From contig CDROCS010000473.1 of assembly GCA_977020255.1 (NCBI GenBank), positions 682,001 through 746,000 of the forward strand: a DNA stretch of 64,000 nt, in the 5' to 3' direction. Below, piece after piece: positions 1-64,000 of this stretch. A model generated the notes under the pieces. It made no database searches and was not told where the DNA came from. It saw only the letters and a list, made by a program, of their open reading frames with translations. Origin of the DNA: Obrimoposthia wandeli (Eukaryota). The stretch's first letter is position 1. The number at the start of each line of letters is the position of its first letter. The position numbers were made by a program, and so were the translations under genes.

Positions 1-825
1 GTATATAGTGTCGGTACTAACTCAAAAGTACAAAGCCCCCCTGGGGGGCTTGTTCCTTTTAGTATGCACCAACACTATTGTGCCTTAAAAGATCAGTATA
101 CTGTCATTTTTTAGACAGAATGTCGTTAAAATGTCTAAAATTTGTTTAAATTGGCTTAAAATGACTCAAATTTCTACCTTTTTACTGCAAAATCTATTTG
201 AGTTCGTATGTAGGATTTCGAGACTTGACCTACATTTGGTCTGAAAATCGCGCATACTAACTCAAGGCAATAGGTCCTCCCCGGGGAGGTACCTTTTACT
301 GCAAAACCATTTTAGGTGTTGTATGCGTGATTTCAAGACTTATTTTCAAATATGACGTTAAATATCTTGCCGTTTAAAACAAAAGTTGATTTTAAGTAGA
401 TTTTAAGTGGTCAAAGTCTCCCTTACGGTGCCTCCTAAGAGGGAAGCCCTTCGTCCGAATACCGGGCAACACCTTTGGCAAAGATTATATTTTATATTAC
501 TTTTGATTATAATAAACATTTAAAGAATAATAAAATCAATTAATTATTTATTCATATGATAAATAACATTAAAATAAAACCAATAAATCATTTATTCATG
601 TGATACTTTGATGTTAATGATATTGATATTCTTTAGGGTTTGTGCGAAGAGCACATAATATATCCAAAGTACCTAGAGTCATAATAATGCAATGATTTTA
701 AAACTAAAGCGTTTCGATTATATAAAAAGCTAACTTCAATATAATTGGTCAACTAATCAAAATAATTCTATATAATAAATAAAACGATTAAACACAAAAA
801 TTGTATTAATATATACAAGTGAATG

Positions 826-950
826 AGTGTGTGTACAAATGATGACATTAAATAACAACAACAATAACAAAATTATATATTTTATAGTGTGTGTGTGTGT
901 ACAAATGATGACATTAAATAACAACAACAATAACAAAACTATATATATTA
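826..950. repeat. Tandem duplication of about 66 bp
   Basis: gtgtgtgtacaaatgatgacattaaataacaacaacaataacaaaa occurs twice in tandem. Confidence 0.9.
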
Positions 951-962
951 TTTTAAAAATTA

Positions 963-3100
963 TTAAGTTAAATTAAAATGACCGTAAGCAAGTCTTTTAT
1001 TCTTACTAACCCATCTCCTTTTATCGTCAAAACATTTTAAAGCAACTTTAGAGGTAAATGTTGTATGAAGCTGATGGTTAACCGATGCTATATGTGACTG
1101 GTTAACACTAATAATTTCTTCATTTTCATAACAATTGAGGTAGTATTGATGTATTAAGTTTGTTTGTTTTAAAGAAATACCCTTAACCCTTAATTTATTT
1201 TGAAGTGAATAACATTTTGGTTTTAAGAAAACCCATTCATTATAATCAGTACCCTCACTTTCATCTTTAAATTTTCCAATTACAGCTTTAAAGTTTTCTG
1301 AATACAAGGAATGTGTTTTAGGATAATTACTCGTATCTAAATACCCATCCTTAATCATTTCTTTGAGTAATTTATCCTTATTAATATTCACACATTCAAG
1401 GAAAAAAGAATCTGTGTCTATAGCTACAATTCTAATACTACAATTAAAATTTGCCTATACCCTTCAAGCTCAACATATTGTAATTGATACATTCGTAATT
1501 TAGATATATCAAGTACAGCTTGACCGATATATGAAGGCCGATCTAAACATATTTCCTGTTTCTGCATAAAAACTAAATTTAAATCATAATTCATTTGAGT
1601 ATGACGTTTAAACCAAGGACTTGAAACTAATTTTTTAAACCGTTTATCATTATTACATAATCTAATATCAAGTCGCCTCTTAAGAATATCAACCGTTTTA
1701 TCGTAAACTGAATTAATTTTTAATTTGTAAAAATCATATTCAAACTTATTAACATTAGTTGCCCGCTTGTTTGAATTAAAATCTAGATGTTGTTTTAAAA
1801 AAGGTGCTTGTCTAAACTGAATAGCCTTATGAATCTTTAAGATTTCAGCACCAAGAAAAACATAGAATTGTAGTAAACGGAAATGTATTACATAATGTTC
1901 TTTATCATTATGGGTTAAAAGTAATTTGGGAGTTTTTGAGTTTGGTGGACACATCTTATGTGGTCCAATAGGTAAGTCATCAACTTTATCATGTATACGA
2001 TCCGGAATATATAAATCTACTTCAACAAGAAAACCCCATACGGTTTTACTTAAATCCTTTTTACTTCCAACTAAATTCAAAATATAATCAAAATTATCAT
2101 GCACCCATTTAAATCCCATATATGGTAAAGGTTGACTTAAAGCCCATCCGTATAAGTTATTCATATCTATATAGATAAGTTATGTATTATTATCGGACTT
2201 ACAATAATGTTTATTAACAAAAGTCATACCTCCTCTAATACCTGCTTCACAAAGATTAAACATTTCCGGATCATGTAGCAATTCTACTTTATGAGACCGG
2301 TAATACTAAAGAAATTAAGAGCCTCAAGATTATCATCCGATCTATCTTTCTGTCTAAAAGCCTCAAATACATCACAAAGTAAGTATATATCAAGACGCAT
2401 ATATTCCATCATATAGTCTTTAATATTAGTGCAAGCTAGTTTTGTCCACATTGTATGAGCTAAATTATATTTATCATCTGTAACACAATCAGGAAATTCA
2501 CATTTTGGAAGTAATTTATCTTAATACAACTTAGATTCACTGGAAATATATTCATAGGGAAAATCACCTTTACTAGATATCAAATCAGTACTAAAATGTC
2601 TTGATGTCTACGGTGAACTTGGAAGATAACTAACCAATCTTTCAAGAATAGTTGTTGTAAAAAGATATGAATCTAAAAATTTCAATGTTCCAGTTGAGAA
2701 TTCTATTTTGAGAGCCATAAATTTTTCCCTAAATTTGGGTATGATTGAAAAACTTTTCCCTTTAATTTTGCAAATTTTAAAATATGATGAATATCATAAC
2801 CCATTAAGTTGTGATAATGTACAGGTAATATAGGTCTATTACCGAACCTACGAGATAAATTACATTTATTACATGCTGCACCCAAGAATACACCTGAAAT
2901 ATGATCATGATCACGTACTAATTTTCTAGTGATTTTATAACAAAGGTAACATATGCGACTCTCTCGAAAAGCTACCGATTTTCATTTGTCATTACTAGTG
3001 GTGTATGCATATTATTTCTCCAAAAAGGTGCAACAATTTCATTAAGAATTTCCGTTAATTTATCAATAAAGTTGGTAGCACAATCTAAACCAAAATATGA
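963..3100 (-). pseudogene. Protein-primed family B DNA polymerase (Polinton type), disrupted
   Basis: ORFs 963-1391, 1424-2164 and 2703-2885 carry RDHDH, GAACNKCNL, HNLMGYD, NNLYGWALSQPLP, KLKINSVY, YIGQAVLDISK, GKFKDE, KPKCYS and FDDKR motifs in the expected order, with stops and frameshifts between them. Confidence 0.92.
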
Positions 3101-3571
3101 AAAGTATTCTATTGTGTCAGTAACATTATTTTTCAATAACATTCCATCTGCAATGGGAGTATGTTTAAGTGAATTAATAGTGAATAAAGTTGTAGTATCA
3201 GTATTAACAATTCTAAAAATACTGTATGATCATCTTAAATTACATAAAACAAACAAATAAAAAATAAATTCGACTTTTTAACGATTTATTTTATAAAAGT
3301 ATATATATAAAGATTATAAATTGTTAAAACATTTATAAATTACATGTTTTACAATCGTTTACAAAGTAGTTTTATAAAAATAATGATAAACCTTTTAAAA
3401 AATATTAATTCAAAATTTAAAAATTCTAAAAATACTGTATGATCATACTAAATTACATAAATAAAAGGAATAAAATTCAATATTTTCATCCAATAATAAA
3501 TGAGCATGTGTGCATAAAATTTAGTATATAAGCAAACACTTTTTTATTTCAATCCCCAACTATTTGAAATA

Positions 3572-4653
3572 ATGACTATGGTAAGAAACTTTATTTTTTA
3601 TTTCTTTATTAATATTTATTTTTTAGATTTCGTGTAACCTGTTTCCAGCCTATTGTGGTGCTTCGACTCCGCATGGAGATAATGTCCGCCTACTATCGGA
3701 CAAAGTCTCATGGGCGAGTATTCTTCGTCTGCCCCTTCTGCAGAACTATGGAAGAGAAGGTGTTTCGAGACTTCTTCGGTGAACATCGAGATCACCTATC
3801 GTGTTTCACGACCAACAACAAGAAGATGGCTATCGTGCAATTGGTGCGCGATTCGCAGGTCGCTCCAGCTCCTGCCTCTGTTCCAGTTGCAGTCTTTCAA
3901 CCCATTTACGGTCCTGTGATTGGTCCTTCTCTCTTGTTTCCTGATTCTGCAGCTGCCTCATATACTCAAATGAATAACAATGAGTGGTTGAATGACATCT
4001 TCCAAGAGGATTTTGAGGAGTTGGCACCAGCAACCTAATTCTCGAACAATTACTGGATGGAAAATATCACCCAGTCAGATTTCGAGATGGAGCAGGTTCA
4101 GTGGAGCGACAGCGGCTGGTTGGAGACCATCTAGGAATCCGATTTCATCTAGTTAACAGACGACAGCTGGATGAATTCCGTCAATGAAGAGGACTTTCAA
4201 CCAGCTACAGTGGGATTGCCATTATTAGATGTTTTTATTACTATTTTCTGACTATTTTTTAAAATGGTAATTATATATATATATATTCCCCCCCCAGGAA
4301 ATACCTTGATACAGTCGTCATCCGCTACGACATCTATGCCTCCCATCGCGAGTGCATACGTCGATGTTTGCACGCCTTAGAGGTAATAATTTTTAAAAAT
4401 ATATTTATGTTTTAATATATTTATTTCAGCAGATTCATCATCCGCGTCCACAACAGTATTTTCAATGATATTAGCTAGTGATGATCGAGTGGCTCCTGCT
4501 TCTACAAGCGCTATCGCCTCAGCATCTGAAGCACCACCATTAGTTGCCTCAGCAGCACTTACTACAGCATCACCTTCCACATCAGCTGCGAGGTTTGTCA
4601 GGGGGAGGTTTGTCAGCAACTGTAAGAAGAATGAGACGAGACCAATTTTTTAA
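3572..4653 (+). pseudogene. Spliced zinc-finger gene with acidic Trp repeats and Ser/Ala/Thr tail, upstream of pPolB (decayed)
   Basis: ATGACTATG then GTAAGA...TTTTAG intron (3581-3626). C-x2-C-x14-H-x2-H motif (CPFC...HRDH). Four W-x-x-x-[IV]-x-x-x-DF repeats at 3985-4200 read through in-frame stops. Further GT-AG AT-rich segments near 4268-4298 and 4383-4428. Homologous to 35332-35798. Confidence 0.6.
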
Positions 4654-4699
4654 TAAGGTCCCACCAAAAAACTTAGGGAAAACAGTGCTACTATAGAGT

Positions 4700-6483
4700 A
4701 TCACTTAAATAATAAATATGTTATAGTTAAGGTGCCATTAGGAAATTAAATTTTATTAAACGTAGGTGTAGATTAAAATATTGAAAGTCTTTTAAAATCA
4801 GAAGTTACTAAATTAGGACAGGCTACGGTTCAATTTTTCATAACAGTGCAGTTTAAAAATTTCAATGAGGAAACTAAAACTTGGGTAATTTCACATAAAG
4901 CAACTGTTTTCTATGATAATTTTGTAACTGAAATTGGAAGAAACCTAGATGAAAAAATTGTTAATTATAGCGAGTTAAGTAGTGGATGGACTCTAGTTAG
5001 AATTCACGATGTTAGCTTTGTTCTAACAAAGTTCACTGACATGATATATCTTTCGTGGAGTTCATACATTCCTTCACCTAAATCTCTTCAACTTTCACGT
5101 TCCATTGTTAACGTACAAAACAGTGGCAACCTTTGCTTTCTGTATAGCGTGTTGGCAATCCGTAAAGGGGATGTAAATTCTTAGCACAGAGAACGTGTCA
5201 GTAAATATATCCCTTTTATAAATGAATTGCAGTATCATTGAATAGATTTTTCTGTTAAATTAACTGCGATATCAAAATTTGAACACCTTAATAACTTGAG
5301 TATTAATGTATTCAAATATAATACTAATATCCCAGTTAATGTAACATATGAAGAAATTTTTAAAATCCTTTTGTAGATGTAATTTAAAGGAGCAAAAATG
5401 AGGGGACTCTGGTCAACTTAATTTTGCTCGAACATAATAAAAAACTCCACTATGCTGCAATTCCTAATTTAGATAAGCTTCGGCAGGACTATTATTCTTA
5501 GGCCCCAATATTACACAGTATCATAATTTTCCTATCCAAATTGTATTTTAGATTTTATGTTAAAATTAGAAGAATTAGGAACTACAATTGTCAAACCGTG
5601 GTATGATCTTAATGCTCATCAAGCAATGATCATGACAGGCATAGACTGGGTTAATTTTAATTCTTGTAGGATTATGTTATTTGTGTGGTATCCAGTCTAA
5701 GTTAGTAGGAGATCACGATCATGTTACGGGCGATACTTGTGAGCGGCGTGCAACCTCTGTAATCTTGGCCATCGTCTCCCTAAAAAAACACGCATTCCCA
5801 TCGTGTTTCATAATCTCAAAGGATATGATTTGCATCATATACTTAAATACGTGTTGGGTACATTAAGCTCCTGGGAAATTTCATGTATACCTCAAACTTC
5901 AGATAAATACTTATCTTTAACTGCATATACTGAATTATGCAGTTTAATATTTATAGATTCACTGCAGTTTTTGAGCGGGTCTTTAAAAAATTTAACGGCA
6001 TCTTTAAATGCATGGCCAATTACACAGAAGGCGTTCCCAGCTTCGGTTAATGATAAGGAGATTTTTCCGTATAAATTTGCAAAAACCTTTGCGGATTTAG
6101 AAAATTCTACAGAAATCCCACCCATAACTGAATTTGATGGTGTAAATCTTCAAGACTATAATGAGGCTCGTACATTTTGAGAGAATAATTGTCGAAATCT
6201 TCTTGAATATATGCTTTATTAAATGAAGTTAGACATTTATCTTTTAGCTGAAGTTTTTGAGTCCTTTCGTGTAAAATCTTTAGCAGATGATGAGCTAGAT
6301 ACCATGCATTTCTTTAGTTTACCTGGTCTTTCATGGGCAACAGCAATAAAAACTCTAAAAATCAATATCGAGTTACTGCAAGATCCCGCGATGTATCAAA
6401 TGTATGATTATGGTATACGCGGTAAAATGACTTTTGTCAACAAACATCATGTTGTCAAAAATCAATCCACGGAGATTCTGTAA
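4700..6483 (+). pseudogene. pPolB N-terminal two-thirds (family A), disrupted and truncated
   Basis: SSGW, SSYIPSP, VNVQNSGNLCFLYSVLA, DHDH, HNLKGYD, FIDSLQFL, FPYKF, DIYLLAEVFESFR, GIRGKMTFVNKH; close homolog of 25009-27410. Confidence 0.9.
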
Positions 6484-7140
6484 CATACATACTTTGTGAT
6501 CCAGACACCGTATCAACATCCACTGTTGACAATGACAATTTTATAAACCACCTGCTAAATTGAGAAAAAAAGTTACATATCATTCTATAATTACAGCAGT
6601 CAAGCTATCAAAAAAAGCAAAGCTCTTCTTCAACAAACAAACAAAGTTTGCCAACAGATGGTTACTTATGGTATCAACCTACTGACGCCTATATAAGCTG
6701 GAGTTCTTAAGGCAATCCATTGAGAAGGAGAGAAAGTGACAGCTACCATGAAACATGCACTGCTAGAAGAGGAATGAGCCTTACATTTCGATTTTAAGAA
6801 GAATGGAAATATAGATATTCAAGTTGTGATTTAGAAAAATAAAAATAGTGAATTCAAGCTAGATATCCTTGGATTGAAAGACGGCAGTAATTATTTTGGA
6901 GGGTTTGAGATACGTACCAACACATCGTGCTTGATTTGCTTTTGAAGCATATAATGGATGGAATATTGGGAGGCAAAATAACAGCATATAATATCAGCTA
7001 CGCTTTTATAAATCAGTTAGTAGAAAATTATGTTATTCTAAAATCAAAGTTTGAGCAGAGCAGCGTCAAGATCAAGATTGCAAATATAAAATGGAGAGAT
7101 GCTTGAGAGGAACTTGTACATTATTACCAGTATTACAAGA
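6484..7140 (+). mobile_element. Degenerate DNA-transposase-like fragment replacing the Polinton centre
   Basis: Interrupted reading (AGVLKAI...EGEKV...EEE.ALHFDFKKNG..DIQVV) resembles LHxDGK-type invertebrate transposases; no intact ORF or TIR seen. Confidence 0.3.
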
Positions 7141-7141
7141 A

Positions 7142-7438
7142 TCATGAATACTTTCCTTTTGTGAATTTCGAATTAAAAATATAATTAACAGTTGTTACAT
7201 CTGCATTTACTGCTAAATTATTACCATCCCGATTTAATACTTTTATTTGAACATAAAGCAAAGTATCATTCAAATTTAAATACTCGCTATTGGAACCATT
7301 AATATTAAATTCTAAATCGGTTAAAGTGGTTCCTGAAACTGAGTTAACTAGAAATATTTCTTCAAAGGAAGCATTATCTACATCTACTTGGGTAAGTGGT
7401 TTATCAAAAATACACAATTCAGTTTTGGCACAACTCAT
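7142..7438 (-). pseudogene. Major capsid protein N-terminal fragment
   Basis: MSCAKTELCIFDKPLTQV...DLEFNINGSNSEYLNLNDTLLYVQIKV, near-identical to 23132-23701. Confidence 0.88.
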
Positions 7439-7439
7439 T

Positions 7440-7795
7440 TTGCAAATATTGTTCCTTCAACTTTCTTACGTTTGTTTATATTATATTTTTGCTTCTTTTT
7501 AACGTTTAAATCAACTACCTTCTTGGCTTTTATTTGATTTATCTTTTCTAATCAAATTAGCAACGTCAGGTAATACATTATCAATTTCATTAAGTGCATG
7601 CTTCTTAAATGTTAATATTAGTTTATTGTCATTAGATGAAAGGTAGTCCTTTCCTAATTTTGATACAAATCGCCCGAGTTTCTTTAAAAGAGGAACGGCA
7701 AATCTACCTAATGTTCTAAGTCAGCCAGATCCATATTGTTTACCAACAAAATATGGTAATTCTCCACCTTGTTGGCTGTGATTATAAGCTTCAAT
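7440..7795 (-). pseudogene. Basic core-like protein (QQGGELPYFVGKQYGSG type)
   Basis: Reverse complement matches 22759-23130; Lys/Arg-rich with GG/GxG protease-type motifs. Confidence 0.7.
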
Positions 7796-8637
7796 TATTG
7801 CCAGATTCGACATTTTGTTTTCTTAAATGTATTGTTAAACTTGTCTTGGCTCCGTACGTGAAATCTATCAGTTGTCCATAATCATCTATAATATTTACTT
7901 CAATATTGTTAGAAGAAAAGAGAGCAACTGGAAGATACATTGGTTGATTTATACGCATACCAACGTCCCCATCTTTAGTTTCATTTTGAGATATCCATAT
8001 TGTTCTCAAAAGTGGAACTCGTTGTCTTCCTACAAGCGTTGTTTCTATTAAATTAGTATAAATATATAAATGATTACCAACATTTAAAAGTGTTGCCTTA
8101 TTTTTGCTTTAATGGTTTTTATTGTATGGGTTTCAAAGGTATTTCTGTTTAAACCGAAGTTTTTAGCGAGTTTATCATCAAATGAAACCCGTTTTATATT
8201 TATCTTTACTGTAAACGTTAATTTAGCATTGTTTAATGTTACACATTTATCCAAATATTCACTACATTCCTTCTGTATTAATTCACATAAATTCACTTCA
8301 CTATCTATTTATAATCTTTTGAAATCTTTTTCAGTTTCACTAGTCTTTGGTCTCATTTCAAATAACAACACTTTTGCTACTCTACTAGGAACATTTATAA
8401 CCGATTAAAATGAGACTATATCCCGTCTATTACGGGCTACTGTTTGTTCACTATCAAAACCGAATTGAAGAGCTTTTTTTCAGATTCAAATGTAATTTTA
8501 ATAACTTGAAGATATTTAAATCGATTTTTAAATCTGACTTTGTTATTTTCCCAATCGATAATAAAGCTACTAGCGTAATTATCTGGTTGAGTCTTCGGGC
8601 ATCCGTTACTAGGTAAAACCATATACATAGACTTCAT
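7790..8637 (-). pseudogene. Minor capsid (penton-like) protein, fragmented
   Basis: MKSMYMVLPSNGCPKTQPDNYASSF N-terminus and MYLPV...NIEVNIIDDYGQLIDF C-terminus; homolog of 21733-22781. Confidence 0.75.
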
Positions 8638-8639
8638 AT

Positions 8640-9748
8640 TATATTAGATGCTAATATCCAAGTTGAGTCTGAATAACCATGTCATTTAACAAAGTATTGT
8701 TTATGTTTACCTGTACCCTTAGATTTTAATATTTTTTGAATATGGAAAACGCTAGGTTTATTTGATATTACTTGTAGTTCTTGCTCGTAAAATTTACCGC
8801 GAACGATATTATTGTCAGCATCTTTAATAGTATACATTATTGGATTACTCTTTTGATCAATTTTACTTATACAAAATATTTCATCGCTCCAATTCTGATC
8901 AAAGTTTTTAATAAATAGAGTAGAGCTAATTTTCGAAATTCGAACATATTCGTTTTTCTTATATTTAGCTTTTTAAATATTTTCTTTTTATTTCCTTCTT
9001 TTGTGAAATAATTTTTTATTCGATCTCTTAAAGTACGATTAAATCTTTCTACTACTGCTGCTTTCTACTGTGAAAACACTACAAAGTGATTTATAATATT
9101 TTGTTTAAATTATGATTGAACTTGCTTATTATAAAATTATTTTCCTAAATCAGTTTGCACATTTTGTGGAATGCCTTCTTTTAATATTTCTTTAATGGCT
9201 TCAAGCATAGCTATTGAAGACTTTGCTTTAACTGGAATTGCACGAGCAAACCTGCTCAATACATCAATACATGTTAAATATATCGATATCCCTTATTAAT
9301 GAAAGAATATGGGATCATCTCAATCAAATTCATTGCCATAAATTATTAGGACCGCTGGTTTTGTAAGCTCTAGTTGGAAACCTTCTTCTCATCGGCTTGT
9401 TCAGACTGTAGGCTAACTGATCGCTCAACCATTTCTGCGTTTTCTTGTAATTTTGTTTTGTTCTTTTTGCTAATTTTGAAACTCCAGTGTAGCCAATTGC
9501 CATAAATTATTAGGACCGCTGGTTTTGTAAGCTCTAGTTGGAAACATTCTTCTCATCGGCTTGTTCAGACTGTAGGCTAACTGATCGCTCAACCATTCCT
9601 GCGTTTTGTTGTAATTTTGTTTTGTTCTTTTTGCTAATTTTGAAACTCCGGTGTATCCAATTGGATCTTTTGGATTGAACCATATCTTCTCCATTACAAC
9701 AATTTGAATAGAAAGAAAATTTAAATTTAGGTAAAGAAGGGTTAGCAC
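8640..9748 (-). pseudogene. Polinton retroviral-type integrase with C-terminal chromo-like region, disrupted
   Basis: WFNPKDPIGYTG, PNNLWQ.DL, TCIDVLSRFARA, AAVVERFNRTLRDR, YEQEL; internal 164-bp tandem duplication. Confidence 0.85.
9333..9655. repeat. 164-bp tandem duplication inside the integrase
   Basis: ttgccataaattattaggaccgctgg... starts at both 9333 and 9497. Confidence 0.9.
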
Positions 9749-9780
9749 CCATATCTTTAGCTGATTTTATAAATAATTGT

Positions 9781-10014
9781 TTATGAACGTGTCGCATCTA
9801 TAATACTACTGATAATTGAAGCAACAACTGGAAAAACAGTCCCTATGAAACCACCATTCTGTTTAAGAATAATATTTCGTTTCCTTTTTTTTATTTTTAC
9901 ATTAGCAATATCTAGAAGAGTTTTTCTATATTTCTTTAATATATTTTTCCGATTTCCAACTTTTACTCGACCCAAAACTATATTATACAAGGGTATGCTT
10001 TGTATTTTCTTCAT
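9781..10014 (-). CDS. Small basic pX-like virion protein
   Basis: Basic N-region followed by KQNGGFIGTVFPVVASII, resembling the adenoviral pX pattern (GG then hydrophobic tail); syntenic with INT. Confidence 0.65.
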   Translation of the reverse strand: MKKIQSIPLYNIVLGRVKVGNRKNILKKYRKTLLDIANVKIKKRKRNIILKQNGGFIGTVFPVVASIISSIIDATRS

Positions 10015-11317
10015 TTTAAAAAAAGTTCAATAAACTAATTTATTCTTTTTTAGATTTAACATATATCCACATATATCCAGAATTTGATATAATGCTCATA
10101 TAAATACAATTTTGTGATGCCATCAGTTTCAGAAATACAATTTCTTGCATTTATTCATTTGTTTTTTTAAAGAAAAATATTCTTTCACATGAAAATATCC
10201 CTTTATTCCATTATCTGGAACTCTATAAACATTTTCTTAATGAAATCTAACCTTGGTCGTTTAAGAACTTAATTAAAATTTGAAGCCCTCCATTTTTACA
10301 GCATTAAGAAACTACTTTTTAAACATCACTACTCTATTTTCACTAACTAGAACATTCATTATTTTTGATGTTTCCAGTAAATTAATTATTTATTTTTGCT
10401 TCATATACTTTATACATTTGTATTTACGTTCACACATTCTTAAAATTTTTCTTAATTATTTGGTGCATTAAGAAATTTTCTGGTTTAGTGTTTTTAATTA
10501 ATTTTGATATCAAATTTGGTTATTTTTTTTCCTGATGTATCTTCATAATTTTCAAAATTTCTTTGTATTTTAGAGATTTATTTTGAAACTTTATTTATTC
10601 TTTTAATAAAAGTTTATTATTAATAGAATCATTATTAAAATAACGTTATAAATTGTTACTTAGATTTCATAATCAATATCATTATAAAGAATTTTAATTC
10701 CCAAATATATTAATTTCAGCAAATAATGAATATAAACATAAATTAAGCGTAAGAGTTTTAGAAGATAAGTAAAATTTTATTCTTTTTCAAATATCTTTAA
10801 TTTCAAACGACCAGGATATCATTTTGAAACGTTTAATATAAAAATATAATTATGGAGATCTGATACAAACTGTAGAAATGACCAGTTAAACAGGAATATC
10901 TTAAAGTATAATGACTTAATAATATTTTTGGAATAGTGGTTTTCACAGCATATCTAGAGAGGCAGTTTAAAATATCATATATTGAAAAAATAAATTTTAA
11001 ATTCTTTTCTTGAAAATTTCACTAGTTTATTAAATAAAAAAATATTAAATATTTTTATGAGAAACACATAATTTCTGATTTTATCAATAAAATATCGGTG
11101 ATGTGTTCATATTTAGTTTTTGTATTATTTTCGTTTGAAACCAGAACTTAAACTTATATTTTACTAATAATTTTTCAGTTTTAAAATCATAATTCTGACG
11201 AAACAAAAAATATTAAATTATAAATTGACTCTGATAAATATTAAAATGGTTTCTTTTAAAATTAAGCCATATTTATTGAATAAGGACTAGAGTAGAAAAC
11301 AAATTAATGTGGGTAAA

Positions 11318-11718
11318 AAATTACGATTGTCTTTGGTTTTTATCCACAGTAGTATTTACCTAGGAAAACATAAATTGATATAATTCATTCTAAATATTGG
11401 AACTTTAATTCAGTATTAATTCATATTCGTAAATTATTTTGTAAAAATGAATATCTTTTTGCACATAAAATATTTATCAATAGTAGTACTAATATGGAGA
11501 TTACATTGGAGGTGGGTATAAATTACGATTGTGTTTCGTTTTTATCCACGGAAGTATTTACGTATAAAACATAAATTGATATAATTCATTCTAAATATTG
11601 GAACTTTAATTCAGTATTAATTCATATTTGTCAATTATTTTGTAAAAATGAATATGTTTTGGCCACATAAAATATTCATCAATAGTAGTACTAATTATGG
11701 AGATGACATTGGAGGTGT
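11318..11718. repeat. Tandem duplication of about 200 bp upstream of the helicase gene
   Basis: aaattacgattgt...atggagat.acattggaggtg occurs at about 11318 and about 11520. Confidence 0.85.
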
Positions 11719-11957
11719 AACAATAATTACTTTGTTTAAATATTCAATTTTTTAAAGTTTTATTTTTGAATTTCACGCTATGACGAATGAAACCAAATCC
11801 AATATGTTGATGAAAAATATAGGAAATACAGAATTACAACCGAAAATTAAAGTAAATAATATTTTCTCAGTGTTTTTATTGTTAATAGAAAAAATATCAA
11901 AAAATCATTCGCGATACGAAACAAAAGGATAATGCTATTAGTACTTTTTCAAAAGTT

Positions 11958-17413
<5,456 letters not shown>

Positions 17414-18541
17414 AGTTTTGATAGATGCAAAAATATATTACTTTTATCTTCCCTTCAACAATTTGTTCACTTTATTTAACTTTTGTATGTGAATGACAGT
17501 TTTGTTAAGACACAAGAACTGCAATTATGAACCTACATTTTTAATCTAAACTTTATATTCTTGGGATGATAGATGATTAGATAAATACCATGAATATCTA
17601 CAAGTTCAATAGTATAAAACGTATTTTGAGATAATATTTTTAAAAATCTGTAAGCAATAGAAATGATAATCTGGCGTCAGGTCAAAATTTAATTGTAAAT
17701 GTACTCCCTCTAAACAAATTAATGTTGATAAATAGGCTATGTTCGGATGAATGTTCTCTGGGTAAGTATGGGATAGAGGTCATGGAAGTTTTTAATGCAA
17801 TACAGCATATATTGTAGAACAATAAATGAATAATTTGAAAAAAGATTATGAAAGAGTTACAAATGTTTAAGGGTTAAACTTGCATCAAATACCATTATTC
17901 GTTACTAAAATTTTTGAAATGATAGAATACTTCAACAATACAAACGTAGATCAAACATTTTGCCTTAAGCAGCTTACATAATTTTTTTCTATCATAGTTC
18001 TAATGTTAAAAGTTATCCTTTATTCATCCACCAGATAAAGTTGAGGCTGTATTTAATATCTGAGGTAAATATCCAAGAATCGCCAGTATTTATCAAAACC
18101 ATTGAAAACTCAGAAGTTCAAGATATAATTATAATTTAGCAAATCTAAATAATGTTGCAATAAATAGGCATCGGCTACTGATAAAGCCATAATTCTTCTT
18201 ATTATTCAAAAATCATATACATAAAAAACTAACTTAATTTGAAGGATGTGTTGCTCTTAATCAAAATTCGATTACCTGTACAAAAATAATCATACAGTAA
18301 CAATTAATAGATCTCATAGACATTTCATATACTGGTTACAAATTAACGAGTATGTCAATTACATAGAAAAAGAAGGTAAAACTTGTATTTATAATCAACT
18401 TTTTGCTTTTTAAATGACCAAGATATTGGTACCTAACCAAAAACAAAAGGTTTGGGGTATTTTATGTGAGTGCATCCACTGACAGATTAAAAATATCGTT
18501 CAATCCGCCTTTCAAGGAACCCTTGGATAGGCTCCGATAAC

Positions 18542-18660
18542 AGTAGGTGGATGTGTCCGGTCTAATCCACATCCCCCTCCCACCCTCTGTCCTTTAAAAC
18601 TGTGCATGTGTGTGGAGTGAAATTTCGTGCATGTGTGTCGAGTGAAATTTCATGTATGTC
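18542..18660 (+). repeat. Polinton left terminus with fold-back and 25-bp subterminal repeats
   Basis: agtaggtggatgtgt is shared with 44371 and imperfectly with the reverse complement ending at 37996. ggatgtg...cacatcc hairpin. tgcatgtgtgt.gagtgaaatttc repeats recur at about 57722. Confidence 0.65.
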
Positions 18661-18943
18661 TCCATTCCACCCAAAGGGGGAAGGAAGGAGGTACCACCAC
18701 CACAATTTTTAAAAAATTTACTGCGAATCTCAAAAGTGGTTAGAGAAGACCACGGGAATCCATATTGGCCTCGGCGGCTTATCGCAGACGAGATTTTAAA
18801 TAATATATTACTACTATTTTTAAGAAAGATTTTAGATTACTACATGTTAAATATTTAGGTCAGATTTATAAGAGAAAATTAGATCTATATAATTTAGAGG
18901 AGAAAAACAAAATACGAGTCAAAATTATTTTTCAAAATATTTA

Positions 18944-19252
18944 TTAAACATAAAACAACATATTGGCTTCACTCAAAGTCCAGAGAGGCTGCATTTTCCC
19001 GTCATCAGCAAAATATCCATTGAGACGTATTGAGATATTCCATAGTTCTTCATCTAGAATTGGAGCAATCAAATATCCTTGATCATCTTTAAAATCCAGA
19101 CTGGGATCAGTTTCAAACTGGAAACAATTTCCTTCATATACATAATCAGGAATGTAAAATCCCAAAATATTTTTCAATTGATCAATATCATTTGTTGTTA
19201 AAATTTCGATGAGATATTTATTCTCCACCTTTGATATTTTCACAGGATTCAT
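18944..19252 (-). CDS. Polinton accessory protein, IRLxGY..PxW family member A
   Basis: Intact 102-aa ORF with a near-identical intact copy at 58116-58418; motif WNISIRLNGY...PLW. Confidence 0.7.
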   Translation of the reverse strand: MNPVKISKVENKYLIEILTTNDIDQLKNILGFYIPDYVYEGNCFQFETDPSLDFKDDQGYLIAPILDEELWNISIRLNGYFADDGKMQPLWTLSEANMLFYV

Positions 19253-19474
19253 AACTCATATAATTTGACGCCTCTTTAATATATTACATAGTTTTCCTTT
19301 TGAAATTCTTTCTGGATAATAAAAATTTGCTACACATCTCTTATCCATTCTAAAATAAGGAAACTGATTAAAAAAACAATGTTTATAAAAAAATACATAT
19401 ATTTAAAAAATAAAACTGATTTATTAACTGAAAGAAACATAGTAAACCCGATTACAATTTATTACACGCAAAAG

Positions 19475-19957
19475 TTAAAACATATAAATATGAGCACGTT
19501 CAATTTTCCACATAGGCAACTTTGTCCCCATTTCATCTTTCTTGTAACCATAAAGTCGAATTGTTACAGTCCATTGCTTCTTTTTCGGAAATGCATCAAT
19601 ATCAACATATCTTCCATAGTCATCTAGAAATGCTTCATCAGGTCCTCGGATATAAAATTCGTCCTTATTGAAAGTAAAATTCGGAACTGCCTTTTCAAAT
19701 TTCTGTTTAAGATAATGAAAATCTGGTTTTTGAATATTTGATAGATAGTAGCTGAACTTTCTTCTTTCAATTGTCACAGGATTTACTAAAGCAATCAGTT
19801 GAGCCTTCTTCAAGAATCTGACTTTGTATTTGAAATATTGTTTCACTTCTTCATACATATCCTTATCCGATTCTTCAAACATTTCTATATCTTCGTCATC
19901 GCTTAATACTCGTTGGCTATCATCCATCGTTGATAATTGTCTTTGATATGGATGCAT
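19475..19957 (-). CDS. Polinton accessory protein, IRLxGY..PxW family member B
   Basis: Intact 160-aa ORF with acidic N-terminus; motif WTVTIRLYGY...PMWKI; decayed copy at about 58700-59110. Confidence 0.7.
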   Translation of the reverse strand: MHPYQRQLSTMDDSQRVLSDDEDIEMFEESDKDMYEEVKQYFKYKVRFLKKAQLIALVNPVTIERRKFSYYLSNIQKPDFHYLKQKFEKAVPNFTFNKDEFYIRGPDEAFLDDYGRYVDIDAFPKKKQWTVTIRLYGYKKDEMGTKLPMWKIERAHIYMF

Positions 19958-20201
19958 TTACTATGATTTGTCCTCCAATGACGCATTCTTTTATACTAAT
20001 TTCTAACAAAGATATGAATTGGTTAATATAACTAAAGCATTGAATTTGATTGGACTAAATCCATATTAAAAATCAAATTTGATTGGAAGAAATATATCAT
20101 CCAATTATACTAGGTTTGCAAGATAATTACAAGAAACGTGCAATAAAAAAGCAGGTTCAGACATATATAAAGAAAATTTTACAGAATACCATTTTAGTCT
20201 A

Positions 20202-20698
20202 ATGAAACTTGTAAATATAAATTATAAAGCTAGAACAGAAGATGATGTTTCGTACTTACCATTCAATGAATGGAAGCCGAGACAATATGTGGAAAAGTTT
20301 GACAATTTTATAGTTGTTATTTTTCCTACAGTTAGTTTTTTTTATTTTCATATTGAATTCTTTTAGGAAATTGTCGTGTTATGGGATGCAAAATACCAAT
20401 ACTTGGGTTCAATTTACCATTTGGAATTCGAATCACTGCAATACAATCAATCACGATTTCGGCTAATCTTGGGAAACAGATAAATCTTTTAAAAACTGCA
20501 GAGAAAATGAAAGAAGAATGCATGTTTGAACCAGAAATTTTTCCTGCTCTCAGTTATTTGAAGTTTAAACCGCTATGTGTAAATATATTTTCCAGTGGTA
20601 AAGTTATGATATTGGGATTAAAAAATTTTGATTATCCAGACATTGTTGATTTGATTTTAGAAAATATATCTTATTACACCTTGTTATCTTTTCTATAA
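20202..20698 (+). CDS. Compact TATA-binding-protein-like gene, one mini-intron at about 20331-20366
   Basis: Exon 2 encodes INLLKTAEKMKEECMFEPEIFPALSYLKFKPLCVNIFSSGKVMILGLK, matching TBP repeat 2 (YEPELFPGLIYR...LLIFVSGKIVLTGAK). Exon 1 encodes MKLVNINYKA...KPRQY...VVIFPT, continuing as NCRVMGCK, matching repeat 1. The GTTAGT donor is one base out of frame. Confidence 0.75.
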
Positions 20699-20726
20699 AC
20701 AAACCCGTTTAAACTTATTGTTTCAA

Positions 20727-20933
20727 ATGAATAATACTATAAATAGAGACAATGAAGTGGATCGTCTTGCCGACGAAATATTTTCTGTAAAAATTAGGGG
20801 TAAAGAAATTTTATCAGAATTAAAAAATAATGATATAACAAGAGATAACATTGAAATATTGGTTAGATCACACGTTATTCGAGAATTTATAAATCGTACA
20901 CAAGTAAATAAAATTATAGCCAAATATTCATAA
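20727..20933 (+). CDS. Small hypothetical Polinton protein downstream of the TBP-like gene
   Basis: 68-aa ORF from ATG 20727; the 3' half recurs at about 59153-59260. Confidence 0.45.
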   Translation: MNNTINRDNEVDRLADEIFSVKIRGKEILSELKNNDITRDNIEILVRSHVIREFINRTQVNKIIAKYS

Positions 20934-21032
20934 TTTAATTTTTGTATTTCATCTACAATAGCTCTAACATTGTACATTTCAATAAGGAAACTTCTATGAT
21001 AATATAAACAATATTAAAAAAATGAAAGAGTA

Positions 21033-21210
21033 TATGCAATGGAGCTAAATAATAATGCTGTATAATAATGCTGTGGAAGTGAAAGACACATTTCGTATGT
21101 AAATTGTTGCAAAATGAATCTCTTTTCAATTCTAGTTTCAAAAATATTTATTGGCATCATGGTGGAGGAGGGGAAAGCGGGTTAACCAAAACAGAAGTTT
21201 GCGTACTTTA
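21033..21210 (+). pseudogene. Packaging ATPase N-terminal remnant, joined by deletion to integrase
   Basis: Matches 59362-59473 (IIGPIESGKTHF Walker A) and 62931-63000; homology switches to integrase after cagaagtttgc. Confidence 0.7.
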
Positions 21211-21735
21211 AGAGATCGAATAAAAAAGTATTTCACAAAAGAAGGAAATAAAAAATGGATCCTAGTTTTACCTAAAATAATACATGCATATAATCACTCG
21301 GAACATAGAGGTCTCAAGGGAATGAGACCTGTTGATGTTACTAATAAAAATTTTATGGATATTTGGGTGAACAGGAATAAAAAAGAAAACATTAAAAAAG
21401 CTAAATATAAGAAAAACGAATATGTCCGAATTTCGAAAATTAGCTCTACTCCATTTATTAAAAACTTTGATCAGAATTGGAGCGATGAAATATTTTTTAT
21501 AAGTAAAATTGATCAAAAGAGTAATCCAATAATGTATACTATTAAAGATGCTGACAATAATATCGTTCACGGTAAATTTTACGAGCAAGAACTACAAGTA
21601 ATATCAAATAAACCTAGCGTTTTCCGTATTCAAAAAATATTAAAATCTAAGGGTGCCGGTAAACATAAGCAATACTATGTTAAATGGGATGGTTATTCAG
21701 ATCCAACTTGGATATCAGCATCTAATATAATATGA
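21211..21735 (+). pseudogene. Integrase C-terminal half with chromo-like domain
   Basis: RTLRDRIKKYFT, AYNHSEHRGL, QNWSDEIF, GKFYEQELQ, YYVKWDGYSDPTW. Confidence 0.88.
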
Positions 21736-22781
21736 AGTCTATGTATATGGTTTTACCTAGTAACGGATGTCCGAAGACTCAACCAGATAATTACGCTAGT
21801 AGCTTTATTATCGATTGGGAAAATCCTATAAATCTCCAAGGAGAATGGGAAGCGGCTTTAACAGAATTTTCCTTTTATTATTCTCCAATTACTATCAGAA
21901 AAAACTCACATATTTCGTTTACAAAATAATTTGATCATGAAAAATCAATTGAAGCTGTGATTGGGTTTGATAGTAAAAGAAAATTCTATTACAATTGTAT
22001 AGATAAAGAAGTAAAAGTAATATATAGATTTAAAAATCGACTAAAACATTTTTAAAATCCTTTTCAAATTATATTTGGATCTGATAGAGAAGCTCTTCAA
22101 TTCGGTTTTGACAGTGGACATGTAGAGGTATGAAGAAATCTGATATAGCCTCGTCTAAATCGTTTAAAAATGTTCTTGATAGAGTAACAAAAGTGTTTTT
22201 AGTTGAAACGAGACCAAAGTATGTAGTGGAACTGAAAATTTTTTCAATAGATTATAAATTAGATAGTCAAGTGAATTTCTGTAAATTAATACAGAAGGAA
22301 TGTAGTGAATATTTCGATAAATGTGAAACATTAAAAAAATGGTAAAATAACGTTTACAGTAAAGAGCAATATAATACGAGTATTATTTGATGATAAACTC
22401 GCTAAAAACCTTGGTTTAAACAGTAATACCTTTGAAACCCATACAATAAAAACCATAAAAGCTAAAAATAAGGCAAAACATTTAAATGCTGTTAATCATT
22501 TATATATTTATACTAATTTAATAGAACCAACGCTTGTAGGAGGACAGCGAGTTCCACTTTTGAGAACAATATGGATATCTAAAAATGAAACTAGAGATGG
22601 GGACGCTGTCGGTATGTGTATAGATCAACCAATGTATCTTCCAGTTTCTCTCTTTTCTATAAACAATATTGAAGTAAATATTAGAGATGATTCCGAACAA
22701 CTAATAGATTTCACGTACGGGGCTAAGACAAGTTTAACAATACATTTAAGAAAACAAAATGGCGAATCCAGCAATAATTGA
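21733..22781 (+). pseudogene. Minor capsid (penton-like) protein, frameshifted
   Basis: MYMVLPSNGCP...WENPINLQGEWEAALTEF; IYIYTNLIEPTLVGGQRVPLLRTI...MYLPV. Confidence 0.8.
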
Positions 22782-23130
22782 AGCTTATAGTCAAAGCCAA
22801 CAAGGTGGAGAATTACCATATTTTGTTGGTAAACAATATGGATTTGGCTGGCTTAGAACATTAGGTAGATTTGCCTTTCCTCTTTTAAAGAGACTCGGGC
22901 GATTTATATCAAAATTAGGAAAGGATTACCTTCATCTAAGGACAATAAACTAATACCAACTTTTAAGAAGCATGCGCTTGATGAACTTGATAATGTTTTA
23001 CACGAAGTTGCTAATTTGATAAAAAAACGTAAATCAAATAAAAGCCAAGGAGGTACTGGATTTAAAAGTAAAAAGAAGCAAAAAATCAATATAAACAAAC
23101 GTAAGAAAGTTGAAGGAACAATATTTGCAA
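22759..23130 (+). pseudogene. Basic core-like protein, frameshifted
   Basis: MANPAIIEAYSQSQQGGELPYFVGKQYGFGWLRTLGRFAFPLLK followed by a Lys-rich tail. Confidence 0.7.
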
Positions 23131-23131
23131 A

Positions 23132-24360
23132 ATGAGTTGCGCCAAAACTGAATTGTGTATTTTTGATAAACCACTTCCACAAGTAATTGTAGATAATGCT
23201 TCCTTTGAAGAAATATTTCTAGTTAACTCAGTTTCAGGAACCACTTTAACCGATTTAGAATTTAATATTAATGGTTCCAATAGCGAGTATTTAGATTTGA
23301 ATGATACTTTGCTTTATGTACAAATAAAAGTATTAAATCGGGATGGTACTAATTTAGATGAAAATGCAGATGTAACACCTGTAAATTATCTCTTTAATTA
23401 TTTATTTAGTGATGCCATTGTTACTCTTAATAATGTCAAAATTGAAGGTGGAAATTCTTCCTATGCTCATAAAGCTTTGATTGAAAGTCTTTTGAATTAT
23501 AGTACTGATACTCAAAATACCAATTTGGCAACCATTGGTTATGATAAAACGGTCGCAACTCGCAAAGAATGGATTGCAGGTTCTAAAGCTTACGAAATGT
23601 GTGGGACTTTGAGATTGAATTTCTTTGAACAACCGAAATATTTAATTCCCGGTGTTAATGTACATCTTCGTTTGAAACGTAATAAATGGATTTTTCTTTG
23701 ATAAGCACAGACGTTCTGAAACCCAGACTTGAAATTTTGGATGCAAAATTGTATGTTCGAAGAGTTAAAACCGAACAATCAGTTTTAATGGCACATAATA
23801 TAGGAATGGAAAAAAACAATGCTTGTTATCCTATTAGAGAAACTAAACTTATATCCTATTCTTTAGGTACGGGTACACAAGCTTTTAATAAGGATCAAAC
23901 TTTTGGTGATGTAAGATTACCGAAATTCGTTTTAATTTCTTTTCAAAAAACTGCAAAGTATCTAGGAAATTATACGACAGATGCAACTCAATTTGACAAT
24001 CTTAATGTAGGTTCAGTGACACTTTCACGAAATACTGATTATCGCGAAACATATAAAACAGATTTCAAAGGTAACGCTTATGCTTTGGCTTATACGCAAT
24101 CTATTATTCGAAATTTGGGCCAACTAGATAAAAATATAAACAATGGTATTTCTTTCACTGAGTTTAAAAGCAGCTGCCCGTTCTTCACATTTGTTTTGGC
24201 ACCAGACTTTGATATAAACCAATGCCAACTACCAAAGAATGAAAATTTACTACTAGAAATTAAGTTCAATGCAGCTTTATCACATCATACTTCGGTGCTT
24301 ATTTACGGAGTGTTTGATTCTGAAATACAAATCAATAAAAACAGAACTGTCATATTATAG
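23132..24360 (+). pseudogene. Major capsid protein (double jelly-roll, Polinton type), one frameshift near 23690
   Basis: Overlapping ORFs 23132-23701 and 23686-24360; FFEQPKYLIPGVNVHLRLKR, LEILDAKLYVRRVK, NLLLEIKF motifs. Confidence 0.9.
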
Positions 24361-24399
24361 AATGAAGTAAGACATTTTTTAAATTTATATTTATTAATT

Positions 24400-24750
24400 T
24401 TTATTTAGTTCAGCACAAGTACAAGACTCAGCAGAGAAGGTCTTGGGTCATAAATTCAATGGAGTTTATCCTATTGATATGATTCCATTTTTTTCAATCT
24501 GGAGGATACATTATCAATACTCATACTTCGAATTTACCAGGAGAACATTGGATAGCTATTTATGTTAGAGAGTGGACAATACATGTATTTGATCCACTTG
24601 CAATGTATTATCCACACAAACTTGTTTCAACTATTCAAAAAGGACGAAGAAGAGTATTTTACAACAAGATACAATATCAGGATCCTGCGACGAGAAACTG
24701 TGGACATTTATGTATTTTATGGTTATCGTTGCAAAACGATTAGTGTGTTA
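24400..24750 (+). pseudogene. Adenain-like cysteine protease, disrupted
   Basis: FNGVYPID, YIINTHTSNLPGEHWIAIY, and a Gln/Cys segment (QDPA...CG). Confidence 0.75.
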
Positions 24751-25008
24751 TAAAAATAAATATTTTTAATGTTTTATTTTGAATTATTTTTTTAAAATCC
24801 CTAAAAATATAAGGGTAAAATAATAAAAGACATAAGAAGAAATTTTTTTTAATACATTTAATAAAAACAACATAACAATGAAATCTGTCAGCAAAGATAA
24901 AGTCCATCCTAAAAAATGTTTTGAAATAACAAAAAGTTAGAGTCAAGGTGCCATAGGGATCTAAAATTTTAAAAAACTAATCTAAAAAAATCAAAAAGTG
25001 AAACCCGT

Positions 25009-27410
25009 TTAAATTCGGAAGTGTCCATAAGCCAGGCTAGCGTTCTTTTCTACCAAAAAGCGCTTGTCGTCATTACTACTCAAAGCGATGTTGGTTGATT
25101 TATGGGAATACAGTTGATGGGCTCTTGAAATAAATCTAGTTTGCTCAACGCTTTCAATACACCCAGTATCATAAACTTTCATGTATGCCTCATGTGTAAG
25201 ATTGTTTCTTCCCACAGCCTTTGCTCTCATTGAACATGTATTATTATATGTATGTAAACTGTAGCATTTAGGGCGTAGGAAAATACAATCATCATACGTA
25301 ACCTGTCCCTCGCTTTCATCCTTCAATTTCCCGATAATATTCTTTAAACTCATAGAATGTAGAGGATGATTAGCGGGATATTTATGGGTATCTAATAAGT
25401 TGTCCCTAAACATTGCCGGTAATAATTGATTATCTAAACTAACATTCCTACATTCTAAAAAGAAAGAGTCAGTGTCTCCAGCTGCGATTTTGATCTCACA
25501 ATTGAATTCTCGTCGATATTTCTCTAATTCTACGTATTTAAGCTCGTACATTCTGAGTTTAGAAATGTCTAAAACCGTTTGACCTATATAACTCGGTCAA
25601 TTGAGACAAATACTCTGTTTTCCTAATAACACAGCTACCAAGTAATCTGCAATTGTTGATGCATCTGCTGAAAATAATATATTAAATAATTTCTTTACCT
25701 TTGAATTAGGTGGACATTGATGAACAGGCGCTACTGGAAGATCATCTAATTTATCATGTACATTGGAAGGGATTGTTAAGTCAACCTCAACCAAATAGCC
25801 GACGTCTGATGAAACTGTATCAACAGTAGCCAAATCTGTCATCAACTTATTCAACTCTTCCTCATCATAAACCCACTTAAAGTTGGCATGATGTAGAGGT
25901 TGAGTAAGCGCCCACCTATACAAATTATTTATGTCGATGTACAGAATCTCCGTGGATTGATTTTTGACAACATGATGTTTGTTGACAAAAGTCATTCCAC
26001 CGCGTATACCATAATCATACATTGATACATCGTGGGATCTTGCAGTAACTCGATATTATTTTTAAGAGTTTTTATTGCTGTTGCCCATGAAAGACCAAGT
26101 AAACTAAATAAATGCATGGGATCTAGCCCATCTTCTGCTAAAGACTTTACACGAAAGGACTCAAAAACATCAGCTAAAAGATAAATGTTTAACGTCATAT
26201 AATAAAGCATATATTCAAGAAGATTTCGACAATTATTCACCCAAAATGTACGGGCCTCATTATATTCTTGAAGACTTACACTTTCAAATTCAGTTATGGG
26301 TGGGATTTCTGTAATATTTTTTAAATCTGCAAAGGTTTTTGCAAATTTATACGGAAAAATCCCCTTATCATTAACTGAAGCTGGGAACACTGACTGTGTG
26401 ATTGGCCATGCATTTAGAGATGCCGTTAAAATTTTTAAAGACCCGCTCAAAAACTGCAGAGAATCTATGAATCTTAAACTGCAGAATTCAGTATATGCAG
26501 TTAAAGATAAATATTTCTCTGAAGTCTGAGGTATACAAGAAATTTCCCAAGAGCTTAATGTACTCAACGCATATTTAAGTATATGATGCAAATCATATCC
26601 TTTGAGGTTATGAAACACGATCGGAATTCGTGGTTTTTTAGGGAGACGACGGCCAAGGTTACAAAGGTTGCACGCCGCTCCCAAGTATCGCCCCGTAACA
26701 TGATCGTGATCTCTGACTAACTTAGACTGGGTTCCACACAAATAACATAATCTACAAGAAATAAAATTAAGCCAGTCTATGCCTGTTATGATCATTGCTT
26801 GATGGGCATTGAGATCATACCACGGTTTGACAATTGTTGTTGCTAATTCTTCTAATTTTAACATAAAATCTAAAATACAATTTGGAACGGAAAATTTATG
26901 ATACTGTGTAATATTGAGGCCTAAGAATTGTAGTCCTGCCGAAGCCGGTAGGTGAATACTCTCATACTGGTCGTGCAATGCTAAAATTGACTCAAAATCT
27001 GCATACACCCTGAATTCCACGGGTATGCATTTTGCCCAATCCCTGAGTTTTAAATCCTTATCCTTAGGCATGCTGTATAGCGTATTGTCATCAGGATTCA
27101 GTGAACATAATGTCAGATGTTTGCTGTAAGAGAGCTCGGATCGGAATCCATGCAAACATCTATGACACCACTTACACCTTATCCTAACCGGTAAGGCTCC
27201 ATTATCTAAATTTAGAAGACGATCTAAATTAGGAATTGGAGCATAATGGAATTTTTTATTATGTTCATGCAAAATTAAGTTGACCTGAGTCCCCTCATTT
27301 TTGCTCCTATAAATAACATCTATAAAAGGATTTTTAAAAATTTCTTCATCTGTTACATTAACTGGGATATCAGTATTGTATTTGTTATTATTATTATTAT
27401 TATCAAACAT
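25009..27410 (-). pseudogene. pPolB (family A), 5'-truncated with frameshifts and deletion
   Basis: ORFs 25992-27410, 25597-26022 and 25009-25551: YADFESIL, RDHDH, HNLKGYD, FIDSLQFL, GIRGG, DINNLY, GDTDS, GKLKDE, RPKCYS, DDKR. Confidence 0.93.
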
Positions 27411-28187
27411 TTACTAATGTGAACGCAATCAACCCCCCAAAGGCTCCATATGGGACCTCTTCTACTTTACTTAGGTCCGGGTCTCAATCTTAGTATAGTT
27501 GCTGCTGGTCCTCGGTAGCAGTAACAGTAGCTGCTTGGGATCTCGGTTTCGTCATTGGAACTATGAGTAGGTCCGCGTACTTTTTCAGTACTCTTACGTC
27601 ATCGCCGGGTACAGTTTTGGGCCCCTCGGCAGTCTCGATTGTATTGTGGTCATCTTTTCGCCCATTACCCGTAACCGACCGCCGGTCGGTTATCGGGTTA
27701 CGATTTTTCTTCTTGTTCATGTCGAAGCTCTGAAATCCGATTACTATTATTCAAATTTTTTAACAAACTTGTCTGACCCCTCGGCACACGAATCCTCTTC
27801 CTCTCCCAGATTAGTGCTGTTTTTTGCCATTACAAGTTTGTCGATAATACCAGATAGTATTTTTTGCGCACTCCTCGTTGATATCGTAGTTTAGCAGTAA
27901 CCCAAAAATATCGTCTTGAACCCCCTGCAGGAAGTTATAATTACTCCGTTGTTTACCTGCGCTTCATTATTTTTCATCTTGTCTATGTCAAAGTTTTCAG
28001 ATCTGATTAATTTTATTCAGAATTTTTCAACAATTTTTTTTGTTTTTCTTTGTTTGTTAGATCATTGATAAAAGGTTTATTTTTGGCACACGAATCCGTT
28101 GTTTTCTCTGAAAAGGTGTTGTTGTTGTTTGTTTGTTTGTTGTTGTTGTTGGTTTTGTTTTTTTTGGTTTTTTATCAAGGGCCTTTT

Positions 28188-28478
28188 CTACCTCACGTAG
28201 GTCCAGGTCTCAATCTTCTCCAGTTTTTCGGTTGACAACTTATCCAGGGTCCCAGTTGTATGACTCGAGAACTTAGCCCACGAGGCCGCTGTATGTTCGA
28301 TGGTTTTCAGGGTTAGTCGGATCTTGATATCCTTGATCTCCTTTGCTTTAAAACCAGCATTTGCAAAGATCCGGTTATTGATTTCAGGCCAATGGCGGAG
28401 GGTCCCGATCCTTAGCTCGTAGAGTTGCACGAGTTTTTCTGGGTGGCTGGTCTTTAGGATTTCAACGAGAAAGAACAT
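28188..28478 (-). CDS. Hypothetical Polinton accessory protein
   Basis: 96-aa ORF in the accessory cluster with no recognised motif. Confidence 0.35.
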   Translation of the reverse strand: MFFLVEILKTSHPEKLVQLYELRIGTLRHWPEINNRIFANAGFKAKEIKDIKIRLTLKTIEHTAASWAKFSSHTTGTLDKLSTEKLEKIETWTYVR

Positions 28479-28503
28479 AAAATTTATATACCAATTGCTA
28501 ATT

Positions 28504-28881
28504 TCATGTTTTTAATTTAGGGAAGCCGGTTTGTTTAGTGTATAACTTTGAATCAAGATATGCGCTAGGATTATTTTGAATTGCACCTAATGCTTTATGT
28601 ATTCCTACAAACATATCAAGTATACCATTCCCCTTTTGTACACCTGCAATATAATCCATATTATTTTTCAATTTTATAGAACTAGTATTAACCCCACCAA
28701 ACCATCTACTTAAAATATTATCTATCATAAATTGAATACCTTTACCCTTCATTTTCTTTTTACCCATTCTAGTCTTTTTAGTCTTTATTGATTTAGTAGT
28801 AGTAACATTTTCACTCATTTTCTTATAAAGTATTAAAGTATTATTATTGTTTATAAAGGAGAAGAAAACAAAGATAGACAT
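28504..28881 (-). CDS. Basic protein with adenain-type sites (possible virion protein precursor)
   Basis: Lys-rich N-terminus; MKGKG and QKGNGIL motifs. Confidence 0.5.
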   Translation of the reverse strand: MSIFVFFSFINNNNTLILYKKMSENVTTTKSIKTKKTRMGKKKMKGKGIQFMIDNILSRWFGGVNTSSIKLKNNMDYIAGVQKGNGILDMFVGIHKALGAIQNNPSAYLDSKLYTKQTGFPKLKT

Positions 28882-28889
28882 ATAAAAAT

Positions 28890-29297
28890 TTATTCATAAA
28901 CTCTAAATGCTTCAATTATTTTCCATATAGGTATTATCAATCCAGAGGGCCCGATCTTGTATCCTTGAATTCTGATTTCGAGAATCCATTCTAATCTAGG
29001 AGGAGGTCCATCGAATATTGTTCCATTCTCCTGCTTGAAAGTGGCATTTTGTCCCTTGATTATGAATTTGTTTTCCTGAAGCTCATATTTGATTCCGAAT
29101 TGTATGAAGATAATATTGATTCTCTCTTTATCCACTGAAGTCAAATTTGATACCTGCAAATCAAATCTATTCGGCTCTATGTTGATAGGAAAAATAAAAT
29201 TATAGTTGTGACATTTCTTCAAAAAGTGCATATCATATCCATGGTTTTTGTGCATAGACTGATATAGCTTTTCCAAATTCGGATTCTCGAAATTCAT
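28890..29297 (-). CDS. Polinton accessory protein, IRLxGY..PxW family member C
   Basis: Intact 135-aa ORF; WILEIRIQGY...PIWKI aligns by eye with members A and B. Confidence 0.7.
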   Translation of the reverse strand: MNFENPNLEKLYQSMHKNHGYDMHFLKKCHNYNFIFPINIEPNRFDLQVSNLTSVDKERINIIFIQFGIKYELQENKFIIKGQNATFKQENGTIFDGPPPRLEWILEIRIQGYKIGPSGLIIPIWKIIEAFRVYE

Positions 29298-29364
29298 ATT
29301 TACAATTAAAAGTTTAAATATTCAATTGTTTATCCTTTGAAGCTCGATTCTAATTAGCTGATAA

Positions 29365-29883
29365 TGTTGTTTATATAAATCGCTTCGTTTTAGTCATATC
29401 CTTGAAGGGTCAAAGCCACACCAGTACCGGTTCAAGTGTGATAGTTATACTATTACAATTTTCAAATCTGGTAATTTATTTTACATTTAAGTTTTAATAT
29501 AATTTAGGAACATGTCGAATAATGAAGTGTAAAGCTGCGCTAGATGAAAGAACTCTTCCTTTCAAAATCAAAATCGAGAGAATTCCATCAATCAGTGTCA
29601 GTACTAATTTGAAAAAACCGATAAACCTGAACAAGATGAGTAAGAGTATGGGATTGGAAGCAGTTTACGAACCAGAAATCTTTCCTGGGCTACCATATAT
29701 CAAATACAATCCTCTATGCGTGAACATTTTTGAAAGCGGAAGGTGACGATACTTGGGGTTTAGGCCCTAGAATATGAATATCTTATTGAATGTATTTTAT
29801 TTAATATACATCTTCATACTTGTGTTTTTTCTTTCCTAAACAAAGACATTAAAAAAAGATGCAAAAGTTGCAAAAAGTTGTAA
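29365..29883 (+). pseudogene. Second TBP-like gene, intron 29471-29507, frameshifted near its 3' end
   Basis: Splicing yields KPHQYRFKCDSYTITIFKSG-TCRIMKCK in frame with ...VYEPEIFPGLPYIKYNPLCVNIFESG; a shifted frame continues VTILG. Confidence 0.75.
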
Positions 29884-30183
29884 TGTTACTAAAAATAGAT
29901 TTCTCCTTGTTTTCTGAATTATAAACAATACTCTTATAGCTTTAAATTTGTCAATAAAATGGAGAAACTCGATGAAGCAGCAGCGGAGAAAAATTGAAGA
30001 AATTTTTGAAGATGCTGATAAAGAAGAAAATAGCGATTGGATTTCTTAAATGCTCTGACTTTTATAGAACCCATAATAGCTAATGCTTCCAGTATGGAAA
30101 TGTCTAATATGATCCACCTTTTTGATAGTTTGTTTAGAACTAGATTTAACCAACTTAGTGTGGAAAGATTAAACTAAACCCCG

Positions 30184-30600
30184 ATGAGTGAGATTTTAGT
30201 AAATCAATTATATATTGGAAATTATCGCGATGGGTTTGATGAAATTGAGCTTCTAAAATCGAAATCCACACATGTAATAAATACATCTCCAGTGGATAAG
30301 ATATCTTATAAGGAATTAATGTATACATCGATCTTTGTAAATACGAAATTAGGAGAAACAATATTACAATATTATAAACAGACTAATAATATAATTAAAG
30401 AAACCATCAAAAATAGAGGGAAAGTTTTAGTATGTGGTCATTATGGAGGTTTACATGCTGTTTGTATTGTTATTGCATTTTTATCTCTTTCAATGGGTGT
30501 TAGCTCTGCATGGAATTTTGTTAAAGCTAAACGTAGTATTGCAACGCTTAATGCAACTTTGCTTAATCAAATACGTATTTTTAATCATTATCATACATAA
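30184..30600 (+). CDS. Dual-specificity phosphatase-fold protein with degenerate active site
   Basis: SEILVNQLYIGN, THVIN, GKVLV, IVIAFL, FVKAKR and LNATLLNQI follow the DUSP pattern; HCxxGxxRS is replaced by CGHYGGLHA. Confidence 0.8.
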   Translation: MSEILVNQLYIGNYRDGFDEIELLKSKSTHVINTSPVDKISYKELMYTSIFVNTKLGETILQYYKQTNNIIKETIKNRGKVLVCGHYGGLHAVCIVIAFLSLSMGVSSAWNFVKAKRSIATLNATLLNQIRIFNHYHT

Positions 30601-30662
30601 ATTGTATTTCTCATGTTTCTATCATTATCCAATCAGATTTTAATTGTATAGTATACAAACAG

Positions 30663-30914
30663 TTGACGTTTTGCTCCAACTTCATTATCATGTTCAGTCG
30701 CATTTATTTCAAGCAAGATGTTGATCGGGCGGTTAAGAGCTTCATCTCGAATAATTTTATAGAAGAAAATGTCCTGATACTCATCGAAGCAACGGATCTA
30801 CCGCTGGAGGAGCATGTACGAAGACTGATTCACGATAAGGCAGTCAATCTTCTCATTCTGGGCTACAATAAGAAGAAAGAAGAGATGAAAGAAGAGAAGA
30901 GGAGCTTTTTCTAG
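30663..30914 (+). CDS. Hypothetical Polinton accessory protein
   Basis: 83-aa ORF between the DUSP-like gene and the ATPase. Confidence 0.35.
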   Translation: MTFCSNFIIMFSRIYFKQDVDRAVKSFISNNFIEENVLILIEATDLPLEEHVRRLIHDKAVNLLILGYNKKKEEMKEEKRSFF

Positions 30915-31015
30915 GATAAGTGTTTTTTATTGTTTGTTGCTCGATGTTTCGTAATAAAATATTTTAATTAACTTTATCTTATAAACATTATCCCAATACT
31001 AATATTTTTTTTAAT

Positions 31016-31625
31016 ATGGACTTATAGAATAATTCGGTTTTTCAAATTGTATGGCCTAGTGGAAGTGGGAAAACTCTTTTTATTTGCAAGTTACTACAAA
31101 ATAATAAATACTTTAGATTTAAGTTTAATAAGATATATTGGCATCAGAGTAGAGATGGAGAAGCAGGTTTAACCAGTAAAGAGTTTAAGAAAATCAAAAA
31201 TATAAAAGTAATTAAGGGATTCGATGATAATTGGTCTGATCGATTACAGCAACGACTTGTACCAAGAAGCAAATAAAGAAAATGATTTCAATAATTTATT
31301 CACTAAAATAGCCAGACATCGTGAAGTAACTGTTATTTTCATTACACAAAATCTATTTCACCAAGGTGGAAATCATAGAACTCGTATCTTAAATGTGCAT
31401 TACCTTGTTCTTTTTAAGAATCCGCGTGATCAGACTGCTATTGATTTTGTTGCAAGGCAAGCTTTCCCGAATAATATAAATTACCTGATTGAAGCATTTC
31501 AAGATGCTACTACCATTCTTCACGGGTACATTTTTATTGATTTTACCCAAGATTGTCCCGATGAGCTAAGATTTAAATCTGATATATTCAACCCACAATC
31601 AAAGAAACCAGTTTCCCGAAGATGA
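31016..31625 (+). pseudogene. A32/FtsK-like packaging ATPase, disrupted
   Basis: PSGSGKT Walker A; ARHREVTVIFITQNLFHQG, NVHYLVLFKNPRD, GYIFIDFTQ. Confidence 0.9.
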
Positions 31626-32020
31626 GTTTTAAGAAGGAAGTTATTAAACCTGAAGTCAAGAAATTGATTAAATCGGTTTTAAGAGCAAGGAAAATGGTTG
31701 CTAAATATTCAAATAATAATAAATCTAGGAGTATTCCATATTTCAATTCTCTTATGCAGGCGCCCGCTATTCGACGTCCGACTATTCTTAAATAATTTCC
31801 TACTTTTGTAATATATGATTTACTTAATATGGTACAAAAAATAGTTTCTGGTAAGGTATCCATTAAGACTAAAATGAATCGGCATAAGAAACCTCTTCAA
31901 GCCAAAACACAAGCCGGTAAACATAAGTTGCTGTATAAGCAAAGCAGAGGATTTTTAGGATTTCTAGTACCGATTGTTAGCTCAATAGTTGATTCACTCG
32001 CTAGCAGATTAATAAAATGA
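31622..32020 (+). pseudogene. pX-like basic protein
   Basis: C-terminus KQSRGFLGFLVPIVSSIV parallels 9781-10014. Confidence 0.55.
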
Positions 32021-32077
32021 AGATTATAAACATGAATTTTAATCAATAAAATGAATTTTTATGGGTTCGCTTCCAAC

Positions 32078-32450
32078 AATTCCTAAATTAAATATAAAAA
32101 TCAAATCAAATTGTTGTAATGGAAAAAGTATGGTTCGATCCAAGTCATCCCGTTGGTTATACTGGTTTTCAAAATTGGCAAGAAAGGCAAGGAAAGAGAA
32201 GAAAGAAACTCAGACGTGTTTGAAAAAGCAATTAGCTTACAGCTTAAAGAAACCGATGAGACGCCGGTTTCCAACGAGATTTTCCGGTTTTCATACAAGA
32301 CGAGCGGCCCAAATGACTTATTTTAAGCTGATTTGATGGAGATGATTCCGTATGCGAGTATTAAGGATGGATATAGATATATTTTAACTTGTGTTGATGT
32401 CTTTAGCAGATTTGCACGAGCTATTTCGCTAAAGTCCAAGTCCGCTACTG
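32078..32450 (+). pseudogene. Integrase N-terminal fragment
   Basis: MEKVWFDPSHPVGYTG; YRYILTCVDVFSRFARAISLKSKS, then an abrupt switch to MCP sequence. Confidence 0.8.
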
Positions 32451-33477
32451 ATGGGGGAGCTGATCTGGATGATGATATGGATATTAAATCAGCTAATTTC
32501 ATGCTTTATACTCTTTTCAAGGACGTGATTCTCAGTCTCAATAATGTGAAAGTTGAGGGTAATAATACAAGTTACGTTCATAAGGCTATGATTGAAACAT
32601 TACTGAATTACGGTAATGATACGAAATTGATCAATCTTGATGCAATTGGGTTTGATGATGATGAAAAAAGAAGAACACCTTCGATTGCGAAATCTAAAGT
32701 ATTGTCACTTTGCGGGAGTCTCCATTTAAATTTTTTTAAGCAACCAAAGTACCTGGTGTAAGTGTCCATATTCGAATGAAGAGAAATTCAGTAAGTTATA
32801 GTATTGTTTGCGCCGATACTATTAAATCAGCAATTGAGATTACGGAAGCAAAGTTACTGATTCGTAGTGTAAAGGTGGAACCATCTGTACTCGTTGGGTA
32901 TAGAATAGGGTTGGAGAAGCAGAATGCATGTTATCCTATAAGAAAAACTAATCTTGTTTCTCATGCTATCCCCACAGGAGCACTTTCTTATTACAAGGGT
33001 CAGGTTTTCAGGGATATGCAGCTCCTCCCAAACTTTGTTTTAATTGCTTTCCAAAGCACTTCCACATACGGAGGTGACTCTAAAAATAAGGTTTCTCAAT
33101 TTGAATATATGAATGTGAATTCAATCAAACTAGCACAAAATATTGGTTATCAGGAAACGTATACGAATGACTTTGAAAATAATGAATATGTGTTTTCTTA
33201 CGTGCAATCTTTATTTAGAAATCTTGGTCTCTTGGATAAGGATGCTACTGTTGGTATATCAATGACCGATTTTAAGGACAAGTATACGCTGTTCACATTT
33301 GTTCTCTCTCCTGATTTCGATATTAATCAAACTCAAATCCGTAAACAGGAAAATTTGAAATTTGAAATCAAATTTACGAAAGCACTTGAACAACCTACGA
33401 ATATTATAATCTATGGAGTATTTGATTCTGAGGTGCAAATTACCAAGGTGGGTACCGTACTAGTGTTGGGTTGTTAA
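32450..33477 (+). pseudogene. Major capsid protein (family B), 5'-truncated
   Basis: LFKDVILSLNNVKVEG, FFKQPKYL, AIEITEAKLLIRSVK, ENLKFEIKF; divergent homolog of 23132-24360. Confidence 0.88.
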
Positions 33478-34392
33478 TTAAATAATTAATTTTTGTCAAT
33501 TTAATTTGACATTTTAAAAATAATCTAAAATGCCCACAATTAGGGAGGTTTTTCAAATTCAGCCTCCGACGGGGTGGTCCCGTTTCGCCTTGCCAGGCTC
33601 TTCAGGAAGGCGGCTAGTTTTTTGATAAGAGATAAGAAAGTGGTTTTGACCACCAAAGATTTTTTCCGCCCAGCAATTGCAGCAGATGCGGCGGCGGTCT
33701 GCCCTTTCTCGGCCAGTTCCGCAATCCACAATCACCCCAGTACTGCTGCCTTCCCACTCTATCCGGATCTCTGAGCGAATTTGATCTGCCTCCACCTTCC
33801 TTCCTCATCATCCGTTTCTGTCATCCCAGTCGACCAGCGTCATCGGCAACATCATCATCATGCACACAATTTCGGCCAACATGTCGTCATTTCCTGGCTG
33901 CCAGGATTCAATGTGCAGTCGGCATGCTGCAGATGATAATCTCCACGGCTGATTTTCCCCTGTCGCTATGAACTGCAGTAACTGCCACATATGGATGGGA
34001 CTACCATACAAGCCGGCCTTTGTGTGCGGCACAGCCACTGCCCAGATAACATGTTCCCTGTGTCCTTCCTCTCAGACACAATCCGTGTGTGTCTGTGTTC
34101 TCTAATTGTGTGTACATGTTTTTTTTTTGTGCTGCCTCAATGTGGTCAGAGGGACTGACGGGAAGTGCACAAGTGTCGTGTCGACTGTGCTACACTGTTT
34201 CTGTCGAGTTACAGATTTATTGATTTTCCCCGCACATTTGTCTCATAAAGATTATCCCACTTGTTCGTGTGCATTTGGCTCTGTGTGTGTGATATATTTG
34301 TCTCTCGGATCCCTATATAATGACAGTGGTGGATATTGACAACACAATAATAATACGACTGATACCAGGATACAATAAATCTGCAGGTGGAA

Positions 34393-34530
34393 ACTCTAAA
34401 ACAATTTACTACTACAGTTTGAAAACACGAATTTAGGATACTCTAAAACAATTTACTACTACAGTTTGAAAACACGAATTTTGGAAACTCTAAAACAATT
34501 TACTACTACAGTTTGAAAACACGAATTTTG
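34393..34530. repeat. Three tandem copies of a 47-bp unit
   Basis: actctaaaacaatttactactacagtttgaaaacacgaattt at 34393, 34440 and 34487. Confidence 0.95.
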
Positions 34531-34789
34531 ATGTTATTAGAATACAATTTTTAGAAGATAATTTAAGACAATTTTTATATGAATAAATTATTTTGCCGGA
34601 ACTTTTACTGAATATCATTGAGTGCATTCGATTGGATCCAAAACTTATATTTAAACTAACACTAGTATAAACATAATTACGATAGCAAGAAGGCATAAAT
34701 GAAGTAAGTCTGTTTGAAATAATCAATTAACATATAATCTAATTCGCTCGAGATAGCAAAAAACGGGAGAAAACTACTCGGATCTCGTT

Positions 34790-35075
34790 TCAATGGAGTC
34801 TAAAGTCTCGATCATATCCCCTCATTAACTCGCCCAGGCGGATATTTGATCAATACACATTTATCTAATTTACGTGGAGATCATTGGATTGCAATACATT
34901 TTAAAGAAAAATAAATATTTGTTTTTGACCCCTATGGGGTATATTACCCATCTAAATGAGTATATACAGTACTTGACTCTGGAAAGAAAGTACATTTTAG
35001 TAAGAAACATTATCAGAATACTTTAACACAGTCATGCGGATCACTCTGTCTATTATAGTTAAAGCATAAACAATC
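34790..35075 (+). pseudogene. Adenain-like protease (family B), disrupted
   Basis: GGYLINTHLSNLRGDHWIAI, FVFDPYG, YQNTLTQSCGSLC. Confidence 0.8.
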
Positions 35076-35331
35076 TTAAATAAAACAAAAAAAATGTCTG
35101 TTTATTTTATTGATTTTGAAGCTTTCTTTGGATTATTTAAACTACTTACCATAGAAAATAAATATTAAAGAAAAATATGCTACTTACAAGTAAAATCAGC
35201 ATTTTCTATTAAAATTTACTGATTGGATTGAGAGTTTTGAATCAATCTCATTGGATAAGTACTACTTTGTAAATAGTATATAATGAAACAGGATTCATTC
35301 AATAACTAACCTTTTATAAATGATATCGAGA

Positions 35332-35798
35332 ATGGTAAGAATTTTGATTTATTTTTGATTATTTTTTAGAACTGTAACATAAACAAGCAACTGCGCTATG
35401 AAGTAAGGCATGTTGATTGCCTAAGAAGAATGGAGGAGTATTTCAAAAAGAAATTCAACGAACATACATATTATATATGTTCAAAATGTCAAACGAGCGA
35501 GGAAATAGACTGGAACAGCTTCTGCGACAGACATCGAAAACATTTGGCGCACTTCCAGAATATTGGGAAAATGGCGATTTTCAAGAAATGCCCACAAAGC
35601 AGTATGTATTTTTATGGACAATCTACTGGAGCTCCTTCTATCGACTCAACATCAACTGCTGCTGCTCCATTAGCTGCTTGTATGCCTGTGGCGGTGTCTA
35701 CACCATTAGGTAGCGCCGTAGGTGGTTCTGGCCCACATAAGCTAAATTTAGCGGGATGTCTACATCCGCTGGTGTTAGGAAGCGTAATATGCCGCTAG
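35332..35798 (+). CDS. Spliced zinc-finger gene upstream of pPolB (intron 35335-35369)
   Basis: ATG, then GTAAGA...TTTTAG, then exon 2 in frame with CSKC-x14-HRKH and KMAI; Ser/Thr/Ala-rich tail. Confidence 0.65.
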
Positions 35799-37619
35799 TT
35801 GGAGGAGCCCTAGTGAAGCAGGGTAGGATGAGGAATGTGGTTAAGAAGTGGGGGTTGAATGGAGTTTATTGCTCGATTTCATTATATGTTAAAAATAAGA
35901 ATTTGGTTAATATCATAGTACTGCAGGATCTTCTGGATGCCTTAAGAGACGTTGTAGATCAGTTCGAAAGCTGTAAAATTCAGTTTGGGCTACGGTACAG
36001 TTCTCGAATGGGACTGATACTAAGCAATGGGTTGTTTCCAATAAAGCAATCCCTTTTTCTCCATCGTTTCTTAAAGATGGATCCTCGTTACTGGCTTCGA
36101 AACTCAAAGAGTATTCAGAGCATGGTAGTAACTGGTCTGTGGATCAGTTACTAGAAATTTACTTCACGGTTACCAAGACTAGTAAAATTAATTACCTGCA
36201 AGGGCATTCATATATTCCTTCTCCAGAAGGTATTGTTAATGCGGTAATTAATGTCAGAAATATAGGGAATAATTTATGTTCATATTTAGTATTTTAGCTT
36301 TTTTGAAACGTAATTTATTCCCTAGAAATAGGTATAGGCCTTTAGGATATGAGCCGTTCTTGAGCGAACTTAATTACGACGAAAGCGATATGCCATGAAA
36401 TTAGCTAAAATTCCGCGATTTGAGAGGGAAAACTCGGAACTGTCCATCAATGTTTTCACCTATAATCATATAGGGAATTTGCCGCTTGGAACGGAAATTT
36501 ATAAAAATCCGTATATTGACGTGATTTACCGCAGTAAGAATTCTAGTGGCCAGCTCATAAATTTAATTCTTTTGGAGGATAATGTTAGGTTTCATTATGT
36601 CGCAGTTCCTGACTTGAATAGGCTTTTAAATATTCGTCGGAGATTTTCAGCCATTATTCAATGTAAGTGGTGCTATAAGTGTTTGCACGGTTTTAGGCAC
36701 ACCGAATCATTCGATAAACACGTACCACTATGCACCGAGAATATAGAGAATACCACGCTATATACCATGCCTGAGGAGAAACATATAGAGTTTACGGATT
36801 TTTCCAAAACTATTTCTCCTCCATATGTCATATATGCTGATTTCGAGGCGATGCTTACCCGGCATGGGATTCGCCATCAGCAGCATCTCCCAATAGCAGC
36901 GGGTATGCTGTTATCATCAATTAAGTCTGCTCCAATGCAAGATTACTCCTTTTTAACGGGGGAAAAATGTGTAGTGGATTTTCTGAAGAATATCAAGACA
37001 ATCGCAAAGGAGACTGTACTTCCGTGGTATAATCAGCATTCACAAACAGTTATGCAGCAGCTAACACTGGTGCAGCTAGCTAGTTACAATGCTGCAACTA
37101 CTTGTTATCTCTGCAAGAAACGTTGCGTTAGTAAGGTTAGGGATTACGATCATATAAGGCTTATATTATAAGCGGTGAATTCTTATGAGCTGCCCACTCT
37201 AGGTGTAATTTATCCCGCCGGATAAGTCATCTTTTCCTAGTTGTTTTCCATAACCTGAGAGGCATGCCTTGAGCAAATTCCCGCACTGGTCCATTGGTAT
37301 CATTCCCCAAACTATCGAGAAGTTCCAGGCAATGATTGTACGCTTCGACGTGATTACCATCAAATTCATCGATTCGCTACAGTTCCTGAATATCAGCCCC
37401 GACCAGCTAGTGAAGAATTTTGCAGATGTTCTTATTACGAAGACAGTGTTCCCGGCTCATCTCATAGGAGGAAAAGGGATATTTCCCTATGACATGGCAA
37501 TATCAGAGACTGCTCTCAGAAACATTAGCAGTCTACCACCTAAATGTAAATTAGAAATCACAGACGCCTATTTTCTTAAAAAAACATTTTTGAAATTTAA
37601 AGTTTTTTTAAATTTTTAG
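35756..37619 (+). pseudogene. pPolB (family B), N-terminal half, disrupted and truncated
   Basis: SGWS-like segment, YIPSP, LSINVF, CYKCLHGF, YADFEAML, RDYDH, FIDSLQFL, KGIFPY. Confidence 0.88.
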
Positions 37620-37775
37620 TTTTTTTAAATTTTAATTTTTCGAAATTTTAGATTTTTAAAAATTTTGAAAATTTAAACAAAAAATTTTTTAAATCCCCCA
37701 AAATTTTTTTTTGAATTTTTGACCTTGAAAATTTGAATTAGACTTGCACAAATATCGATGCGTTTAAACAAAAGA

Positions 37776-37996
37776 ATGACCTTCAAATGACCTTGAAGTG
37801 ACCTTAAAATGACCTTGAAGTACTCGGGAGAATTGGTTGTCATGGGCAAACACACACACGTACACAGATGGCAATGGTGTTTATTGGTTGCCTTGGCAAC
37901 CAACACGTTTCCATGGCAACTCCGACATTCTCGGGAGAACTTTTTCTCCTCCAAGGGACCTATTGCCTTGAGTCGAAGTCATCACATCTCCTTACT
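37776..37996 (-). repeat. Polinton right terminal region with TGACCT repeats
   Basis: The reverse complement shares ttctcccgagtac...ttcaaggtcat and an agta.gg.gatgtg..gacttc end with 44371-44560. Confidence 0.6.
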
Positions 37997-38029
37997 GAAG
38001 TGCAATTTGTGGAGGTGTGCACAGTAACG

Positions 38030-41000
38030 ATCGAATAGAATGTTAGGCTTCTTGCAAAACCTCTTTCCATGAAGATGGGGTTAGGTTTCGGCTGTGTAGA
38101 GTTAATGATATAGTTTTCCAGATTGTCCCATTTAGTGGCTCTAATTGACTATTTCCTGATGGATGATATGGTGTTGTTCGGGTTTGGGCGACGTTAAGTT
38201 TCGTTAAGAATTCCCTGACCTCTTGACTCTTAAATTGGGTACCTCGATCGATGTGAATTGACGAAGGACACCCAAACGTAGAGAAGAGGTAGCACGTTTT
38301 TACTGTGTGTGCTTCCATGATTTTGCAGGGGTAAGCAAACGGGAATCTTGAATATTCGTCTATCATCACTAGAAGGTATCGGTAAGGGCCGGATTGCGGT
38401 AGCGATCCTTTGAAGTCTATACTCAATTTTTCAAAGGGTCACGTCGATTTTATTAGCCGTGACATCTTGGGTCGTTAGTATTGGGGTTTGAGTATTGCGC
38501 ATGTTTTGCAATTTTCACAAACGTCTCTGACTTCCTTTATAGAGAATGGGAGGTTTTTGCTTCTGATGAAATGCCAGAGCTTCGTAATTCCTGGGTGGCC
38601 CAACGCTAGATGGATTTCAAGGACCGTTTTAGATTTGATCACGTTGCATCTGGACATTGCGTATGCAGCTAGATTGAGTTCGCCTGGGATGTGTGTTACG
38701 TCGTAGGAATATAAGGACAACTCAATTCTCCATCGAATAATTTTGTCATTTTTACTTTTTCCATTTATCTTTTGATTGAAGATAAACGAGAGCGCCTTTT
38801 GGTCAGTTTTGATTGAAAAGTGGTTCGTGATCAATATTGATCTCCATTTTCGCACACTTTTGACGATCGCCATTTCTTCTTTCTCGATTGAAGATAATCT
38901 TTCTTCGTTCGAGTTCAGGGTTCTGGAGAAGAATGCAATAGGTTTATCTTCTTACAGCATTACTCCTTATAAGGCGGTTTTTGAAGCGTCCGTTTGAATT
39001 TCAATCGGGATATTGCATTTGATTGGATATAGTGTAGATGATAAGATTTCCTTTTTCAATTGAGAGAATGCTGTTTTTGCTGACAGGGGCAGTGGAAATG
39101 TTGCTTTCAGAAGAGGTTGGATTTTGTATGAAAATGATGGTATCCATTTGGCGTAATAGCTCAGGAGTCTACGTAGTCTCTGTAATTCCTTTGTATTGGT
39201 TGGTATTGGGTAATCAGTAATTGATTTTAACCTTTCTGCATCAGGGCACATTGAATTCTCTTCGATTTGATATCCAAGAAAATGTATGGACGTTTTTCGA
39301 AATAAGCATTTATCCATGTTGAGCGAGATTTGGACTTTTTTAAACACTTCAAGGAATTTATTGACGTTTTTGTCATGATCTTCTAGAGATGGCCCGACGA
39401 TAATTATGTCATCTAGATAAGCGTAGGTGTCTTTGAGATTGTTATCGTCGATGATGTTGTTCATAGTCCGTTGGAAATCGCTGACGGCATTAGTAACTCC
39501 AAATGGTAGGTGTCTGAACTGATATAAGTTACCGGAGGCTTGGAAAGCCCTGAATTTTTTTGTTGTCTGGGTGCAGAGGTACCTGGTGGTAGGCTGATCG
39601 CCGGTCCAGTTTTCTAAAGTATTTATTTTTGATGTTTCTCGCACTAGTTTGTCCTTGTTAGGTAATGGGTACGCGTCTTAAATCATGAATTTGTTGATCA
39701 TCTGTGGATAATCGATTACTAGACGCATTTTCACGTTCCTGTTTCTGACACCCTTTAATAATTTTTCAACTTCGAGTTTTATGAAGTTCAGGTTCTAGCA
39801 GTAGGTTCTTGATTTGGTCGCGATGGGAAATACATCGTCTCTCATGTTCTCGAAGATTCGTGGCGGTTCAATGTGCATTGGTAGGACGGATGCTAGTGTC
39901 AGCGGTTGAATCTCTCCGTCAAATTTGAAGGTTATTGATTTATGTTTTTTCATAAAGTCTTGGCCAAGGATTACTGAAGTACATAGGTTATCCAGTACGT
40001 TCAATCGTTGATTTCTATACAGCACATTGTTTAGTTCAAAATCCATGAAACAGAGGTTGTTTAATTGATGCCAGAGATATTGGCATATTTTGACCTGATA
40101 ATTTGAAGTACTTTACTAAGTTTCTGTCGATGAAACTGAGTTCGCTTCCACTGTCGATTAGTGCATCGTGATACCTGTCGAGGATCTTTATTTATCCTAT
40201 TGCTTTTCGGAGTCCTGTAGGGGATTTAATGGCTGCATTTGCTAAATGTGTCGCTGCGTTGATTGTATCTTTCTTTCTCGGCAGACAGACGCTGGATAAG
40301 TGTCCAGTTTTCATGCATTTGTTGCATGTTGCATTTTTTGTTGGACATAGATTTCTTACATGATATTCTTTTCTCCAGAAGTAACATTTCCTCGTTTTTG
40401 GACTGCTGCTGCCGTAAAAAATTCTGATATTTTTTCTGATTGCGGGAAGTTAAGGACCGCGTCTAAATGTGTTGATCTTCTAACATAAGTGTCTGAGTTC
40501 TCCATAGCAGCTTCCAGAGATTGAGCTTGGGAGATTGCTTGAGTTATACTCAGTTCTTCGTTTTCTAGAAGTCTTTGCCGAGTTGACTGCAGTTTAATTC
40601 CTGACACGAAGGCGACTCGGATATACTCGTCTCGGTGTACTTCTGTCGTGATAGTTTTGAAGTTGCAGTTTGTGGCTAGAACTTGTAGATAAGTCGCAAA
40701 GCCTTCAACGTTTTCTTCTGCTTTCTGGGACCTGTGCATATGCTGATATCTAGAGAATATCTCATTCTTTTTTGCAATGAGGCTTCGGTCCAGGATATCG
40801 ATAGCTTCGTAGTATGACTTTGCATTTACGATTCTTGAGTAAATGTTTGAAGATACGTTACTGATGAGGAGAATAAGTTTTTCTTCGTCCGTCGCTTTGG
40901 TCCGGTTTGTAGTTAGGTCGAAGATCCGTTTTCAATATTTATACTCGGTCTCGGATTTACCTTCCTGTTTTGGAAAAGTAAAGAGTTTCACCATCGATGA
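38030..41000 (-). mobile_element. Ty3/gypsy LTR retrotransposon remnant (gag, PR, RT, RH, INT)
   Basis: Gag CNKCMKTGHLSSVC knuckle, ALIDSGSE protease, PFG and YLDD RT motifs, IQTDASK and TDQKAL RNase H, HLALGHPG...CENC and IDFKG/DRGTQF integrase in gypsy order. Confidence 0.92.
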
Positions 41001-41499
41001 GTAAAATTTAGTTGAATAAATTGAAGTGAAACTAATAACAAGTTTTATTCTTCTAAATTTAAAAAGTGCTAATATCTAGAAGACTAGATATTAAAACAAA
41101 GTTCATCACAACCCCTAATTTTATGGTTTTGTAGACTTACTGGATCTACGTAACAGGCATTTGAATAATATTAGGTAGTCTAATATTCATTCGTTTTCAT
41201 GATTAATGAACTATCAAGAAGCCATTAATATATGTGCATGTATGCTGGTATTTAAAAGATTTTGTTGTTGTTGGTGTTCGAAATAAGGTATAAAAGTTAA
41301 TTATTTGTTGAACAACAACCTTCATACAAAATAGTTGTTAATTATTACTTTAAATTAAAATGTCTTAAATTCAAATTCAAAAAGCTAAATAAAATAAATT
41401 TTAATAAAATATAATTCATTATATTTAAAATATTTAATATTTGTAAAATTCAAAGTATTGAAAAATCCTTAATTATTATCAATTAAATTTATCGAAATT

Positions 41500-43450
41500 A
41501 CTTTACAAAACCAGATATTTTATATAGTTTCTTTTGAATATTCAAGAAAAATCTCATATTTTATTCAATTATGACATTGAGTTTGACCACGTGTATCTAT
41601 TACGCGTCGTTCATCTTCAAATTTTACTCTTCTATTGTCATTGTTGTACGGGGCACGATCATCAAATCTCGTATTGGAATTATTTATCTGATATGGTCGA
41701 TCTTGGTTAATCCTTCTCATTCTCTTATTATTTTGACCTTCATAATTTAATTTATATTTGTCTGGTCTAAAATTTCTTATTCTTGAGTCATCTATGGGTA
41801 TTTGTCTCTTGAAGTTACGGTTTCGAGAATCATCTCTGTTATATTGATTAAAATTACCGTTACAAGAATCGTCACTGTTAAATAAGTTAAAATTACGGTT
41901 GCAGGAATTATATCGATTAAATCTATTCTTAAACGGATTCTAGAATCGTCTGTTGAATCTTAGGTCTTGGTAACTTTGAGAGTTATCCCTGTTAAAATTA
42001 TTTCTAAATCTATCTCTAGAGTCCTCTATGGTAATTTTGTTCGTATGTACGCAGCTCGTTAATTTTATAATTTTGGGAATTATCTTTATAATTTACTGTA
42101 ACCAATTTTTCATTACTTTTATCTTTAATTTCAGTCTTCCTATTCATTTTAACTGCGTAACTAGCCTGTGTCACATTGCGTTTAATTTGTTTCTCAACTT
42201 GTCTTTCCATCTTAATTAAAACATCAAACCGATAGGCATCAGACACAACAATTTAAATTTTATTCGACACAACTGGAGTATTGAGCGAGAAAATCGCAAA
42301 GAACTTCCTCGTTTCCCTTATATTTTCTAATAGGTAGGGCATATGAGTGTTGGGTCGCATAGCTTGACCAACTGAGTACAAGTTTTTTTTATTGTTTTCA
42401 TCCTCTACATTTTTAATGTGTTACGTTATGTTCTGGGGTAGTTCTGTGAGACTAAGGTTATTTAGTTAGTGAGAAGCGGATAAGACTGAATCTGAGTCTG
42501 TATCAGTATCTTCAATGGGTGATAGACTATTTTAACGATTACAGATCCTTATTAGTTTATTCGGAATTTTGAAAAATTTAATTTTTTTTCAACCAATTAT
42601 TTTTGTCAATCTGTCTGCTGTTTCTCTCAATATAGCTGGGTTTCTTATTGTTTCTTATAGTTTTATTTTGATATCAAAATTCAAAAGTTTTAATCAATTT
42701 ATTGTTTATTTAAAAATCAAAATAACAAAACTTAAAATCGGATTCGGTATTTTTACAAATGATCCATAAATAAAATCAGAATTTACTATTTTTAAAAAAG
42801 TAAAACAAGTTATGTGTACACTGTTCTTACAAGTTGTCCTTACAAATATCAAATATTGCGGTCAAAAATATGATTTACAAAAATTCACAAAAAAATATAT
42901 AACAAGTAAATATTGCAGTACTTAATTACAATAAATAAAAAATTAAATTAAATTAATTTAATTCTAGATCAATATTCAATTTTTTAGTATCAAAATTTTC
43001 TCTTATTCACTTATATAAAATTCGAAACATTATGTATATGAGAACTAATTAATCCTCGCCAGAGAATGTCAGAATAAATGAGCAAAATTATTATTTCTAC
43101 AAAATATTTGTTTATGAATTTCTTAATACTTTCTGTTTTATTAAAAATCCTTATCAAAATTGTAGTCCTCACTCGGGGTATCAATTTATGTTGAGACCAG
43201 AGTTGTAACACTCCTATGTAAGCCTCTCGCGTGTGACTCCTTTAGAGTGATAGGATTTGTTTAGATGGCCTATCCTTTTTGTCTCAAAAAGTATCTAATG
43301 ATTAATTTATGTGTTTTTATGCCTCAATTTATTTGTAATTGTTCACTTAGCAGAGGTTTTGTATGTGTTTGGCTAAAATTGTAGGGTTATTCTCTAGACC
43401 TATAACTGTATACGTTTACTTCAAAAGATTTAAATTCAACAATACTTTAT
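41500..43450 (-). mobile_element. Degenerate gag-like region and possible 5' LTR/PBS of a second retroelement
   Basis: Asn/Arg/Asp-rich interrupted reading ending in a CHN-like knuckle remnant; on the minus strand TGTTACA followed by actcTGGTCTC near 43200. Confidence 0.3.
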
Positions 43451-44370
43451 GATGATGACAACTATAACCAAAAATGATAATCAAAATATAAACAAAACAC
43501 GTAGATATAAAATACATTTTAACATAGCGTTAAATAGGCTACGTGAAATATGTCCAAATAATCCAGATATGTCTGATTCAGTGAATTTTGAGTCCTTCGG
43601 GACTGATTTTATTTCGATAAAAAGAGGTTTAGGCTGATTACATTTTACACAGATTTTAGAGTAAAATAAAAGATACCACTGTGGGTCGTATTCATAAATT
43701 TTCAAGTAGTTTTAATTTTTAACAAACAGGTTATTTTATACGTAAGAATCATCTATCTTAGTAATGAAATAAATTACTCGCCGTTGGTTCCGATAAATTG
43801 GAATCCTCTCGTAATGTCGATGCGAAAATGTCTGCTGGATATCCTATATTAGCGTCGGTGCGAGAACGGATTGTAAGCAGTTTCTTGAGCTTCTGACCTG
43901 GCTTCTCACTTTGTCCTTTTCCGTGGATAAGTTCAGTTATTTTCTCGTGGATAATTGAGTTTTTCTTTCGCCAGCAATCTTCTTTTAAATGATTGTTCGG
44001 CCAATAGCTGCTATTATTTCTTTCATACAAATCTATTCGTCGTTTTCTTTTTTCTTTTCACTTTACTTCTTCTGACAAATCCATTTTCCCTGCATTGTGG
44101 TGTCTCAGGTGACTCTTATTCGTATTGAGTCAGCAGTCACCTGAGATTAATTAAGCCTTCATTTTATTTGTTTGGAGTTAATGAACTTTTCTATTTTGTT
44201 ACCTTTTTATTTAATTTTAATTTTCAGGGTCAGAAAATGTCCTTGGCCAGGGCCATAAATAAAGTCATTTAATATAATATTTTTTTAATTTAAACTTTTC
44301 CGTTTCTAAACCTCAACAAAACATTATTTAGATTTCATTTTTATTATTTATTTTATTCCCAACAGATACA

Positions 44371-44800
44371 AGTAGGTGGATGTGTGACTTCTTGAACAAA
44401 GCCCCCGGGGGTATGAGGACAAGTTAAGGTCATAATGAGGTCATGTGAGATCAAAGTTATTTGATATCAAAAAGTAAGTCACATTTCTCCCGAGTACACA
44501 TGATATTTCAAGGTCATGTGATGTAGGTCACATAAGGTCAAGGTCATCGATGACTCATATCCTTTATTCTACTATAGTATACTCATAACGTGAGCTCATG
44601 TGCTCACCATGAGCTCAAGGTCATCTTAAGGTTATCATAAGGGCAAGGTCATAGAGCTCATCTGTTCTATTAAAGTGCACTCATCTCATGAGCTCTTGTG
44701 CTCACCATGCGTACAAGGTTATCATGAGATCAAGGTTATCATGAGGTCAAGATCATTAGCTCATGTGCTCACTCTTTGTCTTTGACCTCACGTCAGCCAA
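44371..44800 (+). repeat. Solo Polinton left terminus with AGGTCA-rich subterminal array
   Basis: Starts agtaggtggatgtgt, identical to 18542; many (a)aggtca and gagctcat repeats; no adjacent Polinton genes. Confidence 0.55.
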
Positions 44801-45619
44801 TCATAGGACAATATTCTCTTAATTGAACATCAAATTTGGCTGTGATAATTCGGATAATCAGTAGTATATCAAATTCTATGCTCTATCAACAGTCAAAATA
44901 TGACGTCCATAAAAGGTTAACACACATTGCTCGAAACACGCATGAAATTTATTCCAATAATGTTCGAAAAACACAATAGAAGGACAACCATCAATATATA
45001 TTTGTCCCACTGCCTGTGTCTTTCAAACATATATTAGAAATTAATTAGAATAACGAAAACTAACCTGAACACTGCAACAGCAATATAAATAAATCCATCA
45101 TCAGACTAATCGAGGAAATTCAATTGACCGAACACACACTCCGATAGGAGAGAGCAAAAATTTATTTGTTATTTTTAGAAAGTTTAGATATATTTGTTTC
45201 TGAAACGAAGATTTAAGGAAGTTTTTACTTGTTATTATTATTTGAAGAAGTATATGATATAAATAAATGGTTTACTACCACGGAACATAAGGATAAGAAC
45301 GAGGACCCAGTAACCTCTAAATATGATGATTGGAGTTGGGTCCTGGCAACCCCTAAAATGGTTAACGTGAGTAGGTAAAGCTTTGCAGACCATTTTAGGT
45401 CTAGTAGAAGCTCGGCCCGTGAGAAACGGGTGTAGGGCAGAGCACATGTATGGTGCATTGGTTTCTATGCCTTCGATGGCACTGTGTGAGCGGCAAGAGC
45501 TTGGGCTGCTTACCGGTTGCGGATGGAGTGCAGAGCGTTCATTGGAGAACAAGGACGACGGATGGGGCTGTCTCGACCCGGAAATAAATGAACGGGATTT
45601 GTGGATTTAGCGAAGAGAT

Positions 45620-48600
45620 TGGATAATGATCAGATGGCAAGATAAGTTAGCAGCGATTGAGAGTAATTATTATGAGTTAGAAGAAATGTGGAGAAATGTA
45701 ATCAAAAATATAGTTCCGAGATCAGTAAGTGTGTACTGTAGTATTTCAGATCTTAGAAAAATGCATCAACCAATTAGTAAGGGAATTGCAGAAGATGTTA
45801 GGCCAGCTGGAGATTTGAGGAGGTTAAAAAAGTAAACGATTCCGATTTTGGTAGTAAAACTAAAGAATATGAAGATGGCGTTCCATATTTGATGCATGTA
45901 TTGGGAAGATGAGTGGAGATAAAGTGGAAAATCTGTTACACTTGCGTCAATACTTAAGAATTGGTGCACAGAAAGAAGCTATTTGAGTTCAGTTGAAGTT
46001 GTTGAAAAGTTAAGAGTTATTAAATATGGACTTTGTAAAGATAAGGAGCGTCTAGTAGAATCGTTAGAAATAACAAAAACACGTTTAAAAGAATAATGCA
46101 GGAAACACGAATTAGGGAATGAATCATCTTACAAAATATGCTACAAAAGCTCTCAGAATCCGGAATTGTTAATTGGGAAAGGTGGAACGCAAATATAGGT
46201 GGAATTCAAACAGTAGAGATGCTCATGATATGGGCCGAAGAAAGGCGATGGAGATGACAATAGGTACAGAAAAGACATTATTTCGAATGGATTAGAAAAC
46301 ATATTTTGGTAATAAAGAAGGCAGAAATATGGAACAGAAAAATGAGCGGTTGAAAACATGGTTCAAGTTTGGAAAAAATCATTATTTAGACCAATGGACG
46401 GCAATTCAAAAAATGAAGTGATTTGGTAACTGCTATGAAAAGGTCATTTAAGAAATAATTGTAGACGCTCCAAGATTTGTAGACAGACGACTTGCAGATA
46501 TAAACATCATTGGTTATTGCACCCAGTCAAAGAGACCATGAAGGTCAATCAAAAGATTAGTTATGATGATGCAACCTTTGTGACTCAAATAGAAAGAATT
46601 GACAAGGAGTGATGGCGTTGCAAATGGTACTGATTATTTTAGAAATTAAAAGAAGAGCTCTTCAGATGAATGCTCTATTAGATGACGCAAGCACCACAAG
46701 TAATGTAAGTCTTGACATTGTACACAAATTGCAGTTGAATGGGATATCTACTTGGGTTCCAGTCAGAGTGATCAAAGGGCTAGCAGAGAATGCAGGCGAT
46801 GCCTGTGGATATTACGATGTTGAGCATATATATAAAGTTGTCAGTAAGGTAAGTGACTGGGATCTTCAGGTGATTAATTAGAAGATAGAGGGACCAAAGT
46901 GGCCTCGTTTAAATTCAATTAGATTTGCGTTGCTTAGAGGAAAGAACACAGTAGATGTACTCATTGTTCCAGACCATATTCAATTACACAAGGTGATAAG
47001 GGAAATAAAAGGATACAAGGGGTGAACCAATATAAAGGTGAACGCTTCTTGGTTGGAGCTGAATTGGGAAAGTAGAAGGTATCGCCTTGGTCAGACATCA
47101 AACTTATTTTATAAATACATTTTATGCCGACACTCAATTGAAAGAGCAAGTGAGAAAGTTTTGGGAAATATAAGAACTAATTTCCCATTTGAGCAGCAGT
47201 CGATTAATGGAAAGAAAGTCATGTATAAGACGCTAGAGACAACTAAGTTAGAAAATGGAAGATATATGGTAGGAATACTATGGAAGCAGGATTGGAAAAA
47301 TATCTTAACTAATAAAGAAATAGCTGGAACTCGTTAATATAGAATTGAAAGTAAACTTAATAGAGATTTACGATTGAAAGGAATACATCTCAACAATATA
47401 AGTTTATATAAAAAGGTTATGTACGATAGACCGATGAGGAAGATTGAAAGATACAAAGTAGCTGATTCCCCATTTTCCACTAATAGAAAAGATAAAAAAC
47501 AACGAAGTTTGCATATTATTGGATGCAGCCTCAAAGTGCATAAGAGTTTGTTTACTTGACAAGATAGAAGCTGAACCAAAACTTTAGAAGAATTATTTGA
47601 TATACTGTTGTGTTTGTGTAAATTTAAAATTGCACTTGTGTGTGACATATCAGAAATGTATTTACAGGTGTCCTTGAAAGGGCGTGACGATATTAAGATG
47701 TCTGTACTTATGAGTATTGTTGTTTAGGTTTTGGAATTAACGCATCACCATTCTTGGTTCAGTTATCACGTCAAAATGTAGAAATTATTCAGGAAGTTTT
47801 TCAGAGGGCTGCATAGAAAGTGCTAAAGTCTACCTACGTGGATGATAGTCTGGACTCCATCTATACAGAAAAAGAAGCATTGCACCTCAGGGAACAATTA
47901 AAATAATTGTGGAAAAGCAGGAATGGTGTCGTGAAAGTGGGCAACGAATAGCAAATCCGTGTTGAGACAAATACCTGAAGAGGACTAAGCACAAAATATA
48001 AATATTGAAGGTCACAAGAACTTGGCTGCAAAAACGTTGGGTATTATTTGGCAGTATCAGGAAGACGTATTTAAATTTAATATCGAGTTACCAAGGGTTG
48101 AAAATATTAAATTTTTTTTTATTAGATTTGTTATCTTGTGCTTTAGTTTTTTTAATACAGTTAATATCTGAGCAAGGATGACAATGCAAGATCTTTGGGA
48201 ATCAGGAGTAGGATGGGAGGAATGAGTTTTAGACAGTATTGACAAGAAAGTGCAAAACTGGATCGCAGATTGTGCAAAGTTAGAGTCAGGTCATATACCA
48301 CGATGCTTAATTAGAAATATGAACCCAGACATAGAAATACATGTTTTATGCCAATGCATATAGGTCGGTAGCTTATTTAAGAGATAAATATTATCAGTCG
48401 TTTCGATTTTGTTGCTGCCAAGTCGAATGTTTCACCACTAAAAGTATATCGAGTTTAAAGCTATTGATGACTAGTGTAAGATTAAAATAAACAAAGATAA
48501 TTAGAGATGTTTAATTTTTAGTCCAATAATATGGAAATTTTCTGGTGGATACGACAAGGAAAATTGTTCAAACCGTTTGTTGCCAATAGAGTGAGAACAA

Positions 48601-49490
48601 TTCAGAGTTAAACATCTATTTGTAATTGGAGATATGTCCCAACGAAGGAGAACTCGGCTTATATTCTGTCTCGATGTTTTAGCAAAATTCAAAATATAGT
48701 GGAAAGGTCTGACGTTCTTAATACAGTGCGCGGATCAGTAACCAAAGGATCCAGATCTTAGATCAAGAGATAAGAAGAAAGATATATATAAAATCTTTTT
48801 TTATGATTCCAGTAAGACACAAACTTAGAGGGTATGTGGCAATCAGAAGTTGTTTCAAGCCAGAGATATATTCATGTCTTATGCGCCTAAGACACATAAA
48901 AGCTTTGATTTCAAGATTTATACGCAACTGTAGACTCAACCGAGAGTAGCGAACAGTGGTAGAGGTATCTGTGGATGAGCTACATGAGGTCGAGAGCGAG
49001 CTGATAAGAAACAGTCAGAAAAAGTTTCTTAACGATGAAATAAGATTGATAAACAGAGGTAATTGGCTAATTCCAAAAACAAGTAATTTACAGAAGTTGA
49101 ATCCTATTTTAGAAGATGAAGCGTTTTGAGAAGTAATACAAGAATTATCTATGCTGAATTTTTAAGTTATGATGTACGTTTCCTGATTATTGTGTGTGAG
49201 AAGAGCAGTTTAGCAAGGTAATTATAAAAGAAATCAACAAAAAGTTGAATCAATACAATGGTATGCAATATGTTCTAAACGAGGTGCAATGTAAATTTTG
49301 GATTCCTAAGATGAGACAAATAATAATAAATGTAGAAAATAAGTGCAAAGCGTGTAAAATAAGTAAAGCAGTAGGAATGACACAAATAATGGCCTCATAG
49401 CTACAGTTTCAATTTAGTGAAACTCTCAAACTTTTTGCAATAATTGAGATTGATTTTGCAGGACCAATAATGTGCAAAACGAAAGAAATG
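45620..49490 (+). mobile_element. BEL/Pao LTR retrotransposon, heavily decayed
   Basis: NALLDDASTTS protease, KIALVCDISEMYLQV and TYVDDSLDS RT, KTLGIIW, WESGVGW, and IDFAGP integrase in BEL order. Confidence 0.85.
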
Positions 49491-50112
49491 TCTATAAACT
49501 GTCCAAATAAAATCAGTTTTTAATTCTAAATGGAATATAAAATTAATATAAAATAAACATTTTTTTTAAACAAAAATAAAGTTTGAGATAGTAGAAATAC
49601 TTTTATTTTAATGCAAATAAAATTAATATAATTTCAAATTTTACTTTTAAACTTAAAAAATAGGAACACATCTAAAATTAAAAAAAGTGATGATCTTTGC
49701 TGAAATAACTGAACGCAAGTAAAAAAATTGTGCTTAAAAAGAAAAAATCACTCTTGTTATTTCAAAACCGTGTAAAAAGAAAATTGGGTGTAATTGTATT
49801 TATGTACTATTTTATCTCTTCATATTATAGAATTATTGACCAGAAAATACAATAAATAATATACTAAAAGACAAACGTTAATTAGTTGGTTGCAGTATAT
49901 ATATTTCAACTATATATTCAACTTTCTTAAATTAAAATATATTTAAAGAGCAAACAAATTACCATTATAATAAAAATTATATTATTTTTAATGTTATTTC
50001 ACATGAAAATAAAAAAATTATATCAAGGTTCAAGAATGAATAAATTTTCTGAAACAAGTTTCTAATTTTAGACCAACAAAGTTTGGTCAAACTAACATTT
50101 TTTGATCTAAGT

Positions 50113-51478
50113 ATGTTAGAAGAATCTAATGCTTATGATATCGAATTAAGACTTAGAAATTTTCTCAACACTAATCGTATTAGACTATGTGATCCTCCAT
50201 ATACAGTTGACAACAATGCAGGCGAGGAAATCGATGTAATTTTTTCTTTCTTTTATATTATTTAAAGCGAAAATTTTAGGTGCTTGCATCTTCAGCTAGC
50301 GATTTACTTGGACTATCTTTCGAAACAATCAGAAATGGACTCGTTATATTGAGAGAGAAATCTATTAACAGTCTGACAATCATAGAAAAGTTTAAAAGTA
50401 ACAGAATAGTTACTTTAAAAGTGCATGTGCCGAAATCGAAAGAGACAGTCAGTGTTTTATTGATAATAACATTATTTTTGCATTGATAAAGTTTACTTTA
50501 GAGTTGAGTGATTTTGAAAGCGAGACGGGAATGTCACTTTCCCGCAAAATATCTGACATGATCGGACTAGCTCTTGACAGTATCCGAGTGATTTTCCGCG
50601 GTAAAGTTGTAACAGACTCCAGCTGTACAGAACAAGGAATAAAAGTGAGGTTTGTCTATAAATGCCTACTTTGAAACGCTTCCTATTTAAGTTTCTTGCT
50701 AGACCTTATAAAAGAATAAAATTGAATCTTTGCAAAATTTTTGCTCATATTTATTATATTAAAATATATTTATTTACTTATTTGTTTGTTTAAGGTAAAA
50801 TTGTAACAAAAGCAACTGCATTTATTAAAAATTGAAATGATTAATTACTTTTAATTATTTAATAACTATTTTTAGATAAGTATTTTGACCTTGGTTTTTT
50901 TAGGAGGTTTTATATATCTTTTCAACTTTAATAAATATCAAACTAACTTCATTAAGTAGTTTTATTGCAATTGAACATGGTTTTTCAAATCTATGAAGCC
51001 TCTAGCAACGTAGAATTTAAACAGCTTTGTTGTGTAAATATTTAATATTTTATTTATATCTGATAATGTTTGTGGGGAGCTAACATTATTTCTGAAAACT
51101 ATTTAGAATAATATTTAGAGATTTGTGATTTACACTTCGAGAACTCCCTTTGTAGGTGGAAATAATTTTTGGAAGGTTAAGATTTGCTTAAGATTTATTT
51201 TTAGACAGCTTCTTTTAAGGTCAGTTAGTGTAATAATATTCTACTTCCGTCAACTATTATATAAATTAGTCAACTTAGCAAGTTTTTACCCTCCTTGAAA
51301 CATAACCTGATTTGTAATCTTTGCTATACATACGATAATATAGACTGGAAATTAATGCAGAACAACAGCAAAGTTATGGTGTTGGAAATCGGACGTCCGG
51401 AAGGCCAGGAAAGTCAGAAAGTTTCACAGCTCAACAAAAGTCGCAACATGGCCGAATATTTATCGAAACGCGTCATAG
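50113..51478 (+). CDS. NUB1: Host NUB1-like gene, 5' exons (50113-50235, 50280-50447, 50492-50644, 51361-51478); 3' part not found
   Basis: LRNFLNTNRIRLCDPPYT resembles NUB1 LTQFLREDRIQLWKPPYT; UBL-like segment TGMSLSRKISDMIGL...IRVIFRGK...EQGIK/NNSKVMVLE; phase-compatible GT-AG introns, two of them 44 nt. Confidence 0.8.
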
Positions 51479-51879
51479 GTGAGTTTTACCGGTTAATTTG
51501 AATGTTTTTGGCAACGAACTCCTCATTTTTAAAAATAGTTTTTTCACTTTAGAATTATTTTAAGTTGTTGCCCGAGATTTATAGACAGTCTCGATATGGA
51601 ATTTAGTAAATTTTATTTTACTACAAAATAAAGTTTAGTCAAGATAAATTTGATTAATATCTTTAGAGTGGCATAGACAGAAATTAAAATTGTGTGACTA
51701 ATAAAAGCTTATAATCCAATAAATCCATTCCTAGCGATACATTTTTAGCGAGAATAAGTTGATATAGTACACACCCATACAAAGGCTAGAAGAAGATATA
51801 GCATCGAAACATTGATATAACTCAATATATTCATAAATCAATTAAAACAAGGCCAACAATGAAAGGTTTCTCCTGCGTT

Positions 51880-52140
51880 TAAAAATTACGCACTCCAATG
51901 CCCTTCCAGGTGCATCATGGTGCTCGGAAAGGTTATTTATTTTTAATATATTGCTGCAAAACCTTTAGACACAGTTTCCAATTGATAACTTGCCGTATAT
52001 GAATCGCCTTTCGGATTATCCATTATAAATAATGGCTGCAACTAGATAAACACTTGAAGAAAGATATTTGTCTCGTTTTAAAATACCGGAATCTTGCCAA
52101 ATGTTCATATTAAAGAGTTGAAACGAGGTTAAAAATACAC
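51880..52140 (-). mobile_element. Possible Merlin/IS1595-like transposase fragment
   Basis: Interrupted reading ...YQLETV...HLEGHWSA resembles the family C-terminal region. Confidence 0.25.
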
Positions 52141-52329
52141 ACACTGGTAGTTTATAGTTTATTATTGAATAACTCGTAACCAATAAAAATCCATTGAAAG
52201 TGTAATGATTGTTTTTTTCAGAGCCGGTATATTTATTCTTTATTCACAGTAATTTTAACAGTAAATCATCAATGAAGAGAAGAAGTGTAAAATATAATGA
52301 TTCTTTATTCTTTGTTGTGTTTACTTTTT

Positions 52330-53110
52330 GAAAGAAGTTTGTCATGACACTGTTTCTTGACCAAATTAGTTATTTTTAACCATTTTTAACTCTTATTTAT
52401 AGTTGTTCATGATTGTCAGCTTCCCAGTTGGATTCGTATGCGTGCTGGTTCAGAATTCCAACAAAAAGTCCTCATTTGATTTTATTTGAGGTGCATTTAG
52501 GCCTAACTAACTTAGTTTCAGGGTTAACTTAGCATTTTGACGGGGTGCTAAGTTTGGCGATACAAGTAATCTCAATCTGGATATTTATCACAAAGAAATG
52601 GAATCAATCGCTTCTCAATACAAATTTTTGAGTAATTTTCCTTGGTAACTGCTTCACCAGATTTAAATAAAATTGAGATTGGATGTTCCACGCGACGTTG
52701 CAAATGACTGCTTAAGATTGAGTTATCTATAAAGCAGATAAAAGTTGTTGTCTCTGTAAGAATACTAAGATACACTTGAGATACACTTGAGATACACTTG
52801 AGATAACCCCGAAACCATTTTGTATTATCAGGCCAATAAGATATATGTATTTAGATATATCTATTTAAGTTAATGTCACATTTTGCCTATTGCATTTAGT
52901 TGATTAATAATTCATAAAAAGTGAACTGAAATTATTATGTCATTTGGTATTAAAACCGTATAAAATATAGATTGATATTAGTCCCTCCAGTTTTGTGTTT
53001 TAGGTTGAGATTTTTGTTTACAATTTTAATAAAATAGCTGAAGTTTCCGGGTATAGCCCGTGGGCTTTATTTTTAAAAAATGGGAAAAATTTATGCGGAC
53101 TATACCCTAT
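52330..53110 (-). mobile_element. Tc1/mariner (IS630-like) transposon remnant
   Basis: PISILFKSGEAVTKENYSKICIEKRLIPFL and P.NAPQIKSNEDFLLGILNQHAYESNWEA; TIR-like tagggtatagtccgcataaattt on the minus strand near 53110. Confidence 0.6.
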
Positions 53111-53648
53111 AATTTTCTCAAATATCCAAAATTTAAAAGTAATTAATAAAGAAATCAAGTTCTACAATTTCGGACTTTTCACTAAAATTATCCAACAATT
53201 TAAAAAATGACTCCGGCAATACCTAAACATACATTCATCAGAAATTTCATCACCAATAAATCATCAACCATCCCCTTTAATAACACACGCGCTTTAAATC
53301 CGTTGATAAAACACTTCCTAGGCATTAAGTTAATAGAAATTATAATCCACTGACATTATTCCATATAAAGCTTTTCATATTATCGGTTTTGGTATATTAA
53401 TAATACCCACTTATCATCCACCTCGTCTTCCTATTCTGTATCAAGACTATGTGGATTGTATTATGTTTAATAATTGAAATGCATCAAATATATTTTTTCA
53501 ATCTTTATATACTCTTTTTGATATGTTTTGACGTAAAAACTTTATTATTTTTTTTGAAAAAAATAAGTTTTTTTTGATTTTCTAATTTAAAATTTTTTGG
53601 TTTTTACTTAGAAATTGCTTTTTATTATCTTAAATTTTTCTCCTTTAA

Positions 53649-55670
53649 CCCTTTCACTGTCCTGTGTATCACACGTGATATACATAAGTGTATGATACAT
53701 AGTTAAAATTATTTTAAATGTTAATAAATACTACACGACTGACAGAAAAAGTTCGTTTATGGTTCTAAACGTATCAGGGGTGCTTAAAGATATAACACAA
53801 TAGAATAGCATGCATCATATATGATTCTCAAGATTCCTGAAGATAATAACATTTTCTATTTTATTAAATGAAAATTTGAAAGTAAATAAAGGGTATTTTA
53901 ATCTAAATACTTTATTACAAACATTACAAATCTTTTTATATAATACAAATTAAACATTTTTTTCTTAAACAATTTAGAACACCACAAAACAAAAATATAT
54001 ATTTTTACAGGGAAAATGCTGACCTAATATTTTTTTGTTTATATTTTAAGCATGTATATTATTAAAACATGTTTAACAAAATGCTTTATTACATTGAATG
54101 TACTCGGTAGAAACTTGCTTAGTCTTCTTCTGTGCAATTTCACGACAATCTCTTGATGTTAACTATTCATAGAAAGAAAGGCATCGTTTACGCGCTATTT
54201 TTCCATTTCTTTTCTGGCATTTGATGTCAATTGATGTGATTTTTTTCTTGGCGATTGAAGTAGATATTAGTGCTTGAAACACAGATTTTGAAAAGTCAAC
54301 CAATGTTGCATTTTTTCTGTATTAAAATGTTTGTTATAAGTTATATAACTATTTAATACAGATATGCTAATAAGTTGGAATACAATTTTTTATATCATTT
54401 TACACTCTTCCGTACAGGACTATAGTATTCAATCATTTGGTCAGACAAATCTATTCCTCTTTTCACTCTGTTGTAATCACAATTACACTAGGCTTCTTGG
54501 TAGCTTCACCATTTCTCGATAATTTACCAGTTTCATTATAATCTGTTCCGTGAAAAGTAGGCATAAGGACTTCTTTTTTATCATTGTATTTCATGACTCT
54601 TAATCCATTGTTAATAGCTCCTGTTATTTCTATCTTCTTTACTTTTGATTTGGTTATTATTTTTTAGTAGATTTGTTCTATTTTTCCTCAAAGTACCACA
54701 ATAGTCCGTTCCATGGGCCTGTAAATAGTTGGCAAGAGTAACGCTGCTATACCAGTTGTCAGCAACGAAAAATCGTCCAGAATTAATTAGCTTCTCCCCA
54801 AGATCAATAACAGCAGATCCTGAATGATCCAATCCAGGCCTTCTTTCGCTTGATCCCTTTCCACAATAAATTGAAGCATTCCATACATAGCCAGACATAT
54901 CACATAATTTAAACATTTTAATTCCATAATGATGACATTTTCCTAAGATAAGACCGCCACTGTGACCAATCATTGTTTCATCAATAGAGACCTCTTTCCC
55001 TGGAATATATAATTCCTGAATTTTGTTGAAGAATAGTTCCATAAGCTTTGAAATTTTATTTAATTTGTCTGAATCAGCATCAGCCTTATTACTGAAATGC
55101 CAGTTTTTCAATATTAATGAGAAACGATTATAAAAAAATATTTATGAGATAGAATATTGGATGAAACAGTAATTGACTAGTGTTCCAGTAATCTTAAAGT
55201 CTCGGAAATTTAATGATTCCTGTCAATATAATAATAGCAATAAATTTTTTCATTTCATTTGTCGTAACATGGTGCATTCGTGATTGTGAAGTATTGGCAA
55301 TATATTGTTGATATTATTGTTTGTTTCAAGTACCATTAATTGTAAAATATCTTCATCAACTATTTGCTCATAAATCATTATGGGTGCTATATTTTGAGCC
55401 TCATTATCTAGTCATTTTTGAAGTCCAAAATTTTCCATTATGCAATTCAATCTAATTGGCCAGTTTTATTTTATAAAATTTATGTAATATATTGTAATAG
55501 AAAGAAAATAAAAATTTAGATATCTAATGCCATTTCTCTACATAAATAATAATGATATTATATATTTTTAATGTGAATCATATATGATACACAAGACATC
55601 TCACTATTAAATCACCAGAGACGTATTTGACTAAATAGCAAAATTACCGTGAAAATTGAACGGGTTTAAA
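53649..55670 (-). mobile_element. piggyBac transposon remnant
   Basis: TTAA then CCCTTT end at 53645-53654; SIDETM, YGIKMFKLCD, DNWYSS, GTLRKNR, YNRVKRGIDLSDQ and a C-terminal Cys-rich domain; degenerate opposite TIR near 55575-55610. Confidence 0.88.
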
Positions 55671-55829
55671 ACTTGAAACATTTTAATCTACTTTTTAAAT
55701 TTAATTCATAAAATCTGTAGTATTATAAAAACTCATTATATATAATATGAAATTATCTAAAATTACAATTAAAACTCTAAAATTTGTTACATTCATCACA
55801 GATTAAAAATGCATTATAAATCATAAAAG

Positions 55830-56159
55830 GGAATTGTAACCATATACCCTTGACTCGTTTATACTTACCCACTTTCGCTTATCATCTCCATTACTCAACG
55901 CAATATTCTTACTAACTATCATAAAAATTTGATAATTAATACTACTAAAGTTTTGTTGACCAACCTTTGATATTTCACCAGTACGCTAAGTATGAATATA
56001 AGCCGACTGATGTATTTTAGTATCCTTTCTTTTCCCCTTCGCTTTATGTTTCTATGTGCCAAATCCCATTACAAACAATGTAGAGTATCTTCATCAGTAA
56101 TCCATTTAAAATTTGGATGTGGTGAAGGTTGTCAAAGGGCCCATCCATATAGATTATTA

Positions 56160-56204
<45 letters not shown>

Positions 56205-57400
56205 GTGGTTTCAACTTGATGTTTATTTACAAAAGTCATGCCACCACATATTCCATTTTCAAAAAATCTATACATTTCAGGATCCTTAAGTAATTCTTAC
56301 TTTACAATCCAATGTTTTTAAGGCACTAGCCCTAGATAAGCCTGGGTAAAAAAAGGGAACATGGTCTAAATCATTCTTAGTCAATTCTTTTTCCCTAAAT
56401 GTCTCAAAAATATCAGATAATAGATCCAACTTTAAATATGCAAGCATATAATCACATAAAGTTTTACAATTCAATTCATAGAGTATACAAGTATTTAAAT
56501 GTGTCACCATACAATATTTTTTTCCGATGTGGCATAGCTATATGGAAACACTCATTTAGATTTTATGTGATGGTTGGAAAACTCTTCACTCGTTAAAGGT
56601 AAGTTAGACATGTAACCAACTAAACGGGCCAAGCTGTCACTCATAAATTGATAAGAGTTGATAAAACGTAAATTATAAAACTCTGTTTTTACTATAAGTG
56701 CCATAAACGTTTCAGTTGATAACGGCACACATCTAATATCTATCTTTCTAATTTTGGAAATATCATACTTCATAATATGATGTAAATCATATTATTTCCA
56801 ATTATGAAATAATACTGGTGAAGTTAGTATTCTACGTAGTCTACGAAATAGATTACATTTAAAACAAGCTGCCCCTAAATATTTATCATCCATGTGGTCA
56901 TGATCACGAACAAACTTATCCTTTGATTTATTGCAGAGGTAGTAAATTTTGACAGCTTTATATTCTCAACAATCAATACGAGTCATTCTTCAATACATTT
57001 TATACCTACATATTGATGATACATATTAAACGTTGGTGTTCTAAACAACATCCCCGATGCAGCAAGTAAATGAATCTGCTTGTGTATATTATTGGGTACC
57101 AACATAGATTCAAAATCTGTATATACAACAAATTTGATAAATCCTCAAACTCTACAAAATTCTTTTTTGGCATTTTGTAAAGCGTTCCACCATGTTTATT
57201 AAGTGCACATAAAATACTATCTTCATAAACAGCTTGTAACTTAAAGCCATGTAAACATTTAAATCTGTTACAGCTATATAATGGAAATTTTCATTTGTTC
57301 TTAGTACTAATAAATTTACTGCTTCATCGGGATTGCGTGTCATGTATATAACACCAATATAATGATGTTCAAATACATCTTGATTTTCATCTTTAAATGT
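55830..57400 (-). pseudogene. Further pPolB remnant with large deletions
   Basis: FVVYTDFESML-like segment, RDHDH, RFINSYQFM, LKLDLLSDIFETFR, GICGGMTFVNKH, GWAL.QP, DDKRKW. Confidence 0.8.
56169..56200. repeat. (TA)n microsatellite
   Basis: Run of about 15 TA units. Confidence 0.95.
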
Positions 57401-58115
57401 GCATCATATTCATATATAAATACATTTATATAAAGATTATTTTGTTGTTTAAATGTTGGAATATCTATAAGCTTTGTAGGTATTTAAGAAGCTTTATATA
57501 TGTATGAAATTACATAAATATTAAATATATTGTGAAACTCTTTGTCTATTTACAACTATTTCATTCCGTTTTTGTATAGCGAGAATACTACATAAAAACA
57601 CAATGAGTCGTAGTTTTACACATTAACAACTGCCTTTGACTGGTATAAATCTTGAGATGTTGGAATATAGCTACTACCACTCATATACATTAGGGGGGGC
57701 TACCACTGTCCTTTAAAACCGTGCATGTGTGTGGAGTGAAATTTTGTGCATGTGTGTTGAGAGAAATGTCGTGTATGTGTGTAGGGAAAACGTTTTTAAA
57801 AAATTGAGAAAGCAACGAATAGGAAGGGGGGGTCCGCCCACATATTTTTTATTTTACTTTGAAATTTACCGCGAATCTTAAAAGTGATTAGAGAAGACCA
57901 CGGGAATCCATATTGGCCCCGGCAGCTTATCGCAGACGAGATTTCAAATAATATGTGAATATATTACTACTATTTTTAAGAAAGATTAATAAATTGCTAC
58001 ATGTTTTTGTTAAATATTTAGGTCAGATTTATAAGAGAAAAATTAAATCAGATCTATATAATTTAGAGGAGAAAACAAAATACGAGTCAAAATTATTTCA
58101 AAACATTTATTAAAC

Positions 58116-58418
58116 CTAAAACATCATATTGGCTTCACTCAAAGTCCAAAGAGGCTGCATTTTCCCGCCATCAGCAAAATATCCATTGAGACGTATTGAG
58201 ATATTCCATAGTTCTTCATCTGGAATTGGAGCAATCAAATATCCTAGATCAAATTTAAAAGCCAGACTGGGATCAGTTTCAAGCTGGAAACAATTTATTT
58301 CATATACATAATCAGGAATATAAAATCCCAAAATATTTTTCAATTGATCAATATCAGATGTTGTTAAAATTTCGATGAGATATTTTTTCTCCACTTTTGA
58401 TATTTTCACAGGATTCAT
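58116..58418 (-). CDS. Copy of IRLxGY..PxW family member A
   Basis: Intact 100-aa ORF near-identical to 18944-19252. Confidence 0.7.
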   Translation of the reverse strand: MNPVKISKVEKKYLIEILTTSDIDQLKNILGFYIPDYVYEINCFQLETDPSLAFKFDLGYLIAPIPDEELWNISIRLNGYFADGGKMQPLWTLSEANMMF

Positions 58419-61297
58419 AACTCGTATAATTTGATGCCTCTTTAATATATTACATAGTTTTCCTTTTTAAATTCTTTCTGGATAATAAAAATTCCTACAC
58501 ATCTCAGAAAAGGATCAATTCTAAAATAAGGAAACTGATTAAAAACCAATGTTTATAAAAAAATACATATAAGATACAAATATTAAAAAAAATAAAACTG
58601 ATTATTAATTGCCAAATGAAAGAAACATAGTAAAAATGAATAAAACCGATTATAATTTATTACATGCAAAAGAAAAAAGTTAAAACATAGGAATAGTATG
58701 TAACCATAAAGTCGAATTGTTACAGTCCATTGCTTCTTTTTTGGAAATGCATCAATATCAACATATCTTCCATAGTCATCTAGAAATGCTTCATCGGCTC
58801 CTCGGATATAAAATTCGTTCTTATTGAAAGTGAAATTTGGAACTGCCTTTTCAACTTTCTGTTTAAGACATTGAAAATCTGGTTTTGAATATTTGATAAA
58901 TAATAGCTGAACTTTCTTCTTTCAATTGTCACAGGATTTACTAAAGCAATCAGTTGAGCCTTCTTCAAGAATCTGACTTAGTATTTGAAATATTGTTTAA
59001 CTTCTTCATACATATCCTTATCTGATTCTTCAAACATTTCTAAATCTTCGAAACCGCTTAATATCCGTTGGCTATCGTGCATAATTGATAATTGTCTTTG
59101 ATATGAATGCATTTATTATGATATGTCTTTCAATGGCGCATTCTTTTATAATAATAATGATATAACAAGAGATAACATTGAAATATTGGTTAGATCACAC
59201 GTTATTCGAGAATTTAGAAATCGAACACAAATAAATAAAATTATAGCCAAATATTCATTAACTAATTTTTGTATTTCATCTACAATAGCTCTAACATTGT
59301 ACATTTCAATAAGGAAACCTTCTATGATAATATAAACAATATTAAAAGTAAAAGAATATATGCAATGGAGCTAAATAATAATGCTATATTTCAAATAATT
59401 GGTCCCATTGAAAGTGGAAAGACACATTTCGTATATAAATTGTTGCAAAATGAATCTCTTTTCAAATCTAGTTGCGGAGCGAATTGCTTTTTATTTTTTG
59501 AAAAAAAAAAAAAGTAGTTGAGCGAAGCTATACTTGGTATATTATATATAGGGTAGCAAACCTGTCGCCAAAAATTTTTTTCTTTTTTTACAAATGGCAG
59601 GCCCCAAAAGGCGCGAAGCGCCTTTTGGGCCTGAAATTTGGCACACTGGTGGTCAACAGATGTGGGTATGTTGGTGATTTTTTTCAAATTTTTCCGTAAG
59701 AAAAATTTTTTTCTTCGATTTTTCAAAAATCCGAAAAAAAACGCGCGATAACACGTTACGATCTTTGAGGGGGGCTCTTCAAAAATTAGAATTTCCCTCG
59801 ACAAAACGTTGGTATAGAAGTGGGAGACTTTTCAATTTTGAGCTCACAAAATGGGAATCAGAATTTTCTGGGTCACTCTGTAGACCTTGGGATTTTCCAA
59901 AGTGACCTCTGAAAAAAACGACTTTTTTTTTCGGCTTTAAATGCAAAAGTCATTAAGGAAATGTTCTCAGAAAAATTCGGTCCAATGAGCAAAGTTGTTG
60001 CCCCAACTCTTATCTCCAACCCCCAGCCAACCGCAGGTTGGCTGGGGCAATATTCACAACTCTGGTCTCTCTTTCCAAAAATCGACCCCCGCCAAGCCCA
60101 AAAAAAGGCCTAAAAATCACAATTTATGGCCTCTGGGGAAAAACCGTTTGCAACGACCTTCCCTTTTTTTGTGATTTTCCTGTTCTATGGTCCAGTGTGC
60201 CTCTATAGGTTCCTTTTAAACAACTTTGAACCGTGGGAATTTACTTTTGCCATCTGGTCTTGAAGGTCTGAAATCGCCTTTTTTAGGTCTTTCAAAAACG
60301 CGGCTTTTTTAGGGAAAACGATTTCTACATCGTATCAGATTTTCAGATTTATAGCGCTCTTAGTCTCGGGCTTGGAACTTTCGAAAACACGGGCTTTTTT
60401 GAAAATGTCGAAATTTCGCTTTTTTTTGCCTTTGGACTGAAAAGTCATTAGAGAAAAGTCCTCAGATAAAATCGATCCAATGAGAACATAAGGTCTCCTC
60501 TCTTTCCTCTACATCATCCAGCAAACCGCGTCGGAATATACTCCATATTCGCAGAGCTAGACCTCTCGAAACAACGGGCTTAGGCCGATTTTCGCTAAAA
60601 AAGGTCGTTTTAGGGGTCAAATGAAATCATTTCAAGTATCTTTAAACGTGTACTTTTAGGAGATTTTCTCAGAATCTCATCTACGTACTTAATAATGATG
60701 ATTTGAGAGGTAACTCAAAAATCGTTCAAAGCGTTTTTCCAAAAAACAGTTCCAAAGTTCGCAAAATGAGGCCTAGCACTCTCTACAAAGTCACTTTTAA
60801 AGTGGCTTTTAAAGACCCACAATGCATCTAGAAACAACTTCAATTATAATAATCGTAAAGACCAGGTCTTAGAGAGCTAGAATATGTAAATATTACTTAA
60901 CAAAAAGAGCCCAATGTTTGTTTTAATGTGCTCCCAAGGTCAGACAGGGGCAGTAGACCTACTCCGCTTTTTTCACATTTTCCACGTAGATCTCAAATCC
61001 TTTTCACTAAACGTTTTCAAATGACGTCTACTGTTTAAGATGTGACTTCTACATTTTTTTTTCTAATTTATTCAGCAAACCGCGCCTGAATATATCCCAA
61101 ATTCGCAGAGCTAGACCTCTCGAAACAACGAGCTTAGGTCGATTATGTCAAAGCATATCTCTTTGTCATAATCTTAAAGAGCAGATTCCAGAGAAGATTA
61201 ATTTTTATATATGAAATCACACAAAATCCACAATAGTAGTTTTAATGGGCTTCCAAAGTACGTCCGCGGCGTTGTGAGAGCTTCTTTGAAAAAATAC

Positions 61298-61790
61298 AAG
61301 TTTTCACTTTTGATATTTATCATTTTTCTGATGGAAAATGAAAGTTGATTCAGTTTTCAAGTTTATTCAAGCTATTCAAAGTCAGTTTTTGAAGGGGATT
61401 TAGAGGATCATCATCATCGAGGCAGATCCCTTTCTCATAATCGTAAAGAGCAGGTTCTAGAGGGGAATAATCTGAATATAGGAAATCACACAAAAGGCTA
61501 GAAGTTTGTTTTTATTGGGATTCCAAAGTAGGTCCTAAGTTTTCACTTTTGATATTTATCATTTTTCTGATGGAAAATGAAAGTTGATTCAGTTTTCAAG
61601 TTTATTCAAGCTATTCAAGTCAGTTTTTGAAGGGGATTTAGAGGATCATCATCATCGAGGCAGATCCCTTTCTCATAATCGTAAAGAGCAGGTTCTAGAG
61701 TGGAAAAATCTGTATATAGGAAATCACACAAAAGGCTAGAAGTTTGTTTTTATTTGGATTCCAAAGTAGGTCCTAAGTTTTCACTTTTTG
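61298..61790. repeat. Tandem duplication of about 239 bp
   Basis: aagttttcacttttgata starts at 61298, 61537 and 61775. Confidence 0.92.
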
Positions 61791-61861
61791 ATAATTAGGC
61801 AAGGAAAATGAAAATTGAGAAAATTTGGCAATCTGACATTTTTTCAAGATTAACTATTTTT

Positions 61862-62870
61862 TCACCCCCACCTTTTTAATTTAAAAAATATTTTCACACA
61901 CTCCACCTTTTTAAGATAAAAAATATTTTCCCATCCCCCACCTTTTCAAGCAAAAAAATATTTTCACACCCCCACCTTTTCAAGCAAAAAAATATTTTCA
62001 GACCCCCCATCTTTACAAACAAAAAAATATATTTCAAACCCCCACACCTTTTCAAGCAAAAAATATTTTCAAACCCCCCCACCTTTTCAAGATAAAATAT
62101 TTTTTCACACACCCCCACCTGATCAGGGCCTAAATAATTTTTAACACCCCCCCACCTTTTCAAGATAAAAAATATTTACCCACTCCCCACCTTTTCAAGC
62201 AAAAAAATATTTTCAGACCCCCCACCTTTTCAAGATAAAAAATATTTTCAGACCCCCCATCTTTACAAACAAAAAAATATATTTCAAACCCCCCCACCTT
62301 TTCAAGCAAAAAAATATTTTCAGACCCCCCCACCTTTTCAAGATAAAATATTTTTTCACACACCCCCACCTTTTCAAGATAAAATATTTTTTCACACAAC
62401 CCCACCTGTTCAAGCCTAAATACTTTATAGCACCCCCCACCTTTTTAAGTCTAAATAAATTTTAGCACCCCCCACCTTTTTAAGTCTAAATATTTTCCCA
62501 CCCCCCTACTTTCAAGCAAAAAAATATTTTCAGACCCCCCACCTTTTCAAGCAAAAAAATATTTTCCTACCCCCCCACCTTTTCAAGCTTAAAAATAATT
62601 TTACACCCCCTACATTTTCAAGATAAAATACTTTTTCACACACCCTCACCTGTTCAAGCCTTAATACTTTTTAGCACCCCCACCTTTTTAAGTCTAAATA
62701 CTTTTTCACACCCCCCACTTTTTCAAGCAAAAAACATTTTTACACACCCCTACCTTTTCAAGCTAAAAAATATTTTTCCACACCCCCCCCCTTTTTAAGC
62801 CAAAATACTTTTTCATAACCAACCACTTTTTCAAACCAAAATATTTTTTCACCCCCCCCCACCTTTTCAA
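61862..62870. repeat. C-rich minisatellite, unit about 32-33 bp, roughly 30 copies
   Basis: Consensus cccccaccttttcaag(c/at)aaaaaatattttca(c/g)a with variant units. Confidence 0.93.
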
Positions 62871-62930
62871 GCAAACATATATTGTGCACCAGTACTAATT
62901 CAATCGCTCCGCATCAAAAAAAAGCTACTT

Positions 62931-63290
62931 TCTAGTTTCAAAAATATTTATTGGCATCTTGGTGGAGGTGGGGAAAGCGGATTAACCAAAACAGAAGTTT
63001 GCAAGTTGAAGGGAATACAATTTATTGAAGGATTTGATGCAAATTAGTGTGAAAGATTGAAAAAAGAAGATGTAATAATAGTTGATGATTTGTATCAGGA
63101 GGCTAACAAGGAATCGTATTTTATGTAATTTATTTACAAAGATTGCAAGACATCGTGAAGTAACAGTTATATTTATCACTAAAAATCTTTTTCACAAAGG
63201 AGGTTACCATAGAACAAGAAATCTTAATGTACATTACTTAGTTTTATTTAAAAATCCTAGAGATCAAACAGTTGTAGAGAACAATTATAA
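62931..63290 (+). pseudogene. Packaging ATPase remainder
   Basis: IIVDDLYQE Walker B; ARHREVTVIFIT; NVHYLVLFKNPRDQ, then a deletion into the core gene. Confidence 0.85.
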
Positions 63291-63529
63291 AAAATAAATT
63301 TGCAATCAAAATTAGGAAAGGATTAACTTTCATCTAAGAACAATAAACTAATATCAACTTTTAAGAAGCATGCGCTTGATGAACTTGATAATGTTTTACC
63401 TGAAGTTGCTAATTTGATTAGAAAACGTAAATCAAATAAAAGCCAAGGAGGTAGTGGATTTAAAAGTAAAAAGAAGCAAAAAATCAATATAAACAAACGT
63501 AAGAAAGTTAAAGGAACAATATTTGCAAA

Positions 63530-63860
63530 ATGAGTTGTGCCAAAACTGAATTGTGTATTTTTGATAAACCGCTTCCACAAGTAGTTGTAGATAATGCTTC
63601 CTTTGAAGAAATATTTCTAGTTAACTCAGTTTCAGGAACCACTTTAACCGATTTAGAATTTAATATTAATGGTTCCAATAGCGAGTATATAGATTTGAAT
63701 TATAATTTGCTTTATGTTCAAATAAAAGTATTAAATCGGGATGGTACTAATTTTGAGGAAAATACCAATGTAACACCTGTAAATTATCTCTTTAATTCTT
63801 TATTTAGTGATGCCACTGTTACTCTTAATAATGTTAAAATTGTTGGGGTTTCTATACGAA
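63530..63860 (+). pseudogene. Major capsid protein N-terminal fragment
   Basis: MSCAKTELCIFDKPLPQV..., truncated after TLNNVKI. Confidence 0.88.
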
Positions 63861-64000
63861 ACTTGGTATAGAGCCTCTTATGTGCGGAGGACCCCAACGT
63901 GAGTTCGATTAGAAGCAGGTCTTAAAGTTGGTCGTGGCCTACTTAGTGTTATGGTTGCCTAATCTCTTGTACTATCTGAAGGTATTTGATTTGATGTCTC

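Follow-up and report, generated by a model that had tools for sequence, protein, structure and literature searches.

The closest described systems to the locus analyzed here come from Polintons, adintoviruses, and adenoviruses. In the polinton protein-primed polymerase (pPolB), as laid out by Krupovic et al. 2024 (PMC11071308), the terminal-protein domain (TP, or D1) is the first domain and is followed by vOTU, exonuclease, and palm regions; the main text of that paper contains no occurrence of 'zinc' or 'intron', and the nematode Polinton paper contains none of 'zinc' or 'TBP'. Vertebrate Mavericks were reported to be intronless (PMC8097293). In adenovirus, the adenovirus protease (AVP) trims the pre-terminal protein in steps, from pTP to iTP to TP (PMC4246237). 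Starrett et al. placed Oncoid genes upstream of PolB and mention TBP-like genes of MELD viruses in their figure legends (PMC8502044), and the CR3 region of E1A possibly contacts TBP (PMC6409611). Our literature searches, which covered openly accessible main texts, listed no description of a zinc-finger or spliced leader on a Polinton pPolB. Our data indicate with high confidence, from layout and frame continuity at the DNA level, that a candidate zinc-finger gene is the N-terminal leader of a Polinton pPolB; its predicted splicing through three short introns is very likely.

The locus lies in a 64-kb window (the whole stretch of DNA that was analyzed) containing several decayed Polinton copies, where a rearrangement point lies on one side of it (about 3466) and a polymerase fragment on the other (4691-6497). 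Adjoining the leader on the minus strand is a third, divergent polymerase fragment (963-3229), which does not belong to the same element in sibling copies. An earlier note had described a zinc motif followed by four in-frame Trp repeats and three stops. We found these features where it had placed them: C-x2-C-x14-H-x2-H occupies 3730-3795 (plus strand), four Trp/acidic repeats share its frame, and stops at 4036, 4132, and 4150 interrupt that frame. A search of the 1.35-Gb genome assembly returned at least 40 leader loci including that of the window, the others at 80-88% identity. Our copy set (n = 44) consists of the window copy, 39 others, and four from TBP-anchored loci; since these copies are related to one another, the counts below are not independent. 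The repeats keep a spacing of 183 nt in 41 of the 44 copies. The note's reading of the three stops as decay agrees with the other copies, because the repeat block is free of stops in 27 of the 41 copies scored. In reads of four runs, which behave as DNA from one sample, the three stop-forming bases of the window differ from about 98-99% of the depth. These reads span the introns, and among the joints listed none falls at a predicted splice junction, which for DNA reads does not bear on splicing. The window copy is a decayed, dead fragment and shows no indication of a function for the host.

Comparison of the copies yields a spliced gene model on the plus strand. A TATA-like box lies at 3525-3531, 47 nt upstream of the start codon; 35 of 40 copies carry such a box 25-70 nt ahead of the ATG, against a background of 0.87 per kb. 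The same heptamer is found at 3525, about 20164, and about 35277, which is 38-47 nt before both leader starts and the TBP-like gene. Exon 1 (3572-3580) comprises three codons and starts the polymerase precursor; its ATG and its donor GT are each retained in 39 of 44 copies, and the same ATG|GT layout opens a second Polinton family described below. Predicted intron 1 (3581-3626, 46 nt) has GT and AG each present in 39 of 44 copies and lengths of 41-47 nt covering all three phases. Exon 2 (3627-4228) holds the zinc domain, a linker, and the acidic repeats. An alternative acceptor at 3648 was rejected, the modal exon-2 start being in frame from 3627. At about 3670, the window copy and copies L023, L032, and L033 have in common an exon-2 start that is 17 nt short, reflecting either common descent or recurrent deletion between short repeats. 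Predicted intron 2 (4229-4297) retains GT in 37 and AG in 36 of 44 copies, ranges from 55 to 117 nt, and has a degenerate donor in the window copy. Exon 3 (4298-4382) is rich in Ser, Thr, and Pro, is frameshifted in the window copy, and has a pN/pS of 0.75, indicating weak constraint; of 37 copies, 25 have an exon 3 of 87 nt and 29 one whose length is divisible by 3. Predicted intron 3 (4383-4429, 47 nt) has GT in 38 of 44 copies and lengths of 31-49 nt. Exon 4 begins at 4430 and in siblings runs on toward the polymerase. Overall, between 36 and 39 of the 44 copies retain the start codon and splice dinucleotides. Intron lengths are spread over all phases, whereas four distances within the exons are divisible by three in 41/43, 29/37, 29/37, and 20/34 copies.

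This model keeps part of the extent proposed earlier, a gene at 3572-4653 with GT-AG segments of 31-46 nt. Short introns are supported (46 nt, the 69-nt span at 4229-4297, and 47 nt), but neither the end at 4653 nor the 31-nt intron is. The 31-nt GT-AG segment at 4267-4297 is not an intron because an in-frame stop precedes it, and the true second donor is at 4229. A one-frame gene at 3572-4653 was rejected in view of the predicted splicing and of siblings that read on into the polymerase. Gene ends at 4653 and at 4038, the latter named in the note as a stop that would speak against its proposal, were rejected as well: sibling copies continue into the polymerase. The window copy ends at 4653 because of a deletion and frameshift near 4590.

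Downstream of intron 3 lies a Ser/Ala/Thr linker of variable length (4430-4600), in which the deletion near 4590 removes the region of a Gly-Gly site and shifts the frame of the window copy; among siblings this tail ranges from 222 to 464 nt. It is followed by a basic stretch (4601-4690), a likely nuclear localization signal by composition, with at least 6 K/R per 24 residues in 33 of 33 copies. The polymerase body (4691-6497) comprises terminal-protein, OTU-like, and HNH plus exonuclease regions and is cut off at about 6497 in the window copy. We assign the TP and vOTU labels on 4691-6497 tentatively, from characteristic motifs and from the polinton pPolB architecture in PMC11071308. Positions 5313-6497 are 92% identical to 25920-27384, and the latter matches PF03175 above cut-off (25995-27410).

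All 20 long loci, and 11 of the 19 short ones, have the polymerase region directly 3' of the leader. Of the 29 copies in which the distance from linker to polymerase was scored (15 were unscorable), 20 keep the frame, across 12 different lengths, and 14 of these 20 copies have no stop. All five linker lengths common to at least two copies are in frame with the polymerase. The junction is out of frame in 9 of 29 copies, and from the basic stretch to the priming loop, an A/T-rich 250 nt, the commonest frame is kept in only 16 of 32 copies. Both departures would be accounted for by decay or by assembly slips within A/T runs.

We found that the zinc motif first reported is the second half of a larger domain (3627-3860, plus strand), as yet unnamed, in which C-C-H-C is followed by C-x2-C-x14-H-x2-H (CxxC at 3730-3741, histidine pair at 3784-3795); the C-C-H-C half is frameshifted near 3670 in the window copy. 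It is likely to bind metal through eight ligands, a number that suggests two zinc ions. Its core has a pairwise pN/pS of 0.39 (21 copies). A profile built from both families retrieved 46 public relatives; among the 10 whose names were checked, one is called "hypothetical" and the rest are without a name. CxxC-x12-15-HxxH is present in 44 of the 46 and the upstream C-C-H-C module in 28, many of the others beginning or stopping inside the domain. The domain is in tandem in 13 of the 46, and classical C2H2 fingers were added in 3 of 26 scanned relatives. Ten of the 46 finish just past the zinc domain, which looks like read-through into an intron, and 10 extend into the terminal-protein region in one ORF. 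A complete cluster member of 1,286 aa (P0048) carries two zinc domains ahead of a polymerase that matches the window polymerase at E values of 2e-55 and 2e-21; the profile search found no PF03175 match in it.

Searches with the zinc domain gave no Pfam match above cut-off and none in PHROGs, no significant match by PDB sequence search, no match in a word-indexed search with the zinc motif, and no relative in the phages and viral and metagenome contigs scanned. In the ESM Atlas there were only RRM leads below 0.9, and P0008 had no usable match. The predicted structure (pLDDT 74, pTM 0.62, first 20 residues poor) contains a helix, three to four short strands, and two helices. Foldseek gave no match at E ≤ 0.001, and PDB, BFVD, and a wide search gave none of significance, from which fold novelty does not follow. 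The best structural match, TAX1BP1 UBZ1+2 (Z 2.5, rmsd 2.7, 53 aligned residues), is not significant.

The zinc domain is followed by a Pro/Ala/Ser linker (3861-3981). Although the linker shows no sequence constraint (pN/pS 1.03), 29 of 37 copies have a distance from CxxC to the first repeat that is divisible by 3. The four acidic Trp/Phe repeats (3982-4197) span 72 codons with 19 D/E, no K/R, 5 W, and 6 F, and include the three stops. A pattern derived from the repeats has 4 matches in the six-frame 64-kb window, all within this block, and none of 20,000 shuffles had two or more, the pattern having been fitted post hoc. The pairwise pN/pS of the block (0.46, 40 copies) compares with 0.43 for the terminal-protein region (25 copies), the pairs not being independent; by this measure the block is under purifying selection. 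The activation-domain composition that the earlier note had pointed to is borne out by the Kotha-Staller acidic-activation-domain rule: of 41 copies, 36 pass its strict form and 40 its relaxed form, while none of 14 control ORFs passes the strict form. The precision of this rule is 0.2-0.7 even among human transcription factors (PMC10550315). Leaders of 47 relatives included 1 strict and 3 relaxed passes. The block is thus activator-like in composition and under selection, but specific to this first family.

The second family also encodes the zinc domain. In one exon at 35320-36150 (plus strand), a zinc domain (BLASTP E 1e-10 against that of the first family) is followed by a short linker, an LxGG site, and the terminal-protein region. 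Eight of the 11 copies scored show the fusion of zinc domain to terminal protein in frame and free of internal introns, and 11 of 12 carry the LxGG site. We did not find the acidic repeats in copies of this family.

In the first family, a Gly-Gly site before the basic stretch is clean and in frame in 23 of 32 siblings; 3 have a stop in it, and in 6 it is shifted or absent. The adenovirus protease consensus, (M/I/L)xGG or xGxG with Gln tolerated at P4, accommodates this site (PMC4246237). The site is probably cut by either an adenain/Ulp1-type protease of the element or the OTU domain of the polymerase itself. The candidate element protease is an 86-aa fragment with matches to Peptidase_C5 (E 0.017, under cut-off), C48 (E 0.1), and ASFV S273R (E 0.43). 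Such cleavage would not be universal, because only 4 of 11 fused relatives carry a Gly-Gly-type site ahead of the terminal protein. In the relative P0031, four tandem Gln-x-Gly-Gly motifs (residues 77-112) separate the zinc domain from the terminal protein. Elsewhere in the window, small basic ORFs at 9781-10026 (minus), 22869-23135 (plus), and 28504-28893 (minus) contain Gln/Met-x-Gly-Gly or x-Gly-x-Gly motifs, making all three likely protease-processed core proteins.

A TBP-like gene of two exons and about 152 aa (20202-20698, plus strand; PF00352, E 2e-12) belongs to another copy of the same element family. It has at least 39 sibling matches, those listed being at 96-97% identity, and its protein has seven unnamed public relatives. 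Nine of 20 TBP-anchored loci show the leader within the DNA covered, and for 9 of the remaining 11 the DNA covered reached no further. In the second family, a TBP-like gene at 46-53% identity is present in 3 of 8 flanks, adjoined by a dual-specificity phosphatase ORF (30178-30600, plus strand; PF00782 above cut-off). Since both families have the TBP-like gene and the second is without repeats, the gene tracks the zinc domain, not the repeats. Thus the TBP-like partner that the earlier note had suggested does occur in the same element family, but its pairing with the repeats is weakened. Acidic activators act on TBP via its basic helix. The first repeat of the TBP-like protein is about ten residues short at that position, and the protein seems to be without the helix.

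A chromodomain above cut-off marks an integrase candidate at 21136-21732, and rve matches a fragment of the second family under cut-off (E 0.008). Candidates for the major and minor jelly-roll capsid proteins and the packaging ATPase gave no profile matches; we assign these labels presumptively, from the look of the sequence and gene order. A 70-nt stretch (18581-18660) recurs in opposite orientation outside both ends of the gene block. An intron-split gene at 12994-17413 (plus strand), which we take to encode a Prp43/DHX15-like DEAH helicase with a long Lys/Glu-rich N-terminus, is probably a host gene, and 38043-40931 (minus strand) presumably holds decayed LTR-retroelement gag-pol pieces. 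At 61841-62890 lies a tandem array whose unit is about 35 nt long.

We hypothesize that one spliced mRNA would encode, in order, the zinc domain, a linker, the acidic repeats, the Ser/Thr/Ala linker, the Gly-Gly site, the basic stretch, the terminal protein, the OTU-like protease, and the polymerase. A cut at the Gly-Gly site would free a leader of about 300-380 aa, as the adenovirus protease trims the pre-terminal protein. The zinc domain would be the conserved unit for binding, and the acidic block would supply an activation domain, specific to the lineage, that might act on the TATA promoters of the element, possibly with the element's TBP-like protein. We lean, by a narrow preference, toward this model as a whole, in which the leader is part of a cleavable, pre-terminal-protein-like precursor and has a regulatory role. 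That it would be a nuclear regulatory module acting in transcription at those promoters is plausible, at somewhat less than an even chance. Selection, composition, the added C2H2 fingers (3 of 26), acidic-hydrophobic tiles in 3 relatives, and a TBP-like gene in both families suggest such a role. The broadest version is speculative and rather unlikely: an intron-bearing Polinton lineage in which an activator with an undescribed two-zinc domain, built into the polymerase/terminal-protein precursor and either released by the viral protease or tethered to the genome ends, would combine with a virus-encoded reduced TBP at TATA promoters into a two-part transcription switch coupled to replication.

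The leader might instead belong to the polymerase but serve replication or protein turnover, through UBZ-like ubiquitin binding together with the OTU domain and through repeats that dock host replication or repair factors. We consider this unlikely, though it draws on the fusion of the leader to primer and polymerase, on TAX1BP1 UBZ1+2 being the best (non-significant) structural match, and on sub-threshold zf_UBZ matches in two relatives; furthermore, acidic-aromatic motifs also bind replication and repair factors. However, the calibration of the tool itself places a Z of 2.5 in the background. UBZ domains are recognized by their histidine spacing and by an Asp between the histidines, whereas the histidines here are spaced by two residues and no conserved Asp lies between them. 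The added C2H2 fingers and the TBP-like gene also point toward transcription.

A free protein of zinc domain and acidic repeats, made as an additional product through retention of intron 2, is a similarly doubtful prospect. Intron 2 lies just past the last repeat, and in 39 of 42 copies its retention would halt translation 4-48 codons on, but this support is weak because most AT-rich introns contain early stops. It is still less probable that the leader stays on the terminal protein until at least virion maturation, so that an activation-like block tethered to both genome ends would act in cis or anchor the genome in the nucleus. Adenovirus terminal-protein precursors do prime replication and are cut late (PMC4246237), and 7 of 11 fused relatives are without a Gly-Gly-type site, but both families here keep theirs. 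Finally, the separate E1A-like (Oncoid-type) transactivator gene that the earlier note had envisaged is very improbable and unsupported because the leader is the N-terminus of pPolB: Oncoid genes do lie upstream of PolB (PMC8502044), yet no conserved stop separates leader from polymerase, the relatives are single-ORF fusions, and the LxCxE, CR1, and Cys4 motifs are absent.

Predicted splicing, a zinc domain that is widespread but has no name, and a protease-type site together suggest that Polintons have a precursor step like that of adenoviruses. The leader is also a concrete candidate regulator of Polinton gene expression. Furthermore, ORFs annotated upstream of PolB may be polymerase exons, and some leaders could have been read as separate ORFs in draft annotations.

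Set against adintovirus Oncoids and adenovirus E1A, the leader is alike in lying upstream of the PolB core and in joining a zinc motif to acidic disordered sequence. Unlike them, it is not a separate ORF and has no LxCxE, CR1, or Cys4 finger: among the 44 copies, one has the LxCxE Rb-binding motif and none has CR1, and among the 46 relatives, none has LxCxE, one has CR1, and none has the E1A-type Cys4 finger (paired CxxC), 44 of them having CxxC-x12-15-HxxH instead. The acidic block resembles the VP16 H1/CITED2 class of acidic activation domains (PMC10550315) in net charge (-8 to -12) and in aromatic and Leu content (7-9 W/F/Y/L per 39 residues), a likeness of composition and not a shown homology. 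As in the adenovirus pre-terminal protein (PMC4246237), an extension precedes the priming domain with a Gly-Gly-type site between them, and the element carries a candidate for a related protease. However, pTP is a separate protein, whereas here the polymerase is fused and the extension consists of a zinc domain and acidic repeats; the likeness is one of layout and not of shown sequence similarity. In the helicase-pPolB fusion of an Oxyrrhis polinton-like virus (PMC12721341), pPolB likewise gains extra domains (about 1,500 aa), although these are an SF1 helicase there and a zinc/acidic leader here. The closest agreement is with the pPolB of Polintons and adintoviruses (PMC11071308), with the same order of the body 3' of the leader and with presumptive integrase-, protease-, and capsid-like neighbors; the difference from the polinton pPolB of that account is that TP here comes after a leader, predicted to be spliced, of roughly 300 aa or longer.

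Follow-up and report, generated by a model that had tools for sequence, protein, structure and literature searches.

A reduced TBP-like protein of Polintons in Obrimoposthia wandeli as a candidate promoter factor for a recurrent TATAAACA box

The 64,000-nucleotide stretch of Obrimoposthia wandeli DNA analyzed here (the window) contains at 20202-20698 a TBP-like gene, referred to below as mini-TBP, and the question raised by this locus is what a mobile element does with such a protein. An earlier note, made from the sequence alone, had read 20202-20698 as one product that could be a viral basal factor or a dominant-negative decoy. The TBP likeness and the length of 153 codons were reproduced, but the gene is not a single frame and consists of two exons split by an intron. 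Exon 1 (20202-20331, plus strand) encodes strands S1-S4 of the N-lobe and ends inside the Gly codon after IFPT, the phase-1 intron (20332-20366, plus strand) spans 35 nt, and exon 2 (20367-20698, plus strand) encodes S5 of the N-lobe, a short linker and the whole C-lobe with its EPE stirrup. A canonical TATA box, TATATAAA, is located at 20164-20171 (plus strand), 38 nt upstream of the ATG. The Pfam match to TBP, a check named in the earlier note, was obtained for exon 2 (ORF 20357-20695; PF00352, 47 bits, E 2.4e-12, cut-off 22.9) and for a second copy (ORF 29498-29743; 31 bits), and exon 2 also matches TBPs in the PDB down to an E-value of 2e-13. Exon 1 alone gave no Pfam match; it is 63% identical over 43 amino acids to the intronless relatives P0002 and P0004, and exon 2 shares 49-55% identity with intronless metagenomic proteins of 150-160 amino acids.

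The two-exon structure, with a predicted intron in the sister copies, is supported by sequence comparisons within the family to which this gene belongs (family A). From 60 loci examined, 54 copies were mapped, the window copy being entered twice. Exon 1 is 130 nt long in 46 of these 54 copies, the donor is GT in 48 and the acceptor AG in all of them, with intron lengths of 34-41 nt. An intron of 40 nt is located at the same position in the metagenome locus L041, the position recurs in a second family (family B), and the host TBP gene has no intron there. Intronless relatives of 143-160 amino acids were found both in the host genome and in metagenomes. A programmed frameshift was rejected: the GT-AG intron of the sister copies varies in length, and precisely this stretch is missing from the intronless relatives. 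In four sets of contigs from a single sample, which behaved like genomic DNA and are uninformative about expression, none of 15 joints listed out of 223 was located at the intron. Because its splice donor is non-canonical, the window copy is broken. Its type of exon junction occurs nine times in the genome, and the usual junction in at least 6,605 sister copies, a count possibly inflated by haplotigs. The host genome, AT-rich and 1.35 Gb in size, contains at least 150 protein-level matches with 95-100% identity to mini-TBP, and 8 of 27 mapped copies chosen via a neighboring gene are intact.

The element carrying the gene is identified as a Polinton/Maverick by its terminal inverted repeats (TIRs), 6-bp target-site duplications, pPolB and rve integrase, all found in family A, which agrees with the context proposed earlier. 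The duplications were present in all four TIR-bounded family A copies among ten regions fetched. The family A order, which fits Polinton/Maverick, is TIR, two SSB-like genes on the minus strand, TBP, ATPase, small ORFs, chromodomain integrase, putative minor capsid (named from its position), a small ORF, major capsid, protease and pPolB. The integrase matches PF00665 plus Chromo, the packaging ATPase gives a weak Pox_A32 match (E 0.02), and the protease of a sister copy a weak Peptidase_C5 match (E 0.033). In families A-D, the protease gene apparently starts with a very short exon followed by a short intron (L095:8700-8745, by eye).

The window element retains the left TIR only (18542-18650, plus strand), which starts AGTAGGTGGATG and pairs with the right TIR in sister copies. 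It is followed by a broken second SSB-like paralog (18944-19347, minus strand), with TATAAACA at 19387, and by the divergent neighbor of mini-TBP (19475-19957, minus strand), a single-stranded-DNA-binding protein with a predicted T7 gp2.5-like fold. The model of this neighbor has a pLDDT of 80.6 (AF2) and a middling similarity to T7 gp2.5 (Z 7.1, rmsd 3.5, 110 aligned); its top four fold matches are T7 gp2.5, Enc34 SSB, DUF2815 and ASFV CP312R. CCAAT/ATTGG boxes are located between the two divergent genes, each of which has its own canonical TATA box, that of the SSB-like gene being TATAAAAG at 19988-19995 (minus strand), 38 nt before the gene. Downstream of mini-TBP, a 5' piece of the ATPase gene is fused to a 3' integrase-chromodomain piece (21040-21735, plus strand) by a deletion of ~1.5 kb at 21202. 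A frameshifted major capsid gene (23132-24360, plus strand) gave no Pfam match and was assigned from atlas features, with values of 0.97-0.98 to clusters in which 10-13% of the members are DJR-like/Capsid_NCLDV. Finally, there are a remnant of an adenain-type protease (24483-24740, plus strand; 45% to an ORF of L040) and a broken protein-primed DNA polymerase B (25009-27410, minus strand; PF03175, E 4e-9). Inverted Polinton remnants at 5313-9707 are 89-96% identical to 21202-27384, and a third family A remnant (57703-59473) has the equivalent of 20000-20823, the whole mini-TBP gene, deleted. The window also contains a host DEAH-box helicase gene (12994-17413), which from its domains we take to be Prp43/DHX15-like, a remnant of an LTR-retrotransposon pol (38043-40931), a piece of a DDE_Tnp_1_7 transposase (54611-55042) and a satellite of 35-36 bp (61837-62883).

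The earlier note had also placed a divergent second copy at 29365-29883. A second mini-TBP is indeed present, in family B, but it starts later (29410-29883, plus strand), is truncated at the 5' end and carries an in-frame stop at 29744. The family B alignment begins at ~29410, and all 29 sister copies start at 29410-29419. Its phase-1 intron (29471-29507, 37 nt) corresponds to that of family A, and an SSB-like gene is located beside it (28890-29297, minus strand). This copy is, as judged from its sequence, a truncated pseudogene from a different Polinton family and no duplicate inside one element, and both mini-TBP copies of the window are dead remnants. The second element also contains a dual-specificity phosphatase (30184-30600, E 1.7e-11), and a DSP-like ORF is found near mini-TBP in the metagenome locus L033 too.

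Mini-TBP is present in all four annotated families (A-D), and in B, C and D it lies on the same strand as, and upstream of, the ATPase-to-capsid block. The gene of family C (L155:1498-1929) is intronless and coexists in the genome with the intron-bearing genes of A, B and D; the intron was therefore gained or lost within the lineage. This natural intronless copy matches PF00352 with 63.8 bits, with just one repeat scoring. Family D also encodes BIR and RING domains (IAP-like apoptosis inhibitor, L213:7223-8119), and family B a RING domain (L223:5051-5626). Among 24 metagenome loci, 23 belong to the mini-TBP family and one resembles archaeal-type TBP; L038, L040 and L041 carry ATPase or capsid genes. 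No locus was found among IMG/VR viral contigs with mini-TBP, plant-type TBP or capsid queries.

In order to examine the fold, a model was built with AlphaFold2 from 55 sequences for the intronless relative P0004 rather than for the window copy. The TBP saddle, another check named in the earlier note, is predicted for this relative (pLDDT 97.4): its residues 1-150 align with yeast TBP 65-238 (Z 13.8, rmsd 2.6, 150 aligned), and all 44 Foldseek matches listed in the PDB at E<=0.001 are TBPs. Long helices are predicted only at 86-96 and 136-147, in the C-lobe. Residues 1-85 contain no helix, and helices H1 and H2 of the N-lobe are missing, a deletion also seen in the alignment. The alignment likewise confirms that repeat 1 is shortened and that EPEIF, NIFSSG and VIFPT correspond to the Phe190, Phe207 and Phe116 positions. 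The fourth intercalating phenylalanine (Phe99 position) and the N-stirrup are lost, so that three of the four phenylalanines are kept. Sequence and model together place mini-TBP in the TBP superfamily, with two features of canonical TBP apparently absent, the full set of four phenylalanines and the basic patch of H2. Three tiers can be distinguished in the alignment, namely canonical TBP, proteins of 160-175 amino acids with a short N-stirrup and no Phe99, and mini forms which also lack H1/H2. The intermediate tier (P0077, P0085, P0105, P0114, P0115 and others) keeps H1/H2, as judged by alignment, and shares the DNA-face signature; the mini forms nest within it.

The profile search returned 50 clusters at E<=1e-30 and 340 at E<=1e-10. 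Removal of 11 canonical TBPs and one fragment from 156 matches left 144 family proteins, mostly without known genomic context. The profile that gathered them was built from the mini-TBP family itself, which inflates the following values: Phe116 is kept in 120 of 121 proteins, Phe190 in 139 of 141 and Phe207 in 136 of 136, and the two TFIIB-position glutamates in 125 of 140 (133 of 140 acidic when eight Asp are included) and 137 of 140. The DNA face is fixed at residues foreign to TBP, Val122 being replaced by Arg (121/122), Thr124 by Met (138/138), Asn159 by Ser/Thr (141/142), Leu205 by Asn (137/139), Val203 by Cys (107/142) and Ile194 by Arg (105/142). The mean frequency of the top residue is 0.82 on the DNA face versus 0.31 in the C-lobe helices. 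The set of DNA-face positions, and most of the yeast TBP residue numbers, are those we presume to apply. Numbering follows the offset of the P0004/yeast TBP structure alignment, apart from 194, 203 and 205, which were taken from PMC1636458; changes at these three TBP positions alter specificity according to the available part of that paper. In the available text of PMC7221094, TFIIB is contacted through the two C-lobe glutamates, and TFIIA, TAF1, Mot1/BTAF1 and Brf1/2 bind a patch of the N-lobe located mostly on H2. A three-sequence TFIIB profile was run against 1,580 ORF pieces, taken from six elements plus a control locus; it recovered the control at E 3e-49 and detected no TFIIB in the elements, where nothing scored below E 3, although a very divergent TFIIB could escape it.

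A candidate DNA target emerged as a word common to upstream regions. TATAAAC is the most enriched 7-mer over five TBP-bearing lineages (59 versus 13.4 expected), and TATAAACA occurs 12, 11, 14, 10 and 6 times in them (expected 1.1-2.8), the observed count being matched by none of 100 shuffles per element in any of the five. Three TBP-less stretches contained 5, 3 and 4 copies versus 2.6, 1.8 and 2.6 expected, which is no enrichment in this one TBP-less Polinton group of the same host; the stretches are related and one of them is TIR-bounded, so they constitute a single contrast. The link between protein and box is a correlation observed against one control group, the main weakness of the reading proposed below. 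The control Polinton running from L237:3278 to L238:8328 (G000:C2184) is TIR-bounded, 15 kb long and of another group, gave no TBP or SSB-like match, and contains a DJR-like capsid, PLA2-like/integrase and a 1,499-aa polymerase frame.

The box is located ~30-45 nt upstream of packaging and capsid start codons. An ATG opening at least 40 codons lies 28-46 nt downstream of 27 of 79 ATAAACA sites, an interval set after the sites had been seen. Such an ATG follows 4 of 79 sites when the orientation is reversed, none of 19 GTAAACA sites, 123 of 1,694 permuted words (7.3%) and, in TBP-less elements, 1 of 29 sites (Fisher p 0.0009). The other 52 sites have no ATG at this distance, some being 60-103 nt from it. 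Plus-strand boxes of the window are found at 20694-20701, overlapping the mini-TBP stop codon upstream of the next small ORF; at 21003-21010, before the packaging ATPase and in the same place in A, B, D and L041 (family C has CATAAACA there); at 22658-22665, within the putative minor capsid gene at its 3' end; and at 23090-23097, 42 nt upstream of the major capsid ATG. The minor capsid box lies in the codons TCT ATA AAC AAT, fixed in A, B, C and L041, and the codons ATA AAC before the major capsid gene are fixed in A, B, C, D, L041 and one further element. AAC accounts for just 23% of the codons for Asn, and ATA for 35% of those for Ile, and the same tripeptide in a polymerase is encoded with ATC AAT. 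The box of family D at L213:11972 lies 41 nt before a gene which in A, B, C and L041 has its box within the preceding gene, at a distance of 96-101 nt; this is possibly a case of promoter turnover. In L038, L040, L049 and L051 the box precedes capsid, ATPase, exonuclease-like or SSB genes. Since SSB, exonuclease-like and small accessory genes also carry it upstream, the term late for the box genes is our interpretation. None of 19 TBP genes is preceded by TATAAACA (20 were tried, one not located); a canonical TATA lies 35-47 nt ahead of eight of them, and 11 have none within 100 nt. Some box sites read TATATAAACA, which contains a canonical TATA usable by host TBP, and a few copies are located in or near the terminal repeats of families C and D. 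A poly(A) signal was rejected as the identity of the box, with several sites located inside upstream coding sequence before the stop and no positional signal for AATAAAA (7/114) or AATAAAT (3/97).

Retention of the glutamates, deletion of H2 and the lack of a detected TFIIB gene together led us to regard mini-TBP as a probable viral promoter factor acting through host TFIIB/Pol II. In this capacity it probably binds TATAAACA and recruits the host machinery to the capsid, packaging and integrase genes. The earlier basal-factor option is thus favored by fold, residues and box. Canonical TATA boxes would first allow host TBP to drive the gene for mini-TBP, as well as some of the SSB genes. Mini-TBP would next bind TATAAACA with its remodelled N-lobe turned towards the non-canonical CA end, and its EPE stirrup would recruit host TFIIB. 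Loss of H2 would strip the basic patch for TFIIA, TAF1, Mot1/BTAF1 and Brf1/2, and we propose that mini-TBP would therefore escape host eviction. The outcome would be an early-to-late switch of Polinton genes.

Four other explanations were weighed against this proposal. A neutral, recently captured pseudogene of host TBP might be suspected from the broken state of both window copies and the fact that just 8 of the 27 neighbor-picked copies are intact, but this description is true only of single copies after insertion and is refuted for the family, which leaves it next to no probability. The phylogeny suggested in the earlier note was carried out as a quick tree search of 55 rows, without named nucleocytovirus TBPs, and the mini and intermediate forms split from host TBP/TRF and from plant and archaeal-type TBPs as their own branch (SH-aLRT 100). 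When families are compared with each other, synonymous sites prove saturated or nearly so, at a dN of ~0.33-0.47; this and the separate branch exclude a recent origin from a host pseudogene. Identity is 30-35% to cellular TBP/TRF versus 53-55% to remote members of the family, the host TBP gene has no intron at the position concerned, and mini-TBP occurs in four of four annotated families. The dN/dS comparison, likewise suggested earlier, gave 0.10 between subfamilies B1 and B2, i.e., purifying selection. Within families, dN/dS is biased since most copies were chosen by protein likeness, and pN/pS is noisy and no evidence of selection (exon 2: 0.75 for singletons with eight stop variants, 0.31 for shared changes; exon 1: 0.33 and 1.59, with few changes). 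At the sequence level, purifying selection on mini-TBP is shown for at least four families of the genome and for metagenomic relatives.

The second option of the earlier note was a dominant-negative decoy, which would shut host genes down by sequestering host TFIIB or by blocking the TATA boxes of the host; a sponge-like protein that keeps the TFIIB stirrup and has no TFIIA/TAF1 surface would be in keeping with it. This option is a poor fit, since no surface is more conserved than the DNA face and the elements have a specific box to match: a sponge needs no DNA face fixed at new residues, and the element-wide box would be left unexplained. We consider the decoy improbable as the main function; such an effect could accompany a promoter factor. 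Binding of the saddle to element DNA such as the terminal repeats, for replication or integration rather than transcription, is suggested by the adjoining SSB-like and polymerase genes and by the few boxes in or near the repeats of C and D, but appears very improbable given nearly invariant TFIIB glutamates and box sites clustered at a fixed distance upstream of start codons. Less improbable than these, and still unlikely, is a genuine promoter element recognized by a protein of the host (host TBP, a TRF paralog or Forkhead), with mini-TBP otherwise employed. ATAAACA fits what we take to be the Forkhead consensus, some box sites include TATATAAA, the control is one TBP-less group only, and the host owns TBP as well as divergent TBP/TRF paralogs. 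Yet GTAAACA, the other Forkhead form, gave no positional signal (0/19), the signal is bound to orientation (27 vs 4 of 79), the TBP-less Polinton group of the same host is not enriched (5 vs 2.6 expected), and the TBP genes themselves lack the box (0/19). Furthermore, in the available part of PMC1636458, C is reported to be disfavored within the downstream half by a TBP mutant. Two host TBP genes form a head-to-head pair, one of them divergent (L085/L086, G000:C238), both intronless and intron-bearing TRF-like genes are present (L087-L090), and the host genome contains several Brf1-like loci.

Compared with cellular TBP/TRF (PF00352), mini-TBP shares the two-lobed saddle, Phe116/190/207, Asn69 and the EPE of the C-stirrup. 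It differs in its size of ~150 amino acids, in lacking H1, H2, the N-stirrup and Phe99, in being borne by a mobile element and in DNA-face residues fixed as Arg, Met, Ser, Cys and Asn. The closest functional analogy, in the accounts available to us, is with herpesviruses (KSHV ORF24, EBV BcRF1, HCMV UL87), nuclear DNA viruses that use their own TBP-like factor and a variant TATA box, the TATT late box, with host Pol II. The herpesvirus mimics are large multi-domain proteins within a viral complex of six members, which makes direct contact with Pol II, whereas mini-TBP is stand-alone and keeps the TFIIB stirrup; BcRF1 is a weak fold match (E 7.7e-4). By analogy, mini-TBP may work like these mimics and is no member of their family. 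A viral TBP fold is also common to nucleocytovirus TBPs (mimivirus-like, ASFV B263R homologs) and poxvirus VITF-3. According to the available text of PMC7221094, other viral TBPs mostly come with their own TFIIB and conserve the stirrup glutamate in ~40%, whereas no TFIIB was found with mini-TBP and its positions are 95-98% acidic. Likeness to Polintons/Mavericks/adintoviruses, as covered in the accessible part of PMC8502044, includes TIRs, 6-bp TSD, pPolB and chromodomain integrase, together with a putative ATPase, capsid and protease. In that paper (Starrett et al. 2021) a TBP label appears once, in the legend of a MELD-virus figure, known from the legend text alone; section 3.4 of the available text does not analyze the gene or describe intron, reduced fold or promoter box, and one supplementary text contains neither 'TBP' nor 'TATA'. 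The accessible part of PMC12220804 held no relevant passage, and our literature search, with many journals outside its coverage, returned no analysis of the mini-TBP gene or its box.

On balance, and with less assurance than for the promoter role itself, we favor the view that this is a widespread lineage of integrating Polintons with a reprogrammed switch made of one protein, a 150-aa TBP without the surface for host regulators that reads TATAAACA instead of TATA and works with host TFIIB. Other viral TBPs, as far as the available text covers them, mostly drop the contact to host TFIIB, and mini-TBP keeps the glutamates. It is a natural experiment on which TBP surfaces are dispensable and which residues set DNA specificity, and with more than 6,600 copies of one family, many TATAAACA boxes have been spread through the genome by the element itself. 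A factor of their own, with a box to match, makes the behavior of animal Polintons as real viruses, and the timing of their genes, directly testable. If true, mini-TBP would be a minimal natural TBP of altered specificity, and would provide direct evidence of a staged viral life cycle in supposed transposons.

Follow-up and report, generated by a model that had tools for sequence, protein, structure and literature searches.

Polinton genes have been described as intron-free, and inserts that depend on splicing matter for that view. Intact vertebrate Mavericks have no introns according to the available portion of the report (PMC8097293), and in nematode Mavericks the core genes are said to be intronless while the cargo genes contain introns (10.1101/2022.07.12.499685, available text). 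Endogenous viruses have been treated as intron-free and Polintons have been mined with prokaryote-style gene callers that assume no introns (PMC10120064, in the part accessible). Group I introns occur in PLVs (PMC12220804, accessible part). A TBP homolog is an accessory gene named in figure legends for the MELD viruses (Starrett et al., PMC8502044; 10.1101/697771), and the available parts of these two sources mention no intron or splicing for it. Dinoflagellate eupolintoviruses contain introners, which are introns of the spliceosomal type within Polinton-like elements; most of these were acquired as recent mobile insertions once the element had integrated (PMC12166617, excerpted text). Mirusviruses, unrelated giant viruses of protists, have spliceosomal introns of about 80 nt in core genes, which the accessible text takes as a sign of nuclear reproduction (PMC12768974). 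In the article texts searched, no description of spliceosomal introns conserved in the core genes of animal Polintons was found; PMC10748475, PMC6431247, 10.1101/2024.03.25.586562 and 10.64898/2026.10.13.758929 were among these texts and contained nothing to the point.

The elements described here are small integrating elements of an animal with predicted introns of 34 to 47 nt. Unlike the vertebrate and nematode Mavericks, they bear conserved GT..AG inserts in the protease, pPolB and TBP-like genes. They share the TBP-like accessory gene with the MELD viruses and intron-like inserts with the dinoflagellate elements, in contrast to which the TBP-like insert is fixed at one site and kept across diverged lineages.

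The window (G000:C473:682001-746000, 64,000 nt) comes from an AT-rich assembly of 1.35 Gb, in which the host TBP matches animal TBPs, the best animal matches being nemertean, flatworm and mollusc proteins. It contains two decayed Polinton copies (Table 1). The segment 25995-27410 matches Pfam DNA_pol_B_2 (E 4e-9), the protein-primed PolB. For the other core genes the relative L111 served as the bridge: its integrase matches rve (E 1e-12) and the window pieces are 54-58% identical to it; its packaging ATPase matches Pox_A32 (E 2e-6), with window pieces 68-74% identical; and its capsid protein has an Atlas score of 0.98 to a double jelly-roll cluster in which 65% of the members carry PF21738. 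The capsid piece in the window is 57% identical to L111, and the capsid has no direct Pfam match. The protease-like gene gave no match in the Pfam search, either in the window or in L111; its label as a putative adenovirus-like protease follows from a His-Trp motif and from its position behind the capsid gene. Terminal inverted repeats (TIRs) and 6-bp target duplications were both present in three of the eight sister stretches examined (copies of families J, H and K); at the two window copies they were looked for and none were seen. In gene content, AG-start TIRs, target duplications and a length of 13-16 kb the elements resemble the animal Polintons/Mavericks (Eupolintoviridae, "adintoviruses"). 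In the B element a dual-specificity phosphatase gene (30178-30600, Pfam E 1.8e-11) separates the TBP-like gene from the ATPase gene, and a host DEAH-box helicase gene (12994-17413) with introns of about 130-740 nt adjoins the left end of the A element.

Table 1. Positions of Polinton copies, inserts and comparison introns in the window
Feature	Position	Strand	Remarks
A-type fragment, pPolB start-adjacent insert, 46 nt	3581..3626	+	A-type fragment
A-type fragment, pPolB internal insert, 47 nt	4383..4429	+	same fragment as the 3581..3626 insert
Decayed family A Polinton copy	18542..27410	.	AG-start left end, TBP-like, ATPase piece, integrase piece, capsid-like genes, protease-like, pPolB
Family A TBP-like exon 1, 43 codons	20202..20330	+	copy broken at exon/donor boundary
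Family A insert, 36 nt GT..AG	20331..20366	+	34-40 nt in other copies
Family A TBP-like exon 2	20367..20698	+	Pfam TBP, E 2.4e-12
Family A protease-like insert, 42 nt GTAAG..TAG, phase 2	24367..24408	+	two bases after ATG
Decayed family B-side Polinton copy	28890..37620 (approximate)	.	TBP-like, phosphatase, ATPase, integrase piece, capsid-like, protease-like, pPolB
Family B TBP-like exon 1 remnant	29410..29470	+	upstream part including the start missing in the window copy
Family B insert, 37 nt GT..AG, probable phase-1 intron	29471..29507	+	
Family B TBP-like exon 2 to premature stop	29508..29746	+	Pfam TBP, E 1.9e-7; copy broken
B-side protease insert (equivalent of the family A one)	34704..34742	+	acceptor decayed in the window copy
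pPolB insert, 35 nt GTAAG..TAG	35335..35369	+	just past the pPolB start
Host intron, 44 nt (comparison)	50236..50279	+	seen in the sequence
Host intron, 44 nt (comparison)	50448..50491	+	seen in the sequence

The preliminary description had placed a 37-nt GT..AG insert in the B gene and a 36-nt one in the A gene, splitting the same codon, and both were found where it put them. Uninterrupted natural proteins (P0001-P0003) read IF(P/R/E)TGNCR(V/I)MGCK across the site; P0002, for example, is continuous through it: IFPTGNCRVMGCK. Since these proteins span the motif, the insert site can be placed inside the Gly codon of IFxxG-xCR(V/I)MG, in phase 1, for both families. Removal of the insert from the B gene restores the frame locally as proposed, but not for the gene as a whole: in the window copy about 350-420 nt of the 5' region including the start are gone and exon 2 stops after 78 codons. 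The A copy, correctly described as out of frame, is one of four out-of-phase copies among 30 family A loci chosen by exon-2 similarity. The in-phase G|GT donor is present in 26 of the 30 and the AG acceptor in all 30; the in-phase inserts are usually 35 nt long (18 loci), the others being 34 nt (2), 36 nt (1), 39 nt (3) and 40 nt (2). A weaker donor at 20335, suggested earlier to rescue the A frame, is unneeded because the break in the window copy lies where exon 1 meets the donor and 26 of the 29 other copies are in phase. The family B insert measures 37 nt at the 30 loci examined; 23 are in phase with GT and AG, six have a damaged donor and one a damaged acceptor. The GT..AG ends are not a product of chance, since shuffled insert letters reach them in only 34 (A), 20 (B) and 47 (L125, a metagenome locus described below) of 20,000 trials; the test is meaningful only for these three, which were found without requiring GT or AG. 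The ends, the T-rich 3' part, and the joining of conserved coding frames in the phase of the uninterrupted relatives are those of a U2-type intron.

Copies were counted genome-wide with exact anchors separated by a 36-52-nt spacer and compared with the same anchors without an insert. Family A anchors gave 6,757 matches with the insert and none without; family B anchors gave 324 with it (one of the 100 matches listed was due to chance) and none without. In 51 of the 100 B matches listed (hand count) the acceptor AG is replaced by TG. Three B matches without the AG were fetched, and their frames were broken and core genes were absent nearby; such matches fit decay after loss of function, yet they count against the simple picture. 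They belong to a non-autonomous B derivative (L242-L244 on C50, C80 and C233) with broken TBP-like frames, which makes up about half of the B matches listed and on C50 forms a 5.3-kb tandem unit. A degenerate pattern that demanded GT and AG gave 3,025 further matches, mostly not family A, from which lineages B', B'', H, I, J, K, M and N were recognized; their inserts are 36-40 nt long and differ in sequence. This genome also has multiplying families that are uninterrupted (C, D and E), with 232 matches, of which five of the 100 listed were insert tails; a fourth "intronless" motif in this search proved to be such a tail. The degenerate search also led us to reject the idea that insert bearers avoid GT after the acceptor. 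The Polinton load is thus very large (at least 6,757 A and 3,025 further matches in 1.35 Gb), and families without the TBP-like insert give about 220 matches by patterns that differ from those used for insert bearers and are not strictly comparable. Outside this genome, the 43 closest of 80 metagenome loci were scored; 42 are uninterrupted and one (L125) is split at this site by a GT..AG insert of 40 nt. L125 is a Polinton by gene content and has the gene order of L111. No close relative was found among the viral contigs searched. The uninterrupted motif occurs in at least 84 of 156 database proteins, a set in which gene callers favor intronless forms.

The TBP-like insert very probably functions as a spliceosomal mini-intron that was acquired in the element lineage, a reading drawn from sequence comparison. 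Among nine lineages (36 pairs, both exons) pN is 0.03-0.37 versus a mostly saturated pS of 0.39-1.01, and the GT..AG ends persist while the interiors turn over. Reading through the unspliced insert leads to a stop or a frame change in eight of the nine lineages. The predicted structure of P0002 (pLDDT 96.8) has the TBP saddle fold (Foldseek E 2e-9), its best Foldseek matches are TBPs (TM 0.6-0.7), Pfam TBP matches both window exons 2, and exon 1 contributes the strands E2-12, E29-32 and E37-40. It is very unlikely that the inserts stay unspliced, either as AT-rich insertions that broke the gene or with exon 2 translated alone from an ATG five codons past the acceptor. About half of the B matches listed lack the AG, the 39-nt insert of family M contains no stop and permits read-through, and several database proteins start at the Met five codons past the acceptor, all of which would suit unspliced inserts; against this, exon 1 is conserved between lineages to the same degree as exon 2, the splice ends outlast the interiors, exon 1 supplies strands of the predicted fold, and two of the Met-start proteins cluster with members of 153-154 aa. 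Four read runs behave as DNA (none of the nine joints listed over an A junction matches the insert ends) and have no bearing on splicing. TATA-like boxes lie upstream of 11 of 14 TBP-like starts, a raw count. The size likeness to the introns of a host NUB1 gene holds in part: two 44-nt host introns exist, but at 34-41 nt the inserts of the elements fall below the lengths of the three measured host mini-introns (44, 44 and 47 nt). The NUB1 name is that of the preliminary description, and the Pfam search gave just a weak ubiquitin-like match (E 0.003).

How the intron arose was examined with two sets of trees, which require three to four changes of intron state. From the rooted trees, the intron appears to be a gain in the element lineage because the distant relatives are uninterrupted. 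In the TBP-like tree of 55 rows an A + B clade has support 78/66 and one clade of bearers is not rejected (p-AU 0.06). With the distant rows dropped (39 rows, bootstrap not settled), four separate bearer groups stand in a polytomy that leaves A + B unresolved; for the TBP-like protein a single clade of all bearers is not rejected (p-AU 0.25). The core-gene tree, with one copy per row, has a B clade (100/100), A beside the intronless C/D/E (83/73, weak), K basal, and L125 among intronless contigs (95/99). An earlier core-gene tree with an A + B clade (98/99) and J beside A was withdrawn, as six rows mixed copies and the clade vanished with one copy per row. On core genes a single clade of all bearers including L125 is rejected (p-AU 1e-8), while an A + B clade (p-AU 0.26) and a clade of all host-genome bearers (p-AU 0.11) are not. 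We consider it probable that A and B share the intron by descent. The earlier proposal that the intron predates the A/B split is plausible and partly supported, as A + B is not rejected, but the clade is not recovered on core genes and the two interiors are no more alike than shuffled ones (the observed identity was reached by 176 of 300 shuffles).

A tentative alternative, on balance rather unlikely, is repeated gain of the intron at one site (in A, the B clade, K and L125), helped by a latent donor, or its transfer between elements by swapping of TBP-like cassettes. The core-gene tree needs four changes, of which its starred branches force at least two, and the position of L125 among intronless elements, the chance-level identity of the A, B and L125 interiors, and the presence of G|GT(A/G) at the insert site in 12 of 33 uninterrupted relatives all speak for it; such a latent donor at the insert codon could favor repeated gain. 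Against it, the core genes reject neither an A + B clade nor a clade of all host-genome bearers, and a single origin is not rejected with the TBP-like protein; AT-rich 37-mers also lose their likeness quickly, and intron loss is common. Capture of a host TBP gene together with its intron has next to no probability as the source and is already largely refuted, even though introns are kept in nematode Maverick cargo genes (10.1101/2022.07.12.499685, available part). The comparison of intron positions proposed earlier gave no host source: host TBP and its paralogs are uninterrupted at both homologous Gly codons, host TBP has its introns elsewhere (one of 47 nt and one other), the element protein is only about 21% identical to host TBP, and the distant relatives are uninterrupted. 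The host set comprises a divergently oriented pair of TBP genes with 1.2 kb between them (L196 on C238, L063-L066), more diverged paralogs on C968, and, on C60 and C1092, two TBP-like genes that are uninterrupted. Nor is the insert at all likely to be an introner, a small mobile intron landing elsewhere too, for which the dinoflagellate eupolintoviruses offer a precedent (PMC12166617, accessible part). Copies at unrelated sites were not seen: of 159 exact matches to the B insert 30 were fetched, 28 with both TBP-like flanks and two with one, and because all 30 have at least one such flank the B insert is not regarded as an introner. The inserts of different lineages are also unrelated in sequence.

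The TBP-like gene is not the only insert-bearing gene, as inserts in the protease-like and pPolB genes show; the intronless core ORFs described for Polintons hold here for the ATPase, integrase and capsid genes, which are uninterrupted in well-kept copies. In the protease-like gene ATG and two bases are followed by GTAAG..AG, an insert of 37-42 nt found in 15 of 26 matches and always in frame. Among these 15 are C, L111 and L119, in which nothing interrupts the TBP-like gene. Four of the remaining matches are decayed or truncated, and seven outgroup contigs begin directly with Met. In pPolB a start-adjacent insert occurs in several lineages. Another insert, of 102-543 nt, splits the FSIPG glycine in J, B', M, H and an element on C231; it was looked for and found absent in A, C, K, N and L111. 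One A copy has a chain of three in-phase pPolB inserts (47, 75 and 44 nt). A general intron scan missed several known inserts and gave doubtful calls and served for leads only; 99-nt pPolB "introns" in K and N were regex artefacts. With GT-AG inserts in protease and pPolB too, use of the spliceosome looks clade-wide. The preliminary claim that these elements use the host spliceosome is thus well supported at the sequence level and extends to both genes.

The element genes would be transcribed in the nucleus by host RNA polymerase II and their pre-mRNAs spliced, the insert presumably being removed by the host major spliceosome. An unspliced TBP-like mRNA would stop early or leave the frame in all of the nine lineages examined but M, and an unspliced protease mRNA would have no in-frame start. 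After splicing, the TBP-like product of about 150 aa may act as an element-encoded promoter-binding factor serving element promoters, as its modeled fold suggests. The clade likely took up splicing early, given the shared protease insert, and introns would then have been gained, lost or swapped gene by gene. Start-adjacent introns might, speculatively, raise expression or avoid the silencing of intronless DNA (cf. HUSH, PMC8770142, accessible part). If the introns are real, the core genes of an intron-bearing clade would be missed or called broken by gene callers that assume no introns, and the conserved introns would be direct evidence of nuclear expression by host polymerase II. One genome that holds, in thousands of copies, sister families with and without the same intron offers an unusual natural system for the study of intron gain, loss and splice-site selection. 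A wider scenario, which we think unlikely, is that an animal Polinton clade came to require host splicing for its protease, polymerase and TBP-like factor, that host-sized introns at the start codon let its genes pass as host genes and escape the silencing of intronless DNA, and that repeated gains of the TBP-like intron at a single latent donor helped its bearers reach about 10,000 copies versus about 200 for the families that lack it.

Some inserts and neighboring stretches depart from the common pattern. In a B' element (L299 on C82) the pPolB insert is swollen to 543 nt by internal tandem repeats, with its ends intact. Family K (L304-L250 on C3) has an in-frame stretch ending in LRGG at the pPolB N-terminus, which we assume to be ubiquitin-like. 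In a family C element (L194 on C1632) with an uninterrupted TBP-like gene, a GT..AG stretch ends just upstream of the pPolB start and is a possible 5' UTR intron. In L111 a 43-nt GT..AG insert (1745-1787) joins two ORFs of an accessory gene upstream of the TBP-like gene.
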